A DNA stretch of 64,000 nt, from positions 64,001-128,000 of IMG/VR virus record IMGVR_UViG_3300010049_000009, one strand, 5' to 3'. The stretch is from a virus (Duplodnaviria; Heunggongvirae; Uroviricota; Caudoviricetes). Below the pieces are notes generated by a model. It ran no database searches. It was not told the origin of the DNA and worked only from the letters and a program-made list of their open reading frames with translations. Of this stretch, positions 1-64,000 are shown piece by piece; the first letter of the stretch is position 1, and the number at the start of each line of letters is the position of its first letter. The position numbers were made by a program, and so were the translations under genes.

Positions 1-474
1 CTTGATTCAAATGGACAAGTTGTTATCCCAATAACATACAATTTTGTGTATCCAAGTACAGATGGTGTTACTTATCGTGTTTACGACCACCTAAATAGAG
101 AAGGGGTTATAAATATTAAAAACGAAATTGTGGAACCGTTTGAATACAAAAAATCCGATGAAGGTCTTACTCCGAATGAATATATAAGTAGAGGTGATAA
201 AGGTAATTATGGTGTTATTACCGCAGACCAAAAAATAATAATTCCATTTATTTATAGTAGAATTGGCGCATATAATCGTTATGGTGTTTATATTGTAAAA
301 GACACAAACGAAAAAATGGGTGTGTTAAGTAGAAATGGGGAGGTTATAATACCGGTAGAGTATGATACTGTTTACGCGGAAGAGGGTAATATGTACGTTG
401 CCCGATATGAAATGTTTGGAGAAAAACTCTACTTTGATTTGAATGGGAACAGAATTGAGAAACCAAAAAATTAA
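1..474 (+). CDS. WG-repeat protein, 5'-partial
   Basis: Frame 1 is open from base 1; repeats such as YGVITADQKIIIPFIYSRI and MGVLSRNGEVIIPVEYDTV. Confidence 0.8.
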   Translation, partial: LDSNGQVVIPITYNFVYPSTDGVTYRVYDHLNREGVINIKNEIVEPFEYKKSDEGLTPNEYISRGDKGNYGVITADQKIIIPFIYSRIGAYNRYGVYIVKDTNEKMGVLSRNGEVIIPVEYDTVYAEEGNMYVARYEMFGEKLYFDLNGNRIEKPKN

Positions 475-556
475 AAAAAGTGTGAGCGGCAAGAGGTAGC
501 TCGTACCTTCAATTTAATGTGCAACATCCCGCGAACCAGCAACCGACACACTTTTT
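475..556 (-). ncRNA. Candidate structured RNA / bidirectional terminator between convergent genes
   Basis: AAAAAGTGTG...CACACTTTTT closing stem around a GC-rich core with two hairpins and a possible pseudoknot. Confidence 0.4.
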
Positions 557-561
557 AAAAC

Positions 562-1473
562 TTAACTATTACTAATTTTCGCACACGCTTCGTTTCCACC
601 CTTCATAAAGATATGACCGAAACCACCTCTTCCGTGGCAACTATTTTTTAGTCTATCCAATGTAACAAGCATTTTTTTGAAATCTTGTGAATTTTTATCA
701 AACTCTGCAACGATATTGAAAAGACCATCTAATGGTGAATCGGTTTCATAACTTTCAGCACCCTCACCGTAACTTGTTTTAATATACTGTGTGAAAGGTC
801 GCCAATATTTATCAAAAAATTCTCTTTCAGAGGGAGAATCATTACCACATTGACCGGGTCTGTATGGGATTTCTTCATCACCTGTTAGGTTATACCATAA
901 CAAAGCGTGAAGATTTTGTCCCTGTGAATTTTCACTTTCTTGATCGAGGGTTGGCCCACTTGTCAAATATGAATTTGCTGCCAATTGTGCCACATTATCT
1001 TTGGCGTTGGCAACCCAATCCATAATTCTCGGAGCCCAATAATCCTCATATGCGCCGGATTGTGGTTTTTGGTAACTAAATTGTTGAATACACCTCAAAT
1101 ACTCATCAGGATCAATTAGTGTCCAACGTTGAGATGTACCACTTTTAAACCCTTGATAAACTCTTCTAATTTCATTGTTGGGACTTTGTAACGACATTTT
1201 GTCTGTTTTAAGTTTTACCATAAAATCAGCAAAGAGATCATACGCTTCGGTTAAAAGAATATCCGTTACATTATGTAAAATTTCAAACAAAGGGTGTTTT
1301 CTATCAATTTTACCCTCACGCATTTCTACTAAAACGTTATGATTAAACAACGTTTTATCACCCCTTTTTATTTCCAACAAAGGTTTTTGTTTAAATTTTG
1401 TTGGGTTTGATGGATTGTAATTATATAAATGGGTGAAATAATCCGCAACTTCTTTTAATTGGTCTTTATTCAT
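562..1473 (-). CDS. Hypothetical protein, paralog of 1473..2405
   Basis: 303 aa ORF; long blocks identical to its neighbour. Confidence 0.85.
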   Translation of the reverse strand: MNKDQLKEVADYFTHLYNYNPSNPTKFKQKPLLEIKRGDKTLFNHNVLVEMREGKIDRKHPLFEILHNVTDILLTEAYDLFADFMVKLKTDKMSLQSPNNEIRRVYQGFKSGTSQRWTLIDPDEYLRCIQQFSYQKPQSGAYEDYWAPRIMDWVANAKDNVAQLAANSYLTSGPTLDQESENSQGQNLHALLWYNLTGDEEIPYRPGQCGNDSPSEREFFDKYWRPFTQYIKTSYGEGAESYETDSPLDGLFNIVAEFDKNSQDFKKMLVTLDRLKNSCHGRGGFGHIFMKGGNEACAKISNS

Positions 1474-2405
1474 TATTTAAAATTACTAATTCGTGAACAC
1501 GCCTCATTACCACCCCTCATGAAGATATGACCAAACCCACCCCTTCCGTGGCAACTATTTTTCAATCTGTCTAATGTGACAAGCATTTTCTTGAAGTCTG
1601 AATAGTTTTTATCAAACTCTGCAACAACATTGAAAAGTCCATCCAATGGTGAATCGGTTTCATATGCCCCACTTCCATCTTCACTATCACCAAAATTAGT
1701 TCCAATATAACTTGTGAAAGGGTTCCAATACGTTTTATTGAAATATTTTTCTTTTGCAACAAAATATTCCTCATCTTTTTTAAGTGGTATTTTTTTATCA
1801 CCTGATAAATCAAACCACAAACGATTAAGGGTTAATTCCCCTTTTGAATTGGTCGCTCTTGGGTCTAAACTTGGACCACTTGTTAAGTATGAATTTGCCG
1901 CCAATTGTGCCACATTATCTTTGGCATTAGCTGCCCAATCCATAATTCGGGGAACCCAATAATCCTCATATGCGCCGGATTGTGGTTTTTGGTAACTAAA
2001 TTGTTGAATACACCTCAAATATTCGTCAGGATCAATTAATTTCCAATGTTGAGGTTGTCGCTTCATGAAGTTCATAAAAACTCTCCTAACAACGTTATTT
2101 GAGTTTTGAACCGACATTGTGTCCGTTTTCAACTTTGACATAAATTCAGAAAACGTATCATACGCTTCGGTCAAAAGAATGTCTTTTACATTATGTAAAA
2201 TTTCAAACAAAGGGTGTTTTGTTTCAATCTTACCATTGCGCATTTCCACTAAAATACTGTGGTTAAACACAGTTTTATCACCACGTTTTATTTCTAACAA
2301 CGTCTGTGGTGTTTTATACCCTGTCGGGTTAGAGGGATTGTAATTCATAATCGATGTGAAACGACTTAATGCTTCCTCTGCCAATATTCTTTGTTCTTTC
2401 GTCAT
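1473..2405 (-). CDS. Hypothetical protein with leader-like N-terminus, paralog of 562..1473
   Basis: 310 aa ORF; shares IDPDEYLRCIQQFSYQKPQSGAYEDYW and LDRLKNSCHGRGGFGHIF. Confidence 0.85.
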   Translation of the reverse strand: MTKEQRILAEEALSRFTSIMNYNPSNPTGYKTPQTLLEIKRGDKTVFNHSILVEMRNGKIETKHPLFEILHNVKDILLTEAYDTFSEFMSKLKTDTMSVQNSNNVVRRVFMNFMKRQPQHWKLIDPDEYLRCIQQFSYQKPQSGAYEDYWVPRIMDWAANAKDNVAQLAANSYLTSGPSLDPRATNSKGELTLNRLWFDLSGDKKIPLKKDEEYFVAKEKYFNKTYWNPFTSYIGTNFGDSEDGSGAYETDSPLDGLFNVVAEFDKNYSDFKKMLVTLDRLKNSCHGRGGFGHIFMRGGNEACSRISNFK

Positions 2406-2418
2406 ATCATATTTATTT

Positions 2419-3168
2419 TTAACATTTTTTATTCAGGTTTGAAATACCCAATTCTGTATCAGTTTTATTACCATTAACAAGATAAATCTTATTCAAATTT
2501 AAGTCCTTAACTAAAACCGTTTCCTGCATAAATTCATTGGCAATGTTTTCAGCAAATTCTTTTAAACCCTCGCTGCTTATACCATTAATTTCAATCGCAA
2601 GACTTCTATCATTATACACCCGTTCATTATCCCCGACATATTTTCCTTTGAAAAAATTACCAACTGAAAACGCCCCAATAAAATCATCGTGTTTATTTTC
2701 TTTGTTAAAACCACTAACAGTTTTATCAATTTTTTTATCTTTGCCAAATCTATATTGTAAAGATTTTATTATTTGTTTGATTTTATTAACAAAAGAGTTG
2801 TCAGAAAGTTTAACAGCATTAACGGTAGTGGCAAAAACAACAATTCCACCTCTATAATCACTTAAACCATATTGGGTATGATGAACATCTTCTTTGATAA
2901 TGTATTCACCACCCTCGTTTATGTGAAAAGTTTGTTTAGGAACATTGGTATCAAAACTATTATTGTTAATTCTACATTCAGAAAACCAACCACCCTTTTG
3001 ATAGTGACTACCGTTGGGTACTTCTTTCCCACCTGTTGGATGAAAATGTTTAATTTCAACAATATTACCACTTTTTAATATTTTTTTGAACTTCATTCTG
3101 TTGTCAAATTCTTCTATTGACTCGTGATTTTTACCTTCGAGTAAATATCTTATTTTATTAATATTCAT
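2419..3168 (-). CDS. Putative SAM-lyase-like (T3 gp0.3-fold) protein
   Basis: C-terminal GKY...DRSLAIEI...AENIANEFMQETVLV resembles the G-x-Y...QD-x-VL pattern of T3-type SAM lyases (from memory). Confidence 0.45.
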   Translation of the reverse strand: MNINKIRYLLEGKNHESIEEFDNRMKFKKILKSGNIVEIKHFHPTGGKEVPNGSHYQKGGWFSECRINNNSFDTNVPKQTFHINEGGEYIIKEDVHHTQYGLSDYRGGIVVFATTVNAVKLSDNSFVNKIKQIIKSLQYRFGKDKKIDKTVSGFNKENKHDDFIGAFSVGNFFKGKYVGDNERVYNDRSLAIEINGISSEGLKEFAENIANEFMQETVLVKDLNLNKIYLVNGNKTDTELGISNLNKKC

Positions 3169-3195
3169 ATTCTAAATTTTAATATTTTATACACA

Positions 3196-3223
3196 AATAT
3201 AAATACAATATAATTATCCGATC
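3196..3223 (-). promoter_or_regulatory. Bipartite phage promoter motif
   Basis: GATCGGA-N15-TATATTTG. Confidence 0.8.
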
Positions 3224-3273
3224 TATTGTGGATAACCATATTTTATTTATAAATACCATTAAATTAGTATTCA

Positions 3274-3301
3274 AATATAATTCCAAGAAAATAATCCGAT
3301 C
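3274..3301 (-). promoter_or_regulatory. Bipartite phage promoter motif
   Basis: GATCGGA-N15-TATATTTG. Confidence 0.8.
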
Positions 3302-3823
3302 TTAATTGTTATCGTTATCAATTATGAGTTCTAACTCACTGTTGTAGAGAAATGTGTTTATATCAACCTCCCAATCTTTTAAAAAACTATTGAGGCAGGA
3401 GTACCCACTCAAACTCAAATGGTCAATGTATCCTGCATGACGGTGGTATGTATATGGGTGTCCTTCTTTACACTTGTATTCAACATTACCAAATGTATCG
3501 TCAATGATAACGATTTTATGTGGGACAAATTGTTGAATTAATTGAAAACCCTCTGTTCCATAAATTTCCTCAACGGTGTTAAACTTTCGACATTCAAGTT
3601 CCACAACAAGCATTATGGCGTACTTTAATTTGTTGTATGGGTCTGTATATGTTTCATATCCCCAACCGAACTCACAATCTTCCAATGATATTTTAATAAC
3701 ATTGTCTTCTAATGGGAATGATGTTTCTCTTTCATATCCCAATATCATTTTCACACCATAAATACACAAAGAATGTGCGCTACTGCTATTTGTTTCAAAA
3801 ACCTTAAATCTAATCTTTTTCAT
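3302..3823 (-). CDS. FETNSSS-family hypothetical protein
   Basis: N-terminal KVFETNSSSAHSL; EFGWGYE and HAGYIDH shared with 43329..43826. Confidence 0.8.
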   Translation of the reverse strand: MKKIRFKVFETNSSSAHSLCIYGVKMILGYERETSFPLEDNVIKISLEDCEFGWGYETYTDPYNKLKYAIMLVVELECRKFNTVEEIYGTEGFQLIQQFVPHKIVIIDDTFGNVEYKCKEGHPYTYHRHAGYIDHLSLSGYSCLNSFLKDWEVDINTFLYNSELELIIDNDNN

Positions 3824-3840
3824 TTTAACACGTGTTTTTG

Positions 3841-3912
3841 TGTGGATAGAAGGAATCGAACCTCCACCTTGTGGTCCGTAGCCACATATTCTGTCCGTTG
3901 AACTATATCCAC
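3841..3912 (-). tRNA. tRNA-Arg(ACG)
   Basis: Cloverleaf; GTGGATA/TATCCAC acceptor, loop CTACGGA, TTCGATT T-loop. Confidence 0.93.
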
Positions 3913-3916
3913 ATAT

Positions 3917-4093
3917 TTAAGAAGTTGGTTGAATTACAATCCAATATGGATCATCAACTAACACACGTTGAACCAATCGTAGTTTCTTATTTTCGTGCCC
4001 ATCAATTCGGTACACGATTTCGTTATATTTTGTTAAACTCAATTTTGGAAACTTTGATAAAAATTCTTCGGGTGTTGTGTACTTGTTATTCAT
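3917..4093 (-). CDS. Small hypothetical protein (58 aa, below track cutoff)
   Basis: MNNKYTTPEEFLSKF...; start overlaps the stop of the upstream gene. Confidence 0.6.
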   Translation of the reverse strand: MNNKYTTPEEFLSKFPKLSLTKYNEIVYRIDGHENKKLRLVQRVLVDDPYWIVIQPTS

Positions 4094-4325
4094 TTTTTAC
4101 TTTTGTTAAATTTATATAAGCCTTAACATTACATATCATTTTAGGTTTATCAAGTTCTTCAAAGACACCGAGCATGGTGTGATAATGCCCAATCCTGTTT
4201 TGACCGTAAGATATTTTTAATAACAACTCATCTTCGTGTCTTAAATTTTTATCAAACCTCACTAATTCAGCAGGTGTCCATTTCAAACTATCCATTCCAA
4301 ATAACTTTCTAAAAAATTGTTTCAT
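4086..4325 (-). CDS. Hypothetical protein
   Basis: 79 aa ORF in operon orientation. Confidence 0.7.
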   Translation of the reverse strand: MKQFFRKLFGMDSLKWTPAELVRFDKNLRHEDELLLKISYGQNRIGHYHTMLGVFEELDKPKMICNVKAYINLTKVKNE

Positions 4326-4357
4326 TTTAAATTTAACAATTTATAGTTAAAAAAAAT

Positions 4358-4448
4358 GGTGGTTTATAAATAAGAGTTGCGCACCAACCTATGACCTGCG
4401 CAATCAGGGTTTGTTGGATTCATCTTACACCATTGCCGAGTAACCACC
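4358..4448 (-). ncRNA. Candidate structured RNA downstream of tRNA-Phe
   Basis: 7-bp GGTGGTT/AACCACC closing stem; internal 9-bp hairpin whose loop can pair with CCAAC. Confidence 0.4.
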
Positions 4449-4465
4449 TTCGGTTGGATTTCTTG

Positions 4466-4537
4466 TGGTAAGGGGTGGGATCGAACCACCGACACCCGGC
4501 TCTTCAGGCCGGTGCTCTACCACTGAGCTACCTCACC
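4466..4537 (-). tRNA. tRNA-Phe(GAA)
   Basis: Cloverleaf; anticodon arm CCGGC-CTGAAGA-GCCGG. Confidence 0.95.
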
Positions 4538-4543
4538 ATATTG

Positions 4544-4617
4544 TGTCCGAGGTAGGACTCGAACCTACGACCTCCAGCTTATCAGGCGGGTGCTCTAACC
4601 AGCTGAGCTACCCGGAC
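4544..4617 (-). tRNA. tRNA-Ile(GAT)
   Basis: Cloverleaf; loop CTGATAA; one C-T mismatch in the anticodon stem. Confidence 0.92.
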
Positions 4618-4629
4618 AAATATTTCTTG

Positions 4630-4703
<74 letters not shown>

Positions 4704-4851
4704 AAAATAAAAAAAAATTCTCTCATCTTCCATTCTCTCTATTGTATTACTACAACTTCTTTTAGACCAATCTGTTGTACTTCCATAAATTTGGTCGCCT
4801 TTATGAATCATCTATCCTCATTTGCGCTAATCGAGGAACAAGAATTTTTAG

Positions 4852-4928
4852 TGACCGGGGTAGGATTCGAACCTACGACCCCCGCATTAAAAGTGCGATG
4901 CTCTAAATACCAGCTGAGCTACCCGGTC
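4852..4928 (-). tRNA. tRNA-Lys(TTT)
   Basis: Cloverleaf; TCGCA-CTTTTAA-TGCGG. Confidence 0.95.
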
Positions 4929-5003
4929 GATAAAAAAAACAAATGCGTGTCAGATTACCAACTCTTTAAAGGAATGTCTGCTTCCAAACCAACCTACATT
5001 TGT

Positions 5004-5172
5004 AAAAATAAATTAGTCACCCACAGGAACGTCTATTCTACGTTGAAACGTACATTTTTCCGTCGATATGCGTACCCCACACTGTCTAATCTGTTTAGGA
5101 CTTCAAACAACTATGTGCCAGGTAAAGGCTTAATCTTGGCTTCCCCGAACTTAATCTAACCAATTCATTTTT
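5004..5172 (-). ncRNA. 6S RNA-like (SsrS-like) RNA
   Basis: About 170-nt rod: 15-bp closing stem, central bubble with 3' hairpin, long apical stem; AGAU..GUUCG..GCCA and CCUGUGG echo E. coli 6S (from memory). Confidence 0.6.
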
Positions 5173-5175
5173 TAG

Positions 5176-5624
5176 TGGAGTCGGCGGTATCGAAACCGCG
5201 TCTTACATACCTTCAAGTAACAACTTTACTACATGTTTTTGGGTTATCATTTATGGCTGGCTTAACTAAACACCACTTTATTTTTACCTCTATCAAATGG
5301 AAAATATAAAGAAAAACATTCGGGCAGCGCGATGAATTATGATATCCACTACCGAAAACTCTACCTAACAAGAAGGTAGGGGGTTACTATTTTCTGTTTC
5401 CAAGCATAGATGCTCAGCCCTTTTAAAAGTTAAGCACATACCTAACTTTTGACACTTAATTTGCTTCCCTTGGTGTTTCAACCACGTGTCTATGCGGCAA
5501 GCGCATATTGGACAGAAGAAATATTGCTATTGCCTTCTATTTTTTTGCCTGTTTTTAGGTGTTACATGCTACACCACATGAGTTGATTACTGTACTAATC
5601 TGCAATCAAAATCCTGTCGACCCC
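5176..5624 (-). ncRNA. ssrA: tmRNA
   Basis: 5' GGGGTCG / 3' CGACTCC-A acceptor with G3-U70, T-arm GCGGTTTCGATACCGC, tag ORF 5490..5534 GNSNISSVQYALAA* after AAAAAATAGAA. Confidence 0.95.
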
Positions 5625-5640
5625 ATATTTTTTATAATGA

Positions 5641-5808
5641 TTATCCGCAATTTTGCCCTATTGCGATACCAACACAAATCAACCAAAAACCTATCATGAC
5701 CGCTAAAACACACAAAGTATCAGCATCGGGTGTTTCAAACCAACAATGTTTATTATCTAAACTTACTTTTTTCTTTTTCATTTCAAGGGTATTTTTACGG
5801 ATTATCAT
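5641..5808 (-). CDS. Small membrane protein (55 aa)
   Basis: MIIRKNTLEMKKKK...LCVLAVMIGFWLICVGIAIG hydrophobic helix. Confidence 0.5.
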   Translation of the reverse strand: MIIRKNTLEMKKKKVSLDNKHCWFETPDADTLCVLAVMIGFWLICVGIAIGQNCG

Positions 5809-5829
5809 TTTTTTATTTCAAAGAACGTG

Positions 5830-5901
5830 TAGCCGGTACGGGATTCGAACCCGTGACTCCGCCGTGAAAGGGCGATGACTTAACCACTTGTCGAACCGGC
5901 C
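5830..5901 (-). tRNA. tRNA-Glu(TTC)
   Basis: Cloverleaf; TCGCC-CTTTCAC-GGCGG. Confidence 0.95.
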
Positions 5902-5908
5902 ATATTTG

Positions 5909-5994
5909 CGGAAAACAGTGGTCCCGCCCCACAATCAGTTTCCCGATCAGTCTGCTTAGCAGGCAGCCCCAAGCACTCGCCTGGTTTATTTTCC
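5909..5994 (-). tRNA. tRNA-Ser(GCT), non-canonical 8/4 fold
   Basis: 8-bp acceptor GGAAAATA/TGTTTTCC, 6-bp D stem, long variable arm, 4-bp T stem, T-loop GGCGGGA, G73. Confidence 0.85.
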
Positions 5995-6004
5995 TTATAT
6001 TTTG

Positions 6005-6090
6005 CGGAAGTCGGAGGTCCCGCCCCCCAAGCACTTGCGCGCTCCCACGGTTTTCAAGACCGGTCCCAGCCCTTGCCGAGTTCAACTTCC
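6005..6090 (-). tRNA. tRNA-Ser(TGA), non-canonical 8/4 fold
   Basis: 8-bp acceptor GGAAGTTG/CGACTTCC, 6-bp D stem, long variable arm, 4-bp T stem, T-loop GGCGGGA, G73. Confidence 0.85.
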
Positions 6091-6094
6091 TTCG

Positions 6095-6167
6095 TAGCGG
6101 GGGTGGGACTCGAACCCACGACTTTGGGCTTATGAAACCCAATTGCTAACCACTGCATCACCCCGCA
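6095..6167 (-). tRNA. tRNA-Met(CAT), initiator-like
   Basis: T1:T72 mismatch and fMet-like body; anticodon stem TGGGT/GCCCA. Confidence 0.85.
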
Positions 6168-6207
6168 ATATATTTTACGTTGTTATAAATAAACGTTTTT
6201 TTAAAAT

Positions 6208-6636
6208 TTAAACCAAATTTTCTGATAAAATATCTAAAACTTCATCTAATAATCCGGATTCCGCTTGTTCATAGTTAGTGAAACCACCACCTAATTTACT
6301 TGCCTCCCCCTTTCCGGGCACATAGTTCAGTAGTTTTACGCTATAATAAAATGTGAAATCAAATGAAAATTCGATAGTTCCAACAACCCCCTTCACATCC
6401 CTACACCATTTTAACGCTAACGCAACAGTCGGAACTGAAACAAAATCCTCATTGTTATTAAAATTATCTAAGTGTTTATAGTCACCAAAAAAATTTTCGT
6501 GAACACAACGACTTTGAAAACTTCGTAAGGTATTTGGGTAGTGGTCGCTAACCCAATAACAATAATATGTTTCCCAATCAAACCCCAATTTTTTAAGCAA
6601 ATCTGCTTGTTCTCTATTTACTAACCCTAATTCCAT
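6208..6636 (-). CDS. Hypothetical protein, paralog of 55112..55480
   Basis: EQA..LK.LGF, PTV..ALK..RD.K and YE.AE..LLD.VL motifs shared. Confidence 0.8.
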   Translation of the reverse strand: MELGLVNREQADLLKKLGFDWETYYCYWVSDHYPNTLRSFQSRCVHENFFGDYKHLDNFNNNEDFVSVPTVALALKWCRDVKGVVGTIEFSFDFTFYYSVKLLNYVPGKGEASKLGGGFTNYEQAESGLLDEVLDILSENLV

Positions 6637-6654
6637 TTCAATTTTATTTATATG

Positions 6655-6861
6655 TTATCCTGCTAAAACACCTACTATAAGACACAGTATGATAAATCCT
6701 ATCGCTAACTTGATTATGAATAATATCACCGGCCACGACAGTTTCAACAAAACTGCTATCAACACTAAAAATAACGGTATCGCTATCAGCGGAAGAAATA
6801 TAATGAGCATTATACCCAATATTATTAAAATAATTTTCCAAATTACATTCAAAACTGTCAT
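6655..6861 (-). CDS. Small membrane protein
   Basis: 68 aa, almost entirely hydrophobic. Confidence 0.7.
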   Translation of the reverse strand: MTVLNVIWKIILIILGIMLIIFLPLIAIPLFLVLIAVLLKLSWPVILFIIKLAIGFIILCLIVGVLAG

Positions 6862-6897
6862 AATATTTTACTTTTAAATTTTTACTATATGTGTACT

Positions 6898-6925
6898 AAT
6901 ATAAAAGTAACTTATTAATCCGATG
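6898..6925 (-). promoter_or_regulatory. Bipartite phage promoter motif (variant)
   Basis: CATCGGA-N15-TATATTAG. Confidence 0.7.
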
Positions 6926-7405
6926 TTATAGACATCTGAAATTTTGATTTATATAGGAATAAACCTTTTCCCTCATTTCTTCCTTATCTTTACAATTGTC
7001 GTAAAGACCATCCCACAGGTCTTTATCTGTTTCAAAATCCGGTGTTATTATATATGGTATTCCAAACCGCAGTTGTTGAATGATAAAATCAACGACTTGT
7101 TCTTCATTGAAAGACACAAGGTATTCGTCATTTATTGATCTGAAATATGCATCGGTAAATCTATACCCCAAAGTGGGTTCGGTATTTCCAAGTACGGATT
7201 TGATTATATTCCAGGGGTCTTGCCTCATGGATTGAAATGCTTCGACCATATCCTCTTGATTGTTATTAAAAATAACATCATCATACCATTCATAATAATA
7301 ACAAATCTGATTGTGGATTGATATGAGATTTTCTCTATCAATATTCCGCATAACACCAAGTAATCCGATTACTTTTGGGTGTTCCGAAAAATTATTTGTA
7401 TTCAT
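6926..7405 (-). CDS. Hypothetical protein
   Basis: 159 aa ORF. Confidence 0.75.
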   Translation of the reverse strand: MNTNNFSEHPKVIGLLGVMRNIDRENLISIHNQICYYYEWYDDVIFNNNQEDMVEAFQSMRQDPWNIIKSVLGNTEPTLGYRFTDAYFRSINDEYLVSFNEEQVVDFIIQQLRFGIPYIITPDFETDKDLWDGLYDNCKDKEEMREKVYSYINQNFRCL

Positions 7406-7435
7406 TGTATTTTACTTTTTTAGAATTTGGTGTTT

Positions 7436-7463
7436 AATAAAAGATTTGCAAAATAATCCGATC
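7436..7463 (-). promoter_or_regulatory. Bipartite phage promoter motif (variant)
   Basis: GATCGGA-N15-TTTATT. Confidence 0.6.
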
Positions 7464-7760
7464 TTACACTTTATTTCCGTTTTCATCCCAAGCCTTCCCG
7501 CATTTAATACATATGTAATAAACATCATTTGTGTCTTTAAGGGTTAATCTTCTCTTATCGTGTTTTCCGAAAAACAAACAAGAAAGTTTATCTTTTAATG
7601 AGTCAAGATATTCGTGAAAATCCCAACAACTATCGAAGTGAACAATTAACCAAAAAAAACGTATTAAATCTCTTACCATAATAAGCATCATTCCACACGC
7701 TGCCGTTAAGAAAAGAAATAAAAATATTCGTTCACCTAATGTATAACTGCACCATTCCAT
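7464..7760 (-). CDS. Hypothetical membrane protein with C-terminal CxxC
   Basis: N-terminal hydrophobic helix; CIKCG. Confidence 0.65.
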   Translation of the reverse strand: MEWCSYTLGERIFLFLFLTAACGMMLIMVRDLIRFFWLIVHFDSCWDFHEYLDSLKDKLSCLFFGKHDKRRLTLKDTNDVYYICIKCGKAWDENGNKV

Positions 7761-7764
7761 AACC

Positions 7765-7926
7765 TTAACTCATTATAAATTTTTTAATAAACCAACTTTC
7801 CATAAACCACTCAACAAATCGAAATGCGCTTGGGTGGTGGGTTGAAATCCATAATACCATTACAATTGAAATAATTATAACGCTCATGAAACCCCATAAT
7901 AATACCCATAAAATACCCAATATCAT
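7765..7926 (-). CDS. Small membrane protein (53 aa)
   Basis: MILGILWVLLWGFMSVIIISIVMVLW...; fills the gap between neighbours. Confidence 0.55.
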   Translation of the reverse strand: MILGILWVLLWGFMSVIIISIVMVLWISTHHPSAFRFVEWFMESWFIKKFIMS

Positions 7927-7938
7927 TTTGTTGATTTA

Positions 7939-8595
7939 TTAAGGGTAATTGTATTCTTTGTTTTCCATTGAACACACTTCCCTAAATAGAGTAATAATTT
8001 GGGGGATTAGGTCTTCCCTTCCCATTAAAATTTTCTTCTTGATTGTGTGTTCGTACTTCAACTTATCTTCATCACAAGTATCAAAATAGATACGTTGTGT
8101 GGGCGATACTTGTATCCATTGGTTATTTACAATATCAATGTTTTTACGAATAAATTGAGGATAAGCATTTCCATCCCACATTTTAACCATAATTATTTCG
8201 TCTTTATGTAAAAACGCAAATGTTATGTTATTAACGTCAGTGTTCACATAATCCTTATGAAATTCATCATACAATGGGGCATATAATTCGCTCTTATTTG
8301 CACCCGATTGTTGTTTCTTTTTCAGTTTATCTTCGTCAGCAAACGTGCAACAAACATTATACAAATACACCCTTGTTTTGCTTTCCAAATCCCTTTGAAT
8401 GAGATTAACAGCATTGTCAAAATATTCTTTGAAATCCAAACTTCGCAAACTTGATGGGTTGAATTTGTTGATATTAAAATATCTCTGACATATAATGTCA
8501 TTATTAATCTTCAACTCGAAGGAATAATCATGTTTTACAAACGTTTGATTTTCCTTTCCACTTGGTGGTTGAGGTTTTTTGATATTCTTATCCAT
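7939..8595 (-). CDS. Hypothetical protein
   Basis: 218 aa ORF downstream of the exonuclease. Confidence 0.8.
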   Translation of the reverse strand: MDKNIKKPQPPSGKENQTFVKHDYSFELKINNDIICQRYFNINKFNPSSLRSLDFKEYFDNAVNLIQRDLESKTRVYLYNVCCTFADEDKLKKKQQSGANKSELYAPLYDEFHKDYVNTDVNNITFAFLHKDEIIMVKMWDGNAYPQFIRKNIDIVNNQWIQVSPTQRIYFDTCDEDKLKYEHTIKKKILMGREDLIPQIITLFREVCSMENKEYNYP

Positions 8596-8635
8596 TTCAC
8601 TTACTATTAAAAAAATGTTTATAATTGATTAATTA

Positions 8636-9832
8636 CTATTCTATTTCTGTAAAGCCGCTTTTTTTATAAAACAACTTTTCCCTTTCAATAACCCGCTTAA
8701 ATGGAATAAAGAATGAACTGAATTTATTTCCTTGTAAATCCACCAACTCTTCTCTACATATTATACGATAGACTGTTTCAAAATCTCTATCGGAAGGGTC
8801 GAGTGGGGAATCTACTAATTCATCCAACTCACTTTTTATTTCTTTACCGAGTATTGGTCTTTTTAAGTTAATAATTTTATCCCTCAAATCAATAGTACCG
8901 TCATTAAATTCGTCTAAAATATTTTTAAAAACCTTTGAAGATTTTTTATCACCACCACTTTCAACCAATAGTTTGGTTTTAGAAATAATATCGTCAATGG
9001 TAATAATATTTGAATATAATTCGGGATAATGTTTTTTGATTGTTACTTCACCCAATCCTTTTACACCGCTTATATTATCTGAACTGTCGCCACGTAAAAG
9101 TTTGTTAAGTAATATGTTTTCCAATGGAATACCAAATTTTTCTTGGTAATTACCTGTGTGGTAAAATTCTTTTTTCTTTGGGTCGTATACTGCAACGTCT
9201 TTATCTATTAATTGGTGTAAATCACTGTCACCTGTGATAATATAAACCTTTTGATTTGGATGTTTGTTTAAAACAATGTGGGCAATAATATCGTCGCTTT
9301 CTGTGCCTGCTGCATCGTCTTGAACTTGTCGAATAAATAAATATTCAAACAATTCTTGTAGCAACAATTTACACTTTTCAAAATCCTCATTTTCATCTTC
9401 TCTTTTCTGTTGATTTTCTAAATACTTTTCCGGATCTTTTTGACGTGCCAACGCTTCTCTCTTTTTCTTCTCTCTATCTAATATAGAATATACAAAAGCG
9501 TTGATTTGTCTATCATATTCCGAATACTGTTTTTTTCGTGATTTCTTATATTCGGGATAAAGTTCATATCTTAAAAGACCACTATTTTGCCCATCCCACG
9601 CACAGAATATTTTGGAAAATGTGCGCTTATGTAGCAAAATTTTTATTTTCCATAAAAAATTCATTATTGTACCAACCCTAACACCATTAGTGTTTTTAGG
9701 GCATTTTACCATACTTCCCTTCAATAAACTATTTCCGTCTATAATCAATATATATTCGGGTTCTTCATGTTGAACGCCTGCTAAATATGGGTTATCAGCG
9801 ATTATTGTTTTTTTTATGGGTTGAGTTGCCAT
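8636..9832 (-). CDS. 5'-3' exonuclease (T4 RNase H / FEN / PolI N-terminal family)
   Basis: IIDGNS, AWDG, ESDDII, TGDSDLHQL, RGDSSDNISGVKGLGEVT (H3TH). Confidence 0.93.
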   Translation of the reverse strand: MATQPIKKTIIADNPYLAGVQHEEPEYILIIDGNSLLKGSMVKCPKNTNGVRVGTIMNFLWKIKILLHKRTFSKIFCAWDGQNSGLLRYELYPEYKKSRKKQYSEYDRQINAFVYSILDREKKKREALARQKDPEKYLENQQKREDENEDFEKCKLLLQELFEYLFIRQVQDDAAGTESDDIIAHIVLNKHPNQKVYIITGDSDLHQLIDKDVAVYDPKKKEFYHTGNYQEKFGIPLENILLNKLLRGDSSDNISGVKGLGEVTIKKHYPELYSNIITIDDIISKTKLLVESGGDKKSSKVFKNILDEFNDGTIDLRDKIINLKRPILGKEIKSELDELVDSPLDPSDRDFETVYRIICREELVDLQGNKFSSFFIPFKRVIEREKLFYKKSGFTEIE

Positions 9833-9852
9833 TTTATTGAATTATATTCGTT

Positions 9853-10053
9853 TTACAAACCAAAATCTTCTTGTTCTTCACTATTTGGGTAAACAGTGAA
9901 ACTTATTTCGATAAATTCTGCCGGCACATTTGGTCTTACAGTCATATTAATAAGACCCTCACCATTATAACTTATTGAAGCAATTCTATCTTCACCTCTC
10001 CCCAATGTTTCGTATTGTTCAAGTTTAGTTCTTAATTCTTTTATTGTTACCAT
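9853..10053 (-). CDS. Hypothetical protein
   Basis: 66 aa ORF in operon. Confidence 0.65.
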   Translation of the reverse strand: MVTIKELRTKLEQYETLGRGEDRIASISYNGEGLINMTVRPNVPAEFIEISFTVYPNSEEQEDFGL

Positions 10054-10054
10054 T

Positions 10055-10381
10055 TTATTTTTGTATTAATTTTCTTTTGGAATGAAAAAACTGCGTCATT
10101 TTATAACATTCGATAGTTAAATTATCTTCGTTTGGTCGTATTGAATCATAAATTGGTATCAAAATATCAAATATTTCTCTGTATAGTAAAATATAGGAAT
10201 TTTGAGATACACAATCAGGTGTGTTCAATAATTTGGTTATAAATACACACGAAATACTTTCTAACTCTTCTTCTGTTAAATCAGAAAGTAATTCCTTTTC
10301 TTTAAAATATAATTGTAATATAAAGCGTATTTTATCCGCATTTAATTCTATATTCTCCTCTAACCACCTTCTGTTGTCCAT
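10055..10381 (-). CDS. Hypothetical protein
   Basis: 108 aa ORF in operon. Confidence 0.7.
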   Translation of the reverse strand: MDNRRWLEENIELNADKIRFILQLYFKEKELLSDLTEEELESISCVFITKLLNTPDCVSQNSYILLYREIFDILIPIYDSIRPNEDNLTIECYKMTQFFHSKRKLIQK

Positions 10382-10383
10382 AA

Positions 10384-10638
10384 TTATTCTAAAATTGAAA
10401 TTGTGAACTTCACGTTTTTGTTTAAAAACTGATTTAACACTTCGTGTTTACCTGTTCGGTCTATTGAGTGTAATGATAATCCTACACAGGAATCATCAAA
10501 CTCACTTGTTGGTTGAACTACCGTGATTTCTTGAAAGTGTCCACCGTCAATAAATAATTCTCCCGAATTTCCCTCTAATGAAAAAGAATTTTTTTTACAA
10601 CCACTCTCTATACAACATTTTTTAATCTCTTCTGACAT
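10384..10638 (-). CDS. Hypothetical protein
   Basis: 84 aa ORF in operon. Confidence 0.65.
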   Translation of the reverse strand: MSEEIKKCCIESGCKKNSFSLEGNSGELFIDGGHFQEITVVQPTSEFDDSCVGLSLHSIDRTGKHEVLNQFLNKNVKFTISILE

Positions 10639-10689
10639 AAATATAATTATTATTACATTAGAAATATACTTCTTTATTTGTTATTACAC

Positions 10690-10719
10690 AAAAAAAAATT
10701 ACCTCAAATTGAGGTAATT
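10690..10719 (-). terminator. Rho-independent terminator
   Basis: AATTACCTC-AAATT-GAGGTAATT hairpin followed by a T run on the minus strand. Confidence 0.75.
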
Positions 10720-10774
10720 AAATTTTTAATCACTATCCGAAGAAGTGAAGAACGAGGCAATTATTCAAAGAGAA

Positions 10775-11194
10775 TTATCCCGCTGGGTCGGGATCGGGTT
10801 CGCCGCCACCGCCGTCACCACTTGGGTCACCGGCACCTGGTTCACCACCACCGTCACCTGGTTCGATTGGTTCACCACCGCCTGTGTCATCACCACCTGC
10901 ACCGTCACCCGGATCAATTGGATCAACGCCACCACCTGTGTCGCCACCGTCACCATGATCAGTGTCAGTTCCCGGTGCGCCGCCACCTACTGTGTCTTTA
11001 CCACCTTTTGCTACTTGTTTTGGATATATGCCTATTTCGTAACTCATATTCTGATCGAAGGTGCAACACCTTTTGGTGCTAATCATTTCACCACATTCAG
11101 GGCACTCAATTTTATTTGCTTCACTGAATACACGTGCTAAAGCGGGTTTATTGACACTTGGAAATTGTTGTTCAATAATATTTGCTGGTTTCAT
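10775..11194 (-). CDS. Protein with CxxC domain and Gly/Asp/Pro low-complexity tail
   Basis: CPECG; repeats DTGGG.(D)PI[DE]PGDG; preceded by CTATTTAT. Confidence 0.75.
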   Translation of the reverse strand: MKPANIIEQQFPSVNKPALARVFSEANKIECPECGEMISTKRCCTFDQNMSYEIGIYPKQVAKGGKDTVGGGAPGTDTDHGDGGDTGGGVDPIDPGDGAGGDDTGGGEPIEPGDGGGEPGAGDPSGDGGGGEPDPDPAG

Positions 11195-11244
11195 AAATTT
11201 AATTTTTTTTAAGTTATTTAATATAAATAGCTACAAAAAATAAT

Positions 11245-11673
11245 TTAATCCAATAAATGGGCGTTTTCAAATATATTACCTGCATAGTGCATAAATTCTA
11301 CGTTTAATCCAAATGTGTTTGCACACATAAGATAATCTTTTTCTAAATTTTCTACACCATTATCCAAATAATCTTTGTATTCGTCTATATGTAACCATAT
11401 AAAACGCGACCATTCTTTGACCCACACACAGACATAATGGTAACGCACGTCACCATGTTCTTCCTCTTCTTCGGAAAAATAGATGTCGTGTTCAAAAATA
11501 TATCTACCTTTAAGGTCAATTTTTCCTGTACTTCTACCAACTGTTTCAGGTATTACAGAATGTTCCTTTCCATCCTGATAGTCTATAATATAATTGTTTT
11601 TGTTTGGGTACACAACATAATACCCATAAATCCAAAATATATCATGTTTTCCCCTGAAAATTCTACTATCCAT
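11245..11673 (-). CDS. YopX-family protein
   Basis: IFRGK..WIYGY, IPETVGRSTGKID..GRYIFEHDI, GNIFEN. Confidence 0.88.
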   Translation of the reverse strand: MDSRIFRGKHDIFWIYGYYVVYPNKNNYIIDYQDGKEHSVIPETVGRSTGKIDLKGRYIFEHDIYFSEEEEEHGDVRYHYVCVWVKEWSRFIWLHIDEYKDYLDNGVENLEKDYLMCANTFGLNVEFMHYAGNIFENAHLLD

Positions 11674-11674
11674 A

Positions 11675-13342
11675 TTATTTCACTAATATTATTCTACCAT
11701 CCTGTTGAAACGATTTATCTTTTTTATCAATAATTGTATATTCACAGACCGGAGTTGCGTTTCCATAGTTTAACTGACTGTGTAGTGAAGAACCAAATAT
11801 ACTTCCTACACTGCGGTATTTGAATTTCTTACCGTATGTGGTTGCAGATGTATGTAAATCCGCTTTTACAAACAGTATATTAGAACTTGGGGCAATATTC
11901 GGTAGGTGGTAATCAATAAATTCGTTGATTTTGATTTCAAGTCCATTGTCTATCACCAATGGATAATTTCTTGTCATAAACTGTTGATCCTTACCATGTG
12001 CGTACATTATAATATGTTCACCGTATTTTACCCAATCAATAAATTTTTCGGATACTGTTGCTATCATACCAGGATACTTAACTTTGAAGTATTCAACCAA
12101 AAGGCGTGAGGCAGCATAACCCAACGTACCATCATGATTTGAAGTAGCAACCGAATAATAATCAATTTTATAAGCAACTTTTCTTTGATATAGTGTTTCA
12201 ACAAATTGTTGCATAAGTGTAACACCGAAATTAAATTGTTGTTTTCCGGTTAAGTATTGTGGTAAAAAGTGTCCACCCCTTGATGTTTTATTATTATCAC
12301 CGTCAAGAAAATCACCCAAATTAAATATCATTAATCGGTCTAATCCTGAAAGTGACGCTGATATTTCACATACTTTTTCAATGATAGTTACAAATCGCCT
12401 TTGAACTTCTTCAATAGTATAATCATTATCATATAAACTTTCATCTTGATTGACTAATGCGCCAAAATGAGCATCTGCTATGAAAAGACACATTGCTTTA
12501 TCTGTAACTAATGGTTGTTCTTCAACCTGGAACGGAGTGATTTTAGAAAAATCCACTCGTGAAAGAAGATTTTGTGTGTTTTTGATATAACCTTTGAGGT
12601 TTTTATTTTCTTCCAACAAACGCAAATTATTTTCTTCGAGTTTTTTGTATTTTGTTTGTTCAAGTTTTAAAAAGAAGTTTTTTTCCTTTTCTCTAAATAC
12701 TTTTTCCAAAATAGCGTTTGTACTTTCTTCTTCAAGTACGTGGAACGCAACAGGAATACTTGCCTTTGTAATACCAAAGACTTTAAGAATCCTTTGAAAT
12801 CCGAAGAAATCAAGGTTAAGTTCGTTAAGTAACTCACGAGCTACTGTTCTTTGAGTGAGGTTGCCGGATTCTTTGGTATATAACAAAAATATTTCATTCA
12901 TTATTTTCCTCGAAATAGTACCTCTTAACAGTTCTTTGTGTCGCCCTCTGATTGCAAACTCGTAATGTGTTATTTTATTGTTTTCATCACGTTTCGCAAT
13001 TCCGTATGTTTCACTATCTTCGTCAGGTTCTTCTTCCAAACACACTTTACTTTCAATAACATCAGGTGCGCCGTCTTCAACTGTACAACCATTTTGTTTA
13101 AGGTTTTTGGGTTTTCCCGCATTTAGTTTGAGTCTTTCGTACAGATCAAGAAGTTCGCTGTACTGCTCTTGTGTTATTGAACCTTTAGAGAGGGCGGTTG
13201 CACCACCTCTTCTAATATAATCGTAGAAAAAATTATCCTGCTTACCGAAATGTGATGTTGTTTCATAAACAAGAAGGTCATTCTCTAATCCGTATCTAAT
13301 GTATTCTAATACCTCAGAAAACTTTACATAATTATTATCCAT
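11675..13342 (-). CDS. Calcineurin-like metallophosphoesterase with N-terminal extension and coiled coil
   Basis: ADAHFG, NLGDFLDG, SNHD, YAHG, ADLH. Confidence 0.85.
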   Translation of the reverse strand: MDNNYVKFSEVLEYIRYGLENDLLVYETTSHFGKQDNFFYDYIRRGGATALSKGSITQEQYSELLDLYERLKLNAGKPKNLKQNGCTVEDGAPDVIESKVCLEEEPDEDSETYGIAKRDENNKITHYEFAIRGRHKELLRGTISRKIMNEIFLLYTKESGNLTQRTVARELLNELNLDFFGFQRILKVFGITKASIPVAFHVLEEESTNAILEKVFREKEKNFFLKLEQTKYKKLEENNLRLLEENKNLKGYIKNTQNLLSRVDFSKITPFQVEEQPLVTDKAMCLFIADAHFGALVNQDESLYDNDYTIEEVQRRFVTIIEKVCEISASLSGLDRLMIFNLGDFLDGDNNKTSRGGHFLPQYLTGKQQFNFGVTLMQQFVETLYQRKVAYKIDYYSVATSNHDGTLGYAASRLLVEYFKVKYPGMIATVSEKFIDWVKYGEHIIMYAHGKDQQFMTRNYPLVIDNGLEIKINEFIDYHLPNIAPSSNILFVKADLHTSATTYGKKFKYRSVGSIFGSSLHSQLNYGNATPVCEYTIIDKKDKSFQQDGRIILVK

Positions 13343-13370
13343 TTTTATATTATTGTTATATTTAAAATTA

Positions 13371-13766
13371 CTAATCTATTGGGGAATATTCCCATATACC
13401 GGGTTCTTTTTTTCTTCTTTTATACACACCGGGTTTGACGTTGGGAAGGGTATAAAATATTATACTAATTATATCGTCTAAATTATCAACAATATAATCA
13501 TAGGTTTCCCACGCCTTCGCTTCTAACTCTTTACTCCATATTTTATCTTCAAATTCTCCATTGGTAACATGGTCTTTGTAAGTACCCCACGCTTGCATGA
13601 AATTTTCCATAACCGTACCACCCCAAAACATATCTTTTGGGTCAATTTTAAAATCCCATTGGGTGGGTATGGGTGGACTAACTAATTTTTCTGCGTAAAC
13701 ATCCTTTGTGATTTTTACCAAAGGTAGAATTTTGATAATCTCTTCTGTTAAATTTATCTTGATCAT
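13371..13766 (-). CDS. Hypothetical protein
   Basis: 131 aa ORF. Confidence 0.7.
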   Translation of the reverse strand: MIKINLTEEIIKILPLVKITKDVYAEKLVSPPIPTQWDFKIDPKDMFWGGTVMENFMQAWGTYKDHVTNGEFEDKIWSKELEAKAWETYDYIVDNLDDIISIIFYTLPNVKPGVYKRRKKEPGIWEYSPID

Positions 13767-13771
13767 TGTCT

Positions 13772-14095
13772 TTATTTTTTTATTCTCTTATTCTCTTCAA
13801 TATAACTCATACCAAATGTATCTTTTTTAATTGGATATTCATAATCCCCATCACCTTTTAAGTGAAATTTTACCCTACCACGGTTGATTATAATTTCTTC
13901 ATTTTCAACTTTGGTTTTCAAATATTTTACATTTGGGTTGAATTTACGTGATAGTTCCTCGTCTAACCTCAATAAGTAATATGAGGGGATAATATCAACA
14001 ATTTCAATTTGTTGCATATCATACCGCTGTATGATTGGGTATAGTGCTTTGTGGATTGTAACAATATCCGATTCTGATTTTATACAAGGATTCAT
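13772..14095 (-). CDS. Hypothetical protein
   Basis: 107 aa ORF. Confidence 0.7.
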   Translation of the reverse strand: MNPCIKSESDIVTIHKALYPIIQRYDMQQIEIVDIIPSYYLLRLDEELSRKFNPNVKYLKTKVENEEIIINRGRVKFHLKGDGDYEYPIKKDTFGMSYIEENKRIKK

Positions 14096-14097
14096 TT

Positions 14098-14301
14098 CTA
14101 AAAAATATTAAAAAGTTTATAAAAAAAGTTTTGAATTTTTTCTTTGAATATTTTTGATTTCGACGGCGGTGTTTCCAATTCCTTTATCATAGCAACCCCC
14201 ATACCATTCAACATGTTATATGCGAACATATTCTTATCAATTTCAAGTTGCTTATCAAGCAACATAATCTCTTGGTCTAATTTTTCTATTGTATCTGTCA
14301 T
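14098..14301 (-). CDS. Hypothetical protein
   Basis: 67 aa ORF; ATGA overlap with the upstream gene. Confidence 0.65.
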   Translation of the reverse strand: MTDTIEKLDQEIMLLDKQLEIDKNMFAYNMLNGMGVAMIKELETPPSKSKIFKEKIQNFFYKLFNIF

Positions 14302-14540
14302 TTTTTGAATATATCGCTAATTAAACCATGTTCATCTTCAATGGTTATTTCTCTACTCTCTTTAACTTTTAATTTAGTACCACAAATAGGGCAAGTAAAA
14401 AAGTAATGATCTTCTTCATTAGGAACCGGTTCCATTACAAAATTATTTCTACAACAATTTTCCTCTTTAGGTGTGTCTTGTTGATGAATTATGTCAATAA
14501 CTGTGTATTCACATAAAGTTGTTTCCTTATTATTTTTCAT
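14298..14540 (-). CDS. Putative zinc-ribbon protein
   Basis: CC...CPICG. Confidence 0.6.
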   Translation of the reverse strand: MKNNKETTLCEYTVIDIIHQQDTPKEENCCRNNFVMEPVPNEEDHYFFTCPICGTKLKVKESREITIEDEHGLISDIFKK

Positions 14541-14564
14541 ATTATTTTTATTTTTATTAAATGA

Positions 14565-14819
14565 TTATCTATGATATTTTCCATTTTCCCAACGTTTTAA
14601 CGTGCTTGTGAGGTGTTGCATCCATTCATCGAATTTACGACCTGTATTCCACCTGTGCGTGGTTTTATACCATTCAACATGACCCACAAAATCATTTTCA
14701 AGTATATTTATTAAACGCACTCGAAACCCTTCGATAGACATTGATTCTTTGTTCAAATCCTTATATGTGTTTTCGCGTCTCATTTTTCTACCCATAATGA
14801 TTTGTCCAACAAAATGCAA
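14565..14819 (-). CDS. Hypothetical protein
   Basis: 84 aa ORF; start uncertain. Confidence 0.6.
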   Translation of the reverse strand: MHFVGQIIMGRKMRRENTYKDLNKESMSIEGFRVRLINILENDFVGHVEWYKTTHRWNTGRKFDEWMQHLTSTLKRWENGKYHR

Positions 14820-15108
14820 AATCAGCTACTTCGGGTACTTCAATCCAAAGTTTATTATCCAATGATATTTTGTTATGTGGTTGCCATTTTATGTTTATCT
14901 TACGTTTACAAAATGGACAAAGACAAGATAATTTCTTATATAAAACACCTTTTTTGAACTTATCTTTAATAGAAAACGACTCGTGAGTTGCTATCCACAC
15001 AATATCACAATCTTTGCAACCAAAAAAAACACGTTTTGGTGGTCTATCGTGGTATAAATCTTTAATATTATCTTGAATTTTATCTTTATTTAAAATTTGG
15101 ATTGCCAT
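14788..15108 (-). CDS. Putative zinc-ribbon protein
   Basis: CKDC...CPFC. Confidence 0.65.
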   Translation of the reverse strand: MAIQILNKDKIQDNIKDLYHDRPPKRVFFGCKDCDIVWIATHESFSIKDKFKKGVLYKKLSCLCPFCKRKINIKWQPHNKISLDNKLWIEVPEVADFAFCWTNHYG

Positions 15109-15118
15109 TGTTTACTAA

Positions 15119-15370
15119 TTAAAAGGGTAAAAAATCTTCGTCATCTCGCATAAAATCAGGATCACCTTCCCACGCCAAATGATATGATTTATGACATTTC
15201 CAACATTTTATGAAAACAGAAGAAGTAACTAAATCACTAACTTCCCCATTGCTTAACGGATATATCCATCCGGTATCACAATATGGACAACAATGTTCGA
15301 TTTCCCTTACATGGTCACATATTCTTTGTATTTCGGTGGAAGTTATCCAAACTGTTTTAAACTTTTCCAT
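15119..15370 (-). CDS. Putative zinc-ribbon protein
   Basis: CPYC...CWKC; start placed at MEKFK to avoid a long overlap. Confidence 0.65.
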   Translation of the reverse strand: MEKFKTVWITSTEIQRICDHVREIEHCCPYCDTGWIYPLSNGEVSDLVTSSVFIKCWKCHKSYHLAWEGDPDFMRDDEDFLPF

Positions 15371-15704
15371 TATTTTTAATTTTAAAGTGAATTTTTTGTG
15401 GAAAAAGTATAGAATCAATGTCGAATTGTTTGTGAAATTCATCCATACTTGGGTCAAACAAACTTTTTCTTACAACCTCTTCAAAATAGATTTGGTTATT
15501 TTTTAGTTGTTTTCGCAAAGATTTTATCTCTTTGTTCAACTTGTTAATTTGAAACTCTCTTGCTTCCCAACCACGGTGAAACCCATGGCGGTGACTTTGT
15601 TCGGTATAAAATTCCAACTGATGACCGAAGGATTTAATGTATTTATTACACTTTCTATTCACCAATTTGATATTTTCTACTATTTCTTTTTCAAGATTGT
15701 TCAT
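15357..15704 (-). CDS. Hypothetical coiled-coil protein
   Basis: 115 aa ORF. Confidence 0.65.
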   Translation of the reverse strand: MNNLEKEIVENIKLVNRKCNKYIKSFGHQLEFYTEQSHRHGFHRGWEAREFQINKLNKEIKSLRKQLKNNQIYFEEVVRKSLFDPSMDEFHKQFDIDSILFPQKIHFKIKNNGKV

Positions 15705-15883
15705 ATTTTAACTCTACTTTTTAATCCTTCAACTTCTGCTGAATGTTTAGAAATAAAGTGTTTTAAATCTCTTCTCAAAAGTTTAACTTCTTCTTCGACT
15801 TGTCTTTCAATCTCCATGACTTTATACATTATTCCGAAGAGAACACCAACAACTATTATTAAACATATTGCAATTTCCAACAT
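15701..15883 (-). CDS. Small membrane-anchored coiled-coil protein
   Basis: N-terminal TM helix followed by heptads. Confidence 0.65.
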   Translation of the reverse strand: MLEIAICLIIVVGVLFGIMYKVMEIERQVEEEVKLLRRDLKHFISKHSAEVEGLKSRVKI

Positions 15884-15887
15884 TTTT

Positions 15888-15992
15888 TTATTTTTTCAGA
15901 TTTTCCCTTATTACTAACCACGCCAAATAAAATACCGGTGATACTATTAACAAAAACGAAATAAGTATTGCTTGTCCTAATCCTAATTCCAT
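15888..15992 (-). CDS. Small membrane peptide (34 aa)
   Basis: MELGLGQAILISFLLIVSPVFYLAWLVIRENLKK; fills the gap. Confidence 0.5.
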   Translation of the reverse strand: MELGLGQAILISFLLIVSPVFYLAWLVIRENLKK

Positions 15993-15994
15993 GA

Positions 15995-16399
15995 TTAATC
16001 GTGTAAAACTTGTTTTATGGTATCGGTTTTTTCTTTAACAACAGTCAAATCCAATTTTCTACTTTCGGTAATAAACAATAGAATCTGATCCATAATAAAA
16101 ACAATCGTGGCAACAGAAAGCATATCCATAAGAATACTCCCCGCACAATACAACCAACCTTCCGGTTGTCCGAATATCACCAATGAAGGTGTGATTGCCA
16201 TTTCAGGTAAAACAAACATGTTTAGTGCCGATAATATACCACTAATCCAAACCGGTGTACATATCATACAATATAAACTATCTTTTAACCCAAACATTGT
16301 AACTAACCACTCCCACGGCTTAACAACCAATGGTCTCTTATATACTATTGCAAATGATATTGCATATACTATTAAACAAAAAATTCCTATTTTTAACAT
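15995..16399 (-). CDS. DUF1360-like membrane protein
   Basis: Three hydrophobic helices with YCMICTPVW (CxxC-xxxW). Confidence 0.55.
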   Translation of the reverse strand: MLKIGIFCLIVYAISFAIVYKRPLVVKPWEWLVTMFGLKDSLYCMICTPVWISGILSALNMFVLPEMAITPSLVIFGQPEGWLYCAGSILMDMLSVATIVFIMDQILLFITESRKLDLTVVKEKTDTIKQVLHD

Positions 16400-16406
16400 A
16401 TGTTGT

Positions 16407-16652
16407 TTATTTTAATTTTAAAAAATCACAATTTTCATCCCAATCCCAATCCTTCTTTATTGGGGGGAGTTCTGTACCAGGAGGGTTTATTAGTTCGTTT
16501 CCTAAAACCTGCCAAGCCCTCATACAAAAATTCCCTATTACTTTCGGGAAATCAATATGAGTAACAACTGTGTTCCATGATCTACAAAAATCACATTCTC
16601 CACATTCACAGGGAAATTCCCCATACATTTCTACAACTTTTTTTAATTCCAT
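16407..16652 (-). CDS. Cys-rich hypothetical protein
   Basis: CECGECDFC. Confidence 0.65.
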   Translation of the reverse strand: MELKKVVEMYGEFPCECGECDFCRSWNTVVTHIDFPKVIGNFCMRAWQVLGNELINPPGTELPPIKKDWDWDENCDFLKLK

Positions 16653-16657
16653 AACGT

Positions 16658-16981
16658 TTAATTTAATTTAATAATTCCCCATCTATTATTTTGTGAAACC
16701 ATAAATTTATCTGCACCTATTTGCATTAAATTTGTGTATTCTATTGGTATTATAATTTCATTGTTTTCATTTATAACACCCCATTTACCACTTTGCCCCA
16801 CATAATATTCATCGTATTCCATGTGAATCAAATCGTTGTATATAATAGGTATTATAATATCACCTTTTTCATTTATAAGACCCCATTTATTATTCATTTT
16901 TACTAAATACTTGTTTTCGTCTCCGCTCACAAGTATTATGTTTTCGTACACTATGTCTATAACAGTTTCTATATTTGTCAT
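16658..16981 (-). CDS. WG-repeat protein
   Basis: NKWGLINEKGDIIIPIIY, GKWGVINENNEIIIPIEY. Confidence 0.85.
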   Translation of the reverse strand: MTNIETVIDIVYENIILVSGDENKYLVKMNNKWGLINEKGDIIIPIIYNDLIHMEYDEYYVGQSGKWGVINENNEIIIPIEYTNLMQIGADKFMVSQNNRWGIIKLN

Positions 16982-17832
16982 TTCTTTCTTTTTTTGGTTT
17001 CTTTTAATCTATCTACAAATGTTTCATCAACTTCGGTGTTTGGTGTGTATTGGTCGTCAGCAAACGCTTCATCCTCATCTACCACCCCCAAATCAACCAT
17101 ATTAAATAGGTTTTCTTCTGATTGTTCTAATGCTTCATTTGTTGCCAAGTGGGACACATATTCTTCCGCACCCCTCAATTTTGAACGAAAAATTTTATTT
17201 TCCGGTGGTTCCACTTCCAAATTAACTTTGGTTAAATCAAATGTTCCAAATCTTTGTTTGTGTAGTGGTTCTACTTCCACCATTTCCATAAATGCGGTTG
17301 GTGGGTTGTCTATTGCATGTTCAATAAACGTTTTATTTTCTTCTTGCACAAAGTTTTCCACAATCTCTTTTTCTCTCTTTTTTCTTGGTTTTCGTGTTTT
17401 GGGTTGTGGTGTAAGTGTAGGTGCGGGTAATTTATCTTTCTTTTGTGGTCTAATCACAAAATCCAAGCAACGTAAATCTTCAATATCATGTTTCGCAAAC
17501 AACTCACCCAATTCTTCAAACTTTTGTTTCAATAAGAGTTTCTTTTCCTCAATATCCGTATTGAAATTGATAATATGTTTCGAGTGGTTTATCAAATCAT
17601 CAAATGTTACCCGACCTTCCATTCCAAGAATATGGTAAATATTATTACTGTGTCCCGATTTAGGTGTAACAAAAATAAAATCTACTTCCTTATTATCTTT
17701 TTTGTTAAAAACTGTCCACCTCAAATCCCTTACCATTGGTGTAAAATCCACCTCCAAACGAAGAACAAACCCATTTTCGCATTGTTCCTTGAACATTCCA
17801 ATAAACCTATCACCTAATATATCTATACTCAT
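16978..17832 (-). CDS. Hypothetical protein with charged C-terminus
   Basis: 284 aa ORF. Confidence 0.8.
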   Translation of the reverse strand: MSIDILGDRFIGMFKEQCENGFVLRLEVDFTPMVRDLRWTVFNKKDNKEVDFIFVTPKSGHSNNIYHILGMEGRVTFDDLINHSKHIINFNTDIEEKKLLLKQKFEELGELFAKHDIEDLRCLDFVIRPQKKDKLPAPTLTPQPKTRKPRKKREKEIVENFVQEENKTFIEHAIDNPPTAFMEMVEVEPLHKQRFGTFDLTKVNLEVEPPENKIFRSKLRGAEEYVSHLATNEALEQSEENLFNMVDLGVVDEDEAFADDQYTPNTEVDETFVDRLKETKKRKK

Positions 17833-18035
17833 ACTATTATATATGTTATTATATATGAAATTGTGAATAATATTCCAAATTGTCTTGGTAATGATATTTC
17901 GTATTTATCATTTGCGCTTGGAATAAGTAAATGAAATCTTTGTACAAAAAGCAAATGTTGTACAAAAGAGTATATTTCTTTCAGTAAGAAAATTATACTC
18001 GTTATCAAAAAAAATATTAAAATTTCATCAATCAT
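17829..18035 (-). CDS. Small membrane protein
   Basis: Two hydrophobic segments. Confidence 0.65.
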   Translation of the reverse strand: MIDEILIFFLITSIIFLLKEIYSFVQHLLFVQRFHLLIPSANDKYEISLPRQFGILFTISYIITYIIV

Positions 18036-18073
18036 ATCATATTCTATTTTATTAAAAATACTATTTTATTTTT

Positions 18074-21000
18074 TTAACTTGAAATAACTTTATAAGAAAT
18101 GTAACAACTTGAAGCAGTAACTTCAATTTTTTGTGCAATAGAAGCATAATTGTTCAAATCATCACGTGTCATTTCTTCTTGTTCTTCATCTTCTTCGTTA
18201 TTGATAAAATCTTCACTAAACCACAAGTAGAGTGTACCTCTATAATTTCTTGGTATTGTTGTATTATCGGATAATGTTGTTGCGGGTGGTTGATTTCCTG
18301 AAAATGGTGTTGTGTGTATCAAGTTTTTACCCTGCATTAGTATTGGTATTGGGTATTCGGGTGCACTGTCAGGAAAATTGGGTAATCTTGTCAAATATGC
18401 AATTTTTTCACCAACTCTATTACTTATATTGTTTTCCCACTCAAAATCAATAACAACACCTGTGTTCATTGCTCTTTCCAAATTCTTGTTACAATTATAA
18501 ACACAGAATGTTAATCTTGGGTCTTGGTCAATCCACCTAAATAATGAAATGTATGTAAACATTTCGAGACCTGTTACATCAGTTGCACTAATACGTAATA
18601 ATCTGTTGATGTCTGTAACCACACAATTTGTTAAAGTTACTTCTATTTGGGGATTACTTGTATCATGAATAGGAAGACCATCAATTCTGTAATTCCACGT
18701 GTTTATTGGAGTGGAAGTTCTTAATCTTATCCATCTACCATTACTACCTACTACACCGGTTGTTGCTTCGGCAGTGCTATCAAACAAATCCCACCCCTGA
18801 GTTGATCGCAAATCCACTGAACCCGTCGCTCTTTCTGTTTCAAATTGCCCCTGTTGTATTCTAACCCTATAACCATGACATTTAAAAGCATTGGTTCCCC
18901 TTATTTCAATGGTTATTTTAACCTCATATCTACTAGGGTCGGTTGCTGATGTGGGTTTACACGTTATTGAATTTTCGTCTATGTAAATATAATTACCAAA
19001 ATCCATTGGTTGGGAAAACGCTCTAACGTGATCTTCATTATCATGTAAAACACTGTAAAATAAAGTCCTTCTGTTGGCAGCACCTGCGGTAACATTTCCA
19101 TGAAACGGTAAAAATAACCCTAATGTTGTTCTACTCTGACTTGCTAAATTAGATAAAATAACATCGGTTGTGTGTTTTCGGGTGTTGGTTGAATATTCAT
19201 CTGCTAAACTTGGTGAACAATTTACCACCGGTTCATTTACTTGGGCATTGATATCGGCATAAACACGCCCATAATTTTCCGTAAAATATGGAAAACTAAA
19301 TCTCATATTCCAATCATCAAGTGTGTTGTAATGTAATAAATCTTCGGGATTTGTTTCGTTTCGTCTCATTGTTACTTCCCCAATAGTTTTATTGCAAAAT
19401 AAATCACTCATCCAATCATAACGTTCCACCGTAACTCTTGGTTGCCAAAAAAACCTACCATTAGAAGATTTGGTTTCTCTTAACAATTGTCCACGTGTTT
19501 TTAAGGTGTTTATAAACACACCACCTAAATAACTACTATCACTCCCGACGGTAGGATATTCATAACTATTATTAGTGTTATTTCTAACAGCAATTGCAAA
19601 ACTATACATAGCACCCTCTATTGAGGTGGTTTCCATTTGCCAACTCTGATCTTCGTTTTGAACCCATGTGCGTATAACACCCCTTCCAACACCCGTTATA
19701 TTTATTTCTGTGGTTCGTGGTGGGTCTATTGATGCAATGCTTGTTCTAGGTGGATCATATCTATATATATTTGCGTGTACACTTGGTTGAGGAAAATAAT
19801 TACTTCCCAAAACACCTTTTCCTCTCACCGTTACCACTTGGGGATAAGAGTATGTTGTTACTCCTGTTGTTTGGTTTGTTGAAGATGTTTGTCTCCGTAA
19901 AACAATTTCAAAATCAGGTTCACTTATATATCCACTTGTTAGGTTGTGCGGTGCGCTTCCAACACCAGGTACTTTACCCCTAAAATTTCCAAGATTAATT
20001 TGGGATAATCTATACAATGTGGTTGTTGTACCATCTTCATTTGTTACTACTCTACTTGTAAATGTAAAAGCACTTGAACCTACGTTGGCGGGGGGGTTAG
20101 AATCATTTGGATTTGGAGTGTTAAATGGGTCAAGAGATGATCCTGGAACAGGAAAGGTACTAAATGTTGCTGCCACACCTTCCCCCACGTTTGAGTGTCT
20201 TACAGTTGGGTTGTTACTACCTGGTTGTCGGTTGTTAATCCCACCACCACTGAAACCACCAATAAAACCGGATGGGCAAGATACCCACCTAATATCAGTT
20301 AAAGACACATTATTAGGTAATTCAAATTCAGGATTACTTTCCATTCTAATACCAACAACCGATCCTGTAACAAATACCGTTATTTCGCTACTAGTATCAT
20401 TATTATTTGAATCACTCAAAATTCGATAATTCTGTCCTATATCATATCCCTCCCCTCTTGTTAATAATCTAAAAAATTGGGGGCGACTACTACTACCGCT
20501 ATTCCATATACTTTCATTTTGGGTCTCCCTTCTTCGCATCCATAAATAAGAACGTGCGCTTTCAAATCTCATTATTGTTCGCCAATGTATTGAAGCACCT
20601 GTTCCTGTACATGTTTTTTGTGGAACAGTATAACCCATTTGATGAAGATTAAATCTATTTAACATTTCACCTAAACCACCACCACTAATAAGTGTATTCA
20701 TAACTTCTGTTTCCAAACTAGGAATATCTACTGTGTGAGAGTAATGATTTGTTACTGTTGTGCAATTAGTGTTAATAAAAGAATAAACTTTATGGTTTCT
20801 ATTAGTAACTTCTAAAAGTAATTCAGGAACCGCTAAATCAGTGCATAAAGTATCTACGGTTTCTATTTGAGTAACGGGGTCTACTATTATTTCCCTTTGT
20901 TCAATAGAAATACCGCCAGCCCCAGTATAACGCCCTGTTGAATAAAAATGTCTAACATTTGGTACTAATAATGGGCAAGTTCCCAAATGTGTTCTATAAT

Positions 21001-24000
21001 CAGTTACAAGTGGTGAAATATTTACAAATACTAAATTATCAGGTGGGTCTTGATCTACGGGTAATGTTTCAAGTGTTCTTATTGTGTGTTCTACCTCCGG
21101 TATTGCATTTCTAATAATATCATCACTTAAATTTGCCCCAACCAAATCAAATTCAGAGTTTTCAACATCTACTGTTAGTTCAAGTAATGGTCCATTCAAA
21201 TAAAAGATACTAAAATATGCGGGAATGTTTCGTTTAGAACATCTGAATGGATCAATATAACCATTGTGTGGTGCAGCAATTCTATTCCACTCTTTAAATA
21301 TTTTAAGTGTTTGATCTAACACGTGAAATTTGAATAAAAATCTATTGTTTGGTGCGTCGGGATTAGCGTGATTCCAATCCGCTATTATTCCATTACTAAA
21401 ATTACTTTCAGGTGTACCATATAATAATTCCCATGCTGAAATATCTTTAAACACCTCATTATTCTGCATTTGTTTTATCTTTAATGAAAGCGAATTGTCA
21501 TAACCACCCGCTCTTCCAATACCGTTCTGACCAATAACAGCAGCATAAAAACCACCCGGTTCATATCTTAATCTATCATTTGTTGTGTTTGGGTATGTTT
21601 GTATTGGTATTCTTGATGTTGTAAACACAAGGTCTTCGGGTGTTAAATTATTTCTTTCAGCAACACATAGGTTAGTTGTTTGATTAGGTGTGGTAAGTGC
21701 TGCTGGTGTGGTATACACAACATTTTGGTCATTACGTACTCTATATGTACCTATTAACCCATTCATTGACGATTGTTGTGTTTGGTACGGTATATCATTA
21801 AAATTGTATGGCGATTGAAACGGTGGGGTTTCAGTATCTTTATTAAGAGAATTATATGAGTCGCTTGCACATAATAAATAACGTGGTCTTGATGGATTAC
21901 CACCATGTGTTTCAATTTTTATTGCACCATATAATAAAGTTCGCATTGGTGGAAAATAACCTGTTCCATTTAATTGTATAATCGGTATGTCTGTACTACA
22001 TGTTGGCATCCACATTTCCTTTAATAAAGAAATTTTTTCTCTTATATTTCTTTCATTAGTTTCATCAAGCGCACCATCATACCACTTCTTAAATTCAGTT
22101 AATAATGTTGCTTCATTTTTACCAACGGTTCCACGTAAAAATTTAAAAAATTCATCCCACCACCTATTATCTTGTGGGGTAACTATCTGTTGATTCGGTG
22201 TCCCATGATTGATGGTTTGTGGTAAAAAATATTTAGCATAAAGACTTTCATCTCTGAATATTAAACTTATTCCGGGTTGTGTTGAAACAATAATACTGTC
22301 ACAATATATATCTCTATTAACACAGGTGGTTGTGGGACTATCAACTGAATTTTTACCTACTAAACATATTCTATATTCACCCTCACAAAGATATAATCTA
22401 AATCCTGACCACGTTCTTCTATTTTCATCGGATAAATTATTATAAACACTTGTAATACTATCGGGTATATTATAAGTTTGGGTTTGTGCCACAAGCATAC
22501 TCATGCGTTCAATTAAATAATCCCCCTGTGGATAACCGGTTGCGGTTTGTGGAGATTGTATTGTACCAAATTCATCAACTAACTGTGTTGTTAATATTCC
22601 ACCAGCAGCATTAGTTGTTAATACTTCAACATATAATAACCCATTACCAAGTACCCCATATGCCCCACTTTTATACCCACTTCCCCGATTTGTGGTTTTA
22701 ATCGCGACTACGCCAGTTTGACTAACAGTGAAAATAGCATCCCTACCTATATTAATTTCTTGTCGTCTGACCTCTAAATTATAATTATCTAAAATACAAT
22801 TTTTAATACTTATGTTAGTTATATTTTCTAACACAACCATTGCACAAGTTTCCCTATGTCTTTCTTCAAAAATACAATTACAATTACTTAATAATCTCCC
22901 ACATGTTACACAATTAGGATTATTTGGTGCTCTAAGTGGGGGCATACAAGTTACACTACTACTCACTTCATCAAATATTGGTGAAACCTCCCTTAAATTA
23001 AAAATCACCTTATTTTGATATCTCAATGTGAATGTGCTTTGACTTATATTACCATAATCATCAACAAATGAAACAGAAAATGTTCCCTCATTTGCAAATT
23101 CAGGGTGTTGTATATTCAAAGAAGTTACGGAAACAGATATTAGGGTTTCATTATTAAGGGTGTTAACAGAAACCGAATTAGTTGTTATTGTGTAATTACC
23201 TAATGTGTGTAATGACACACCATCACTATTTCTTATTATTATTTTATAGTCACTACTACTCCCAATAACCTCAATTTTAATACTTGGTGGGGGAATTGTA
23301 AGTAGAGGTGGTTGTGTTGGTCGTATTCTCGCACAATTACAAATATATGGGTGTGTTACCACATTTACTTGTATTTGAACAGTTTCGTCTGTTGATTGAA
23401 AGCATTGTGCTGTGAATTTTTGACGTAATTTTTCTATTGCAGTTGACCCTGATTTAATACCAAAATAAAAATAAAATGAATTAATTGGTTGAAAAAAACT
23501 CATGTGTCTAATATTTTTTTCCTCTTCAACACTTAACGCAATACTTGTATTTAATGTTCGGAGACCATATCTGAAATATAAATATTCCGGATCAATATAA
23601 CTTTCGTTTAGCGCATTATAACGATTTGTAACAGCATTATTTTGTCTTGCATTTGCATCTGTAACCGATGATTGATTGAAGATTCCTCTTAATCTACCAT
23701 CAAAATTTGTAGGGTACACATATTCAAAATTATAATATTTTTTACCCTTATTGGATATTAAATTATCAGATAGTTCGTCATTTTCTAATCTATATCTATT
23801 CAAACAAGAATATTTACCATCAATAGGTTGATTAAGTGTAGCAAACTGTTGCCGTGTTTCAACCCCACGAATGAGTTGATCTTTACCAATCCAACCCTGT
23901 GGTGTTACAAATACACCGGTTGCATCATTAGCATCACATACACCTTCAATTGCGTGATATATGTCTAAATCAACACCTAATTCACATATTCTTTCTAAAT

Positions 24001-26761
24001 TTACACAAGTTTTTATTTTTGTTTCAAATCGAGTACACCCAATACCATAAAACAAACCACCCGAATTATTTACACTATGAATACGATATGAACCAGCGGT
24101 CTCCCTTAATCGTTGGTCGGTAAGATTTCTTCCGCCAGCGGAACCCCAATTTTTACCGGAAGCAATAAATATACTTTCATCCCAAACAATTTCATCCCTA
24201 CCCTCAGTTGAAGAAGAACCTTCACTTATCACTTTTATTTGATAATCTATTTCATACATTGGACCCGGCATTTGATATGTTGTAATGGGTAATTCTTTAT
24301 ATAAACCCCAAATACCGTGTTTATTACATTTATCTAATGAACCTATTAAAATAACATCTGTTTTGAATAGATTAATATTTTTACCATTATTTGATGTTCT
24401 TTCTGCGATTGGTCTGTAATAATATTCATAAATTGGTTCACCATTTATATCTTCCCCAATTTTTTCTCTATTAATAAATGGTTCTGCAAGTTCTATTTCA
24501 GTGTATTCTTCATGACATTTTTGTTTATTTATACGTGCTTTTTCATGACTTTTTAATCTAATTCTACCATTAAATGTATATTCATACATATTATCATAAC
24601 AACCCCTAAATTCTTCGTCAAATAAACGTAATTCTATGTGGTTGGTAGTGTTAATTTTATATTTTGGTGAACATATTTTGTAAACTCTTGTTTTTTTAAT
24701 ACCAAATTCAACCAATTTTGAAATACCAACGGTAGTGCCGGATGATCTTTGTATCCATTCTTCACCCTCAAATGAACAAACATCCTCATAATTTGTGACT
24801 TTCTTTTTTCCAAAAATACCTAAAAATTTTCTTCTACTCTTTTTTCTTTTTTGAAAATTAAAGGTTGGAAAATATAAAACACCATTAACCCAATCATTAG
24901 TAAAATTAAAAAATGACACCCCTATACCTTCGGCTAATGTTGTTATAACACAATCCCAAATACTATCAGGGTTTGTTGTTCTTGGAATACCACCATATGA
25001 ATCTGTGGTGTCTTTCATTTCCTCTATTATATGTCTACAACCCATCTCCTCATTTCCGCTACCACCACATCTACCAAAACTAAAATGAAAACTAGACGCA
25101 CCGGGACAACCTTGTTTAGAGTCGTTCACAGCAAAACAACCAGGATATAATAAAATATCAGTATATTGACACCAAGAAGGATCAATGTGCATACATTTCA
25201 AATTAGGACTACAAATAATTTGACTCATAAGACGACAAACATCTATACATAAACAAAACCCAATATAATTACGTAATATAGTAACACCGGGATTTAATTG
25301 TAATCTGCACGATAATTTAGTTAGTGCGGTAATAAATTGATTCCAAACCCTTTGAAATTCGATAACTATTGCTGATATTGCACATAATATTGAGAATTGT
25401 GTTGGTAAATGACTTCTCATTTCATTGTATGGAAACGGAAGTGAGGATGCGTGGTTTTGAATATTTTTAATTCCTGTATTATTTTGTGTTCGCGGTGATT
25501 TGGTTGATTGAATACGTGGAATATATGATTTTACACTATATATATTGTTTTTAAACATTGAAACAAATAAATGTTTCGGTGTATCTTTGCTTAATGTATA
25601 ATCTCTTTCTGCCGGTATATTCGGATTATGTGGTACTAAATAACACGCCTTTTTTTTATGTAGTTCTTCCGGTTGTTCTATTTTTATTTTAAATCTCACA
25701 TCAGTTCTTGATGGAATACCAATGGTGGGATTGTCTGATAAGACCTCATTACCAAACTCGTCTGTTGTATAATAATCTAAATTCATTGGTATTTGATAAC
25801 ACCAAACACCGTCACCATCAATAAGTTGATTTCCTTTAATTTTATAATTAACTATTCTACCGTCAGGTTCTAGTCTTATCATTTCAATAGTACCCTGTTT
25901 GGCGGTTAAATCCTTCATTTCACCCAACGCCGCCTGAGGTAAACAAGAAGTGTATGTTGTTGCGTTATCACTGTCTGTTATTATACTACCGATAAAAATG
26001 CAGGTTGTTTCAAATCTATATGATATGTTAATATCGTGTCTTGTAATACCTACCTCATCTTCACTACCATCACCCCAAAACGGATATACATAAACGGAAG
26101 AATCTTCGGCAAACACCTGCGCCAAGTTATCTAAATTTGTATCTTTTTTGAATTGTGTGCTACTTTCAAATTGATCCACCGAATACCCCTTGTAATACAT
26201 ATCACGTGGCATTTGGGATAAATGACCACAATCCGATAGGTCAATATCACAATGCACTTGATTACTTCCAATCGGAATACCAAACAACATATAATCCCCA
26301 CTGTTATTTGTAACTGTTGAATATTTATAATAGTTGTCAAAAATTTCTAATATATCATTGTTATCAAGAATAGCCCGTTTCAACGGAAAAGTACCTATTA
26401 CTTGATGACATTCATCAATATTTTTGTTTGCAAATAGGTTGTATCTTATGTTTTGATAATTTTTATCAAATGACGTGTCGTATGGATACAAAACACGTTT
26501 TTCAATACTTCTTTTTGAGGATTCTGTTATCGGAATAAATATAGATATGCGCGCATTGGGGACACCAACCCCACCATTTGCCATTACTCTACCTATGATA
26601 CAACCATATTCAGAACGTGGTGTTCTGTATAGATTTTTTTGGTCTAATTTTAGTGATAGAATATCAACGAAATCATAATCCTGATTTAGTGTGATATTTA
26701 ATTTAGTACTATCACCTGTTTTTGGTGTTGTCCTTACACGATATGATTTATTCGGGTTCAT
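18074..26761 (-). CDS. Giant putative virion structural protein (tail/baseplate-associated)
   Basis: 2895 aa uninterrupted ORF; N-terminal IIGRV..NGGVGVPNARISIF carboxypeptidase-regulatory-like beta domain; Thr/Asn/Ser-rich beta-type C-terminal two thirds. Confidence 0.6.
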   Translation of the reverse strand: MNPNKSYRVRTTPKTGDSTKLNITLNQDYDFVDILSLKLDQKNLYRTPRSEYGCIIGRVMANGGVGVPNARISIFIPITESSKRSIEKRVLYPYDTSFDKNYQNIRYNLFANKNIDECHQVIGTFPLKRAILDNNDILEIFDNYYKYSTVTNNSGDYMLFGIPIGSNQVHCDIDLSDCGHLSQMPRDMYYKGYSVDQFESSTQFKKDTNLDNLAQVFAEDSSVYVYPFWGDGSEDEVGITRHDINISYRFETTCIFIGSIITDSDNATTYTSCLPQAALGEMKDLTAKQGTIEMIRLEPDGRIVNYKIKGNQLIDGDGVWCYQIPMNLDYYTTDEFGNEVLSDNPTIGIPSRTDVRFKIKIEQPEELHKKKACYLVPHNPNIPAERDYTLSKDTPKHLFVSMFKNNIYSVKSYIPRIQSTKSPRTQNNTGIKNIQNHASSLPFPYNEMRSHLPTQFSILCAISAIVIEFQRVWNQFITALTKLSCRLQLNPGVTILRNYIGFCLCIDVCRLMSQIICSPNLKCMHIDPSWCQYTDILLYPGCFAVNDSKQGCPGASSFHFSFGRCGGSGNEEMGCRHIIEEMKDTTDSYGGIPRTTNPDSIWDCVITTLAEGIGVSFFNFTNDWVNGVLYFPTFNFQKRKKSRRKFLGIFGKKKVTNYEDVCSFEGEEWIQRSSGTTVGISKLVEFGIKKTRVYKICSPKYKINTTNHIELRLFDEEFRGCYDNMYEYTFNGRIRLKSHEKARINKQKCHEEYTEIELAEPFINREKIGEDINGEPIYEYYYRPIAERTSNNGKNINLFKTDVILIGSLDKCNKHGIWGLYKELPITTYQMPGPMYEIDYQIKVISEGSSSTEGRDEIVWDESIFIASGKNWGSAGGRNLTDQRLRETAGSYRIHSVNNSGGLFYGIGCTRFETKIKTCVNLERICELGVDLDIYHAIEGVCDANDATGVFVTPQGWIGKDQLIRGVETRQQFATLNQPIDGKYSCLNRYRLENDELSDNLISNKGKKYYNFEYVYPTNFDGRLRGIFNQSSVTDANARQNNAVTNRYNALNESYIDPEYLYFRYGLRTLNTSIALSVEEEKNIRHMSFFQPINSFYFYFGIKSGSTAIEKLRQKFTAQCFQSTDETVQIQVNVVTHPYICNCARIRPTQPPLLTIPPPSIKIEVIGSSSDYKIIIRNSDGVSLHTLGNYTITTNSVSVNTLNNETLISVSVTSLNIQHPEFANEGTFSVSFVDDYGNISQSTFTLRYQNKVIFNLREVSPIFDEVSSSVTCMPPLRAPNNPNCVTCGRLLSNCNCIFEERHRETCAMVVLENITNISIKNCILDNYNLEVRRQEINIGRDAIFTVSQTGVVAIKTTNRGSGYKSGAYGVLGNGLLYVEVLTTNAAGGILTTQLVDEFGTIQSPQTATGYPQGDYLIERMSMLVAQTQTYNIPDSITSVYNNLSDENRRTWSGFRLYLCEGEYRICLVGKNSVDSPTTTCVNRDIYCDSIIVSTQPGISLIFRDESLYAKYFLPQTINHGTPNQQIVTPQDNRWWDEFFKFLRGTVGKNEATLLTEFKKWYDGALDETNERNIREKISLLKEMWMPTCSTDIPIIQLNGTGYFPPMRTLLYGAIKIETHGGNPSRPRYLLCASDSYNSLNKDTETPPFQSPYNFNDIPYQTQQSSMNGLIGTYRVRNDQNVVYTTPAALTTPNQTTNLCVAERNNLTPEDLVFTTSRIPIQTYPNTTNDRLRYEPGGFYAAVIGQNGIGRAGGYDNSLSLKIKQMQNNEVFKDISAWELLYGTPESNFSNGIIADWNHANPDAPNNRFLFKFHVLDQTLKIFKEWNRIAAPHNGYIDPFRCSKRNIPAYFSIFYLNGPLLELTVDVENSEFDLVGANLSDDIIRNAIPEVEHTIRTLETLPVDQDPPDNLVFVNISPLVTDYRTHLGTCPLLVPNVRHFYSTGRYTGAGGISIEQREIIVDPVTQIETVDTLCTDLAVPELLLEVTNRNHKVYSFINTNCTTVTNHYSHTVDIPSLETEVMNTLISGGGLGEMLNRFNLHQMGYTVPQKTCTGTGASIHWRTIMRFESARSYLWMRRRETQNESIWNSGSSSRPQFFRLLTRGEGYDIGQNYRILSDSNNNDTSSEITVFVTGSVVGIRMESNPEFELPNNVSLTDIRWVSCPSGFIGGFSGGGINNRQPGSNNPTVRHSNVGEGVAATFSTFPVPGSSLDPFNTPNPNDSNPPANVGSSAFTFTSRVVTNEDGTTTTLYRLSQINLGNFRGKVPGVGSAPHNLTSGYISEPDFEIVLRRQTSSTNQTTGVTTYSYPQVVTVRGKGVLGSNYFPQPSVHANIYRYDPPRTSIASIDPPRTTEINITGVGRGVIRTWVQNEDQSWQMETTSIEGAMYSFAIAVRNNTNNSYEYPTVGSDSSYLGGVFINTLKTRGQLLRETKSSNGRFFWQPRVTVERYDWMSDLFCNKTIGEVTMRRNETNPEDLLHYNTLDDWNMRFSFPYFTENYGRVYADINAQVNEPVVNCSPSLADEYSTNTRKHTTDVILSNLASQSRTTLGLFLPFHGNVTAGAANRRTLFYSVLHDNEDHVRAFSQPMDFGNYIYIDENSITCKPTSATDPSRYEVKITIEIRGTNAFKCHGYRVRIQQGQFETERATGSVDLRSTQGWDLFDSTAEATTGVVGSNGRWIRLRTSTPINTWNYRIDGLPIHDTSNPQIEVTLTNCVVTDINRLLRISATDVTGLEMFTYISLFRWIDQDPRLTFCVYNCNKNLERAMNTGVVIDFEWENNISNRVGEKIAYLTRLPNFPDSAPEYPIPILMQGKNLIHTTPFSGNQPPATTLSDNTTIPRNYRGTLYLWFSEDFINNEEDEEQEEMTRDDLNNYASIAQKIEVTASSCYISYKVISS

Positions 26762-27161
26762 TTCTCTGTATTTCGATTTTTTCTTTTATGGTGTCCACAA
26801 GTTTTTTGGTGGTACTTTCTTTTACATTTGCATAGGTTGTAATTAATGACATTACACCGGGTATTTCTTTATTAAAAAGGGTTTTTGCAATCAGTGCTAT
26901 GATTTGCTTTACTATTAAAACCACTATTACCAACACTGTCATAGTAAGTACAAACGGAATTTGAATAAAAAATAATTTGAAAAATTGACTTATAAATCTA
27001 ACAAATTTGTTTTTACACTCACCGGTGTCTTCCGCCTCAACCTTATCTTTTTCTTTCATTAAGGAAGTACGTTCATCATCATTTTGAACGATTGATAACC
27101 GTCTATTTAACTCTACCAACCTATCTTGTTTTTCCTGAACCTTTCTACATGCGCATGCCAT
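26748..27161 (-). CDS. Membrane protein
   Basis: MACAC start, coiled coil, one long hydrophobic helix. Confidence 0.7.
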   Translation of the reverse strand: MACACRKVQEKQDRLVELNRRLSIVQNDDERTSLMKEKDKVEAEDTGECKNKFVRFISQFFKLFFIQIPFVLTMTVLVIVVLIVKQIIALIAKTLFNKEIPGVMSLITTYANVKESTTKKLVDTIKEKIEIQRNEPE

Positions 27162-27232
27162 ATCTATAAAATTTTAATTTAATTAGTAATATAATGCGCA
27201 ATTCGGTTTTTTCAAGTTTTCGCCCAACAAAG

Positions 27233-27260
27233 GATCGGATTGTTTCATACCTTTTATATT
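27233..27260 (+). promoter_or_regulatory. Bipartite phage promoter motif (plus strand)
   Basis: GATCGGA-N15-TATATTAG pointing at plus-strand gene 27314. Confidence 0.8.
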
Positions 27261-27313
27261 AGTGTTATTATATTCTATATATAGTTTTAAGTATAAATTT
27301 TAAAAATTTCTCA

Positions 27314-27625
27314 ATGGAAAAAATGTTAGGTATTTGGTACATTATTTATGGTTTTTTTTACCGCTTGTTTACACGTAAAGAGCGTTATTGTTATGTAGTT
27401 GAAAAAAGTTTTGCTGATGTAGAATTACCACCAGCGTTTGTTTTGGGTGTTTATAGTAATGAAAAATCAGCAGTCGTTGCCACCAAAGAAGCAGCAAAGA
27501 GTGCTATAAATTATTGGAATAGACCATTATTATTCCGTGTTGTAGAAAGGGTTATTGACCAAGATATGGAATGGGGAAATATAGTGTACAACGAAAAGGT
27601 TTTTGATTTTAAAACCAATCCTTAA
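27314..27625 (+). CDS. Hypothetical protein
   Basis: 103 aa ORF with its own promoter motif. Confidence 0.7.
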   Translation: MEKMLGIWYIIYGFFYRLFTRKERYCYVVEKSFADVELPPAFVLGVYSNEKSAVVATKEAAKSAINYWNRPLLFRVVERVIDQDMEWGNIVYNEKVFDFKTNP

Positions 27626-30509
27626 TCATATTCCCCTTTAAATCAAAATGTGCTTTTTCTCTTTTTAATGTAACTTCAATAGTTGAATCATTTATGAGTT
27701 GGAGGTTATCGTATGAATCGGGTAATATTATATTACCTTGTAGGTCGGCAACCTTGTATTGTGAATTAAAATATGTTCCGGTTGTGCTCAAAAAATAACA
27801 AACCTTTTCAAATGATATTCTATCATATTCAAATGGTATTATTTCTTGACCTTGTGGGTTTATCACACCTAATTTTTGATTACCAAATGTTGCAATATAA
27901 TTATCATCAACTACGTCTTCGGCTGAATAATAGTCTTGTACTATGTAGGAGTAGATAAACGGTATTATAATGTTACCGTTATAATCCACCACACCCCACT
28001 TATCATCCGGTCTATATACAATATAATTTCCGTCTGTGGTTTTTGATGAACCAATACTATCATTTATGGAAGAACCTTCACGTGGCATTAGTGGTAGTAT
28101 AACCCCACCCTCTTTGTTTAAAAGACCAACCTCATTGTCACGAGAAACTAAAAATGTATCATTTCGGGGTTTGCATTTTACATTCACCGATGTTACATGT
28201 CTTACCGAATCGTATATCAAACGAGCATAATATATCCAACGCAAATTATCTTTAAAAAACTTTTTAAGTGTTTCTGTTGCATTGATATTATCTAAAATGG
28301 GGGAATTTATTATTTTGTGATTGTCGGCAGTTGTGAAACTTCCACCGTCATTATAGAATTGAAGGTGGTATCTTTGTTTAACTTCTTTATCCTTCACAAT
28401 GTAAGTTTGTTCATCTCTTTCGGGTACTAACACTTCAAACTTCTTATCTTCATATATTTTAGTGATTGTTATTGGTTGGAAAACATTGTAAAAGTTTGCC
28501 CCAATCAAATCACTTATTTCGGTAGTAGTCATTATATTGTCATTACCACCGTTTGCGTGATTCCACCTTGTGGTAACAGTATTTAACGCACCTTCATCAT
28601 CAACGCTTACCGCAATCATACTTAAACCATATTCGTCTAACGGACAATCTTTACCTTGTTCTTTTGGTGTGATTTCAAACCCTTCTTTTGTTAAAACATA
28701 AAATTTACATAACCCACCTTTGGTGTATGCTTCATATGATCCTTGTGTTATACACCATTCGGCGTATTTAGCGAATTGAAATACATCCGATTCTTGATTT
28801 ATTGGGGTAATTTTATACCCATTATATCCACCACGATTCTCATATTGTTTTTGGTTTGCTTTATCTTTTTCCAATTCATATTTTGCAACGGTTTTAAAAC
28901 GATCAACAAAATCACCCGCCGACATACCATTCAAATTGTGGTCATATTCATCTTCATGTCCCGCTAAAAATTTGAGTGTTTTATTTACAATAAGGAATTG
29001 TTCGGCGTTGAGAATTTGTCTTTCAACATACATTCTACATATCCCAAGTAAATATTTTGCATCATAAAGTCTTGAATTGGGTATATCGTGTCTTACACTA
29101 TTTACTATTCTTATTGCTTCTTCTTCTGTGTTATCGTAGTGGTCTCGTAAAAATTTTCTTGCCCTTGAAAGATTCTTACTTTCACGATTTTCGGATAACA
29201 TATGGGATTTTTTTATAATCGGTATTGGGTCTTTTAGTGGTTTTTTCGCAAGTGGTAGTGGTTCTTTTTTTGGTTCTTCGATTTTCAAATCGTTAATATA
29301 TGGAAATATAGCGGTGTCGGTAGCACTAATTATTGTTGTACCATAAACATAATTTTTATATCTAGCAAGAATTAAATATCTTGCCACTTGGTCTTTTTCT
29401 AATACAATATATGTTTGATCACCAAGTGTGAACTTCCTTTTAGGTTGTTTTTGTACTATACCATCAACCTTTCCGTGTGCAATATCCTTTTGGAAGTCTT
29501 TGGTCAAATCTAATACATAATATAAATTCTTTATTGGTTGCCTACAATCATTAATTACCAATGTTACTTTTTTACCTCTGTAATCATAATCACGTATAAT
29601 ATAATACGACCAATGGTCTGAACCCCTTGTTGCTGTTTTTACATTACCATCAGGTGGTGTTTGATAGTATTCGGAAGGATAACCTTCCCCACGCTTACCT
29701 GATTTTTGGTGATAAAAAACTAACTCCCCACCTTCATTATACCATTCTTCAACAGTTCCTGTTCTATCTGACGTATTTATTGTATGATAACTAACATTGT
29801 CTGTGTATTTTGGTGTACCATCAGAATCATAAGTGAACAGATAAAGACCTCTTTCAACCTGTTTATCGTATGGTATTTGTTTAATTTCGTTCAATATATT
29901 TTGTATGGGGTCTACGCCCTCTGTCAATGTTGTTCGACACACCTCTACATTGATTAATCTTCCGGGTGTTTCAACAAATATTTCATTTTCATTAAAATCA
30001 TCATTGAACTTGGTTTCATCGTTGTTGTCTTGTATATATCTACTGATAGTTTCAACCCAATCAACTGCATCAAAAGGACACTCCGCCTTTAATATTGTGT
30101 TACCTGAATCACCCCACAATGAACTACCAAAACTAATAGCACTATCATGGTCGAATGTCCAACTATTACCCACTAAATCATTTCTTTGTATATCTGTTAA
30201 TTTATCCACATTAATACTTCGCCACACAGGAAATGGGTTTTCAAAACTTGCAAATTTTTGACAAATTGCTGTTATTTGTTCTTCCGCGTCTTCTTCACTT
30301 GTAAATGGGTAGATACCTTCACCATTTTCCATATCATCTTCCGCACCGGGGTACAACCCATGAAATGGACCTGATTGTAACATATGTGTTTTAACACCCT
30401 CAATGGTTACACCCAATTTATTACAACATAACTCATTAGCAAGTGATTCTTGAATGAGTTTTATTTGTTTTTCAGATATTATTATCGTTCTTTTTTGTTT
30501 ATTAAACAT
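27609..30509 (-). CDS. Multidomain protein: R-S-E ADP-ribosyltransferase-like domain, PcfJ-like (WC[IT]) domain, WG repeats
   Basis: VWR...GNSWT...ENEIFV; YAEWCITQG; C-terminal KWGVVDYNGNIIIPFIY repeats; ISEKQ leader. Confidence 0.7.
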   Translation of the reverse strand: MFNKQKRTIIISEKQIKLIQESLANELCCNKLGVTIEGVKTHMLQSGPFHGLYPGAEDDMENGEGIYPFTSEEDAEEQITAICQKFASFENPFPVWRSINVDKLTDIQRNDLVGNSWTFDHDSAISFGSSLWGDSGNTILKAECPFDAVDWVETISRYIQDNNDETKFNDDFNENEIFVETPGRLINVEVCRTTLTEGVDPIQNILNEIKQIPYDKQVERGLYLFTYDSDGTPKYTDNVSYHTINTSDRTGTVEEWYNEGGELVFYHQKSGKRGEGYPSEYYQTPPDGNVKTATRGSDHWSYYIIRDYDYRGKKVTLVINDCRQPIKNLYYVLDLTKDFQKDIAHGKVDGIVQKQPKRKFTLGDQTYIVLEKDQVARYLILARYKNYVYGTTIISATDTAIFPYINDLKIEEPKKEPLPLAKKPLKDPIPIIKKSHMLSENRESKNLSRARKFLRDHYDNTEEEAIRIVNSVRHDIPNSRLYDAKYLLGICRMYVERQILNAEQFLIVNKTLKFLAGHEDEYDHNLNGMSAGDFVDRFKTVAKYELEKDKANQKQYENRGGYNGYKITPINQESDVFQFAKYAEWCITQGSYEAYTKGGLCKFYVLTKEGFEITPKEQGKDCPLDEYGLSMIAVSVDDEGALNTVTTRWNHANGGNDNIMTTTEISDLIGANFYNVFQPITITKIYEDKKFEVLVPERDEQTYIVKDKEVKQRYHLQFYNDGGSFTTADNHKIINSPILDNINATETLKKFFKDNLRWIYYARLIYDSVRHVTSVNVKCKPRNDTFLVSRDNEVGLLNKEGGVILPLMPREGSSINDSIGSSKTTDGNYIVYRPDDKWGVVDYNGNIIIPFIYSYIVQDYYSAEDVVDDNYIATFGNQKLGVINPQGQEIIPFEYDRISFEKVCYFLSTTGTYFNSQYKVADLQGNIILPDSYDNLQLINDSTIEVTLKREKAHFDLKGNMIKDWF

Positions 30510-30558
30510 ATTTATTGTCTATTTACATAAATAGAATATACATTTAAAATTAAAAACA

Positions 30559-31113
30559 ATGCAAAAAAAGATTATAACTACAATCTGTATTATAGCAGTT
30601 GTAGTTTTGACCTCCATTGTGTTTAAATACACACAAAAACTCCGAAACGACCTTATTACCGCCCAAAATACACAGGTCGAACTAATGCGAAAAATAAAAT
30701 ATCTTCAAGATAACGAAAGGGATAGAATTGATGTTGCAGTTGAAAATATCATACAGAGCGAAATTGAGTGGTTGTTATTAAAAATAGCAATATGTGTAGT
30801 TGAAAGTAGGTTGAACCCCCTGGCTGTTGGAAGATTGGGGGATGGTGGTTTATACCAACATTTACCTCTTCGTTTAAACGGGCATACAAGGGAAGCAAAC
30901 CGACTACAAGATACTATTGTATTTACCGATGCTTGTAGGTTTGACCCACTGTTATCAACTAAAATCTTCGAGATAGTTAATAGACATCATAACCCAAATA
31001 GATGTATTGAAAGGGCAATCACATTACATAATTCGGGTGGTGGTAGAACATATCGAAACGCTGTAATGCGGGAGTTTGAGATATTAAAAGCAATTTATTA
31101 TACAATAGATTAA
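30559..31113 (+). CDS. Lytic transglycosylase (SLT-like) with N-terminal membrane anchor
   Basis: AICVVESRLNPLAVG..GDGGLYQ; N-terminal hydrophobic helix plus coiled coil. Confidence 0.75.
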   Translation: MQKKIITTICIIAVVVLTSIVFKYTQKLRNDLITAQNTQVELMRKIKYLQDNERDRIDVAVENIIQSEIEWLLLKIAICVVESRLNPLAVGRLGDGGLYQHLPLRLNGHTREANRLQDTIVFTDACRFDPLLSTKIFEIVNRHHNPNRCIERAITLHNSGGGRTYRNAVMREFEILKAIYYTID

Positions 31114-31146
31114 AATAGTTTTTTCTATTTATAATAAAATTCATTA

Positions 31147-32409
31147 ATGAGGGTTAGAATAACAGAAAATCAGTTACGGAAAATAATCAGTGAACTTATT
31201 TTGGAATCGTCAATGTCAGCGAAGGAAATATACCAAAAACATTATAAGGATATTTCCGAAGATGTTTTTACCAAAATAGTTAGTGCTGATATTGTTACAA
31301 GTAATTTGGAAAGAGATAAATTGGGTGGTTACGCAAAGTGGTTGCTTAAAATATACGCAATGGGTAATTTGAAATTAGAGGATTTGTATAAAGCCAAAGA
31401 ATATATTCCCACTTTTCATAAATTGAGTAAATCCAATAAACTTCAACAAAAAGATATTAACTTGTATAAAAAATTATCTGATATGTATGTTGCTATCAAA
31501 CCATATTTAGAAGGTGGGGAAGCAACCTCAAAAGGTGATGAAATCAGAAAAATTAAACACGAAGGCGCAGATAAATTGTATGAAGATGCGAAATTTATAT
31601 TTCTACATATAAAAACGTGGGAAGCAGCAAAATACTACGGTAAAAACACCGAATGGTGTACCGCCTCAAACGATGATAGAAGTTATTTTGATCATTACAA
31701 TAGTGAAGGTGAACTTTATATCATAATAGATAAAACACAAAATCGTAAATATCAATTCTATTTTGAAGATGAAGAAATTGGTCAATTTATGGATGAAAAT
31801 GATAGCGAAGTATCACAACCAATTCTTTCAAATATCGGCGCAACAGAAGGTTTAAAAAATTTCCTTAAAGAATTTAATCCCCAATATTATTTAGAATTAC
31901 AGTTTGAATTGGCGGTAGACCACAATGACAAATTTCTTGTTAAAATAGATGGTAAATCCGCATATTTGGATAAAGAATATAACCGACTAACACCATTTTA
32001 CGATTCTATAACCGGCCCACTTGGTGGTGGTGTATATCGTGTTAGAAATGGTGAAAAAAATGGATTTTTGGATTCTAAATACAATATTATTGTTCCAATA
32101 GAATATAAATTTTATTCATTGGGGGGTGCTGTTTATAGTAAAGAACCAAATAGTGATAAAGATTATTTAGTCGTTGGGAATGATAATAAATGGGGTTATA
32201 TGGAAACCATGAATGGTAGATTTCTTATCGAACCAAAATACGATTATTTGTCAAGTATAGGTGTTGAACCACTTATTTTTATGGCAAGATTAAATAATAG
32301 GTGGGGGTTAGTAGATAGTAATGGTAAAATTTTAGTTCCACTTGTATTTGACGACAAATGGGGATTAATGCGTTCCAAAGAATATCAAAAATATGATCCC
32401 GATAACTAA
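31147..32409 (+). CDS. Leader-bearing PcfJ-like (WCT) domain protein with WG repeats
   Basis: MRVRITENQLRKIISE leader; GKNTEWCTAS..YF.HY; KWGYM, RWGLVDSNGKILVP. Confidence 0.7.
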   Translation: MRVRITENQLRKIISELILESSMSAKEIYQKHYKDISEDVFTKIVSADIVTSNLERDKLGGYAKWLLKIYAMGNLKLEDLYKAKEYIPTFHKLSKSNKLQQKDINLYKKLSDMYVAIKPYLEGGEATSKGDEIRKIKHEGADKLYEDAKFIFLHIKTWEAAKYYGKNTEWCTASNDDRSYFDHYNSEGELYIIIDKTQNRKYQFYFEDEEIGQFMDENDSEVSQPILSNIGATEGLKNFLKEFNPQYYLELQFELAVDHNDKFLVKIDGKSAYLDKEYNRLTPFYDSITGPLGGGVYRVRNGEKNGFLDSKYNIIVPIEYKFYSLGGAVYSKEPNSDKDYLVVGNDNKWGYMETMNGRFLIEPKYDYLSSIGVEPLIFMARLNNRWGLVDSNGKILVPLVFDDKWGLMRSKEYQKYDPDN

Positions 32410-32411
32410 TC

Positions 32412-32458
32412 AAAAAGGACTATTTAAGTGCTAAAATGACCCTTAAATAATCCTTTTT
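32412..32458. terminator. Bidirectional terminator between convergent genes
   Basis: AAAAAGGAcTATTTAAG...CTTAAATAaTCCTTTTT inverted repeat. Confidence 0.7.
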
Positions 32459-32477
32459 TTATATTTATGTGGTATTT

Positions 32478-34145
32478 TTATACCACACCATATTTTTCCT
32501 TCAATTGTCTAATTTCTTCTTGCAATTCTTTTTCACGTCTTCTCGATTCTTCTTGTGTTGCTTGCATTTCTTCCATATTTTGACGCAATTCTTCTTCGGC
32601 GTTTGCCATTTCTTCTGTTTGCATCCTTGTTTGGTTGAGCAACTGTTCTGTTCGGATATTGATTCTAACTGTTGAAATTGTAGAAGCAATACTTTCACTT
32701 ACCTTCTTAACGAAATCAATCTTATATGGTTCAAGTTTTTCAAAGGCAGCAAACTCTATAACACCATATATCACATTATTTACCTTTAATGGGCAAATCA
32801 ACACACATTTTGGGGCAGCATCACCCAATCCCGATGTTATGTTAATGTAATTTTCGGGTACGTCTGTTATGTATATAATGTCACCTTCAAGATAACAAGC
32901 ACCTACCAACCCCTCACCCGGATTAATGGTTTTTTCTGTGAATTTTTTGCGGTCAAATGCGTAACACCCCTTCAATTCCAATACTTTTTCTTCATTTTCT
33001 TCTGTTGTATTCAGTATGAATATTCCACCCTGATTTACACCCAAATATTTAACCAAATTACTAATAATATTGTATGACAGTGCTTCTAAATCACTATTGT
33101 CTTGACGAAGTATTTCGGCAAACTTTGCGATACCCGATGTGCCCCAATTTCTTTCTTCTTCTTCCTTTGCTCTAATACCCCTTTCGGTTTCAGCATCACG
33201 AATGTTTTTTCTCATTTCAAGTAACGAATTACCCAACATATCCACCTCACTCATAGGTTGAAATTCTCTATCCAAATTTCCTTCCCCAATATCTTGGGCA
33301 AAACGGGTTGTTTCCTTTATACCCTCAACCAATTGTTTTAATTCGTTCTTCATTGTACCAATTTCATCAAGAACCTTACTTTCTTCTATATCAAGGTTGG
33401 AATCACCTACCGATAACTTTCGGATTATAGCAGTAACGTCTTTTATGGGTTTGATTAATATGTAATTGAAACTTGTAAAGTTCACCGCCAACAATATTAT
33501 TAAAATAGTAACCGCTATTATACTAATAATAATCATTTGGGTTTTACTATTTTGACTAATAGTGATTTTTATTTTGGTCATATCTATACCTATGAATAAT
33601 ATACCAATTACATCCTTTGTGTTGGGACTAAATATTGGGTTGTATATAACTAAACAATTCATTCCGAATATGTTTGCTGTTCCATAAAATCTTTCTCCCG
33701 CCTGCATACTTGAAAATGCTACGTGGGTGTTTCCTAAATGTGTATCCACCATTCTTTTTCCCTCATTATCTCTAATGTTGGTGGTAACTCTTCGGTAATC
33801 ACTACCTTCTCTAACAAATATGGTTGTGAGCGCACCGCCCATATTTTCATACATTCTATCCACAAGAGTATAATCATAATGTATGGAAGAATCGTTTTCG
33901 GATACAAGCATCCTGTTCCTTAATCTTAATGTACCGTATTGGTTTTCAATAAGATTCTCAAAATACAACATATCATCTCGAAGTTTGTCGTATCCCATTA
34001 TGGTAGCGGTTTCCATACTTGAATTACGTGTCGAATTGATACTTATTATTGATAGTATAACTATCGCCGCTACTGTAAATATCGTTGATATACTTAACAA
34101 TTTTGTTAATATACCGCCTTTTTGTTTGATAAGTTTAACTTTCAT
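32478..34145 (-). CDS. Membrane sensor: TM-Cache-TM-HAMP-GAF-coiled coil, no output domain
   Basis: TIFVREG.DYRRVTTNI..EGKRMVDT (Cache); DEIGTM (HAMP); YLGVNQGGIF, GEGLVG.CY, LICPLK..VIEFAAF (GAF). Confidence 0.85.
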   Translation of the reverse strand: MKVKLIKQKGGILTKLLSISTIFTVAAIVILSIISINSTRNSSMETATIMGYDKLRDDMLYFENLIENQYGTLRLRNRMLVSENDSSIHYDYTLVDRMYENMGGALTTIFVREGSDYRRVTTNIRDNEGKRMVDTHLGNTHVAFSSMQAGERFYGTANIFGMNCLVIYNPIFSPNTKDVIGILFIGIDMTKIKITISQNSKTQMIIISIIAVTILIILLAVNFTSFNYILIKPIKDVTAIIRKLSVGDSNLDIEESKVLDEIGTMKNELKQLVEGIKETTRFAQDIGEGNLDREFQPMSEVDMLGNSLLEMRKNIRDAETERGIRAKEEEERNWGTSGIAKFAEILRQDNSDLEALSYNIISNLVKYLGVNQGGIFILNTTEENEEKVLELKGCYAFDRKKFTEKTINPGEGLVGACYLEGDIIYITDVPENYINITSGLGDAAPKCVLICPLKVNNVIYGVIEFAAFEKLEPYKIDFVKKVSESIASTISTVRINIRTEQLLNQTRMQTEEMANAEEELRQNMEEMQATQEESRRREKELQEEIRQLKEKYGVV

Positions 34146-34239
34146 GTTACTAAATATTATTAATTGAAATTCCTTTATAAATAGAAATTTTTATCACAAA
34201 ATTTTGGGTTTTTGACCATTTTAGTCAATAAAAATAGAA

Positions 34240-34273
34240 AAAACCACAATATTTGTAACAATATTGTGGTTTT
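34240..34273 (-). terminator. Rho-independent terminator
   Basis: Perfect 14-bp inverted repeat AAAACCACAATATT-tgtaac-AATATTGTGGTTTT. Confidence 0.75.
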
Positions 34274-34291
34274 CCTGATTATAATTTTTTT

Positions 34292-34570
34292 TTACAAATT
34301 TAACTTTTTATGATATTTTCTTGGGGTTAATAAATAGAAATTGTTTTCATCATCCATATCGAACAAATGATTTTCCCCCACCAACGTATCCCAATATGTT
34401 TTGTACACTTCCACAGCAATAGGGTCTTGTAATTTACTAAACTGTATTGAATACGTTTTACTTTGGGTTTCATATTCACCACAACTAAACCTTCGGAAAT
34501 TTAATTTGAATACTATCCCACTTTGATCGGGTTCCTCTACCTTTTGGTAGGAGTATAATTGGTACATCAT
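34292..34570 (-). CDS. Hypothetical protein
   Basis: 92 aa ORF. Confidence 0.7.
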   Translation of the reverse strand: MMYQLYSYQKVEEPDQSGIVFKLNFRRFSCGEYETQSKTYSIQFSKLQDPIAVEVYKTYWDTLVGENHLFDMDDENNFYLLTPRKYHKKLNL

Positions 34571-35094
34571 AATATTGGTATGGTTCTTTGTGAAATATGT
34601 TTATATATTATACCGTCACATTTACAAGCATTGGGTCCACAATGGATACAGTTTTGGTTGTGCCAATGATATTTTAACACTTGTGTCGGCGCATATCCCT
34701 GTGCTGCAAATATACCGGACACTAATTTTTCATTACGATCCCATAGTATGGCGTATGAATATTGGAATCCCATTTTATTGAGTTCTTCTTGGGCATATTT
34801 TAACAAATCGGTTGCAATACCCATTTTACGACATAGTGTATCTACTGCTATTGTTTTTATGAAACCCACACCAAATCCTGGTTTTTCAACAGTTTCTTTA
34901 CCCTTATATAGAACAAATCCACAAATTTTACCTGTCGGTAGTTTTACCACACCACACTCATATTCTTCCGTGATTTCTTCCCTACATAGATAATTTTCTC
35001 CGAAACATCTATTTGTTATATCCATTACCCCCTCTACTTCGGATTCGCAATGAATATCTAATTTACACACATACCAATTATACATATTTTTCAT
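34567..35094 (-). CDS. GNAT-family acetyltransferase
   Basis: IKTIAVDTLCRKMGIATDLL (motif A); QGY. Confidence 0.85.
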   Translation of the reverse strand: MKNMYNWYVCKLDIHCESEVEGVMDITNRCFGENYLCREEITEEYECGVVKLPTGKICGFVLYKGKETVEKPGFGVGFIKTIAVDTLCRKMGIATDLLKYAQEELNKMGFQYSYAILWDRNEKLVSGIFAAQGYAPTQVLKYHWHNQNCIHCGPNACKCDGIIYKHISQRTIPIL

Positions 35095-35097
35095 TTT

Positions 35098-35706
35098 TTA
35101 TATTTCTTCATCCGGTTTTGTTATGAAAGTATCAGTGAAACATTTTTCACAATATTCGTCATTGAGATATTTACAAGAACTTTCATATTTCAATTCTTCA
35201 CCACACATACAACAAATAGTGTTAAAGTTGGGTAAACTTGACATTTCTTCTATCCAAAATTGTAATTTGCGATAGATTTCTTTGTACGCAGAGGTAGGAA
35301 TTTTATATGTTTTCATAACTTCCATACCAAACAACCACTTCACTTTGATATAATCAAAATCACTTACACCTATTCTTTCTTTACCATCTATTTTGGTAAT
35401 AGATAAAATCGGTGAACCACTCCTCAGTGTGTCATTCAATGTTGCCACTTGTGGTATATTGTGTTGAAATATCAAATATTCCATATTGTTGAAGTTTATG
35501 AGAAAAGTGTCACCAACCATTGAGTTGAGTTTGCGACATATTTCGTCTTTCACCCTCATTTCTTTTAACCTTAACGCTTCTTCTTCAAGTTCCTCTGTTA
35601 ATTTATGTTCCATAAACTCTTCAAAACTTTTTGTTTTCCATTTGAGAATATCCTCATCCGTAACGTGTAACGTTATAACTCTTTGTTTATTCATCGTCTG
35701 TTTCAT
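35098..35706 (-). CDS. Hypothetical protein with C-terminal CxxC...CxxC
   Basis: CCMCG...CEKC. Confidence 0.7.
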   Translation of the reverse strand: MKQTMNKQRVITLHVTDEDILKWKTKSFEEFMEHKLTEELEEEALRLKEMRVKDEICRKLNSMVGDTFLINFNNMEYLIFQHNIPQVATLNDTLRSGSPILSITKIDGKERIGVSDFDYIKVKWLFGMEVMKTYKIPTSAYKEIYRKLQFWIEEMSSLPNFNTICCMCGEELKYESSCKYLNDEYCEKCFTDTFITKPDEEI

Positions 35707-35732
35707 TTATTAATTATTTGTTTTTGTTTTTA

Positions 35733-35760
35733 AATAAATGTCCTGCATATTAATCCGATC
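35733..35760 (-). promoter_or_regulatory. Bipartite phage promoter motif (variant)
   Basis: GATCGGA-N15-TTTATT, lying inside a 12-bp inverted repeat. Confidence 0.65.
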
Positions 35761-35875
35761 TCAATTTCTCTCAATCAGGACAACCATGCAGGACATTCAA
35801 TTTTATTCCACCCTAATATTCAACATATTATTCGTTTGAATCGGGACAAAATGCGGGACAAAATTTATCCTCTAA

Positions 35876-36304
35876 TCAAAATTTCTGTTCTTCGGAAACA
35901 AATTCGATTGGTAACACCACGTTTTTGGGTCTATGAATTTCATTTTCTAAAAATAATGGTGCTATATCCGCAACTGTCCACCCAGCTAATCCACACCCAA
36001 TTTTGGTCATATAAAACACTAATTCGCTGTTTTCGCCGGCAAATTTATAGAAATTGAGTAAGTGTGTTGTGATTTCATGTAAGGGTAGTGGTTCTAATGT
36101 ATCTTTACCTATCCATGAACAAGTTGGTAGGGCGTAGGATTGACCTTGTAACCCAATACCCACTCCATAAACCGCACCAAAATTATCTTTGGCGGTGTGT
36201 GCTGCTCCACGGCGATGCCACCCTTGTAGGTTTGAACCGAACACAAATACTTCATTTGATTTCAATTCCGTAACATTTTCCGGTGTGTATTCTCTCATTA
36301 TCAT
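35876..36304 (-). CDS. A1S_2505-family (macro-like) phage protein
   Basis: TPENVTELKSNEVFVFGSN..G.H..GAA...FGA.YG.G.GLQGQSYALPT, TKIGCGLAG. Confidence 0.8.
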   Translation of the reverse strand: MIMREYTPENVTELKSNEVFVFGSNLQGWHRRGAAHTAKDNFGAVYGVGIGLQGQSYALPTCSWIGKDTLEPLPLHEITTHLLNFYKFAGENSELVFYMTKIGCGLAGWTVADIAPLFLENEIHRPKNVVLPIEFVSEEQKF

Positions 36305-36310
36305 ATCATT

Positions 36311-36700
36311 CTAATAATCATCACCATAATATCCAAATGCTATGACTTTGTCGCCGTTTGGTGTGGTGAAGGTATCATGAAATGTTTCATACGATTCCCC
36401 ACTACTATCATAACCCCACGTTTCATACGTACAAAGGTTGTGATTGTATAACATTTCCCCATATCTTTCAGAATCTGTTTCTGCTATATCTCTTATTGCT
36501 TCAACACTCATCATTTCCTTTTCGGCAATATATTCCATTGCTTGTTCAATGGTTATAAATCTTGCTCTTCCGGTTCCTTCGTTTTGAAGCATTGTTTCAC
36601 CTTTTTTAAAGGTAATCCACTGCTCTTCCATACACATTGTCAAAGAATGTGTAGAACTTGAATTTGTTTCAAATACTGAATTTCTAATTATTTTCTTCAT
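36311..36700 (-). CDS. FETNSSS-family protein
   Basis: MKKIIRNSVFETNSSSTHSL. Confidence 0.8.
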   Translation of the reverse strand: MKKIIRNSVFETNSSSTHSLTMCMEEQWITFKKGETMLQNEGTGRARFITIEQAMEYIAEKEMMSVEAIRDIAETDSERYGEMLYNHNLCTYETWGYDSSGESYETFHDTFTTPNGDKVIAFGYYGDDY

Positions 36701-36924
36701 CTTTTTTTATTTTTTAAATCATTATACGTTTGTCTTGATACATAATCACTCTTATCTTCGCAACCATAACAATACACATATTGTGTTCCGTCTTGTACTG
36801 CGCCAACTATTTCTTGACTGTTAATATTTACCCATCGTTGAACCAAAAGTTCTTCACAACCACACACTTCACACGCCCAAATAAGGTTGTCGGGTAATTT
36901 GGGTTTAGTAATCGTTTCCATCAA
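36697..36924 (-). CDS. Putative zinc-ribbon protein
   Basis: CEVC...CYGC. Confidence 0.65.
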   Translation of the reverse strand: MMETITKPKLPDNLIWACEVCGCEELLVQRWVNINSQEIVGAVQDGTQYVYCYGCEDKSDYVSRQTYNDLKNKKR

Positions 36925-37432
36925 TTATTTCAATATAACATTCACTATCTTTTACAACATCAAGAAATTTCTTAATTTCCATTTTTACTCTATCTATGTC
37001 TGTTGTTTCGTATTGAAGTAAATCCACAAGATTTGCCACGATTTCAACCGTTCCATTATCTGCGTATGGGCAAATACATTTTGTACCCATAACAACATCA
37101 CTATATGGTAGTAAAACTGTTGCGTATTCAATCGCTTTTTTAACAAGGGTTTCGGAAAAATCGGGGTTTTTTGATTGTAAATCCAAATTAGCATAGTTTA
37201 AATATAAAAATAAAACTGCTGCTTTTTCCGCTTGTGTGTGTGCTTTCCACCGTTTTCCGTTGAACATATCACCACTATCATATTCTTCCGAAAGTTTATA
37301 AAAAACATCGGGATACAATATGTTACCTTCGACTAACCCCTTTGGGTCGTCACTTCGCTTTTTGTAAATAGTCAAACTATGTGTGCTTGAACTATTTGTT
37401 TCAAATACTGAATTTCTAATTATCTTTTTCAT
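36905..37432 (-). CDS. FETNSSS-family protein
   Basis: Start placed at MKKIIRNSVFETNSSSTHSL by paralogy. Confidence 0.8.
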   Translation of the reverse strand: MKKIIRNSVFETNSSSTHSLTIYKKRSDDPKGLVEGNILYPDVFYKLSEEYDSGDMFNGKRWKAHTQAEKAAVLFLYLNYANLDLQSKNPDFSETLVKKAIEYATVLLPYSDVVMGTKCICPYADNGTVEIVANLVDLLQYETTDIDRVKMEIKKFLDVVKDSECYIEIIDGNDY

Positions 37433-37442
37433 TGTATACAAT

Positions 37443-37757
37443 TTATTTAATTTTAACGTTATCATATGTTTCGTGGAAAATATCTATCTTACAAGGATAA
37501 CATTCCCCTCTAACACCAATAATCAACATGTCTGATTGCGACATTTTCATTTCACCTTCGAGTGTGTCAATTATAAAGTGTGTATCAGACGCATATCGTT
37601 GTGGTTCTGTAAAATCCCCACCCGGAACAAAAGTAATTGTGCGTTCCCCAAGTTTAAATGAGTCTGTTGTTTTCGTATCAGCATTACTATACATCCAAAA
37701 AAGTTCGTCAAATGTATAAGCGTCTATCACTACCGGTTTTTTAATAAATTTAGCCAT
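37443..37757 (-). CDS. PGDYG-like phage protein
   Basis: KKPVVIDA...TLEGEM...IIGVRGECYPCKIDIFHETY. Confidence 0.75.
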   Translation of the reverse strand: MAKFIKKPVVIDAYTFDELFWMYSNADTKTTDSFKLGERTITFVPGGDFTEPQRYASDTHFIIDTLEGEMKMSQSDMLIIGVRGECYPCKIDIFHETYDNVKIK

Positions 37758-37779
37758 TGTTTTATATTTTTTAAAATGA

Positions 37780-38310
37780 TTATCCTTCTCCCATTACTAC
37801 TTCTATGAAGACATTATCGTCTTCAATTACTTTACAAAATTCCTGAACAATTTTTTGACAATCTTCTACCGTTGAAGAAGACCATGTTGATAAACACCCA
37901 AAATCAAATGGGTTTTCACCTTTGTCACCAAATATTGGTATAGATTCTTCACCCATAACAACATCAACGTATAAATGAGCAAGTAAAGCTCTTGCAGTTC
38001 CAATACAAGCATCTGTTTTGGTTTGACAAGCATCTGATTCGTCAAGTTTTGCACAGTTGAGATAACCAAAGAGCGTTGCTGCCTTTTCATCTCGTGTATA
38101 TGCTTGCCACATTTTACCGTTTTCGTATATGTAATATCCGTCACCTGCACCCAAAAATCTTTTATACATTTGACAAAAAACATCGGGATACAAAACAAAA
38201 TCCACAACCAAACCATTTTTTTGGTTTTCGGGGTTTTTGGATTTAATGGTTAAACTATGTACCGAACTACTGTTCGTTTCAAATACCGCATTTCTAATTT
38301 TTGTGATCAT
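37780..38310 (-). CDS. FETNSSS-family protein
   Basis: KIRNAVFETNSSSVHSL; LYPDVF and EKAA shared with 36905..37432. Confidence 0.8.
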   Translation of the reverse strand: MITKIRNAVFETNSSSVHSLTIKSKNPENQKNGLVVDFVLYPDVFCQMYKRFLGAGDGYYIYENGKMWQAYTRDEKAATLFGYLNCAKLDESDACQTKTDACIGTARALLAHLYVDVVMGEESIPIFGDKGENPFDFGCLSTWSSSTVEDCQKIVQEFCKVIEDDNVFIEVVMGEG

Positions 38311-38314
38311 ATTT

Positions 38315-38509
38315 TTAAAAAATTAAATTTCCAACATCCTTTAAACTTTTACCTAAACCACTATCTTCTTTGTCGTCTGAATTAACATTCAAGACATCAA
38401 CGGAATCTTTCATAACCGATAAAGGTACTTTCATTGCTTCCAATGTGGTTTCTAATGGTAGTTTTAACGGACTTACCGCCGCTTTTAATATTCCTCCTAA
38501 TATTCCCAT
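38315..38509 (-). CDS. Small amphipathic hypothetical protein
   Basis: 64 aa ORF. Confidence 0.65.
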   Translation of the reverse strand: MGILGGILKAAVSPLKLPLETTLEAMKVPLSVMKDSVDVLNVNSDDKEDSGLGKSLKDVGNLIF

Positions 38510-38513
38510 TTTA

Positions 38514-38759
38514 TTAAATTAAATCTTTCATTTGTTCGAGAGTTCGTTCAAAATTCTCTCGTTGTTCTTCCATTGAGGGTTCAGGATAAAACTTTTCATC
38601 TAAATCGGGAAACAACAACTTATCTATCTTTGGGTCTGCTGTCATTTGTGGATTACCGAAGTGGTTAGGGGTATATTTATGAGCGGTTAAATCCCATATA
38701 ATATACCCAACTACCAACGCCGGCATACTAAAAGTAACTATCCAACTCCACCAATTCAT
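38514..38759 (-). CDS. Small membrane-anchored protein
   Basis: N-terminal TM helix. Confidence 0.65.
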   Translation of the reverse strand: MNWWSWIVTFSMPALVVGYIIWDLTAHKYTPNHFGNPQMTADPKIDKLLFPDLDEKFYPEPSMEEQRENFERTLEQMKDLI

Positions 38760-39118
38760 AGTTCTACAACAAACTGTAATTCGTTATAACTTCTATCAAC
38801 GATAAAATCGTGTTTTGTTTCGCTACCATCCGGCTGACGGATTATAACTTTTACATTGGGATTGTATCCCAAATTGTGTTTTTTTTGGATTTGTGCGGAT
38901 TCAATATCGTTTATTTCTTCCACAAGACTCTCCACTGTCCATTTATCTGTTATATTTATCATGTTACTATATTTAAAATTAAGGTTATTAAGTTCACCAT
39001 AAAATTCATTTGTTCTTCTATCCATTTCACTTATTTGCCAATCACGAAGGTATCTATCCTGTTCGACATGACGTTTCCACGCTTCAACCCTCTCTTCGTA
39101 ACTTCTCATGGTTTCCAA
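38756..39118 (-). CDS. Hypothetical protein
   Basis: 120 aa ORF, coupled overlaps. Confidence 0.7.
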   Translation of the reverse strand: METMRSYEERVEAWKRHVEQDRYLRDWQISEMDRRTNEFYGELNNLNFKYSNMINITDKWTVESLVEEINDIESAQIQKKHNLGYNPNVKVIIRQPDGSETKHDFIVDRSYNELQFVVEL

Positions 39119-39414
39119 CCGTCAACGTTAATATGTTTAACTTCGTTTTTGTTGAAAATAACAGGTTCACTCCGACTATTAGCGTTTGTACCCGGTATTA
39201 TTGCAAATACCTCTTCCGAAATTTGCACCACATCCCACCTGTGCCCACTATACACTTTTCTTGGGAAGGATTCTGTACCTGTTAAAATAGATTGTTGTGG
39301 TTTATTATAACTTGTGTCTTGACAGGAAGTCATTAGGGATATGAATAATAACCCCATTAATGCTATCAAAACAATAATTATAATGCGCTTATGTTTATTG
39401 AATGAGGTTTTCAT
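39106..39414 (-). CDS. Putative lipoprotein
   Basis: Basic N-terminus, hydrophobic stretch, lipobox-like LMTSC. Confidence 0.65.
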   Translation of the reverse strand: MKTSFNKHKRIIIIVLIALMGLLFISLMTSCQDTSYNKPQQSILTGTESFPRKVYSGHRWDVVQISEEVFAIIPGTNANSRSEPVIFNKNEVKHINVDGWKP

Positions 39415-40039
39415 AATGCCAATCTATTAGTTTGTTATATTCATCTTTGTCTATATGTTCATATTTCAACGCTGTGTCAATAATATCGGTAAATGTTACT
39501 AAATTAGATACAGGAACAGGTGGTTCACCCCTATAAAAACCATAATTAAATAAATTTACTATTGCCAATACCTCAACACTACGCTCTTTCTTTTGTATTT
39601 CTTCTACTGCTCTAAATACACTGCTACCGGTTGAGAATGTATCTTCGATAACAACAACCTGTGCGTGTGGTTGTATAACACCCTCAACAAGGTTTTTAGT
39701 ACCATGACTTTTTGATTGCGACCTAACATATATAAGTGGTAGTTGCATCCTATCTGCTATTGAGGTTGCTTGTGATATTGCACCTGTTGCTACACCCGCG
39801 ATACAATTTACTTCGGGAAAATATCGCATTATTGTACGTATAAACCTTTCCCTTATTAATTGACGTACACCATAATATGATAGTGAAATTCTATTATCAA
39901 TGTACATTGGGGATTTTATTCCGGATGCAAACGTGAATAGGTTTTCAAAATCGAATTTTACTGCTTCAATGTCTAATAATAAACCCGGTATTTCATTATG
40001 ACACTTTAAACAATCTCCACTACAACTATTATCTTCCAT
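39395..40039 (-). CDS. pyrE: Orotate phosphoribosyltransferase
   Basis: FTFASGIKSPMYIDNR, AGVATGAI, YVRSQSKSHG, VVVIEDTFSTGSS. Confidence 0.93.
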   Translation of the reverse strand: MEDNSCSGDCLKCHNEIPGLLLDIEAVKFDFENLFTFASGIKSPMYIDNRISLSYYGVRQLIRERFIRTIMRYFPEVNCIAGVATGAISQATSIADRMQLPLIYVRSQSKSHGTKNLVEGVIQPHAQVVVIEDTFSTGSSVFRAVEEIQKKERSVEVLAIVNLFNYGFYRGEPPVPVSNLVTFTDIIDTALKYEHIDKDEYNKLIDWHYENLIQ

Positions 40040-40142
40040 ATTATCTTAATGTTTTTTAAATTTTTCAAAAAAAGAAACGAACTTTTCGGTCATTGGTATT
40101 CGTTTCGGACATGCCATTGTCACCAATACTTTAAATATACTT

Positions 40143-41204
40143 TTAACTTTTATTATTAACAAGTCTTTCCCAATACCAATTTTCGGGATCGGGGTGGTGA
40201 TAAATTTCTTGTGTGAAAACCTGTGATGATTTATTTTTATGTGGTGTATATATTAAAGCGTTTTCAAAAGACATACCCCTCCTTATTCTACCACGAAGCG
40301 CACCATCCGTTATATTGTATTCCCTTGCCCATTGTGCTATGGTTTGAGTTTTTTCTTTAAAGGTGATAAATACATTAGTTATTTTGTTATTTTGTTGTTC
40401 TTCATTAGTTGCCCACCGACAATTTTCAGGTGTATAATTTTTATTACGATCAATTCTGTCAATGGATAAATGATCTTGATATCCGTTGGATAATGCCCAA
40501 TCTTTAAATTTTGTAAAATCATTACACCACTCATCGCAAACACGTATACCACGTTCAAAATATAATTTTAAATTCTTTTTTGGTGCATTGGGAGAACATC
40601 TTCTTTTCATATCAGATAATATTCCACGTATTCTTTTTTCACCTTGACGAGGTGGTTTAATTTTTAAACACCCACAATTAATTTTAATCCCTTGTAATAG
40701 AGAATGTGCGCGTGCTATGGTTGTTTTTCCACAATCACATTGACATTTCCAATGATTATGCCCATATTTGTAGTAACTAAACTCAATTACTGTTAACATA
40801 ACAAATCTTTGTCCTATCAAATCCTTACTTGATTCCTTTTCACAAAAACAAGAGGGTGGTTTTGATTTTAATACATATTCTCGTACTATACTTGTTTTTC
40901 TATAATCACATTGACATTTCCAATGATTATGCCCATATTTGTAGTAACTAAATTCAATTACTGTTAATGTGTTAAATCTCTGTCCGGTTAAATCTTTACG
41001 TGGGACTTTTACTTTTTTTGTTTTTGTGCACGAACAGGGGGTTGGGTTTGTTTTTAATACATATTCTCGTTGTATCTTTGTTTTCCCACAATCACATTGA
41101 CATTTCCAATAATTATTTCTATTGTTTTGACGGTAACTAAACTCAATTACAGTTAATGCACCAAATCTTTGCCCTGTTAAATCATTTTTTGGTTTATATT
41201 CCAT
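40143..41204 (-). CDS. HNH homing endonuclease with N-terminal DLTGQRF...CQCDCG repeats
   Basis: Three repeats plus IRVCDEW...SIDRID..KNYTPENCRWAT..QQNNK. Confidence 0.88.
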   Translation of the reverse strand: MEYKPKNDLTGQRFGALTVIEFSYRQNNRNNYWKCQCDCGKTKIQREYVLKTNPTPCSCTKTKKVKVPRKDLTGQRFNTLTVIEFSYYKYGHNHWKCQCDYRKTSIVREYVLKSKPPSCFCEKESSKDLIGQRFVMLTVIEFSYYKYGHNHWKCQCDCGKTTIARAHSLLQGIKINCGCLKIKPPRQGEKRIRGILSDMKRRCSPNAPKKNLKLYFERGIRVCDEWCNDFTKFKDWALSNGYQDHLSIDRIDRNKNYTPENCRWATNEEQQNNKITNVFITFKEKTQTIAQWAREYNITDGALRGRIRRGMSFENALIYTPHKNKSSQVFTQEIYHHPDPENWYWERLVNNKS

Positions 41205-41210
41205 ATTATA

Positions 41211-42395
41211 TTAAAAATGAAACGAACTTTTTGATTCACAAATTTCCGTTTCCGATATATTATTATTGTTATTCATATCGTAAATATACTTTGGGTTTTC
41301 GTGTTTTCCAACCATTTCCCAATACCAACTTTCAGCGTCGGGTGAAAAATAAACTTCCTGTGGGGAAATTGGTTGTTGCTCATTTCTATTTTTAATTGAT
41401 TTTGTTAGGGTTTTTTCAACTGTCCAACCGTTGTTAAGTCGTTCATAAATTAATTGTTTGCTTATTCCAATTTCTGTTGACCATTGTTTGATTGTTTGGG
41501 TTTTACCGTTGAACGTTATTGGGTGTGAGAAACCATTGACTATTCTTTTAGTGGGGGTAGGTATAACAGGAATTGGGACTTCGGGTGGTTTGACAAGAGA
41601 TTTAGTACGACCATATTTTTTTACTGATAAGGACTCTTCAATAGACCAACCTAATCTATGTGTTCTATAATAAAGGGTGTGTGGTGTTATCCCAATTTCA
41701 TCTGCCCACTCTGTGAGAGTTTGTGTTTTATTATTAAATGTAATGGGTTTTATAAAATTGGATTTAGAATGAATACCCCTTTTATTTGTTAAAGCGGTTT
41801 CTATACTCCAACCTAACGTATTTAATCTACCATAAAGTGTTTGTGGTGTTATTCCAATTTCTTCCGCCCACTCTGTGAGAGTTTGTGTTTTGTTATTAAA
41901 TGTAATGGGTGTTTTGGGAGTATATTGGTGGTGATTAACCTTTTTTGTTAATATTTTTTCAAAATCCCAACCACTTTCAAGTCTATTGTCAAATGTTCTT
42001 TTATGTACCCCAATTTCATCTGCCCACTGTTTTTTATTTTGTGTTCTACCGTCAATCGTAATAAGCACATTACTCTTTCTGTTGTTTGCTTGTGTTTTCA
42101 TATCCACCCACCGACAGTTTTCGGGTGTGTAATTACCGTCATTATCAATCCTATCAATAGTTAAATCGTCTTGATAACCATTGGCTAACGCCCAATCTTT
42201 AAACGCAGCAAAACCTCTACTTTCATTCCACTCTTCACAAACTGCTATCCCTCGACCGCCGTATCTATCATAAGCAAATGTGTTTGGATTACCACACCTA
42301 CTTTTCATAATTCCCCAAATACCATACAATCTTTTATATAGTAATGGTAATTTTAGGTTATGATCCTTTTTTGGTCGCCCCTTTCGCCTTTTCAT
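41211..42395 (-). CDS. HNH homing endonuclease with four C-terminal helical DNA-binding repeats
   Basis: YGGRGI.VCEEW...TIDRIDNDGNYTPENCRW; repeats ITFNNKTQTLTEWA.EIGI. Confidence 0.88.
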   Translation of the reverse strand: MKRRKGRPKKDHNLKLPLLYKRLYGIWGIMKSRCGNPNTFAYDRYGGRGIAVCEEWNESRGFAAFKDWALANGYQDDLTIDRIDNDGNYTPENCRWVDMKTQANNRKSNVLITIDGRTQNKKQWADEIGVHKRTFDNRLESGWDFEKILTKKVNHHQYTPKTPITFNNKTQTLTEWAEEIGITPQTLYGRLNTLGWSIETALTNKRGIHSKSNFIKPITFNNKTQTLTEWADEIGITPHTLYYRTHRLGWSIEESLSVKKYGRTKSLVKPPEVPIPVIPTPTKRIVNGFSHPITFNGKTQTIKQWSTEIGISKQLIYERLNNGWTVEKTLTKSIKNRNEQQPISPQEVYFSPDAESWYWEMVGKHENPKYIYDMNNNNNISETEICESKSSFHF

Positions 42396-43149
42396 ATATA
42401 AATAATTTTTCTATCTTCTTATCGTGTTTAACGTTGTTGATTTTCGTTGTAATCTCCATTTCCCAAACACACTTAAATTCGGGTGGTGCAGAATATTCGG
42501 AAACAAAAACCCAATTATTTAATGACATAAATTTTACCCATTTCCAAAAATGATTATAATCAAACTTTTTATGTTCATATTCTTTTGTTCCCGAATATGG
42601 TGGGTCACAATAAATTACAAAATTAGTCATTAGTGGGTTTGCTTCACTATAACAACCTGTGTGGAGTTCAACTCCCTTCAATTTGGGTAGTTGCTTCATT
42701 GTGTTTCGGATTGCTTCCCCCGACATGTCACGTGGGGTTACACCATCTGCTTTGAAACTACGAGCATATCCCTCAAAATATCTTGCACCAAATGAAGCAT
42801 GAAAGCCAACAAATGCTATATACCAATCAGGTATATGTGTTGTTACAAATTGGTTTTTAGAAATATTATCCCTATAATCTTTCACCTGACGATATTCCTG
42901 TTCTGTGATATGTGTTGGAATATTGTAATCGTGGGGGTGATCATGAGCATCAAGTAAGTAATACCACATTTCTATCAGTTCTTTGTGAATATCACTACCC
43001 ATTCTTCTTTTATGGGTAATTTTATCCATCATATTACCACCACCGAAAAACGGTTCATAATACCCTACCGCATTATTGTTGTCAAGACAATTCTGCAATA
43101 TTGGTGCAATGTGTTTACTTATCTTATTTTTTGATCCTAAAAATTTCAT
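42358..43149 (-). CDS. DNA adenine methyltransferase (Dam/D12-like)
   Basis: FLGSK, YYEPFFGGG (motif I), IYCDPPY (motif IV). Confidence 0.9.
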   Translation of the reverse strand: MKFLGSKNKISKHIAPILQNCLDNNNAVGYYEPFFGGGNMMDKITHKRRMGSDIHKELIEMWYYLLDAHDHPHDYNIPTHITEQEYRQVKDYRDNISKNQFVTTHIPDWYIAFVGFHASFGARYFEGYARSFKADGVTPRDMSGEAIRNTMKQLPKLKGVELHTGCYSEANPLMTNFVIYCDPPYSGTKEYEHKKFDYNHFWKWVKFMSLNNWVFVSEYSAPPEFKCVWEMEITTKINNVKHDKKIEKLFIYEKAKGATKKGS

Positions 43150-43325
43150 TGTTTATTTGATACACTTCGCCCATACGAAGTTTCGGATTTATAATTTTTA
43201 CCCCTTGTTTTCTCTTTATACCTACGATAATCCCCAACAACATTAGTTGGAATAAAAAACCAATGTATTAACATAAAGATAATCGCAGCACTCCATAAAA
43301 ATTCAACAAAGGTTAATTCTTTCAT
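43146..43325 (-). CDS. Small membrane protein (59 aa)
   Basis: MKELTFVEFLWSAAIIFMLIHWFFIP...; ATGA overlap with the MTase start. Confidence 0.55.
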   Translation of the reverse strand: MKELTFVEFLWSAAIIFMLIHWFFIPTNVVGDYRRYKEKTRGKNYKSETSYGRSVSNKQ

Positions 43326-43328
43326 GTT

Positions 43329-43826
43329 TTATTGATTATCATTGGTGATTTCAACTTCTATATCTTCATTATAAATAAAATCCTCAATAGTAATTCCATA
43401 ATATTTAAGGAAATCAGCAAGTGAACTATAATCTTCATGACTTTGGTGGTCAATGTAACCGGCGTGGTACAAATAACCATTTTCATTGTGCATACCATCA
43501 TCTATTAGTAGGATTTCCTTCGGAATAATATTCTGAATGGTTTTAAATCCTTCCAATTGATAAATTTCATCAATGTTTTTACAATGAACCGCTTCGGTTT
43601 CAATTACCATCATAATGGCGTATTGAAGTTTCTCAAATTGGTCGTTGAATCTTTCATATCCCCAACCATATTCGCAGTTATCAAGTACAATATGTATTTT
43701 ACCTGTATAATCAACAACAGGAAAATAACACTCATGGTGAGTGTATGTTCCTAGTTCCCCATTAATAGTAATAACGTGACTCGAACTACTATTGGTTTCA
43801 AAAACACTATTTCTTCTTTTATTCAT
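43329..43826 (-). CDS. FETNSSS-family protein
   Basis: RRNSVFETNSSSSH; EYGWGYE, HAGYIDHQS. Confidence 0.8.
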   Translation of the reverse strand: MNKRRNSVFETNSSSSHVITINGELGTYTHHECYFPVVDYTGKIHIVLDNCEYGWGYERFNDQFEKLQYAIMMVIETEAVHCKNIDEIYQLEGFKTIQNIIPKEILLIDDGMHNENGYLYHAGYIDHQSHEDYSSLADFLKYYGITIEDFIYNEDIEVEITNDNQ

Positions 43827-43828
43827 TT

Positions 43829-44044
43829 TTAAAAAAGTTTACCGCAAGTTATACAACTAATATTTTCGACACCACCAATGTAACTATGACATTCAGGACA
43901 CACATCTTTGGTGTTTTTTTTTGATTTACACTTTGGTTCAGCGGGTTGTTCAGGAATTACAAATTCCTTACATTTTATGCAGTAGTTATAATCTTCTACC
44001 ACATAATCACCGCATAATGGACAGGTCATATCTTCTTCTATCAT
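43829..44044 (-). CDS. Double zinc-ribbon protein
   Basis: CPLC..CIKC..CPEC..CITC. Confidence 0.7.
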   Translation of the reverse strand: MIEEDMTCPLCGDYVVEDYNYCIKCKEFVIPEQPAEPKCKSKKNTKDVCPECHSYIGGVENISCITCGKLF

Positions 44045-44046
44045 TT

Positions 44047-44391
44047 TTAAAATGGTGGGTTGTTTCTATCAAATCTATCGGGTTCAGTTTCAAATTTCAT
44101 TTCATACATATAATCTACTGATGTTACAAAACCCAAAAGAAATAAAGCGTAATCAACCGGTGTTAGATATTGTTTAAAGTAAACCACCTCACCCCACGCT
44201 TTTTCTGATGTTTTTTGAACATTTTCGTTTTTAGAAAAATCCATTTGAGAAAAATAGTCAAACGCACTTTCAAACCCCAAAATAAATAAGGATTTATCAA
44301 CCAATATTAGGTGTGGTTTAATATGGATGGTTTCTCCCCACGCCTGTTTAGATGCTTTTTCTATGCTTTCGCCTGTTATTATTCTACCCAT
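44047..44391 (-). CDS. Hypothetical protein with internal duplication
   Basis: Two copies of K.S..AWGE......L..VD..LF.LGF....DY. Confidence 0.7.
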   Translation of the reverse strand: MGRIITGESIEKASKQAWGETIHIKPHLILVDKSLFILGFESAFDYFSQMDFSKNENVQKTSEKAWGEVVYFKQYLTPVDYALFLLGFVTSVDYMYEMKFETEPDRFDRNNPPF

Positions 44392-44836
44392 TGTATTCTT
44401 TGTTAAGATGTCTTTTGTGTAATTTCATATCCACATCAGTTATTTTCAAATCTTTTCCATATATTGATGTGGGCGGGTATTTTTCAAACTCAACTAAATG
44501 TTGTTTAGATAAACCGAAATAATTAGATTCAAAACGAATTATTCTACCCGCTTCTAAAAGACTTGTTTCCTCACCGATATAACTCAAATCTTTTATATCA
44601 ATTTTTGTTAAATCACCTTTTAGTTGCATATATTGTTCCACTGTCATAGATACACTTGCTACCGGTGGTATGAGAGGTTTTTTCTTTGACATTTTTGCTA
44701 ATTCACCTAATATAAAAAGACCCGCTAAACCAAATGCTGCTACGGCATAGAAATTTTCAAATGCCCATATTCCTATTAGACTAAATGCCGCTAACAGGAT
44801 AAATAATGTTGATGCTATGTAATGTACTATTTTCAT
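44384..44836 (-). CDS. Membrane-anchored hypothetical protein
   Basis: Two N-terminal TM helices. Confidence 0.7.
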   Translation of the reverse strand: MKIVHYIASTLFILLAAFSLIGIWAFENFYAVAAFGLAGLFILGELAKMSKKKPLIPPVASVSMTVEQYMQLKGDLTKIDIKDLSYIGEETSLLEAGRIIRFESNYFGLSKQHLVEFEKYPPTSIYGKDLKITDVDMKLHKRHLNKEYNG

Positions 44837-44852
44837 ACTGTTTACTCAATTT

Positions 44853-45626
44853 CTATTCACCAAAAGGTCGATCACTTTCCATATTATCACCCCAATCATC
44901 TTCATTCTCATCAGATTCGTTGTCAATGAAAACAACTTCAATTCTGATAACTTCACCTACCTCATTGACAGAGTAAAAACATTCGTAACTACCGTCACCA
45001 AGACCCGAAGTAGAAACACAACCATAGGGTATAACACCTGCGCTTAATGCTGTTTCACAAGTTAAATCGCAGCAATGACCATACCATTCATTTATATCAT
45101 CAGAATTACTTCCATGATAAAATTCTGACGGTGTGGTAAAAACTGTTTCGTCACGATAGAATTTGGTATCAACAATAGACATTTGACCGGAATCTACACC
45201 CGCAACAAATTTTGTTATAATTGGTTTAGTGGTAACACAATCAACATAATGTTCGTGTGTTGCTACCAATGAAAATATTCTATTTCCCCAATTAAAAAGA
45301 GGTTTTTTTACAACCTGCGCTACCCATTTACCAAGTTTTGCGTTACCGATTTCGCCGGCGCACCAAGTGTCAGTATCATAACAAGGATCGGATACACGTA
45401 ATACCCCTGAAATACATTCAAATTCACCTACACGGATTGTACCAACCCTTTGCATTTCCACTATGTATTTCAAATCATCAATCTCTCTTTGACGAAGGTT
45501 TGCGCCCGCAGTAAATGCCTTCATAATGTCGGATTTAACTGTTCCAAATTCAGTTGGTGTTTTTAAAACATATGTTTTCGCAGCATGTTCAATGTGTTCT
45601 GCGCTCAATTCATATATATCTATCAT
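44853..45626 (-). CDS. DUF4241-like protein
   Basis: SGVLRVSDPCY, GVDSGQMSI, STSGLGDGSY. Confidence 0.7.
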   Translation of the reverse strand: MIDIYELSAEHIEHAAKTYVLKTPTEFGTVKSDIMKAFTAGANLRQREIDDLKYIVEMQRVGTIRVGEFECISGVLRVSDPCYDTDTWCAGEIGNAKLGKWVAQVVKKPLFNWGNRIFSLVATHEHYVDCVTTKPIITKFVAGVDSGQMSIVDTKFYRDETVFTTPSEFYHGSNSDDINEWYGHCCDLTCETALSAGVIPYGCVSTSGLGDGSYECFYSVNEVGEVIRIEVVFIDNESDENEDDWGDNMESDRPFGE

Positions 45627-45676
45627 TTTTAAAAGTTTTTAAAGGTTTCTTTTAGTAAAAATACATTTTTATTTGA

Positions 45677-46015
45677 TTAAGTACAACCACCGCAACAACC
45701 CCAATCTATTTTTTCATTAACCACTTTCGTCAAATATTCCATGACCATTGGGGTAAAATTTCTAAACAACGCTGTTTCAGGATAAATCATATCGTCATCA
45801 TAGGGTGAAATAACCTCCCAAGGACCGTCTGAACTTTCCCAATCCCCTCTATTGTTTTTGTGGATATGACCACCTGGTCTCAAACAATTTTCCCACGTGT
45901 AAGTTTTTTCAATACCACTTGAAAATACAGCGATAAACACCAATTTTCCACCGCATAGGTTAGGAAACTTGCCGTCATAACTTACAAACTTTATATTTAC
46001 AATTACATCTTTCAT
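45677..46015 (-). CDS. Hypothetical protein
   Basis: YDGKFPNLCGG...WGCCGGC. Confidence 0.7.
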   Translation of the reverse strand: MKDVIVNIKFVSYDGKFPNLCGGKLVFIAVFSSGIEKTYTWENCLRPGGHIHKNNRGDWESSDGPWEVISPYDDDMIYPETALFRNFTPMVMEYLTKVVNEKIDWGCCGGCT

Positions 46016-46239
46016 ACTATTCCATCATATTCTGTACCAATTACTATATCTTCGTGTGTAAATCCACCCGGATCACCATCTTTTGATAAAAACTTTAAGA
46101 TAGATTCCGCACCTGCAATATATGCTTCTCTAATGTGCGCAAAATTTAAACTACCCATAATCAACTCACCATGTTCGAGTTGTTTGTTGGCAAGACTTAC
46201 ACAATATTGAGAAGCATCGATTCCTATTTTATCTTTCAT
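46012..46239 (-). CDS. Hypothetical protein
   Basis: 75 aa ORF. Confidence 0.6.
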   Translation of the reverse strand: MKDKIGIDASQYCVSLANKQLEHGELIMGSLNFAHIREAYIAGAESILKFLSKDGDPGGFTHEDIVIGTEYDGIV

Positions 46240-46253
46240 ATATATTTAATTTT

Positions 46254-46490
46254 TTATTTTTCTTTCCAAAAAAAACAATAACGCGGTGGACCACCAGGTA
46301 TTATAAAGACTTCCTTTTGTTTTCCAAAAGGTTTTCGGTGATTGAGACGATTACAATGTAATACACCATTAATATTTATAACGTGTTCACAACAATTACA
46401 TGTTTTTGATAATTCTAATGAATTATAAAACTTCGCAGATTCGGGACTTGCTGTTGCAAACCCGTCGTCTTTTGTATCGAATAGTGCCAT
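46254..46490 (-). CDS. Cys-rich hypothetical protein
   Basis: CNCCEH..C..C. Confidence 0.65.
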   Translation of the reverse strand: MALFDTKDDGFATASPESAKFYNSLELSKTCNCCEHVININGVLHCNRLNHRKPFGKQKEVFIIPGGPPRYCFFWKEK

Positions 46491-46511
46491 TTTTATAAAG
46501 GTTTTTAAAGA

Positions 46512-46811
46512 TTAATAAATATCTTCTGAAAATAAACGTTTATCATTGGGTGTGGTTCCGGGAATAACCTGTTCACATGCTATTGCTATTTGCATACCCT
46601 CAATACGATCCACCCAGCGACCCTTTGAAGTGATAAATCCTTGGTCTTTCATTGCTTTAGAAACAATTCCTTGAAAGCGGTGAAGTATATCGGCATGTCT
46701 TAATCCGATTTCAATATCATATAAATCAACATTCTTCAACACCCTTACGCAAGAGTGGGGTTCAATCCGTCTAATTGCAGCACAAACTATATATTCTTTA
46801 CTGTTATCCAT
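46512..46811 (-). CDS. Hypothetical phage protein
   Basis: IVCAAI..G.RH..QGFITSKGRWVDR..LFSEDIY; start placed at MDNSKEY. Confidence 0.7.
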   Translation of the reverse strand: MDNSKEYIVCAAIRRIEPHSCVRVLKNVDLYDIEIGLRHADILHRFQGIVSKAMKDQGFITSKGRWVDRIEGMQIAIACEQVIPGTTPNDKRLFSEDIY

Positions 46812-46813
46812 TT

Positions 46814-47032
46814 CTACAAAATTATTATATTTTGAGTATTTTGAACATTTACAATTACCGGACAACCCAAGTCTTGGGATAGTTGTTCTATCTTTTTCAT
46901 TTTGCGACTTTCTTGGTAGAAAACATTGAACACACAGTTTTGACAACCGTAAAAGTTTTCGTCAAAGAAACCAATCTTTGCACCACAATCCGAACAACGT
47001 TTTTCAAATATTTTTTTAATTTTATTCCACAT
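46814..47032 (-). CDS. Hypothetical protein with CxxC pairs
   Basis: CSDC...CQNC. Confidence 0.6.
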   Translation of the reverse strand: MWNKIKKIFEKRCSDCGAKIGFFDENFYGCQNCVFNVFYQESRKMKKIEQLSQDLGCPVIVNVQNTQNIIIL

Positions 47033-47039
47033 AACTAAT

Positions 47040-47255
47040 TTATTTTTTGTATAACACGTATAAAAGAAGGCATATATACCACAAGGCGACTACACCTGTA
47101 AACATTAAAAATTTTGTTATTGTTACCGAAGTTGTAAGAACCCCACTATCATATGTTACAGACATAAAATTCAACACCCCCGTAAAATATAAATAAACTC
47201 CTGTGATAACAGTTATTATCATCATTCCACCAAATATTTTTTCTTTTCCTATCAT
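47040..47255 (-). CDS. Small membrane protein
   Basis: Two TM helices. Confidence 0.65.
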   Translation of the reverse strand: MIGKEKIFGGMMIITVITGVYLYFTGVLNFMSVTYDSGVLTTSVTITKFLMFTGVVALWYICLLLYVLYKK

Positions 47256-47303
47256 TTTTCAAGTTTTTTATGATTAACAAAATTCACATCCGGAAATCAA
47301 TTT

Positions 47304-47711
47304 TTAACAAATATCATCACATCTGCTTAATTCAACTATGAAACTAACACGTGGGTTAGGTGGTTCCATTGCTTGAACAGGAAGAAGTTCGGTAACAGTT
47401 GGACCCTTACCCATTGGATACCATTTTTTATCGCCATACCGACTTTCCATTGCTTCAAATAATATACCGGGAACCTCATCATTTGGTACTGCGGTAAGGT
47501 CTTGTGCAAGTGGAATTAACTCACCTTCAATGTTCAAACGTTCAAGTATATTTGTTATATTATCTAATATTTTTGGTTCCGGTAAATCCATTGGTTGAAC
47601 GGGAGCGAGTTCGATAGGTATTATACCAAAACCCTGTTTAACTAATCGTGTTCCAAAAATCGTTGCGGCAACAGACTTGTCACCTGAACCAACTAACGCT
47701 ACATTATTCAT
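47304..47711 (-). CDS. Hypothetical protein
   Basis: 135 aa ORF. Confidence 0.7.
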   Translation of the reverse strand: MNNVALVGSGDKSVAATIFGTRLVKQGFGIIPIELAPVQPMDLPEPKILDNITNILERLNIEGELIPLAQDLTAVPNDEVPGILFEAMESRYGDKKWYPMGKGPTVTELLPVQAMEPPNPRVSFIVELSRCDDIC

Positions 47712-47929
47712 GATATATAAATTTTAATTACACCATCGCATATAAAATACAATATTTCTTTCACTTTATAAACAGTGAGGTCTTTTTTAAGTTGTGGTTT
47801 TTTACCGTTATCATACACAACGCTATCACCAACTTTTGGTAAATAATCATTATATTTCTTGGTTGTTAACCATTGATAATCTAATGTATCATCACCCCTT
47901 AATGTTTCTTTATAATACTCTATTTGCAT
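47708..47929 (-). CDS. Hypothetical protein
   Basis: 73 aa ORF. Confidence 0.6.
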   Translation of the reverse strand: MQIEYYKETLRGDDTLDYQWLTTKKYNDYLPKVGDSVVYDNGKKPQLKKDLTVYKVKEILYFICDGVIKIYIS

Positions 47930-47941
47930 ATCTTAAAAATA

Positions 47942-48349
47942 CTATTTTTTTGCATACCAACTAACTTGTGTAACAAACCACACTTTTCTTCCTTCGGCGG
48001 TGGTGCGTCTAACAAGGCGTAACCCTTCTACACCCAACCCACGAATAGCATAAACACCTTCGGTAAATTGGAGTAATCGAGCGTGTCGAAACTCCCAATT
48101 GTTTGTAAAATCTTCGGGTGTTTCATATACATCAAAATGATTGAACTTTTTATCACAGATACTATATTTTGTCATATAATATTTGGTTTCTTTATCAAAC
48201 GGATAAACGCCGGTCAATATGTGGTCTTTTTCATGACATAATTGAAGGGCTGTTTCGATTGCCTCGTCATCATCTATTGCAGGAAACCCACAGGTATAAT
48301 GAACATTATGTTCGTTATACGCTTGATAAATATATTTCTGCTTTTTCAT
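47942..48349 (-). CDS. Hypothetical protein
   Basis: 135 aa ORF. Confidence 0.7.
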   Translation of the reverse strand: MKKQKYIYQAYNEHNVHYTCGFPAIDDDEAIETALQLCHEKDHILTGVYPFDKETKYYMTKYSICDKKFNHFDVYETPEDFTNNWEFRHARLLQFTEGVYAIRGLGVEGLRLVRRTTAEGRKVWFVTQVSWYAKK

Positions 48350-48711
48350 TGTTTTCTTGCTTTAACTAATTGACTAAACAAATCCTCTTTATCTTTTTCA
48401 AGTCTTTTGTTTCTTTCTTTCAAAGACTTGTTTTCTGTACGCAAAGAATTAAGAAGTTCATCATAAACAAATTGTGCTTTGATTTCCTTTCTTTCTTCCT
48501 TTAACTGTTTTGATAATTCGCTAACCCGTTCTTCCAACTTTTTATTACCTTCCTTGATTTTATCTTTTACAGTTTCTTCGAGTTCTTCTATGTAGGACTT
48601 TAATTGCCCCACTTCCGTTTGAAGTATTTTCACAAGGGCGCAATCAGGTATTTTAGATAACCCATGTATTTCCTCACTTACGTTTTTCTTTATTTTCAAC
48701 GTGGTTTGCAT
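48346..48711 (-). CDS. Coiled-coil protein
   Basis: Continuous heptad pattern, K/E-rich. Confidence 0.7.
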   Translation of the reverse strand: MQTTLKIKKNVSEEIHGLSKIPDCALVKILQTEVGQLKSYIEELEETVKDKIKEGNKKLEERVSELSKQLKEERKEIKAQFVYDELLNSLRTENKSLKERNKRLEKDKEDLFSQLVKARKQ

Positions 48712-48723
48712 AATCTCTAAACA

Positions 48724-48948
48724 TTATTCGGTTATATAATAATCTTTAAGGTTTTCAATAAACCACTTTGAATCAAACTCCGCTTTTTCACGTAGGTTCA
48801 TTTCAAGATAGTTTGAATTTCGTGCATCGTACATATGCTTACATATCAAGGTTATTACTTCACCCTGATTGTATGTCGGCGATACAAGATGTTTGCTTCC
48901 CTTTATAAATTGTGTTACCGATGCAATATATTCCTTTAATGTGCTCAT
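48724..48948 (-). CDS. Hypothetical protein
   Basis: 74 aa ORF downstream of a promoter motif. Confidence 0.65.
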   Translation of the reverse strand: MSTLKEYIASVTQFIKGSKHLVSPTYNQGEVITLICKHMYDARNSNYLEMNLREKAEFDSKWFIENLKDYYITE

Positions 48949-48977
48949 TTTATTATGTTTTATTTGTTTAGTAGCAC

Positions 48978-49005
48978 AATATAATGGTAGAATATTATTC
49001 CGATC
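48978..49005 (-). promoter_or_regulatory. Bipartite phage promoter motif
   Basis: GATCGGA-N15-TATATTGT. Confidence 0.8.
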
Positions 49006-49190
49006 TACCCACCGTCATTTGACTGAAAACTTATTGTGCCGAAGAATTTAGGATCAACCTGTTTGTTGGGATCATAGTTTGGTGCAAACGTTTTTTCATT
49101 AATGGGTGGAACAAAAACCGTTGGTGTTAGTTCTACAAATTGCCATGGACATAAAACATAACCTTCAAGTTTATCTACATTATCGCTCAT
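49005..49190 (-). CDS. Small hypothetical protein
   Basis: 61 aa ORF. Confidence 0.55.
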   Translation of the reverse strand: MSDNVDKLEGYVLCPWQFVELTPTVFVPPINEKTFAPNYDPNKQVDPKFFGTISFQSNDGG

Positions 49191-49695
49191 TGCCTTGATA
49201 TTCTTTTTCTCTCATTTCAATATAATCATTCATATTATTTCGATATTGACCTCTCAATTGTTTGAGTACTTCTTCTTCATCGAAATATGGGTTTTTTCTA
49301 CGAAATTCGTTGGCAAATTTTTCTCGGCGTTCTAAATCTCTTTCTTCCAACTTCCATTTTCTCATTTCTTGTATTGGTTTTCCTTTTGAAACGAAGGTAG
49401 CACAAATAAACATAATAAAAAACGGTATTAGAATAACAACTGCCATAACTGACCACCAAACTAACAACATTATAATAACTTTTCCACAAAATTCCCAAAA
49501 CGGTACTCTATTGGGAAGGTCCCACCAATAAACTGCCGCAAGCCATGTTACTGCGGCAGCGGCAAGTGGAAACATAGCAAACATTTTTGCTAAACCCCAT
49601 GCGGGTGAGGTAAAATCATACGGAAACCAATCTTTGAATGGGATTTTTTCTTTAACCCCTTCCACATTTGTATTCACAGTTCCAATCTCTTGCAT
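49180..49695 (-). CDS. Membrane protein with two TM helices
   Basis: Hydrophobic segments followed by a charged tail; start uncertain. Confidence 0.65.
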   Translation of the reverse strand: MQEIGTVNTNVEGVKEKIPFKDWFPYDFTSPAWGLAKMFAMFPLAAAAVTWLAAVYWWDLPNRVPFWEFCGKVIIMLLVWWSVMAVVILIPFFIMFICATFVSKGKPIQEMRKWKLEERDLERREKFANEFRRKNPYFDEEEVLKQLRGQYRNNMNDYIEMREKEYQGNER

Positions 49696-50824
49696 ATTTA
49701 AAATATCTTGAATTAGTGGGCATACACCCAAATTTTAATTTTAACATTTCTTTATCCACTGTATCGGGAAGTTGGTCGAAACAAGTAACGTGAAGTGTTG
49801 AATAAAAATCTTGTGTATACTTATTCATTATACAATTATTAAAAGTAATTGCATGTTTCAATAATTCAAAATTCATTGGGGCAACTCTTAATTCACCCTG
49901 CCAATCATTTAGTTTATTTGTTTCTGTTTCATTGTTTTTTAGTTCCAATGTTTCTTCACTAAACGGACCTTCACCATGACGAGTCATATATGCTCTACAA
50001 ACATAATGAACAGTGGTGGTAATACTACCGTTATATCGTGGTTTTATTTCTCTGTTGATTAATTCACAAGCGTTTAACGCTGTTGTGTTGCTTCTTGTTA
50101 CGTTAGGGAAAAATCCGATTTTTTGATCTAACATAATTCCCTGTCCACCCTCAAAAATAATATGTTCTTTTCCGCACAAATGCGGTCTTTCGATTCTTAC
50201 GTGGGTTTTATAAAATTTTAATGCTTCTTCCCATTCTTCCCACTCTTCATCTATTAAATCGTAATAACGTAATTTACTATCCGTATCAAGATCGTTGGCA
50301 CTTCTTTGGTAAAATTCCTTAACCTGTTTGATTTTATTTTGATACACAAAATCACATAATAAGTCTTGTGCATAAAGATTTACAAACTTTGTGTTTCTTT
50401 CGATTGTTGCACCAAAACCTGTACCTGTTGTACCATGTCCGTATATACCTTCAAGTATTTTGTTGAACGCCACGTCATAGGGTGTTGTAACCATTGCAAA
50501 CGGATCAACGAAATAATTATAAAGTAATAAATTACGTATTATCGGTTGTTTAAATAACAATGTAATCGCCAAGTAATCATATTCACGTTTGAACGCCTTG
50601 GGGTACACTGTACAAAAATGAGAAATATAAGTGCTGGCACCTTGAAATGTACCAGCACCTATTTGTGAAAATGTATGTTCCATTTTATTGGTAACTACGG
50701 TGTGCCCGACTTGGTGTCCCCCATTGTGGCGAATAACAAGCGAATCTTTTGTTGCTAACGAATTGACGGTTTGTCCCTTTCCTTCGTCACCAAATAATGT
50801 CCCTAATACAATATCTATTTTCAT
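49652..50824 (-). CDS. Divergent adenylosuccinate synthetase-like protein
   Basis: FGDEGKG, RHNGGHQVGHT, IFEGGQG.MLD, VTRSNT, RAYMTRHGEGPF; aspartate-binding loop not conserved. Confidence 0.88.
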   Translation of the reverse strand: MKIDIVLGTLFGDEGKGQTVNSLATKDSLVIRHNGGHQVGHTVVTNKMEHTFSQIGAGTFQGASTYISHFCTVYPKAFKREYDYLAITLLFKQPIIRNLLLYNYFVDPFAMVTTPYDVAFNKILEGIYGHGTTGTGFGATIERNTKFVNLYAQDLLCDFVYQNKIKQVKEFYQRSANDLDTDSKLRYYDLIDEEWEEWEEALKFYKTHVRIERPHLCGKEHIIFEGGQGIMLDQKIGFFPNVTRSNTTALNACELINREIKPRYNGSITTTVHYVCRAYMTRHGEGPFSEETLELKNNETETNKLNDWQGELRVAPMNFELLKHAITFNNCIMNKYTQDFYSTLHVTCFDQLPDTVDKEMLKLKFGCMPTNSRYFKYARDWNCEYKCGRG

Positions 50825-51750
50825 AGTGCTACTATGCCGGTGTTATTATTACCAACTATTGAAGGTAATATTGTTTTCAAATTAACCAACGCTGTGCTAA
50901 CCGAAGCGGCAGCATCTTTATCAATAGAAGCAAGAATTTTACTCATATCCGCACCATTGATTACAGCAACCGTGGTTGCAATCAGTTCAGCAACATTGTT
51001 AGAATCGTCTAATACCAACAATCTTTCACCCAACAGTTCTTCCCAATCGTTACCCAATTCTTTAATATTGTGCATACCATCGTTACAGTGAATGTGGAAT
51101 ATATGGTATTTTTCACTCGCGGCATCATAGAGTTGTTTGGCGGTTTTATCTTCCGCTTCCTTTTCACCCATTATATCGGCAAGCGATCTCCCTTGGTATG
51201 TTTTATGAAAACTTTCATCACCGATAGTAAACAGGAATCCTTTCAAACCACGTTTTTCAAAACTATCGGTTGAAGTGTGATAACCTGCTACATACCACGC
51301 CAGCGGGTAACTTTCCATAATTTGACCACCACCACCTTTTTCAAGATAGATGCTTTCCAAACTATCTATCAATTTTACGGTGTCTTGTTCAAATTCACCA
51401 CATTGTAGCGGTGCTGTGTCTGAAATGTGGTCGCCAATCGCACCAAAACAAAGTTGAGCGTGTTCTACTTTGTGGTTTATCAAAATTTCCATTAAGTTAG
51501 GAAATTTATTCTTAATTAGGTTGTGGGGAATGTGCCCCATACTTCCTGTAACATCCACAAATACCATAACAGGTACTGAATATGGATGGTCGTCATTATC
51601 CCGACACTCTCTCATACTATTTTTGAAAGAAGCGGGGTTCATACTCGTTTTTAATGAGGTACTGAAAGTCGCCGTTGCGCTTTTAGTGTCGTACCCTCTT
51701 GACTTACTTACGTAATCGTAAGTTGAAGTTGTCCAACTACCTGATCCCAT
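50821..51750 (-). CDS. von Willebrand A (MIDAS) domain protein
   Basis: VFVDVTGSMG, GGGGQ.MESY, FLFTIGDE. Confidence 0.85.
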   Translation of the reverse strand: MGSGSWTTSTYDYVSKSRGYDTKSATATFSTSLKTSMNPASFKNSMRECRDNDDHPYSVPVMVFVDVTGSMGHIPHNLIKNKFPNLMEILINHKVEHAQLCFGAIGDHISDTAPLQCGEFEQDTVKLIDSLESIYLEKGGGGQIMESYPLAWYVAGYHTSTDSFEKRGLKGFLFTIGDESFHKTYQGRSLADIMGEKEAEDKTAKQLYDAASEKYHIFHIHCNDGMHNIKELGNDWEELLGERLLVLDDSNNVAELIATTVAVINGADMSKILASIDKDAAASVSTALVNLKTILPSIVGNNNTGIVAL

Positions 51751-51754
51751 TTTA

Positions 51755-52657
51755 TTATATATTTAAAGTTAAAAACTCTGATTTAAAATTATTTTTCAAT
51801 ACTTTTCTCCAATTGGGCATAGCATCTCGCCCATCTGTTTCCGGTGTCATTAGATATTCGAGAACATGAGGATTTATGTCTTTGTTGCGCCTTAACATAA
51901 CTCCACTACCACTGTTGTCACCCAACAAATATATTGCGGTTTTCTTCGCCAACGTTATATCTATACCCGGAAAACTTATTTTTTTAGCGAATACGTCGGC
52001 AGGATAAAATGTACTCCACCTGCCGGATATTGTTTCTATCTTTTTTCCAAAAGGTGTTGAGTGATAAAAAGTCATAACCTTAATGGAGTGATCTTTTGGA
52101 TCAATAAACACACTGTCGGGGTTAATACCCATGTGGTTTATTTCTATACTGCTTGTCATAGCACAAAATTCAACCATTCGACTGAATATCCAATTTACGT
52201 GTCTATATCTGTTTGGGTCTGATTGTAATAACGTGTGAACCTTTGAAAGAGGTATAAACCTTTTATCAGTAATAATCTTTGTTTGTGTATTATTTTCTGT
52301 CGCCGGTTCGGGGCACAAATATTTCAAAAAATGGTTTAAAGCATCCTTCTCATATACAAATGAGAGTTTTTTGAAGAACTCTTTTCTTTTTGTTGTGCAT
52401 AGTTTCCGTACCTTTTCATCACCAATCCACGAATGTACATATCCATTACTAATATACACTCCATTATCATCAGTAAGATTCCACCCTTTAATAAAATCTT
52501 GTTTTAATCCTGTGAGTTTTGATATAACATCAGTTGCTCTCGGATCATTCCACTTATCAGGGTGATATTTCATCACCAATTTCTTAAACTCTTGTTCCCA
52601 ATTATGAGGGGAACAAATTTGCATTAAATGTGCTGCTTTTAAAATTTCTTCTACCAT
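51755..52657 (-). CDS. J-domain (HPD) fused to a protein-kinase-like domain
   Basis: FKKLVMKYHPDKWND; RHVNWIFSRM...INHMGINPDSVFI. Confidence 0.7.
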   Translation of the reverse strand: MVEEILKAAHLMQICSPHNWEQEFKKLVMKYHPDKWNDPRATDVISKLTGLKQDFIKGWNLTDDNGVYISNGYVHSWIGDEKVRKLCTTKRKEFFKKLSFVYEKDALNHFLKYLCPEPATENNTQTKIITDKRFIPLSKVHTLLQSDPNRYRHVNWIFSRMVEFCAMTSSIEINHMGINPDSVFIDPKDHSIKVMTFYHSTPFGKKIETISGRWSTFYPADVFAKKISFPGIDITLAKKTAIYLLGDNSGSGVMLRRNKDINPHVLEYLMTPETDGRDAMPNWRKVLKNNFKSEFLTLNI

Positions 52658-52920
52658 ATCAATCCTTTTTGTCTACGTTCATATAACTCTCTTTGACTTT
52701 CTTCATAATCACGCTCTTTCGCACATGTTTTATACCCTTCTTCGTATGCAAGACCACCTTCACCTCTAATTGCTTCACTAACAATAACAGCAACATCATC
52801 AAATTCAATATTTGTGTTGTTTTCTCTACATTTGTAGAACAAATCGAGAATTTCGATGGTTGTTTCAATTACAGTTGAGTTGTTACCCCATTTCGTTGGG
52901 TTATAATTATACTTTTCCAT
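52651..52920 (-). CDS. Hypothetical protein
   Basis: 89 aa ORF overlapping the next start. Confidence 0.65.
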   Translation of the reverse strand: MEKYNYNPTKWGNNSTVIETTIEILDLFYKCRENNTNIEFDDVAVIVSEAIRGEGGLAYEEGYKTCAKERDYEESQRELYERRQKGLIW

Positions 52921-52955
52921 TTTTTATTTCTTTGTTTAAAAATACTATTTTTTAT

Positions 52956-52988
52956 AAAAAAAAACAACCCATAAAAGTATGGGTTGTT
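52956..52988 (-). terminator. Rho-independent terminator
   Basis: AACAACCCATA-aaag-TATGGGTTGTT followed by a T run on the minus strand. Confidence 0.8.
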
Positions 52989-53106
52989 AATTATATTTGC
53001 ATATAATACAAATCTTATACCACGAATATACAGAATACAACAATTGCTTCCACAATTAATATTTCAAGTATATCTACTATGTATTGTATTTCAAGAAACG
53101 CTTTCA

Positions 53107-55011
53107 TCACTCACAAAAATAAACACCTTTCAACATAATAATTTGACCATTATTGTTTACACCTGTTCCGGTTTGACCGCTTGGACCTTGTGGGTTTCCA
53201 TATCCCCAAGAATTGTGTCCACTGTAAATAATAATTAATAGTTCACCGTTTTCGTTTATCTGTTTTTCAACTTCTTCTTTTGGAAATGTAAATCTCACGC
53301 TTCCGTCTGAATAAACAGTACGATAAGATGAATTGCGATTGGTCATAAATCCGTTGTTGATATTTTTATCTTTAAGAGTAGGTCCGCCGGTTAACAATCC
53401 GTCAAGACTATCAAAATATTCCAGCGAACTTCCAAAGATAACACCCGACCTATCAAGTTTATAGTTAGGTACTGTACCCCATAGATAAACAACAAAATTA
53501 TCACCTTCGGTTTGGATAAGAATATCACCAACTTTTCTATCAAGAGGTGGGTCTAATTTAGAATTACCATTATCTTTTAAGAATGTTTGGTTATTACCAC
53601 CGAAACTCCACCCAACACAAGGTGGTTCTACTATTTCATCTTCTTTGGTATCATCAAAACCTATATATAATACTTTCAAACCACCCAATCCATTAGCAAC
53701 AAATGCTACGTTGCCGAATGAGGATATAAAGTTGGTTGAACCCATACCTGATAAAACACTATTTGAAGCAGAGGCAAAAATTCTTTGTGAACCACCGAAC
53801 TCCATAACGTCATACCAATACATACCTTTTTCACCATTTGCTACCAATAACAGATTTGATTGTATTTCCTTACCTGACATTGTTTTTTTAGAATCGGTAT
53901 TGATACTAACACTATTTGTAACATGTTTTTCAGGGTCTTCACCGGGTCTTTCAAGCACTTGTAATATATTACCTTGTCTGTCTAACATTCTCAATCCACT
54001 CTCATTCATAGCAACAAACAAAAGGTTGTTCCAAACCAACATTTCTGATTTAGCATCTTTTTGCATTGCTTCATTTTGATATGTATAATCTTCCAAATCA
54101 AATGTTGGAGGATATATAGATGTCATTCCACTACCATTGAAATCGAATTTGGTAACACGAGCAGGTTCGGATTGCATTACAAAAACGTTAGTATTATCGG
54201 TAACAACTGAACGTGCGTGGGTCATTTCAATAAAATCAACACACGAATAATTTGTTTCGTTGAATATGAATAATCCACCTCTTGTACCATTTGTACCATC
54301 ACCTGTTGTAACGAATATTCTATCACCACGAACACTTATTGAAGTACCTTGAAACGAAGTAAGTTTTACAACTTTCGGTGTAGCGGAAGTGTTGAAGGTT
54401 TTATCTTCATTCAATTCCATTATTAACAGAAAAGCATAATCAAATCCACCTCTGTATCCCCAATTCTTTTCAGAACTCGCACCAATCATATACAATTTTC
54501 CGTTAGCGTATTGTAATGCACTGATCTCCGAGTTTGGGAATTGTACGCTGGTTACTACCTCAACTTCAACATCAGTACTTTCCCTTGATCCGTGTACTAC
54601 GTTAAACTTGTAAATAACAACACCGCCGCGATGTGCTGGTCCCTCGTCATTATATGATACAAAAGCATATCCGTCATCACTTAACTTAACGTCGGTCGCT
54701 TGTACTTCATAACCATTCGACATTGTTAGTGTACCCATTTCTCTGACAAGAATGAACTCATAATCATTCGCTTCATCAGAAGAAGCGGTTCTAATACGTT
54801 TTAACCCACCGGCATCTGTTGTGTTTGACGGCGTTAAAACCTCACGTGCATTAGTTACATCAACGGCAGGAGTATTCACGATAACGATACTCCCATCGTT
54901 TAAACTTGCATCCATAAAAACGTTTTCGTCAGTTTTAGTTTCAATGTAAGGATCATTACACGAAACCAAAAAAAGACACAAAACACTTAAAACTAAAAAA
55001 ATCAGTCTCAT
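53107..55011 (-). CDS. Lipoprotein with beta-propeller (LVIVD-like) repeats
   Basis: Lipobox LFLVSC; repeats LFVAMNESGLRML, LLVANGEKGMYWY, AFVANGLGGLKVL. Confidence 0.75.
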   Translation of the reverse strand: MRLIFLVLSVLCLFLVSCNDPYIETKTDENVFMDASLNDGSIVIVNTPAVDVTNAREVLTPSNTTDAGGLKRIRTASSDEANDYEFILVREMGTLTMSNGYEVQATDVKLSDDGYAFVSYNDEGPAHRGGVVIYKFNVVHGSRESTDVEVEVVTSVQFPNSEISALQYANGKLYMIGASSEKNWGYRGGFDYAFLLIMELNEDKTFNTSATPKVVKLTSFQGTSISVRGDRIFVTTGDGTNGTRGGLFIFNETNYSCVDFIEMTHARSVVTDNTNVFVMQSEPARVTKFDFNGSGMTSIYPPTFDLEDYTYQNEAMQKDAKSEMLVWNNLLFVAMNESGLRMLDRQGNILQVLERPGEDPEKHVTNSVSINTDSKKTMSGKEIQSNLLLVANGEKGMYWYDVMEFGGSQRIFASASNSVLSGMGSTNFISSFGNVAFVANGLGGLKVLYIGFDDTKEDEIVEPPCVGWSFGGNNQTFLKDNGNSKLDPPLDRKVGDILIQTEGDNFVVYLWGTVPNYKLDRSGVIFGSSLEYFDSLDGLLTGGPTLKDKNINNGFMTNRNSSYRTVYSDGSVRFTFPKEEVEKQINENGELLIIIYSGHNSWGYGNPQGPSGQTGTGVNNNGQIIMLKGVYFCE

Positions 55012-55111
55012 ATTATTTTGAATTTATTAAATTATACATATAAATAGTTACCAAAAATAAGGGATTAGATTTATTTTGATAAACTGTATGAAAGAGCGGG
55101 TGAATGACGAC

Positions 55112-55480
55112 TTAATATGTACCAACAAATTTAAGTACTTCTAAAACCGCATCCAACAACGCACTTTCAGCGTCATCATAATCCTCGAACTCCTGTTCAC
55201 CAAAAGTTGTGCCATACTTTGTGTTGTATGAAAACGAATATTTTGCTGATGGTTTTCCTACCAACAAAACTTGATGCACACTACACCCAACTTTTTTCAA
55301 ATCTCGCACAAATTTTAATGCGAAACTAACTGTTGGTGCAGGATAATCAGTTTCCCAATCACTTGAAATTTCCCCAACTAAATCACCGTTAGGTGTGTAG
55401 TAAAAATCAACATCTTTTTGAAATCCCAACGATCTGAGGACTTTTGCTTGTTCAAACGTTACTTCTCTTGCAAATTCCAT
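55112..55480 (-). CDS. Hypothetical protein, paralog of 6208..6636
   Basis: VTFEQAKVLRSLGF, APTVSFALKFVRD, YDDAESALLD. Confidence 0.8.
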   Translation of the reverse strand: MEFAREVTFEQAKVLRSLGFQKDVDFYYTPNGDLVGEISSDWETDYPAPTVSFALKFVRDLKKVGCSVHQVLLVGKPSAKYSFSYNTKYGTTFGEQEFEDYDDAESALLDAVLEVLKFVGTY

Positions 55481-55505
55481 TTTTATTTTATTTTAAATGT
55501 GATTA

Positions 55506-56234
55506 CTAACATAATATGTTGTGTGTTTTAAACATTAAATTACCACTTATACTTGATGGTATTTCCAACCCTTCAAACACAAATTTAACGCTTGTATTTC
55601 TCACCCATTCTGAATACGCTTGGGCGACTTTATCAAATGTGATGTTTTCACCAATTTTATTCATATTACCGGTAGATTCTATAACATAATATGAACCACC
55701 TTTAATGTGAAAAACTATTGCGTCTTGGGTTTTTCCGTCTATCGTCATAGCATCCACCAACATTTGTTTAAATTCGTCAATACCCATGTGTTCCGGTCTG
55801 CGAACAAGGTAACTGCGTTCTATGGTGTCAACCAATAGGTTTTGTTTTTTTGCTTCTTCATATTCCATTCCGTCAGGTGCTTCCTGCCAATGTCCCACAA
55901 GTTGGTATACTCCGGTTTTATTAGAATTGAGAATACCCCTCAATTTTCTATTTCTCAAAATATTCTCTTTTTTTGTAAAACCCCTTCTATAAGCGGTAAT
56001 TATACCCCAATCATGGTTTTTGAGAATATTTATCAAATTTCCCAAACTACTTTCCGAAATAAGATTATTATTTGTACAATTCTCATATTCATAATATGTG
56101 CCCAATTTCTTACTTTCACATTTCACAATTTCATTTGAATAATCTTCAAATGGTGAAATATTTTCCATTATACCGGATAAAGTTTGAAAACGTTTCGCTG
56201 CTGCTTCTACTATTATTTTTTGTTCGTTTGTCAT
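55506..56234 (-). CDS. Putative SAM lyase (T3 gp0.3-like) with N-terminal leader
   Basis: IITAYR...EN..RN.KL...L; GHWQE; ERSYLV; TQDAIV. Confidence 0.6.
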   Translation of the reverse strand: MTNEQKIIVEAAAKRFQTLSGIMENISPFEDYSNEIVKCESKKLGTYYEYENCTNNNLISESSLGNLINILKNHDWGIITAYRRGFTKKENILRNRKLRGILNSNKTGVYQLVGHWQEAPDGMEYEEAKKQNLLVDTIERSYLVRRPEHMGIDEFKQMLVDAMTIDGKTQDAIVFHIKGGSYYVIESTGNMNKIGENITFDKVAQAYSEWVRNTSVKFVFEGLEIPSSISGNLMFKTHNILC

Positions 56235-56265
56235 ATCACTTTTATATTTCGATCAGTTTACTCCC

Positions 56266-56293
56266 AATATAGATATGATATATTAATCCGATC
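56266..56293 (-). promoter_or_regulatory. Bipartite phage promoter motif
   Basis: GATCGGA-N15-TATATTGG. Confidence 0.8.
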
Positions 56294-56907
56294 TATTTAA
56301 GATTTTCATATTCCCTCATTACCACATCGGGTCTACCATATTTTTCATAGTCCCAATCAGACGGTGCGTATTGGTCATCCCATTTATAACGTTCCGTTTC
56401 TTTAAAACCAAGATTTCCATAAAAGTCGGATAAATAACCATCAAAATGGTCTAATTTTGATCCCTTGTTTTTGACTGCTGATTTTATGAGTTCATCACCA
56501 ATCTTAGGTATTCCACTGTTGTTGAAAACTGAAACTATATCACCATCTTTTTTTACAGCATACCCAATATCATACCCCCTTAAAAGAAATGTGGTCATGT
56601 TCTCATAATCTTCAGGAGTGTAATTACTAAGCATTGCTTGTCGCTTACTTTTTTGTGCTGCATTATAAAATGCTTCGGAGTTGTTGATTTCAAAATCATT
56701 GTTCCGAATAAGTTGAATAACCTTTTCTCTTTCAACTTCATTATTTTCCGTTAATATCAAATCTTTAAATGACTCGAACATTAATTTTCGCCATTGATTT
56801 TGTGTTTGTTGTGTTTTGATATAATTACTTTTATATTCTTCAAAACCACCGAAATTTTTATATTCACACAAAAATCTAAATTTAAGAGCGTCTTCCTTTA
56901 ATAACAT
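56293..56907 (-). CDS. Phage GNAT-like protein with N-terminal leader
   Basis: DGDIVSVF...G.ELI..A..KLDHFDG.L...Y..LGF...WD..YAP. Confidence 0.55.
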   Translation of the reverse strand: MLLKEDALKFRFLCEYKNFGGFEEYKSNYIKTQQTQNQWRKLMFESFKDLILTENNEVEREKVIQLIRNNDFEINNSEAFYNAAQKSKRQAMLSNYTPEDYENMTTFLLRGYDIGYAVKKDGDIVSVFNNSGIPKIGDELIKSAVKNKGSKLDHFDGYLSDFYGNLGFKETERYKWDDQYAPSDWDYEKYGRPDVVMREYENLK

Positions 56908-56923
56908 AACATATTTTGTTTTC

Positions 56924-57625
56924 TTATAAATAGGAAATTTTCCTTATCAAACTCTTTATGGTGTTATCTATTTTATAGTAATCCACTTTTTTAGTTAAAA
57001 AATCATTTTTGAGATAAAGATTTTTATTAACCTCAATCATTATGGAATCACAATTTGCAATTGTGTAACTTCCACTATATAAATGATTGACTCTAACATC
57101 AAAACCTAATCTAACCAAATGGGTGTATATAAAATCGGATATTCGTATCTCCCTTTCACTATTATTATGTCCTATTATAAAGTCGGGGAACTCCGTTGTA
57201 TTGAACGGGGTGCAGGAATAAACCTCATTTGAAAATGAATGACAATCTATGATTAACGGATTATCTATTTTATGGATAGCGGTTTTCACATTTAGTGTAT
57301 GTGGGTTGTAATAATTGAATAGTATTATGTTTTTATCTACTACGCGCCTAAATGGTTTTAAATTCACGCCCTTTGTGTAACAAACCCCCTGCCCATATTT
57401 TTCCTCCATTGGTTCGTTTTCTATAAAACGTTCCACGTCACAAAACACCCTTGAATAAGGAAATACTACCTTGGGTATATCATCAACAGAAAACAATTCG
57501 TCTGTGAATATATCTGTTAATTTTAAAAGAGTTTCGTCTAACTCCACTCCATTAAAATATTCCGACATAAATTCGTGTGGAATTTGTTTTGAGGAGTGTG
57601 GTATGTGTAATATTATGTTATTCAT
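56924..57625 (-). CDS. N-formylglutamate amidohydrolase
   Basis: ILHIPHSS, TDIFTDELF, SRVFCDVERF, IIDCHSF, IMIEVNK. Confidence 0.9.
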   Translation of the reverse strand: MNNIILHIPHSSKQIPHEFMSEYFNGVELDETLLKLTDIFTDELFSVDDIPKVVFPYSRVFCDVERFIENEPMEEKYGQGVCYTKGVNLKPFRRVVDKNIILFNYYNPHTLNVKTAIHKIDNPLIIDCHSFSNEVYSCTPFNTTEFPDFIIGHNNSEREIRISDFIYTHLVRLGFDVRVNHLYSGSYTIANCDSIMIEVNKNLYLKNDFLTKKVDYYKIDNTIKSLIRKISYL

Positions 57626-57630
57626 TTTTT

Positions 57631-58788
57631 TTATTCTTTAATGTTCAACTTTTCTTTAACTATGTCGGCAGTTATAACCAAATTTTTGTTATCTTGTTCT
57701 TCAAACATAAAATCGGTTAATATTTTCTCCATAGTTGTACGCAGGCTTCGTGCACCGGTTTTATTTCTTATGGAATAATCGGTGATAATATCAAACGCCT
57801 CTTCTTCAAACGAGAGGTTAATACCGTCTATTTCAAACAACCATTGGTATTGATTTACAATATTATTTTTGGGTTTAGTAAGAATATCCTTAATAGTATC
57901 CCTCGATAATGATTCGGTGGCGGTTATTATTGGTAATCTACCCAAAAGTTCTCTCAACATACCATAGGTTTGTAAATCTTCTGATGTTGTGTAATTGAAG
58001 ATTTTACTTTCATCAAATTCCGCACCATCAATGAGAGTTTGGTTATTATAACCAATTTTTTTCACATTCAGTCTACGTGCAATTGTTTTTTCCATGCCGT
58101 CAAATGCACCCATACAAATAAATAATACGTTTGACGTATCAAAATTTACGTGCCTGGCGGCTGGGTCGTTGTTACGACGTTCAGTGGGTATAAATTTCAT
58201 TGTTACACCTTCAATCATTTTCAATAACTCATATTGTACATCCAATCCCGAAACATCTCTTTTAATTGACTCGCTTTGGTTTTTATTTCGGATTTTATCT
58301 ATTTCGTCAATGATAATAATACCGTTTTGTGCTTTTTGCATATCGCCGCCGGCAGCAGTATATAATCCACCTAATAAACTATCTATGTCAGACCCAACAT
58401 AACCTGATGCTGTTAATGTTGAAGCATCGGCAATATAATAGGTTACATTCAAACATTGACAAATAGTTTTCAATAAATAAGTTTTACCTGAACCGGTTCC
58501 ACCTATTAAGAGAACATTGGATTTATCAATTGTTTTTCCGCTTTCCTTGTTTGCTGCATTATATGCAATACGCTTATAATGGTTGTAAACTGCGGTACAC
58601 AAAACCTTTTTGGTTTCTTCGTTACCAATTACATATTCATCCAATTTTGCTTTCAACGCACTTGGTTTCATGAGCGACAAGGTTGGTGTTTGCATTTGCG
58701 CAATTGATTTATACCAATCCAACGACTCATTATTTTGTTTTGCACCACCACTATTAGTAAATGCAGCTGGTTTTTGTATACCCATCAT
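57631..58788 (-). CDS. clpX: ClpX AAA+ unfoldase lacking the N-terminal zinc-binding domain
   Basis: LDEYVIG, AVYNHYKR, GGTGSGKT, GYVG, IIDEIDKI, RDVSG, IGY loop, GARSLR. Confidence 0.92.
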   Translation of the reverse strand: MMGIQKPAAFTNSGGAKQNNESLDWYKSIAQMQTPTLSLMKPSALKAKLDEYVIGNEETKKVLCTAVYNHYKRIAYNAANKESGKTIDKSNVLLIGGTGSGKTYLLKTICQCLNVTYYIADASTLTASGYVGSDIDSLLGGLYTAAGGDMQKAQNGIIIIDEIDKIRNKNQSESIKRDVSGLDVQYELLKMIEGVTMKFIPTERRNNDPAARHVNFDTSNVLFICMGAFDGMEKTIARRLNVKKIGYNNQTLIDGAEFDESKIFNYTTSEDLQTYGMLRELLGRLPIITATESLSRDTIKDILTKPKNNIVNQYQWLFEIDGINLSFEEEAFDIITDYSIRNKTGARSLRTTMEKILTDFMFEEQDNKNLVITADIVKEKLNIKE

Positions 58789-58816
58789 ATTTCTTTATTT
58801 TTTTAATTATACTTCT

Positions 58817-58844
58817 AATATAAATACAACATATTAATCCGATC
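58817..58844 (-). promoter_or_regulatory. Bipartite phage promoter motif
   Basis: GATCGGA-N15-TATATTAG. Confidence 0.8.
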
Positions 58845-58853
58845 TACATATCC

Positions 58854-59726
58854 TTATTCAGATAAAACGAACTCCTTTACTTGTGTATTATCAACCCTTT
58901 TCTGTGCTGTATCACAATACTTTTGGTCAATATCAATACCTAAATAATTTCTTCCGTTTTCCTTTGCCACTTTGGTAGTAGTACCACAACCGTTGAAAAT
59001 ATCCAAAACGGTATCACCTCTACCTGAAAACAACTTGATTGCCCTGTAAGCAAGCCCTTCGGGAAACATTGCGGGGTGTCCATATTCCTTCATTTTTGCT
59101 TCACCCGGCATTGACCACACACCGTTTTTAACCCATTCGCTAAATTCAAGTTTCTGCATATCATCTTGTTCTTTATGATTTGGAATATCATGTTTGATAT
59201 TTCCTTTCGCATAAACCTCAATGAACTCTTGGGTGTGTTTCATAAATGGACTACTCGAAGAACGATACGACCCCCAACAAGAATAAGCACAGTTTCTCTG
59301 ATTCTTTTCCCATATAATCTCATCACGCCATATCCACTTCTGTTGTATAAACCAATTTGTTATTATATGGTGTGTTGGAATGAAATCCGAATACAATGGC
59401 ATAACATTTATAATTATTCTACCACCATATTTTACAACCCTCGTTGTTTCAGATAATATTTCAAACAACTTATCGAAATAATCACTGTTGGTTGAATTAT
59501 CATCATATTCATTATACTCCTTACCAAAATTGTAAGGTGGGGAAGTTAAAACCAAATCAATGCAGTTGTCAGGAAGTTGTTTCAAAACTTCAACGCTATC
59601 ACCACACACTATTTTGTTTTTAAACTCTTCGGGTATATCAACATTTACCTTTGAAAAGGTATTCTCGTTTGCGTAATAATGCAACACCCGCTTTTTCTTC
59701 CGTTTAACAATTTCTTTTTTATTCAT
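58854..59726 (-). CDS. Beta-class DNA methyltransferase (SPPY, probably N4-cytosine)
   Basis: TSPPY precedes DIFNGCGTT; HPAMFP. Confidence 0.9.
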   Translation of the reverse strand: MNKKEIVKRKKKRVLHYYANENTFSKVNVDIPEEFKNKIVCGDSVEVLKQLPDNCIDLVLTSPPYNFGKEYNEYDDNSTNSDYFDKLFEILSETTRVVKYGGRIIINVMPLYSDFIPTHHIITNWFIQQKWIWRDEIIWEKNQRNCAYSCWGSYRSSSSPFMKHTQEFIEVYAKGNIKHDIPNHKEQDDMQKLEFSEWVKNGVWSMPGEAKMKEYGHPAMFPEGLAYRAIKLFSGRGDTVLDIFNGCGTTTKVAKENGRNYLGIDIDQKYCDTAQKRVDNTQVKEFVLSE

Positions 59727-59732
59727 AGTACG

Positions 59733-59760
59733 AATATAAAATTAAAATATTATTCCGATC
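59733..59760 (-). promoter_or_regulatory. Bipartite phage promoter motif
   Basis: GATCGGA-N15-TATATTCG. Confidence 0.8.
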
Positions 59761-60501
59761 TTATAGTATAATATTATTTTCAATACGGTTTTCCGCTATT
59801 TTAAAATATTTAGTATCCAATTCTATCCCAATGTAATTACGGTTTTCTTCTTTTGCTGCTAAACAAGTTGTACCTGATCCCATAAATGGGTCCAATACCA
59901 AATCACCTTCATTTGAATAACTTCGGATTAACCATTGTAACAGTGATACCGGTTTCAAAAATGGGTGTACTTGTCCCTGCTGTTGTCTAGACCACTTTTG
60001 GGGAAAATTAGATAGAATACTGCTTGGGTGTCTTGTACCTGTGTTGTTTGTTTCAACACTTTTAACACCGTAATTCAAATTGTTGTTCTTGGTCAATGTT
60101 AATTTTCTTGCATACGGTTCACCCTCTTCCATTTGCGGATTATATAATGAGGCGGAATCACCAAACACACAAATAAATTCGTGTTTTTTTAATGGCATAT
60201 ATTTGGCGGTTAATGGGGAACCCGGTTTGCTCTTTGCCCATATAAGTTCATATCTAAACTTTTTGGTGTTACTCATAATCAATTTATGAAAAAACATACC
60301 ACCCGCAAACACCAAAATATTCCTTTTGGGTTTTATAATTCGGTTAAACTCTTCCCACATTCTAAATAAATCAATCTCCGCATCAATATGTGTATTATGA
60401 ATTGAATATGGTGGGTCTGTTACTATTAAGTCTACGCTTTTATCAGGGATTTGACTTAATATACCAAAACAATCCCCATTGTATATTTGATTTACTACCA
60501 T
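59761..60501 (-). CDS. Beta-class DNA methyltransferase (DPPY, probably N6-adenine)
   Basis: TDPPY precedes DPFMGSGTT; HPFLKP. Confidence 0.9.
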   Translation of the reverse strand: MVVNQIYNGDCFGILSQIPDKSVDLIVTDPPYSIHNTHIDAEIDLFRMWEEFNRIIKPKRNILVFAGGMFFHKLIMSNTKKFRYELIWAKSKPGSPLTAKYMPLKKHEFICVFGDSASLYNPQMEEGEPYARKLTLTKNNNLNYGVKSVETNNTGTRHPSSILSNFPQKWSRQQQGQVHPFLKPVSLLQWLIRSYSNEGDLVLDPFMGSGTTCLAAKEENRNYIGIELDTKYFKIAENRIENNIIL

Positions 60502-60773
60502 TAATTTGCTGTCATTGGTTGTTGATTAACCCAATTTAAAAAATCCCTCGCCTTACCATCCTTTTGACTTTCTTCATACTTATTAACCCACGAACTTAAC
60601 CAAGTCCATGTATTAAATTTCATTGTGTTACAACCCTTTACATAACGATAATACTCATCTGCATCACTTATGATTTGATCTACTGTTTTATTAACATATT
60701 TACTGTTTTTCAAAAGAGTTTCAATGATAACCTGTCGAAGACTCTCGTTTCTTTGTATTTCTACTACATCCAT
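60501..60773 (-). CDS. Hypothetical protein
   Basis: 90 aa ORF. Confidence 0.65.
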   Translation of the reverse strand: MDVVEIQRNESLRQVIIETLLKNSKYVNKTVDQIISDADEYYRYVKGCNTMKFNTWTWLSSWVNKYEESQKDGKARDFLNWVNQQPMTAN

Positions 60774-60820
60774 AACTAAATTATTTTTATGTTTATACTA
60801 AAAATACAATTTTATTACGT

Positions 60821-60847
60821 AAAAAAAAACCCCACTTCACAGTGGGG
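60821..60847 (-). terminator. Rho-independent terminator
   Basis: CCCCACT-gtga-AGTGGGG followed by 9 T on the minus strand. Confidence 0.85.
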
Positions 60848-60867
60848 CAACTCTTCTATCAGATTAC

Positions 60868-60947
60868 TTTACCGACAACCCTATTTCTTCGTGTTCGCTC
60901 GCCACTACTTACGAAGCATTTCCACTAATAACCATAATAACGGTAAA
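60868..60947 (-). ncRNA. Candidate RNA containing a 23S rRNA helix-13 mimic
   Basis: AGTAGTGGCGAGCGAA inside CTTCGT/ACGAAG, enclosed by TTTACCG/CGGTAAA. Confidence 0.6.
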
Positions 60948-60971
60948 TACTTAAACAATGAAAAAAAGCAT

Positions 60972-62117
60972 TTACCCATTTTCTCTGATAGAAGTCAGCA
61001 ATTCGTTCATCTCCTCTCGCTTGCTATTAATATAGTGTTCAAACACAGTTTTTACCTGTTCTTTATGTTTTTCTTTTGTGAATTTATCATCAAATTGTGT
61101 CATATTATTCCTAAACTCAACCGGAACACTATCCTCAATGTAAGTCTGAATAACAGTTGAAATAGCATAGTGAACACTATTCAGATTTGAGCACCATAAC
61201 ACAGAATCTGTTAATCCACCACCTTCTTTCAACATCCAACCGCTCGGTTGTTCCGGTATAACACAAATTGGTATTGTTTTACATCTCATTGCTTCCAACG
61301 GAGTGTATCCGAAGTTTGTGAAGAAATCATACCATACAACTGCAACAGATTTTTCCAATTCTTCTGCAAAATGTTCGTGGGTTAATCCATGAAGTTGTTT
61401 AAACGATATAAATTTGAAAATCGGATATTTTAAGTAGAATAATTTAACTATTCTATTGACCGCCGTTCTGTCATTTGAAACTACCGCTATTTGTAAATCT
61501 TTTTCACGTGATACCTTTTCAAAAAACAACGGGGATATGAATGGTTCAATAACCGTTACTTTCAAGTACGGCATTGCTTCCAATATCAAGTTTTTCTGAA
61601 TTTCAGAGGTTGTAATTACATCCAAAATTCCGTGCGAACCAAATTCTACACCAACCGGCATTGTTTCAGTAACCATATTGAAGTTTTGGCAAAGAACAAT
61701 CCTTTTACAAGGCAATTTCTTGGTTTCGTGCATAAGAGAAGAAAATATTTCCGGTATAATCAGAATATCACTAATATTAATTTTAATATCATCCTTCTTG
61801 ACATTACGATGTGGTATATCGGTCATAAATTTCTGACCGAAAACTTCACCAACACCAACAAATTCGTCATCATCGTCTATTTGGTATAAAAATTCAACAT
61901 TATATCCTAACTCTAATAGGGTGTAACCCAAATTATACATATAATATTGTGAACCCGATGGGTTTTCCTTACTATCCATTACCCAAAAATAAACTTTGTT
62001 TTCATTTTGGTTAAACTTATCTATTTCGCCTACTATTTTGGCAATAATATCCTCTTTTTTTGGTTTCGGTTGAGGTACGTTATCAACTATACTAACTCCA
62101 AGTTTTTGACCTTTCAT
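60972..62117 (-). CDS. GT-B glycosyltransferase-like protein (GT4-like)
   Basis: PSGSQ.YMY.L...L..LGYNV, IIPE, NFGYTPLEAMRC. Confidence 0.7.
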   Translation of the reverse strand: MKGQKLGVSIVDNVPQPKPKKEDIIAKIVGEIDKFNQNENKVYFWVMDSKENPSGSQYYMYNLGYTLLELGYNVEFLYQIDDDDEFVGVGEVFGQKFMTDIPHRNVKKDDIKINISDILIIPEIFSSLMHETKKLPCKRIVLCQNFNMVTETMPVGVEFGSHGILDVITTSEIQKNLILEAMPYLKVTVIEPFISPLFFEKVSREKDLQIAVVSNDRTAVNRIVKLFYLKYPIFKFISFKQLHGLTHEHFAEELEKSVAVVWYDFFTNFGYTPLEAMRCKTIPICVIPEQPSGWMLKEGGGLTDSVLWCSNLNSVHYAISTVIQTYIEDSVPVEFRNNMTQFDDKFTKEKHKEQVKTVFEHYINSKREEMNELLTSIRENG

Positions 62118-62168
62118 ATTATTTTCAATTTTATTATAATATAAAATTAATATATTATTTTCAAACTA

Positions 62169-62525
62169 TTATTGATTATTTTCTTGTCTTTTTGTGTTTG
62201 CCTTACTAACTAAATCTTTTACATCGTCTATACTTTCTTTTGTTGAAGTATCATCGTTGTTCATTGCGGCATTTTCTTTTTCAATGCGTTGGTTGTGTAA
62301 TTGAATGTATAATCTTCTATCAGCAACCGGCATATCCATTATTTCATCTAATGAAAATTTTACAACACAGCGTAATCCATAAATTTCTTCCATCAAAAAT
62401 CTTTCATATTGTGGAGTCATTATACTAAATAATTTCTCCCCAAAACTACGTATTGGTACATTTAAAGGATATATTTCACGATTTGTTCTATATTCCGCAA
62501 ATTTATTATTAGTTGATCCTAACAT
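62169..62525 (-). CDS. Baseplate hub assembly protein (T4 gp51-like)
   Basis: FSLDEIMDMPVADRRLYI motif; context next to spike and hub genes. Confidence 0.6.
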   Translation of the reverse strand: MLGSTNNKFAEYRTNREIYPLNVPIRSFGEKLFSIMTPQYERFLMEEIYGLRCVVKFSLDEIMDMPVADRRLYIQLHNQRIEKENAAMNNDDTSTKESIDDVKDLVSKANTKRQENNQ

Positions 62526-63435
62526 TGTTACTTACCATTTGATTAAAGTCAACATCTGTAAATTCTTTTGGAAATTGTGATAGTACGGGGTCAGGTATGA
62601 GTTGGGCGTTGCCTTGTACATGAACGTGTGTTTCAAACGCACGTTTAAACGCTGACAGAAATTCAATCAAAACATCACCAAACGGAAGTCTGTGACACGT
62701 TTCTAATAACTTTTGCATAGCCTCATCGTTTATTAGTTCTTCCGTATCATATAATTCAATCGGTTTTTTTTGATTTGATAAATCTTTGGAACTTGATATT
62801 AGACATATTTCATCTGCCACTATTGTTGTAACAGTTTTATATGACATTTTTTTGGTTGTTTTGTTTTGAAATGGGTTATTGGTATTGGTATAGTTTCGCG
62901 TAGATTCATAATTTTTCTGTTTAACATACGCTGGTCGCTCGAACACCAAAGCGTCACCTTCTTTTCTATGAACACCACTTCTAATCCAAACCTCATTATC
63001 TTTTAATAAAATATCTTCATTGTGTCTTCCTAACAAACCAACATTATCACCAAACTCCTCTTCCCTATTTCCCATTTCGGGATAAACACCTTCGGACCCG
63101 GTAAAGAAAGAGGGGTTTGTTCCTGGTTTGAAAAATCCATCTAATGAAAAACTCTTTGCAGAACGCGAATCTTGAAAATTAAGTTTATCTAATTGTGTAA
63201 TGATTGGACCAATATACCAACGCAAATGATTTCCATACAATTCTTCTTGGTTGTTGGCGAACACTAATACAAGTTCACCTTTTTTTGGTTGGATATGTAG
63301 TGCTTTTGGTAATATTGACATACACCATGGTAGTTCAGAAGCGGATTTGTTTTTATCTTCAACTAACTGAACCTGTATTAAACCGCCGCCGTACTTGTCA
63401 ACATTATTATATACTGTTCCTAATCTATAAATCAT
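62509..63435 (-). CDS. Baseplate central spike (gp5/gpV-like OB-fold) protein
   Basis: N-terminal D..G.GLIQV...LPWC...IQPKKGELVLVF OB-fold; C-terminal HVH tip motif. Confidence 0.7.
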   Translation of the reverse strand: MIYRLGTVYNNVDKYGGGLIQVQLVEDKNKSASELPWCMSILPKALHIQPKKGELVLVFANNQEELYGNHLRWYIGPIITQLDKLNFQDSRSAKSFSLDGFFKPGTNPSFFTGSEGVYPEMGNREEEFGDNVGLLGRHNEDILLKDNEVWIRSGVHRKEGDALVFERPAYVKQKNYESTRNYTNTNNPFQNKTTKKMSYKTVTTIVADEICLISSSKDLSNQKKPIELYDTEELINDEAMQKLLETCHRLPFGDVLIEFLSAFKRAFETHVHVQGNAQLIPDPVLSQFPKEFTDVDFNQMVSNNVRIN

Positions 63436-63695
63436 AATTTATCCTCTAAATTGTCAATTTCGTTATCTACAAAATCTTCACCTAACCACTCCTTTTTGTG
63501 CATGGTATATTTATGTGTTCTTTCTACCCATTCACCTACTCCAATATCTTTACACCATTTTAATTTATAGTTAATATCAAACATACATAAAAATTCCGCT
63601 TCCGAATATTCTAGATCGGGATTATACATTTGCCACGTTTCAGTGAAATCAGCAATCGTTTTTTCTATTTTTTTTCTAAATTCTTCTACTCTCAT
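63432..63695 (-). CDS. Hypothetical protein
   Basis: 87 aa ORF, ATGA overlap. Confidence 0.65.
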   Translation of the reverse strand: MRVEEFRKKIEKTIADFTETWQMYNPDLEYSEAEFLCMFDINYKLKWCKDIGVGEWVERTHKYTMHKKEWLGEDFVDNEIDNLEDKL

Positions 63696-63718
63696 TGTTA
63701 TATATATTTAATGTGTTA

Positions 63719-64000
63719 TTATTCATCATCATCGGTTGCTGTCATTAAAAACGCCTCATCAACACCCACATTAACTTTAATTGTTTCTCCGGCGTGTTCT
63801 TGACTGTCAGGTATTATTACATCAATAATTGTATTTAATCCGAAAACATGTTCTTCATAATATTTTCTGAACTTTCTTGCAGCACCTGCTCTCATATTAG
63901 CAATGTGTTCATAAACAAGTTGTCTGTTGGTTTCGCCATTAAATGTTTTAATAATACGTGTCATATTAGCAAGCAAAATATTATCCAAAATATTATCACC
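63719..64000 (-). CDS. Baseplate hub protein (T4 gp26-like), 5'-partial
   Basis: Frame open to the window edge; YEHIANM...ARKFRKY...GLN C-terminal pattern and gene context. Confidence 0.5.
   Translation of the reverse strand, partial: GDNILDNILLANMTRIIKTFNGETNRQLVYEHIANMRAGAARKFRKYYEEHVFGLNTIIDVIIPDSQEHAGETIKVNVGVDEAFLMTATDDDE

Follow-up and report, generated by a model that had tools for sequence, protein, structure and literature searches.

A two-box signal of fixed spacing as the putative main non-late promoter of a 367-kb Bacteroidota phage

The window analysed here is a stretch of 64,000 nucleotides, bases 64001–128000 of one 367,155-bp contig (GC 33.6%). This contig is a virus record with terminal repeats and is rated complete; a search of the 367,155-bp record for exact terminal repeats above 50 nt gave none. 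Coordinates refer to the window unless the genome is named. The initial annotation had described ten copies of a phage promoter, GATCGGA-N15-TATATT, in the window, and each of the ten was recovered as a promoter copy, exact or with one mismatch. Seven copies are exact (3196, 3274, 48978, 56266, 58817 and 59733 on the minus strand, and 27233 on the plus strand), against 0.00 expected from 100 dinucleotide shuffles. The other three carry one mismatch each: 6898 reads CATCGGA, and both 7436 and 35733 have TTTATT as their second box. In total, nine copies lie on the minus strand and one, at 27233, on the plus strand. A scan of the whole genome with a position weight matrix (PWM) returned the same ten sites and no further ones in the window. 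Two other matches, at 27707 and 39727 with two mismatches each, fell below the PWM threshold and are probably due to chance.

Copies 3196..3223 and 3274..3301, both exact and on the minus strand, form a tandem pair in front of ORF 2419–3168, which encodes 249 aa without a family match. The proximal member lies 28 nt upstream of this ORF; the distal member lies 106 nt upstream of it and abuts the stop codon of ORF 3302–3823. The second box of both members reads TATATTTG, an ending that had been reported for two copies. Copy 6898..6925 (minus, CATCGGA) is found 37 nt upstream of ORF 6655–6861, and copy 7436..7463 (minus, second box TTTATT) 31 nt upstream of ORF 6926–7405 (159 aa). Both lead into the tRNA cluster, as had been proposed. 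ORF 6655–6861 is followed by ORF 6208–6636 and then by this cluster (tRNA-Met, 6094–6167, onward). The plus-strand copy, 27233..27260, is exact and lies 54 nt upstream of ORF 27314–27625 (plus, 103 aa); a hairpin overlaps its upstream box.

Copy 35733..35760 (minus, TTTATT) lies 27 nt upstream of ORF 35098–35706 (202 aa, no family match), and copy 48978..49005 (minus, exact) lies 30 nt upstream of ORF 48724–48948 (74 aa). The upstream box of the latter copy lies in the loop of a 6-bp hairpin after the upstream gene. Copy 56266..56293 (minus, exact) is 32 nt upstream of ORF 55506–56234, whose 242-aa product belongs to the S-AdoMet lyase family (PF23780, E 1.5e-6). Two SAM-lyase-like targets had been suggested; this one was confirmed, but the other, ORF 2419–3168, has no Pfam or PHROG match. 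The clpX and methyltransferase targets were also identified. Copy 58817..58844 (minus, exact) lies 29 nt upstream of ORF 57631–58788, which encodes a ClpX-like AAA+ ATPase of 385 aa, and copy 59733..59760 (minus, exact) lies 7 nt upstream of the ATG of ORF 58854–59726, which encodes an N6/N4 DNA methylase of 290 aa. The methylase mRNA from this copy may have no leader or almost none. Each of the ten window copies either is intergenic or abuts the upstream stop codon, in accordance with the earlier description, and faces a co-oriented ORF 7–106 nt downstream.

The class extends far beyond the ten copies first reported. We aligned all ATCGGA-N15-T(A/T)TA(A/T)T sites of the genome and built the PWM from them; 91 sites scored at least 18 bits, compared with about 0 in first-order Markov controls. 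The consensus is an upstream box of 15 nt, R-S-ATCGGA-W-TAAYAT, then seven poorly conserved positions, and then a downstream box of 7 nt, TTATATT. The conserved blocks occupy motif positions −2..12 and 20..26, and the gap at 13..19 is low in information. A strict 20-position form is matched by 50 genome sites. GATCGGA, which had been taken as the core, turned out to be a minority form: CATCGGA is commoner genome-wide, and the core is S-ATCGGA. The 17 bases further upstream of the ATCGGA box carry zero information in the genome-wide alignment. Since these flanks are uninformative, the conservation belongs to the motif itself and not to recently duplicated intergenic DNA.

The spacing between the two boxes is rigid. 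The spacer of 15 nt, which had been said to be constant, was found at every window copy and in 87 of 87 S-ATCGGA/T(A/T)TATT pairs genome-wide; no pair had another spacing within the range 10 to 20. With R-S-A-T-C-G as a −35 hexamer, 17 bp separate it from TATATT, as in a bipartite promoter of the sigma-70 type. The base before TATATT is T at 79 of 88 sites and G at none. Only nine of the 91 sites have the full TATATTTG second box; in the alignment of ATCGGA sites, position 27 is T37/A35/G13 and position 28 is A54/G24.

The placement of the sites also agrees with a role in transcription. On a crude ORF map, the coding fraction of site bases was 0.10, compared with 0.93 for the genome, and 87 of 90 sites were co-oriented with the next gene. 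The distance from the last T of TATATT to the ATG has a median of 32 nt and is mostly 26–44 nt. Sites are located, in the same orientation, upstream of both protein and RNA genes, as is expected of sigma-70-type promoters; a cluster of eight tRNA genes, with tRNA-Tyr in first place, begins 14 nt past the end of the copy at genome 35739. Because RNA genes are also preceded by the signal, it is a transcriptional and not a translational one. We infer that transcription initiates at these sites, and a start about 7 nt past the second box would give leaders of about 25 nt. Leaders in Bacteroidota are expected to be A-rich and without a Shine-Dalgarno sequence, and those of the ATCGGA class are A-rich and have none. 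The modal mRNA leader of Bacteroides thetaiotaomicron is 23 nt (PMC7366714), in agreement with the predicted length. Placement, orientation, distance to the ATG, the position before tRNA genes, the two-block profile and the rigid spacing all agree with the original proposal of a phage-specific promoter.

All ATCGGA targets that could be annotated are non-structural. They include the N6/N4 methylase, the ClpX-like ATPase, S-AdoMet-lyase-family proteins, SAM synthetase, UvrD, ParB, HD-kinase, RpiB, every sigma operon of the phage (all four), and an array of small genes with 62 copies. As the annotatable targets are non-structural, the class is considered to be pre-late.

The array runs from about 331.5 kb to the end of the record and continues to 3 kb at the record start. 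Its 62 copies occur at a density of about one per 600 bp, each before a gene of 40–250 codons. The dispersed copies number 29, and all ten window copies are among them. The typical upstream box is CATCGGAATAAYAT in the array and GATCGGATTAATAT in the dispersed copies. The base before ATCGGA is C in the array versus G in the dispersed copies (p = 2e-8), and the base after it is A versus T (p = 2e-4). The median PWM score was 36.8 bits for the array and 27.6 bits for the dispersed copies (p = 1e-7). A TATAA-like word about 5 nt past the second box was present in 29 of 62 array copies and in one of 29 dispersed copies. Hairpins within −50..+21 were found at 57 of 91 sites, compared with 24% of shuffled controls. 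Many of them consist of a GC stem and a T-run just upstream of the site, and about 10–15 enclose the upstream box. Given this position of the GC-stem/T-run hairpins, the array is a series of units in which terminator, promoter and small gene follow one another. Between array units a palindrome of 14 nt, TACTCAAATGAGTA, occurs repeatedly. A hairpin promoter of the N4 type was considered and rejected, as the hairpins vary in sequence and position, are mostly upstream terminators, and share no conserved stem.

Two other promoter classes were identified in the genome. The late class, CTATTTATA, has 46 sites, of which 43 are intergenic, at a median of 18 nt before a co-oriented ATG, and it drives the genes for the portal, the tail sheath and virion structural proteins. 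Variants such as CTATTTATT raise this class to roughly 60. At genome positions 286300 and 352419, the ATCGGA motif is fused with CTATTTATA. Unbiased k-mer enrichment on the remaining upstream regions yielded (T)G-TATATTTG, the Bacteroidota −7 box. Host-type sites of the form G-TAnnTTT(G/A) precede about 35 genes, some with TTTG 19–20 nt upstream; among these genes are those for a family-B DNA polymerase, a DnaB-like helicase, an SNF2 helicase, a STAS protein and DnaJ.

Promoters of the Bacteroidota primary sigma factor have TTTG at −33 and TAnnTTTG at −7. The ATCGGA class is similar to them in its TA..TT second box at the −7 position and in its A-rich leaders of similar length without a Shine-Dalgarno sequence. 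However, it does not have a TTTG upstream box; its box distance is fixed and different, the TTTG tail is not conserved, and T takes the place of G before TA. The −7 octamer TAnnTTTG was seen at only nine of the 91 sites, and in the place of TTTG near −33, 19–21 nt upstream, stands an invariant ATCGGA core with 17 nt from ATCG to TATATT. Because this −10 context is unlike that of the phage's own host-type promoters, a different sigma factor would be its reader, rather than host sigma-A with a helper. The two-box signal is the putative main non-late promoter of this 367-kb Bacteroidota phage.

Our searches found no other genome that uses this signal. The strict motif had 0 matches in all other IMG/VR contigs, and a relaxed 14-base pattern gave only single matches per contig among the matches listed. 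In 185,579 prokaryote genomes the strict motif gave 35 single matches, mostly at one conserved Campylobacter concisus locus and including one Bacteroidales genome, and 241 million metagenome records gave 45 single matches. In no other viral contig, prokaryote genome or metagenome record was the motif present in several copies. With only single matches elsewhere, the motif is neither a host regulon nor common to other sampled phages; a host regulon was rejected because the matches in the 185,579 genomes are single chance matches.

A sister phage was found through its portal protein, which is 50% identical. This phage, IMGVR_UViG_3300009784_000001, is complete, with 359,943 bp and 26% GC. The ATCGGA-N15-TATATT family is absent from it: there was one match with one mismatch, compared with 3–4 for a reversed control pattern. 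The commonest upstream words in the sister are TATCTTTG and TACCTTTG, and 68 intergenic sites follow the pattern TTATTAACAT-N6-TTTG(G)-N19/20-TA(T/C)CTTTG(T). The alignment of these 68 sites is a canonical Bacteroidota primary-sigma promoter plus an upstream block. TAACAT is common to the focal box and this upstream block; the two lie at different distances from the start, and the likeness is probably coincidental. The late word CTATTTAT is common to both phages.

Most of these 68 sites cluster at about 39–83 kb of the sister, where small genes are densely arrayed. The two arrays are homologous, as 11 of the 12 genes of the focal array that have a homologue in the sister map into the sister array. 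At least 8 of 15 sister orthologues of ATCGGA-headed genes carry a host-type box directly upstream, including those of the ClpX-like gene of the window (TAnnTTTG), ParB and HD-kinase. The remaining orthologues are operon-internal, and the ATCGGA motif was found at none of the 15. At these orthologues the sister, without the motif, uses canonical host promoters, which agrees with the earlier suggestion that the upstream box stands in for the host −33 TTTG.

The sister has orthologues of the 369-aa sigma factor (43% identity), the 231-aa sigma factor (36%) and a gp55-like protein (35%) of the focal phage, and it carries one gene in place of the tandem pair formed by sigma-369 and sigma-304. A census of the sister with the PF04542 HMM gave three sigma-like genes, none of them ECF-like, and no homologue of ECF-193, the ECF-type factor of the focal phage, was found there (best tblastn E 0.59). 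The block that holds ECF-193 consists of 14 genes at genome 325864–331476 and abuts the array; 13 of the 14 have no sister homologue. Over the whole phage, 348 of the 508 focal proteins are without a homologue in the sister. This comparison suggests that a homologous host-sigma regulon became private as sigma genes were gained. The phyletic argument for a sigma factor rests on one sister genome, and the specificity of the shared sigmas of 231 and 369 aa, only 36–43% identical to their sister orthologues, could have changed as well. That the entire early programme was rewired wholesale and recently, with essentially all promoters of an array of about 60 small early genes, and those of dispersed early genes, converted to a private class for a gained (ECF-type) or duplicated (sigma-304) factor, we put forward only tentatively, as a possible but rather doubtful history.

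The phage encodes four complete proteins of the sigma-70 family with regions 2 and 4, and besides them a weak gp55-like candidate. Two of the four, sigma-369 and sigma-304, are an RpoD/RpoS-like tandem pair. Sigma-304 (genome 269107–270021, 304 aa) is a diverged tandem duplicate of the RpoD-like sigma. The third has 231 aa, and the fourth, ECF-193 (genome 329745–330326, 193 aa), is of the ECF type and lies beside the array of 62 promoters. The only relative of sigma-369 found in our search was in a second assembly of the same phage, and no relatives of ECF-193 above 35% identity were found. No match to RNA polymerase beta, beta-prime or a T7-type polymerase (PF00562, PF00623, PF00940) was found in the complete genome. 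MotA (PF09114, PF09158) and AsiA (PF09010) had no match at E ≤ 1 in the complete genome, a result that leaves room for remote analogues. The initial annotation had named a phage sigma factor or an activator as the possible reader; four sigma-70-family genes support the former, and the MotA-like alternative has no homologue. It has been reported that jumbo phages with sigma factors typically have no polymerase of their own (PMC7824862).

The reader of the ATCGGA class is probably one of these sigma factors, as far as gene content and promoter form can indicate. In region 4.2, taking two primary sigmas from one Bacteroidales genome as reference, the helix of the 369-aa protein (TTERIRQI) is host-like (host TRERVRQI), and those of the 304-aa protein (PNHRAAGLF), the 231-aa protein (SQERVSQL) and ECF-193 (PEGTAKAYV) are divergent. 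Comparison of regions 2.4 and 4.2 was set aside as a means to pick the reader. The 15-nt upstream box extends into the would-be spacer (−29 to −21), beyond the usual reach of sigma region 4.

The evidence on ECF-193 and sigma-304 is divided. Typical ECF promoters have an AAC-type −35 and a CGT/GTC-type −10, and an all-A/T −10 of the TAnnnT type is typical of group 1–3 sigmas and atypical of ECF sigmas. Here the −10 is all A/T (TTATATT), and the upstream box holds GGAAT/GGATT, 3–4 bp nearer to the −10 than a canonical ECF −35. This −10, near the host −7 box, favours sigma-304, as does the descent of sigma-304, by tandem duplication, from a host-like sigma, with a −35-reading helix that has diverged. 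ECF sigmas are as a rule autoregulated and very strict in the sequences they accept (PMC7776599), and the invariant spacing and extreme stringency of the class would favour ECF-193. Its position in a focal-specific block beside the array also favours it. A site at genome 327948 heads the unit with ECF-193, and the same block has two further upstream sites; by analogy with the usual autoregulatory layout of ECF sigmas this would again favour ECF-193, but other sigma operons are arranged alike, and the layout does not discriminate. Likewise, ECF-193 and the motif are both missing from the sister, a co-occurrence with n = 1 and the same pattern for sigma-304.

A host-type promoter, TTTG-N20-TATATTTG, was identified at genome 314595 at the head of the ECF-193 block, and no plus-strand terminator was found between it and ECF-193. 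Another, TTG-TATGTTTG at genome 266254, heads the sigma-369/304 block. Such seed promoters were rejected as an argument for choosing a sigma, since a host-type promoter heads both candidate blocks, and by the same token host sigma-A could seed either sigma, which would go on to amplify itself through the ATCGGA promoters of its own block.

We propose that the ATCGGA element serves as promoter for the phage's main pre-late (early/middle) class of transcription and that a phage factor of the sigma-70 family directs the host core RNA polymerase to it. This sigma would read R-S-ATCGGA-W-TAAYAT (about −35 to −21) and TTATATT (about −13 to −7), exactly 7 nt apart. Host sigma-A would first transcribe the sigma genes from the host-type promoters that head their blocks, after which the new sigma would activate the 91 private promoters. 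Several of these lie upstream of sigma genes and would provide self-amplification, and the late genes would follow from the separate CTATTTATA class. Because all sigma genes stand behind ATCGGA promoters, seeding would depend on read-through from the host-type promoters, and such read-through is what we take to occur. The reading as a whole, a private pre-late class served by host core polymerase and a phage sigma with ECF-193 and sigma-304 as best candidates, has in our judgement a somewhat better than even chance of being right.

Four other explanations were weighed. Host sigma-A might read TATATT while an unrecognised phage activator, perhaps aided by a co-factor that disables sigma region 4, binds the ATCGGAWTAAYAT box near −28 and takes over from the −33 contact. 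T4 middle promoters consist of a host −10 and a 9–10-bp MotA box centred at −30, 12 ± 1 bp upstream (PMC2988021), and the ATCGGA geometry resembles them, as ATCGGAWTAA ends 11 bp before TATATT and its box is centred near −28. The box is also asymmetric, as would fit a monomeric binder, and reaches further into the spacer than a usual −35 element; the second box is like a relaxed host −7, with the full TATATTTG in 9 of 91; the tRNA, DNA-metabolism and late-factor targets mirror T4 middle genes; and the 348 focal proteins without a sister homologue leave room for such a factor. However, neither the N- nor the C-terminal domain of MotA nor an AsiA homologue was found, and the spacing of MotA promoters varies by ±1, whereas that of the ATCGGA class is invariant. 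The complete lack of G before TA and the unconserved TTTG tail point to a different sigma region 2/3, and an activator would leave two focal-specific complete sigmas without a visible regulon. We regard this explanation as unlikely. A 394-aa HTH protein (window 41211–42395) was rejected as a regulator because it is a homing HNH endonuclease.

Host sigma-A could also recognise TATATT alone, with ATCGGA as the operator of a class-wide phage repressor or timing regulator, for which one box in 91 promoters would be suitable. In some Bacteroidota the −33 element is weak or can be dispensed with, and many host-type promoters of this phage also have no clear TTTG at −33. Yet a simple operator needs no invariant 15-nt distance (87/87, with an unconserved spacer sequence), the box is not palindromic, and the −10 region excludes the G that is preferred at host-type sites. 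In addition, the sister keeps the full TTTG/−7 at orthologues, which shows that −33 matters for strong early expression in this clade; we consider an operator quite improbable. It is very improbable, too, that the unmodified host sigma-A holoenzyme alone uses these sites as unusually built strong early promoters. Dense small-gene arrays with strong promoters of their own are classically read by the host sigma, as in T4 (PMC2988021) and, reportedly, SPO1 (PMC13401047), and the orthologous sister array is host-type. But there is no TTTG at −33, the upstream box stands 17 nt and not 19–21 nt before the second box, and the full TAnnTTTG is restricted to 9 of 91 sites; no Bacteroidota or other genome has more than one copy of the motif, and the same phage, which uses canonical host-type promoters elsewhere (PolB, DnaB-like helicase, SNF2), consistently departs from them here.

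Finally, an unrecognised phage-encoded RNA polymerase, for example a divergent virion enzyme, might be the reader. Divergent phage polymerases escape Pfam, several giant proteins have no family match, such as the 2895-aa product of window 18074–26761, and an 870-aa late protein contains D-E-D-G-D, the one match to the catalytic DxDGD signature in the genome. Against this, no beta, beta-prime or T7-type domains were found, about one DxDGD match is expected by chance, the 870-aa protein has no PDB or Atlas support, and the 2895-aa protein has no matches at all. The two-block profile is also sigma-like and differs from the continuous promoters of single-subunit polymerases, there is no conserved hairpin as in N4, and sigma-bearing jumbo phages typically go without their own polymerase (PMC7824862). 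A hidden polymerase is thus extremely improbable in our view.

It is well known that phage sigma factors redirect host polymerase to private promoters (SPO1 gp28, phiEco32, 7-11, T4 late/middle). In the SPO1 cascade, host sigma-A serves the early genes, gp28 the middle genes and gp33/34 the late genes. Its middle promoters are like the ATCGGA class, as proposed here, in the use of a small phage sigma, the host core, a private bipartite promoter and an A/T-rich −10, and in both phages the cascade ends in a separate late class with no polymerase of their own. SPO1 also has a dense terminal array of small host-takeover genes that is reported to be read by host sigma-A (PMC13401047). The focal array differs in that it carries a private promoter, with an unrelated motif, and the focal phage differs from SPO1 in its Bacteroidota host and in having four complete sigmas and a gp55-like factor.

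T4 middle promoters share with the ATCGGA class a host-like −10 hexamer, a phage box that replaces the −35/−33 element in similar geometry, and about 60–90 copies that drive tRNAs, DNA-metabolism genes and late-factor genes; a single-box late class is likewise common to T4 and the focal phage. Unlike T4, the focal phage has no MotA or AsiA, an invariant spacing, a −10 context that is not host-like, and complete sigmas of its own. Closer in type of factor are gp36 of phiEco32 and gp47 of Salmonella phage 7-11, which are described as ECF-like sigmas with private promoters (PMC8948821). There too a sigma-like protein directs the host core to a phage-specific promoter consensus, but these are small podoviruses of Enterobacteria, whereas the focal class has 91 members in a 367-kb genome. 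What is new here is the motif itself, its use for a whole early-type array rather than for a middle class only, and the contrast with the sister, in which a host-sigma regulon appears to have been converted alongside the gain of sigma genes.

The three promoter classes give a transcription map, with units and temporal classes, of an uncultivated 367-kb Bacteroidales phage from sequence only. Most genes of this phage have no known function. A stringent sigma/promoter pair that is orthogonal to the host would be a useful expression tool, as gut Bacteroidota have few orthogonal parts. The sister pair is a natural experiment, with the same early array on host-sigma promoters in one phage and on private promoters, together with a gain of two sigma genes, in the other, and the switch of a regulon to a new sigma becomes testable with a handful of proteins and promoters. 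If the rewiring is true, the phage could be free to inactivate host sigma-A at once; and should the new sigma also be produced late and packaged, the injected factor could start transcription.

Analysis of the small-gene array of the focal phage (about 331.5 kb to the end of the record and on to 3 kb at its start) revealed a perfect 14-nt palindrome, TACTCAAATGAGTA, in 17 copies in the genome (333795–366062 and 764–4856, outside the window), all of which lie inside or adjoin the array. Copies of TACTCAAATGAGTA often lie just a few bases upstream of a box of the ATCGGA class, the proposed private pre-late promoter of this phage. At least three copies were also found in the homologous array of the sister phage G002 (positions 44987, 49110, and 52422), so that the palindrome is common to both arrays despite their differing promoters. 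Possible roles are those of a conserved terminator, a site of processing, or a PeSL-like hotspot of recombination.

Three clusters, each with 3–4 copies of CTATTTTAACA and its reverse complement TGTTAAAATAG, were identified in the focal array (genome 337819–337872, 339963–340030, and 340746–340932, outside the window). They occupy long intergenic gaps, which are few in the array, and look like operator arrays of a putative DNA-binding protein. The host-type array promoters of G002 (about 39–83 kb) carry an extra conserved block, TTATTAACAT, 6 nt 5′ of the −33 TTTG, which may be a UP-like element or the binding site of a regulator. TAACAT is common to TTATTAACAT and the focal ATCGGA-class motif, but its distance from the start site differs between them, and the sharing is probably a coincidence.

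Promoters of the ATCGGA class were found upstream of a SAM synthetase gene (MetK-like, with all three domains) and of both S-AdoMet-lyase-family genes. One of the latter directly adjoins the synthetase gene (genome 285047–287196, outside the window), and the other is at window 55506–56234. Adjacent genes for the synthesis and the destruction of SAM are an odd pairing.

Among the window proteins, one of 394 aa (41211–42395, minus strand) matched HNH homing endonucleases strongly in PHROG (phrog_3377, E 2e-80) and also had several HTH matches; its gene is probably a mobile endonuclease gene. For the 2895-aa ORF (window 18074–26761, minus strand), searches of Pfam, of PDB sequences, and of the phage collection all came back negative.

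The gene of ECF-193, the 193-aa ECF-type sigma, is followed by that of a 50-aa hydrophobic peptide, translationally coupled via an ATGA overlap, and then by that of a 135-aa multi-pass membrane protein (genome 330323–330894, outside the window). These two are possible anti-sigma partners of ECF-193; no anti-sigma domain or zinc motif could be recognised in either.

Several G-TAnnTTTG boxes of the host type stop just 5 nt short of the ATG (genome 253311, 274575, 144323, 145420, 22081, and 307555; window 47941, genome 111941), including that of the family-B DNA polymerase gene, and this spacing predicts leaderless mRNAs. The methylase ATG likewise lies only 7 nt after the end of the window promoter 59733–59760.

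The late-type motif CTATTTATA, whose class drives the portal and tail sheath genes outside the window, has five copies within it, with 5′ ends at 11230, 31125, 34184, 55047, and 56933 (genome 75230, 95125, 98184, 119047, and 120933) and downstream ORFs at 10775–11194, 31147–32409, 32478–34145, 53107–55011, and 56293–56907. In two hybrid promoters, CTATTTATATT (genome 286300–286330 and 352419–352445, outside the window), the late motif encloses the second box of the ATCGGA class. Since one such hybrid and a further late promoter lie upstream of the gene for the 231-aa sigma, another of the four phage sigmas, this factor may be expressed in both the early and late phases.

Follow-up and report, generated by a model that had tools for sequence, protein, structure and literature searches.

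The minus strand of a large phage genome carries a 30-nt hairpin that presents the tip of 23S rRNA helix 13 (H13) on a stem of the phage's own, and this loop, which recurs elsewhere on different stems and usually beside tRNA genes, was probably kept on purpose as a mimic of part of the ribosome. The hairpin lies in the window, the whole 64,000-nt stretch analysed here (positions 64,001 to 128,000 of the IMG/VR record IMGVR_UViG_3300010049_000009). That it works by molecular mimicry, offering the rRNA part to a host ligand, is a reading for which we see an even chance; its main rivals are a decoy of an rRNA-directed enzyme and a structural cap. An earlier note on this DNA had taken the element for a functional mimic and not for contamination or a dead rRNA fragment, and that view is supported by the recurrence of the same loop on covarying stems, by its non-coding, tRNA-linked contexts and by two negative controls.

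The loop module (AGTAGTGGCGAGCGAA in the DNA, Table 1) matches nt 241-256 of E. coli 23S rRNA exactly, with U at the position where Y is allowed. The earlier note had given this E. coli position as approximate, and the 23S gene of the reference E. coli rrn operon agrees with it, the C variant of the 16-mer beginning at 23S nt 241. The module consists of the AGUA/GAA bulged-G consensus, a G-C pair, a U-G pair and a GGCGA pentaloop, and the minus strand of the window reads GCUUCGU-A-AGUAGUGGCGAGCGAA-C-ACGAAGAA, in which the stem arms CTTCGT (60916-60911) and ACGAAG (60892-60887) are not rRNA sequence and one base is left unpaired on each side. The flanking stem is thus present as claimed, and it is canonical in the rRNA register: in the alignment of 60888-60915 to positions 236-263 of the Rfam LSU model (RF02541; 11.6 bits, E=0.15 locally), the five closing pairs and both inner pairs are all canonical despite the non-rRNA letters of the stem. 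With the tip of H13 in 23S rRNA the element shares the identical 16-nt loop module (Y=U), the register of the closing helix and the one unpaired base per side. The sequence fits the consensus of the bulged-G (sarcin-ricin / loop E) motif, aligns to the motif in rRNA and is flanked by helices, which is consistent with a bulged-G fold; nearest-neighbour folding did not recover the rRNA-like fold, as expected for a non-canonical motif, and hence lends no independent support.

The 16-mer occurs once in the 367,155-bp genome, and none of 100 dinucleotide shuffles of the window contained it with two or fewer mismatches. We propose a phage H13-tip family, R1, defined by the exact rRNA loop, a non-rRNA stem of at least 4 bp in the rRNA register and a location in non-coding sequence, all of which the window copy displays. 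The R1 covariance model scored 46.6 bits (E=6e-9) at the window site, its sole match in the genome, and 40-45 bits on other members, with one copy per genome. The earlier note had also closed the hairpin with an outer TTTACCG/CGGTAAA stem; the two arms are indeed complementary, but their pairing is not supported statistically, since a perfect complement of at least 7 nt arises in 13% of flank shuffles and the MFE fold of 161 nt pairs the UUUACCG arm within a different hairpin.

Table 1. Coordinates of the H13-like hairpin, its surroundings and related elements (positions in the window unless a contig is named).
Feature	Position	Strand	Description
16-nt loop module	60894..60909	minus	AGUAGUGGCGAGCGAA; equals the tip of 23S rRNA helix 13
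Complete H13-like hairpin, 30 nt	60887..60916	minus	Own 6-bp stem CUUCGU/ACGAAG, 1x1 unpaired A/C, loop module
Proposed outer stem, 5' arm UUUACCG	60941..60947	minus	Sequence present
Proposed outer stem, 3' arm CGGUAAA	60868..60874	minus	Sequence present
Intrinsic terminator	60820..60848	minus	8-bp G+C-rich stem 60848-60829, GUGA loop, U9; consensus scan
Upstream ORF, 381 aa, possible GT-B glycosyltransferase	60972..62117	minus	Hairpin lies in its 3' untranslated region
orf90, small ORF	60501..60773	minus	Shares the ~480-nt variable slot with hairpin and terminator
GAC-like domain (GTPase-associated centre, 23S H43-H44)	4939..5003	minus	Own stem ACAAAUG/CAUUUGU, then U-run
tRNA/tmRNA cluster	3841-6167	minus	7 tRNA genes at Rfam gathering score and a 452-nt tmRNA, 61 bits
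Long tRNA-like RNAs, ~150-185 nt	L004 ~930-1090; L014 ~140-300; L008 ~8065-8240; L165 ~1470-1600 (minus)		

Outside the loop, the element does not resemble rRNA. Its likeness to E. coli 23S rRNA is a 17-nt match (nt 241-257) with unrelated stem and flanks, and an LSU rRNA gene or fragment was rejected as its identity, the score lying far from the gathering score of 50 bits and the alignment spanning 28 nt at model positions 236-263 only. Searched across the genome at E<=10, the LSU model gave no match, and the genome is without an rRNA gene. cmscan against Rfam 15, at the gathering score and also at E<=10, returned for the window only terminator look-alikes and the LSU model itself, and at 15 related loci no family reached the gathering score either; no family of Rfam 15 covers the element. 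The weak matches to sRNA-terminator look-alikes at the locus stem from the intrinsic terminator. We found no account of phage-encoded copies of rRNA hairpins in Rfam 15 or in the papers searched, where the 16-mer turns up only as a primer or probe.

When 2.9 million viral contigs of IMG/VR were scanned for the exact loop, 39 loci were obtained. Of these, 8 are genuine 23S pieces and about 13 fall within long ORFs, which leaves about 18 in non-coding sequence, about 15 of them distinct. The earlier note had suggested a search of related phages for the 16-mer with covarying stems, and the non-coding loci do have paired stems of differing sequence. About 15 viral contigs besides that of the window, most of them 50-300 kb long, bear the loop on other stems, for example AUUCUUA/UAAGAAU (L005), GAUAU/AUAUC (L008) and CAGU/ACUG (L016), with stems of 13-14 bp in L027 and 9-10 bp in L040. 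Flanking stems of at least 7 bp (7-14) were present at 4 of 31 non-rRNA loci, as compared with 1.65% of random positions in the same loci. As one control we relaxed the loop at positions 6 and 12 only (pattern AGTAGNGGCGANCGAA), which gave 102 further loci with other bases at these positions; most of them lay within long ORFs, and a single one, which kept the 6-12 pair as U-A, was adjacent to a tRNA gene. Adjacency to tRNA genes separated the exact loop from the first 67 of these variant-loop controls (Fisher p=7e-6). The other control, a second universal 23S 16-mer from the sarcin-ricin loop, returned only real rRNA and ORF matches and no mimics. Among cellular genomes, 118 of 120 matches were true 23S and one was of the hairpin type, on a Gammaproteobacteria MAG contig.

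These counts bear on the reading that the hairpin has no function, being a chance match, an assembly or primer artefact, decaying captured rDNA, or an attachment or homing site acting at the DNA level. The 16-mer is a common LSU primer and probe sequence, and a collection of the size of IMG/VR permits tens of chance 16-mer matches, about 13 of which do fall in ORFs, where they are without a flanking stem and in a number that fits the chance expectation; L041, a relative of the phage, is moreover without the hairpin. We nevertheless consider absence of function very improbable, because the stem is canonical in the rRNA register and covaries across lineages, the enrichment is specific to non-coding, tRNA-adjacent, same-strand contexts when set against the two controls, and the flanks show no rRNA similarity in a record that is complete with direct terminal repeats. 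Those repeats also indicate that the record was not assembled as a prophage within a host chromosome. An attachment site or homing target with host rDNA identity was rejected separately, as the identity ends at the loop, whose flanks pair in a compensatory stem.

Two further observations come from these scans. The MAG contig (L296, CAZHYS010000007.1, binned as bacterial) has a non-rRNA H13-like hairpin with a UCGCUU/AAGCGA stem and its motif at ~1059-1074 (minus strand), followed by a strong terminator after about 90 nt in the same layout as in the window. A stretch of GGTCGGGCAATACC AGTAGTGGCGACCGAA ACGGAAGCC, with a U-C mismatch at loop positions 6 and 12, is identical in eleven viral contigs (L061, L063, L076, L084, L092, L099, L102, L104, L130, L131 and L133), mostly outside long ORFs; a single prophage group may have it as a conserved non-coding element.

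To describe the stems together we aligned 15 copies without gaps; these were picked after inspection, which biases the count, and the copies in another register (L015 and L020) and the ORF matches were left out. Of the 15 copies, 15, 14, 11 and 13, respectively, have a pair at the four inner stem positions, each of which shows 3-6 pair types. The covariation score was 0.649 as against 0.272 in shuffles, none of 500 reaching the observed value, and did not exceed 0.26 when the pairing partners were slid. The same inner pairs were found in the tRNA-adjacent subset, which was selected on an independent criterion. Related phages, compared in three pairs, share 57-80% identity in the 100-nt flanks and keep the loop at 16/16 positions, an invariance that is partly ascertainment, since the family was found by an exact-loop search. 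In L002 and L018 the likeness to 23S rRNA extends over nt 214-260 (75-87% identity, E ~1e-3 to 1e-2), which suggests that the H13 module was captured from rDNA. Apart from this extension, comparison of the genome and of every locus by blastn with 23S and with the E. coli 16S, 23S and 5S rRNAs gave as further matches only the GAC-like element of the window and a GAC-like segment of L003.

The contexts of the copies point towards tRNA genes. A tRNA gene stands no more than 600 nt away at eleven of the 31 non-rRNA loci, which share its strand in every case and come from contigs of 39-278 kb; the copy in L027 is 4 nt upstream of tRNA-Ser and that in L005 is 25 nt downstream of tRNA-His. Others stand shortly before terminators (the window, L003, L024 and L296), and the window copy, unlike most others, is placed about 54.7 kb from the nearest tRNA gene and hence outside a tRNA array. 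Some copies are embedded in long tRNA-like RNAs that possess both an acceptor stem and a T-arm (GGUUCGAAUCC), where the hairpin sits inside the D-loop (L008), at the variable-arm position (L082) or after the D-arm (L004 and L014); the tRNA-like RNAs of L004, L014, L008 and L165 are not called as tRNAs by ARAGORN or Rfam.

Several observations accompany these tRNA loci. Within the tRNA/tmRNA cluster of the window, 6006-6090 gave a sub-threshold match to a tRNA-Sec-like sequence (31.8 bits against 47). On the 3' side of the hairpin in L016 (12509-13663, plus strand) there are a tRNA-Met, a match to the twister-P5 ribozyme that is barely above threshold (38.0 against 37.6 bits) and a tmRNA. L005 carries at 7700-8019 (plus strand) two tRNAs of the amber suppressor type, having a CUA anticodon, and a further tRNA whose anticodon loop is odd, which hints at stop-codon recoding in that phage.

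Positions directly beside the 5' or 3' ends of tRNAs, as in L027 and L005, or before terminators would also suit a purely structural module, that is, a very stable cap resistant to nucleases, or a landmark for processing, where tRNA-array transcripts and 3' UTRs end, that has no rRNA-binding partner. Such a cap should tolerate changes in the loop, yet all 16 rRNA bases are kept in independent lineages and variant loops are otherwise missing from tRNA-adjacent and terminator contexts; there is, besides, one copy per genome and not one per tRNA, and the 55-nt GAC-like domain that co-occurs with the hairpin is a protein-binding fold and not a cap. We therefore judge a merely structural role unlikely, and a mimic with a host ligand remains the preferred reading.

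The GAC-like domain of the window, which resembles the GTPase-associated centre (GAC, H43-H44) of 23S rRNA, lies between a tRNA (4852-4928) and the tmRNA (5173-5624) and on their strand. Its match at 4947-4997 (minus strand) covers positions 1096-1145 of the LSU model (15.6 bits, E=0.0064 locally), and it is 82% identical to a 23S rRNA over 51 nt (E=6e-5 genome-wide). We aligned the window copy to two rRNAs and to three further copies from phages. In L003, a 218-kb contig, 58 nt located about 100 nt upstream of the H13-like hairpin are GAC-like, matching E. coli nt 1057-1104 at E=2e-5, and L045 and L051 have GAC-like domains, each on its own closing stem. Large phages thus appear to copy at least two rRNA modules, the H13 hairpin among them. 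H13 is far from the GAC on the ribosome, so a single common ligand is unlikely. The minus strand of L003 at 10055-10617 comprises, in order, a degenerate tRNA-like element, the GAC-like 58-mer, the H13-like hairpin and a terminator, and modules of the translation apparatus may be joined in this composite region into one RNA of 400-550 nt.

Around the hairpin, the earlier note's anchors were largely confirmed: a consensus scan found the strong terminator, its stem at 60848-60829 followed by T9 and its start 38 nt downstream of the hairpin, and the stop codon of the upstream ORF occupies 60972-60974. The label 'glycosyltransferase' for that ORF is plausible and unconfirmed, as neither Pfam nor PHROG gave a match and its ESM-atlas neighbours include Glycos_transf_1 clusters. 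orf90 has no informative relative that we could find. The downstream genes encode two DNA methyltransferases and a ClpX-like ATPase, the latter matching phages of many hosts at only about 45%. Among 50,697 phage records, blastn with the locus or with the L027 spacer as query found nothing usable as a cultured relative.

The only relative found, L041, encodes a homologue of the upstream protein with 74% identity and is collinear on both sides of the slot. Where the window (60492-60978) holds hairpin, terminator and orf90, L041 (4346-4821) has an unrelated ORF for a predicted membrane protein of 139 aa, making the slot a hypervariable cassette between conserved genes. L041 has no hairpin at the syntenic slot, nor did R1 find one in the rest of this 137-kb fragment (38% complete). 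The earlier note had named loss of the loop from homologous loci as evidence against its reading, and formally the one homologous locus does lack it; this marks the window element as accessory and does not show that it is meaningless.

The location in a 3' UTR, just upstream of an intrinsic terminator, invites the idea of a cis-acting operon regulator in which a protein bound to the hairpin modulates adjacent termination or the decay of the upstream mRNA. We regard this as improbable: elsewhere the position of the module relative to ORFs and terminators varies, the neighbouring genes are unrelated to ribosomes, and an alternative antiterminator pairing is not evident. Leaders of r-protein operons, which mimic the rRNA binding sites of L1, L10, L20, S15 and others (PMC7247131), resemble the element in that a short non-ribosomal RNA reproduces the conserved nucleotides of an rRNA protein site on another scaffold, and differ from it in residing in the 5' UTRs of cellular r-protein operons, whereas the window element belongs to a phage and lies 3' of a non-ribosomal ORF, with other copies inside tRNA arrays. 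Assignment to this class was rejected on location, the element being 3' of the putative glycosyltransferase gene and 5' of orf90 and the methyltransferase genes, and no H13 mimic was found among the r-protein leaders of Rfam. A leader sensing an r-protein is unlikely given this site and a genome without bL35 and uL11 (no match to PF01632 or PF00298 anywhere in it). Except for Seg-like homing endonucleases and thymidylate synthase, no neighbouring protein families are common to the carriers; without a conserved neighbour protein and without genomic bL35 or uL11, the partner of the mimic is probably a host factor.

In the ribosome, the H13 tip (G248-C249) forms the 50S E-site pocket with H21 and H88, a pocket recently described as the binding site of a new antibiotic; bL35 touches H13 at multiple contacts, in agreement with the earlier note, and bL28 is nearby (PMC13372681). 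The earlier note had proposed a decoy for bL35/uL15, for assembly proteins or for a defence factor, or else an r-protein sensor. Candidate ligands of the hairpin are bL35 (the sole documented contact), bL28, uL15 and an rRNA-directed enzyme or toxin. To our knowledge, no factor is known to bind the isolated H13 hairpin.

A ligand of the last kind would make the element an anti-defence decoy, a special case of mimicry set apart by its ligand class, in which the hairpin and the GAC-like domain would be pseudo-substrates or competitive inhibitors of an enzyme, from the host or from a competitor, by which 23S rRNA is cut or modified at these sites. A parallel would be the role proposed for phage tRNA arrays in countering host nucleases that cut tRNA anticodon loops. 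The patchy, accessory distribution would agree with such a role, as would the variable slot beside two DNA methyltransferase genes, the co-location with tRNA arrays and tmRNA and the copying of only certain rRNA modules. On the other hand, we know of no defence system or toxin that targets H13 and retrieved none, a catalytic enzyme is seldom neutralised by a sub-stoichiometric RNA, and no mimic was found of the sarcin-ricin loop, which toxins classically target. A weapon-directed decoy is in our estimate rather unlikely, if slightly less so than the structural cap.

For the preferred reading, mimicry towards a host ligand, we envisage an accessory, independently folding RNA module that copies the H13 tip letter for letter in its loop and has a stem of the phage's own sequence. 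We infer that the window copy would form the 3' end of the upstream mRNA or else part of a small RNA derived from that end and stopping at the terminator, and that in other large phages the module would be transcribed in tRNA arrays or grafted onto long tRNA-like RNAs. From such arrays and scaffolds, tRNA-processing enzymes would free an abundant, stable RNA. By showing the H13 tip, the hairpin would then most likely bind or titrate a factor whose normal target is this tip on the large subunit or its precursor.

rRNA mimicry is well established in cellular r-protein leaders, and there are a few viral decoys alike: EBER1 of EBV binds the ribosomal protein L22, and the pseudo-ToxI RNAs of phages are further decoys. 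These are abundant virus-encoded small RNAs that imitate a cellular or defence RNA to bind its protein, as the hairpin would; they have defined partners and experimental proof, whereas the ligands of the window hairpin are candidates. Another comparison is offered by rnaC and rnaD of T4 (species 1 and 2), annotated only as small stable RNAs (AF158101), which are stable non-tRNA RNAs co-transcribed with the phage tRNA array; rnaC has a T-arm-like end that resembles the long tRNA-like carriers in L004, L008, L014 and L082. T4 differs in having no R1 match, and the window copy differs in lying outside a tRNA array; rnaC and rnaD are a loose parallel to the long tRNA-like stable RNAs. The element would extend rRNA mimicry, already known from r-protein leaders, to phage-encoded copies of rRNA hairpins.

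Tentatively, and with less confidence than we place in mimicry by the hairpin itself, we suggest that a small set of mimics of rRNA modules is found in large phages, including at least the tip of H13 and the H43-H44 GAC. These would be transcribed with the tRNA and tmRNA genes, sometimes grafted onto tRNA-like RNAs, and during infection would serve as decoys for universal ribosome-binding proteins or for rRNA-directed weapons of the host. If this is true, the modules would constitute a previously unrecognised class of phage ncRNA and a new layer of translational takeover or counter-defence. If functional, they would be a new kind of gene in phage tRNA arrays, would give an experimental handle on the recognition of the poorly studied H13 tip and E-site pocket, and would perhaps account for a share of the stable, long tRNA-like RNAs that phage tRNA clusters contain.
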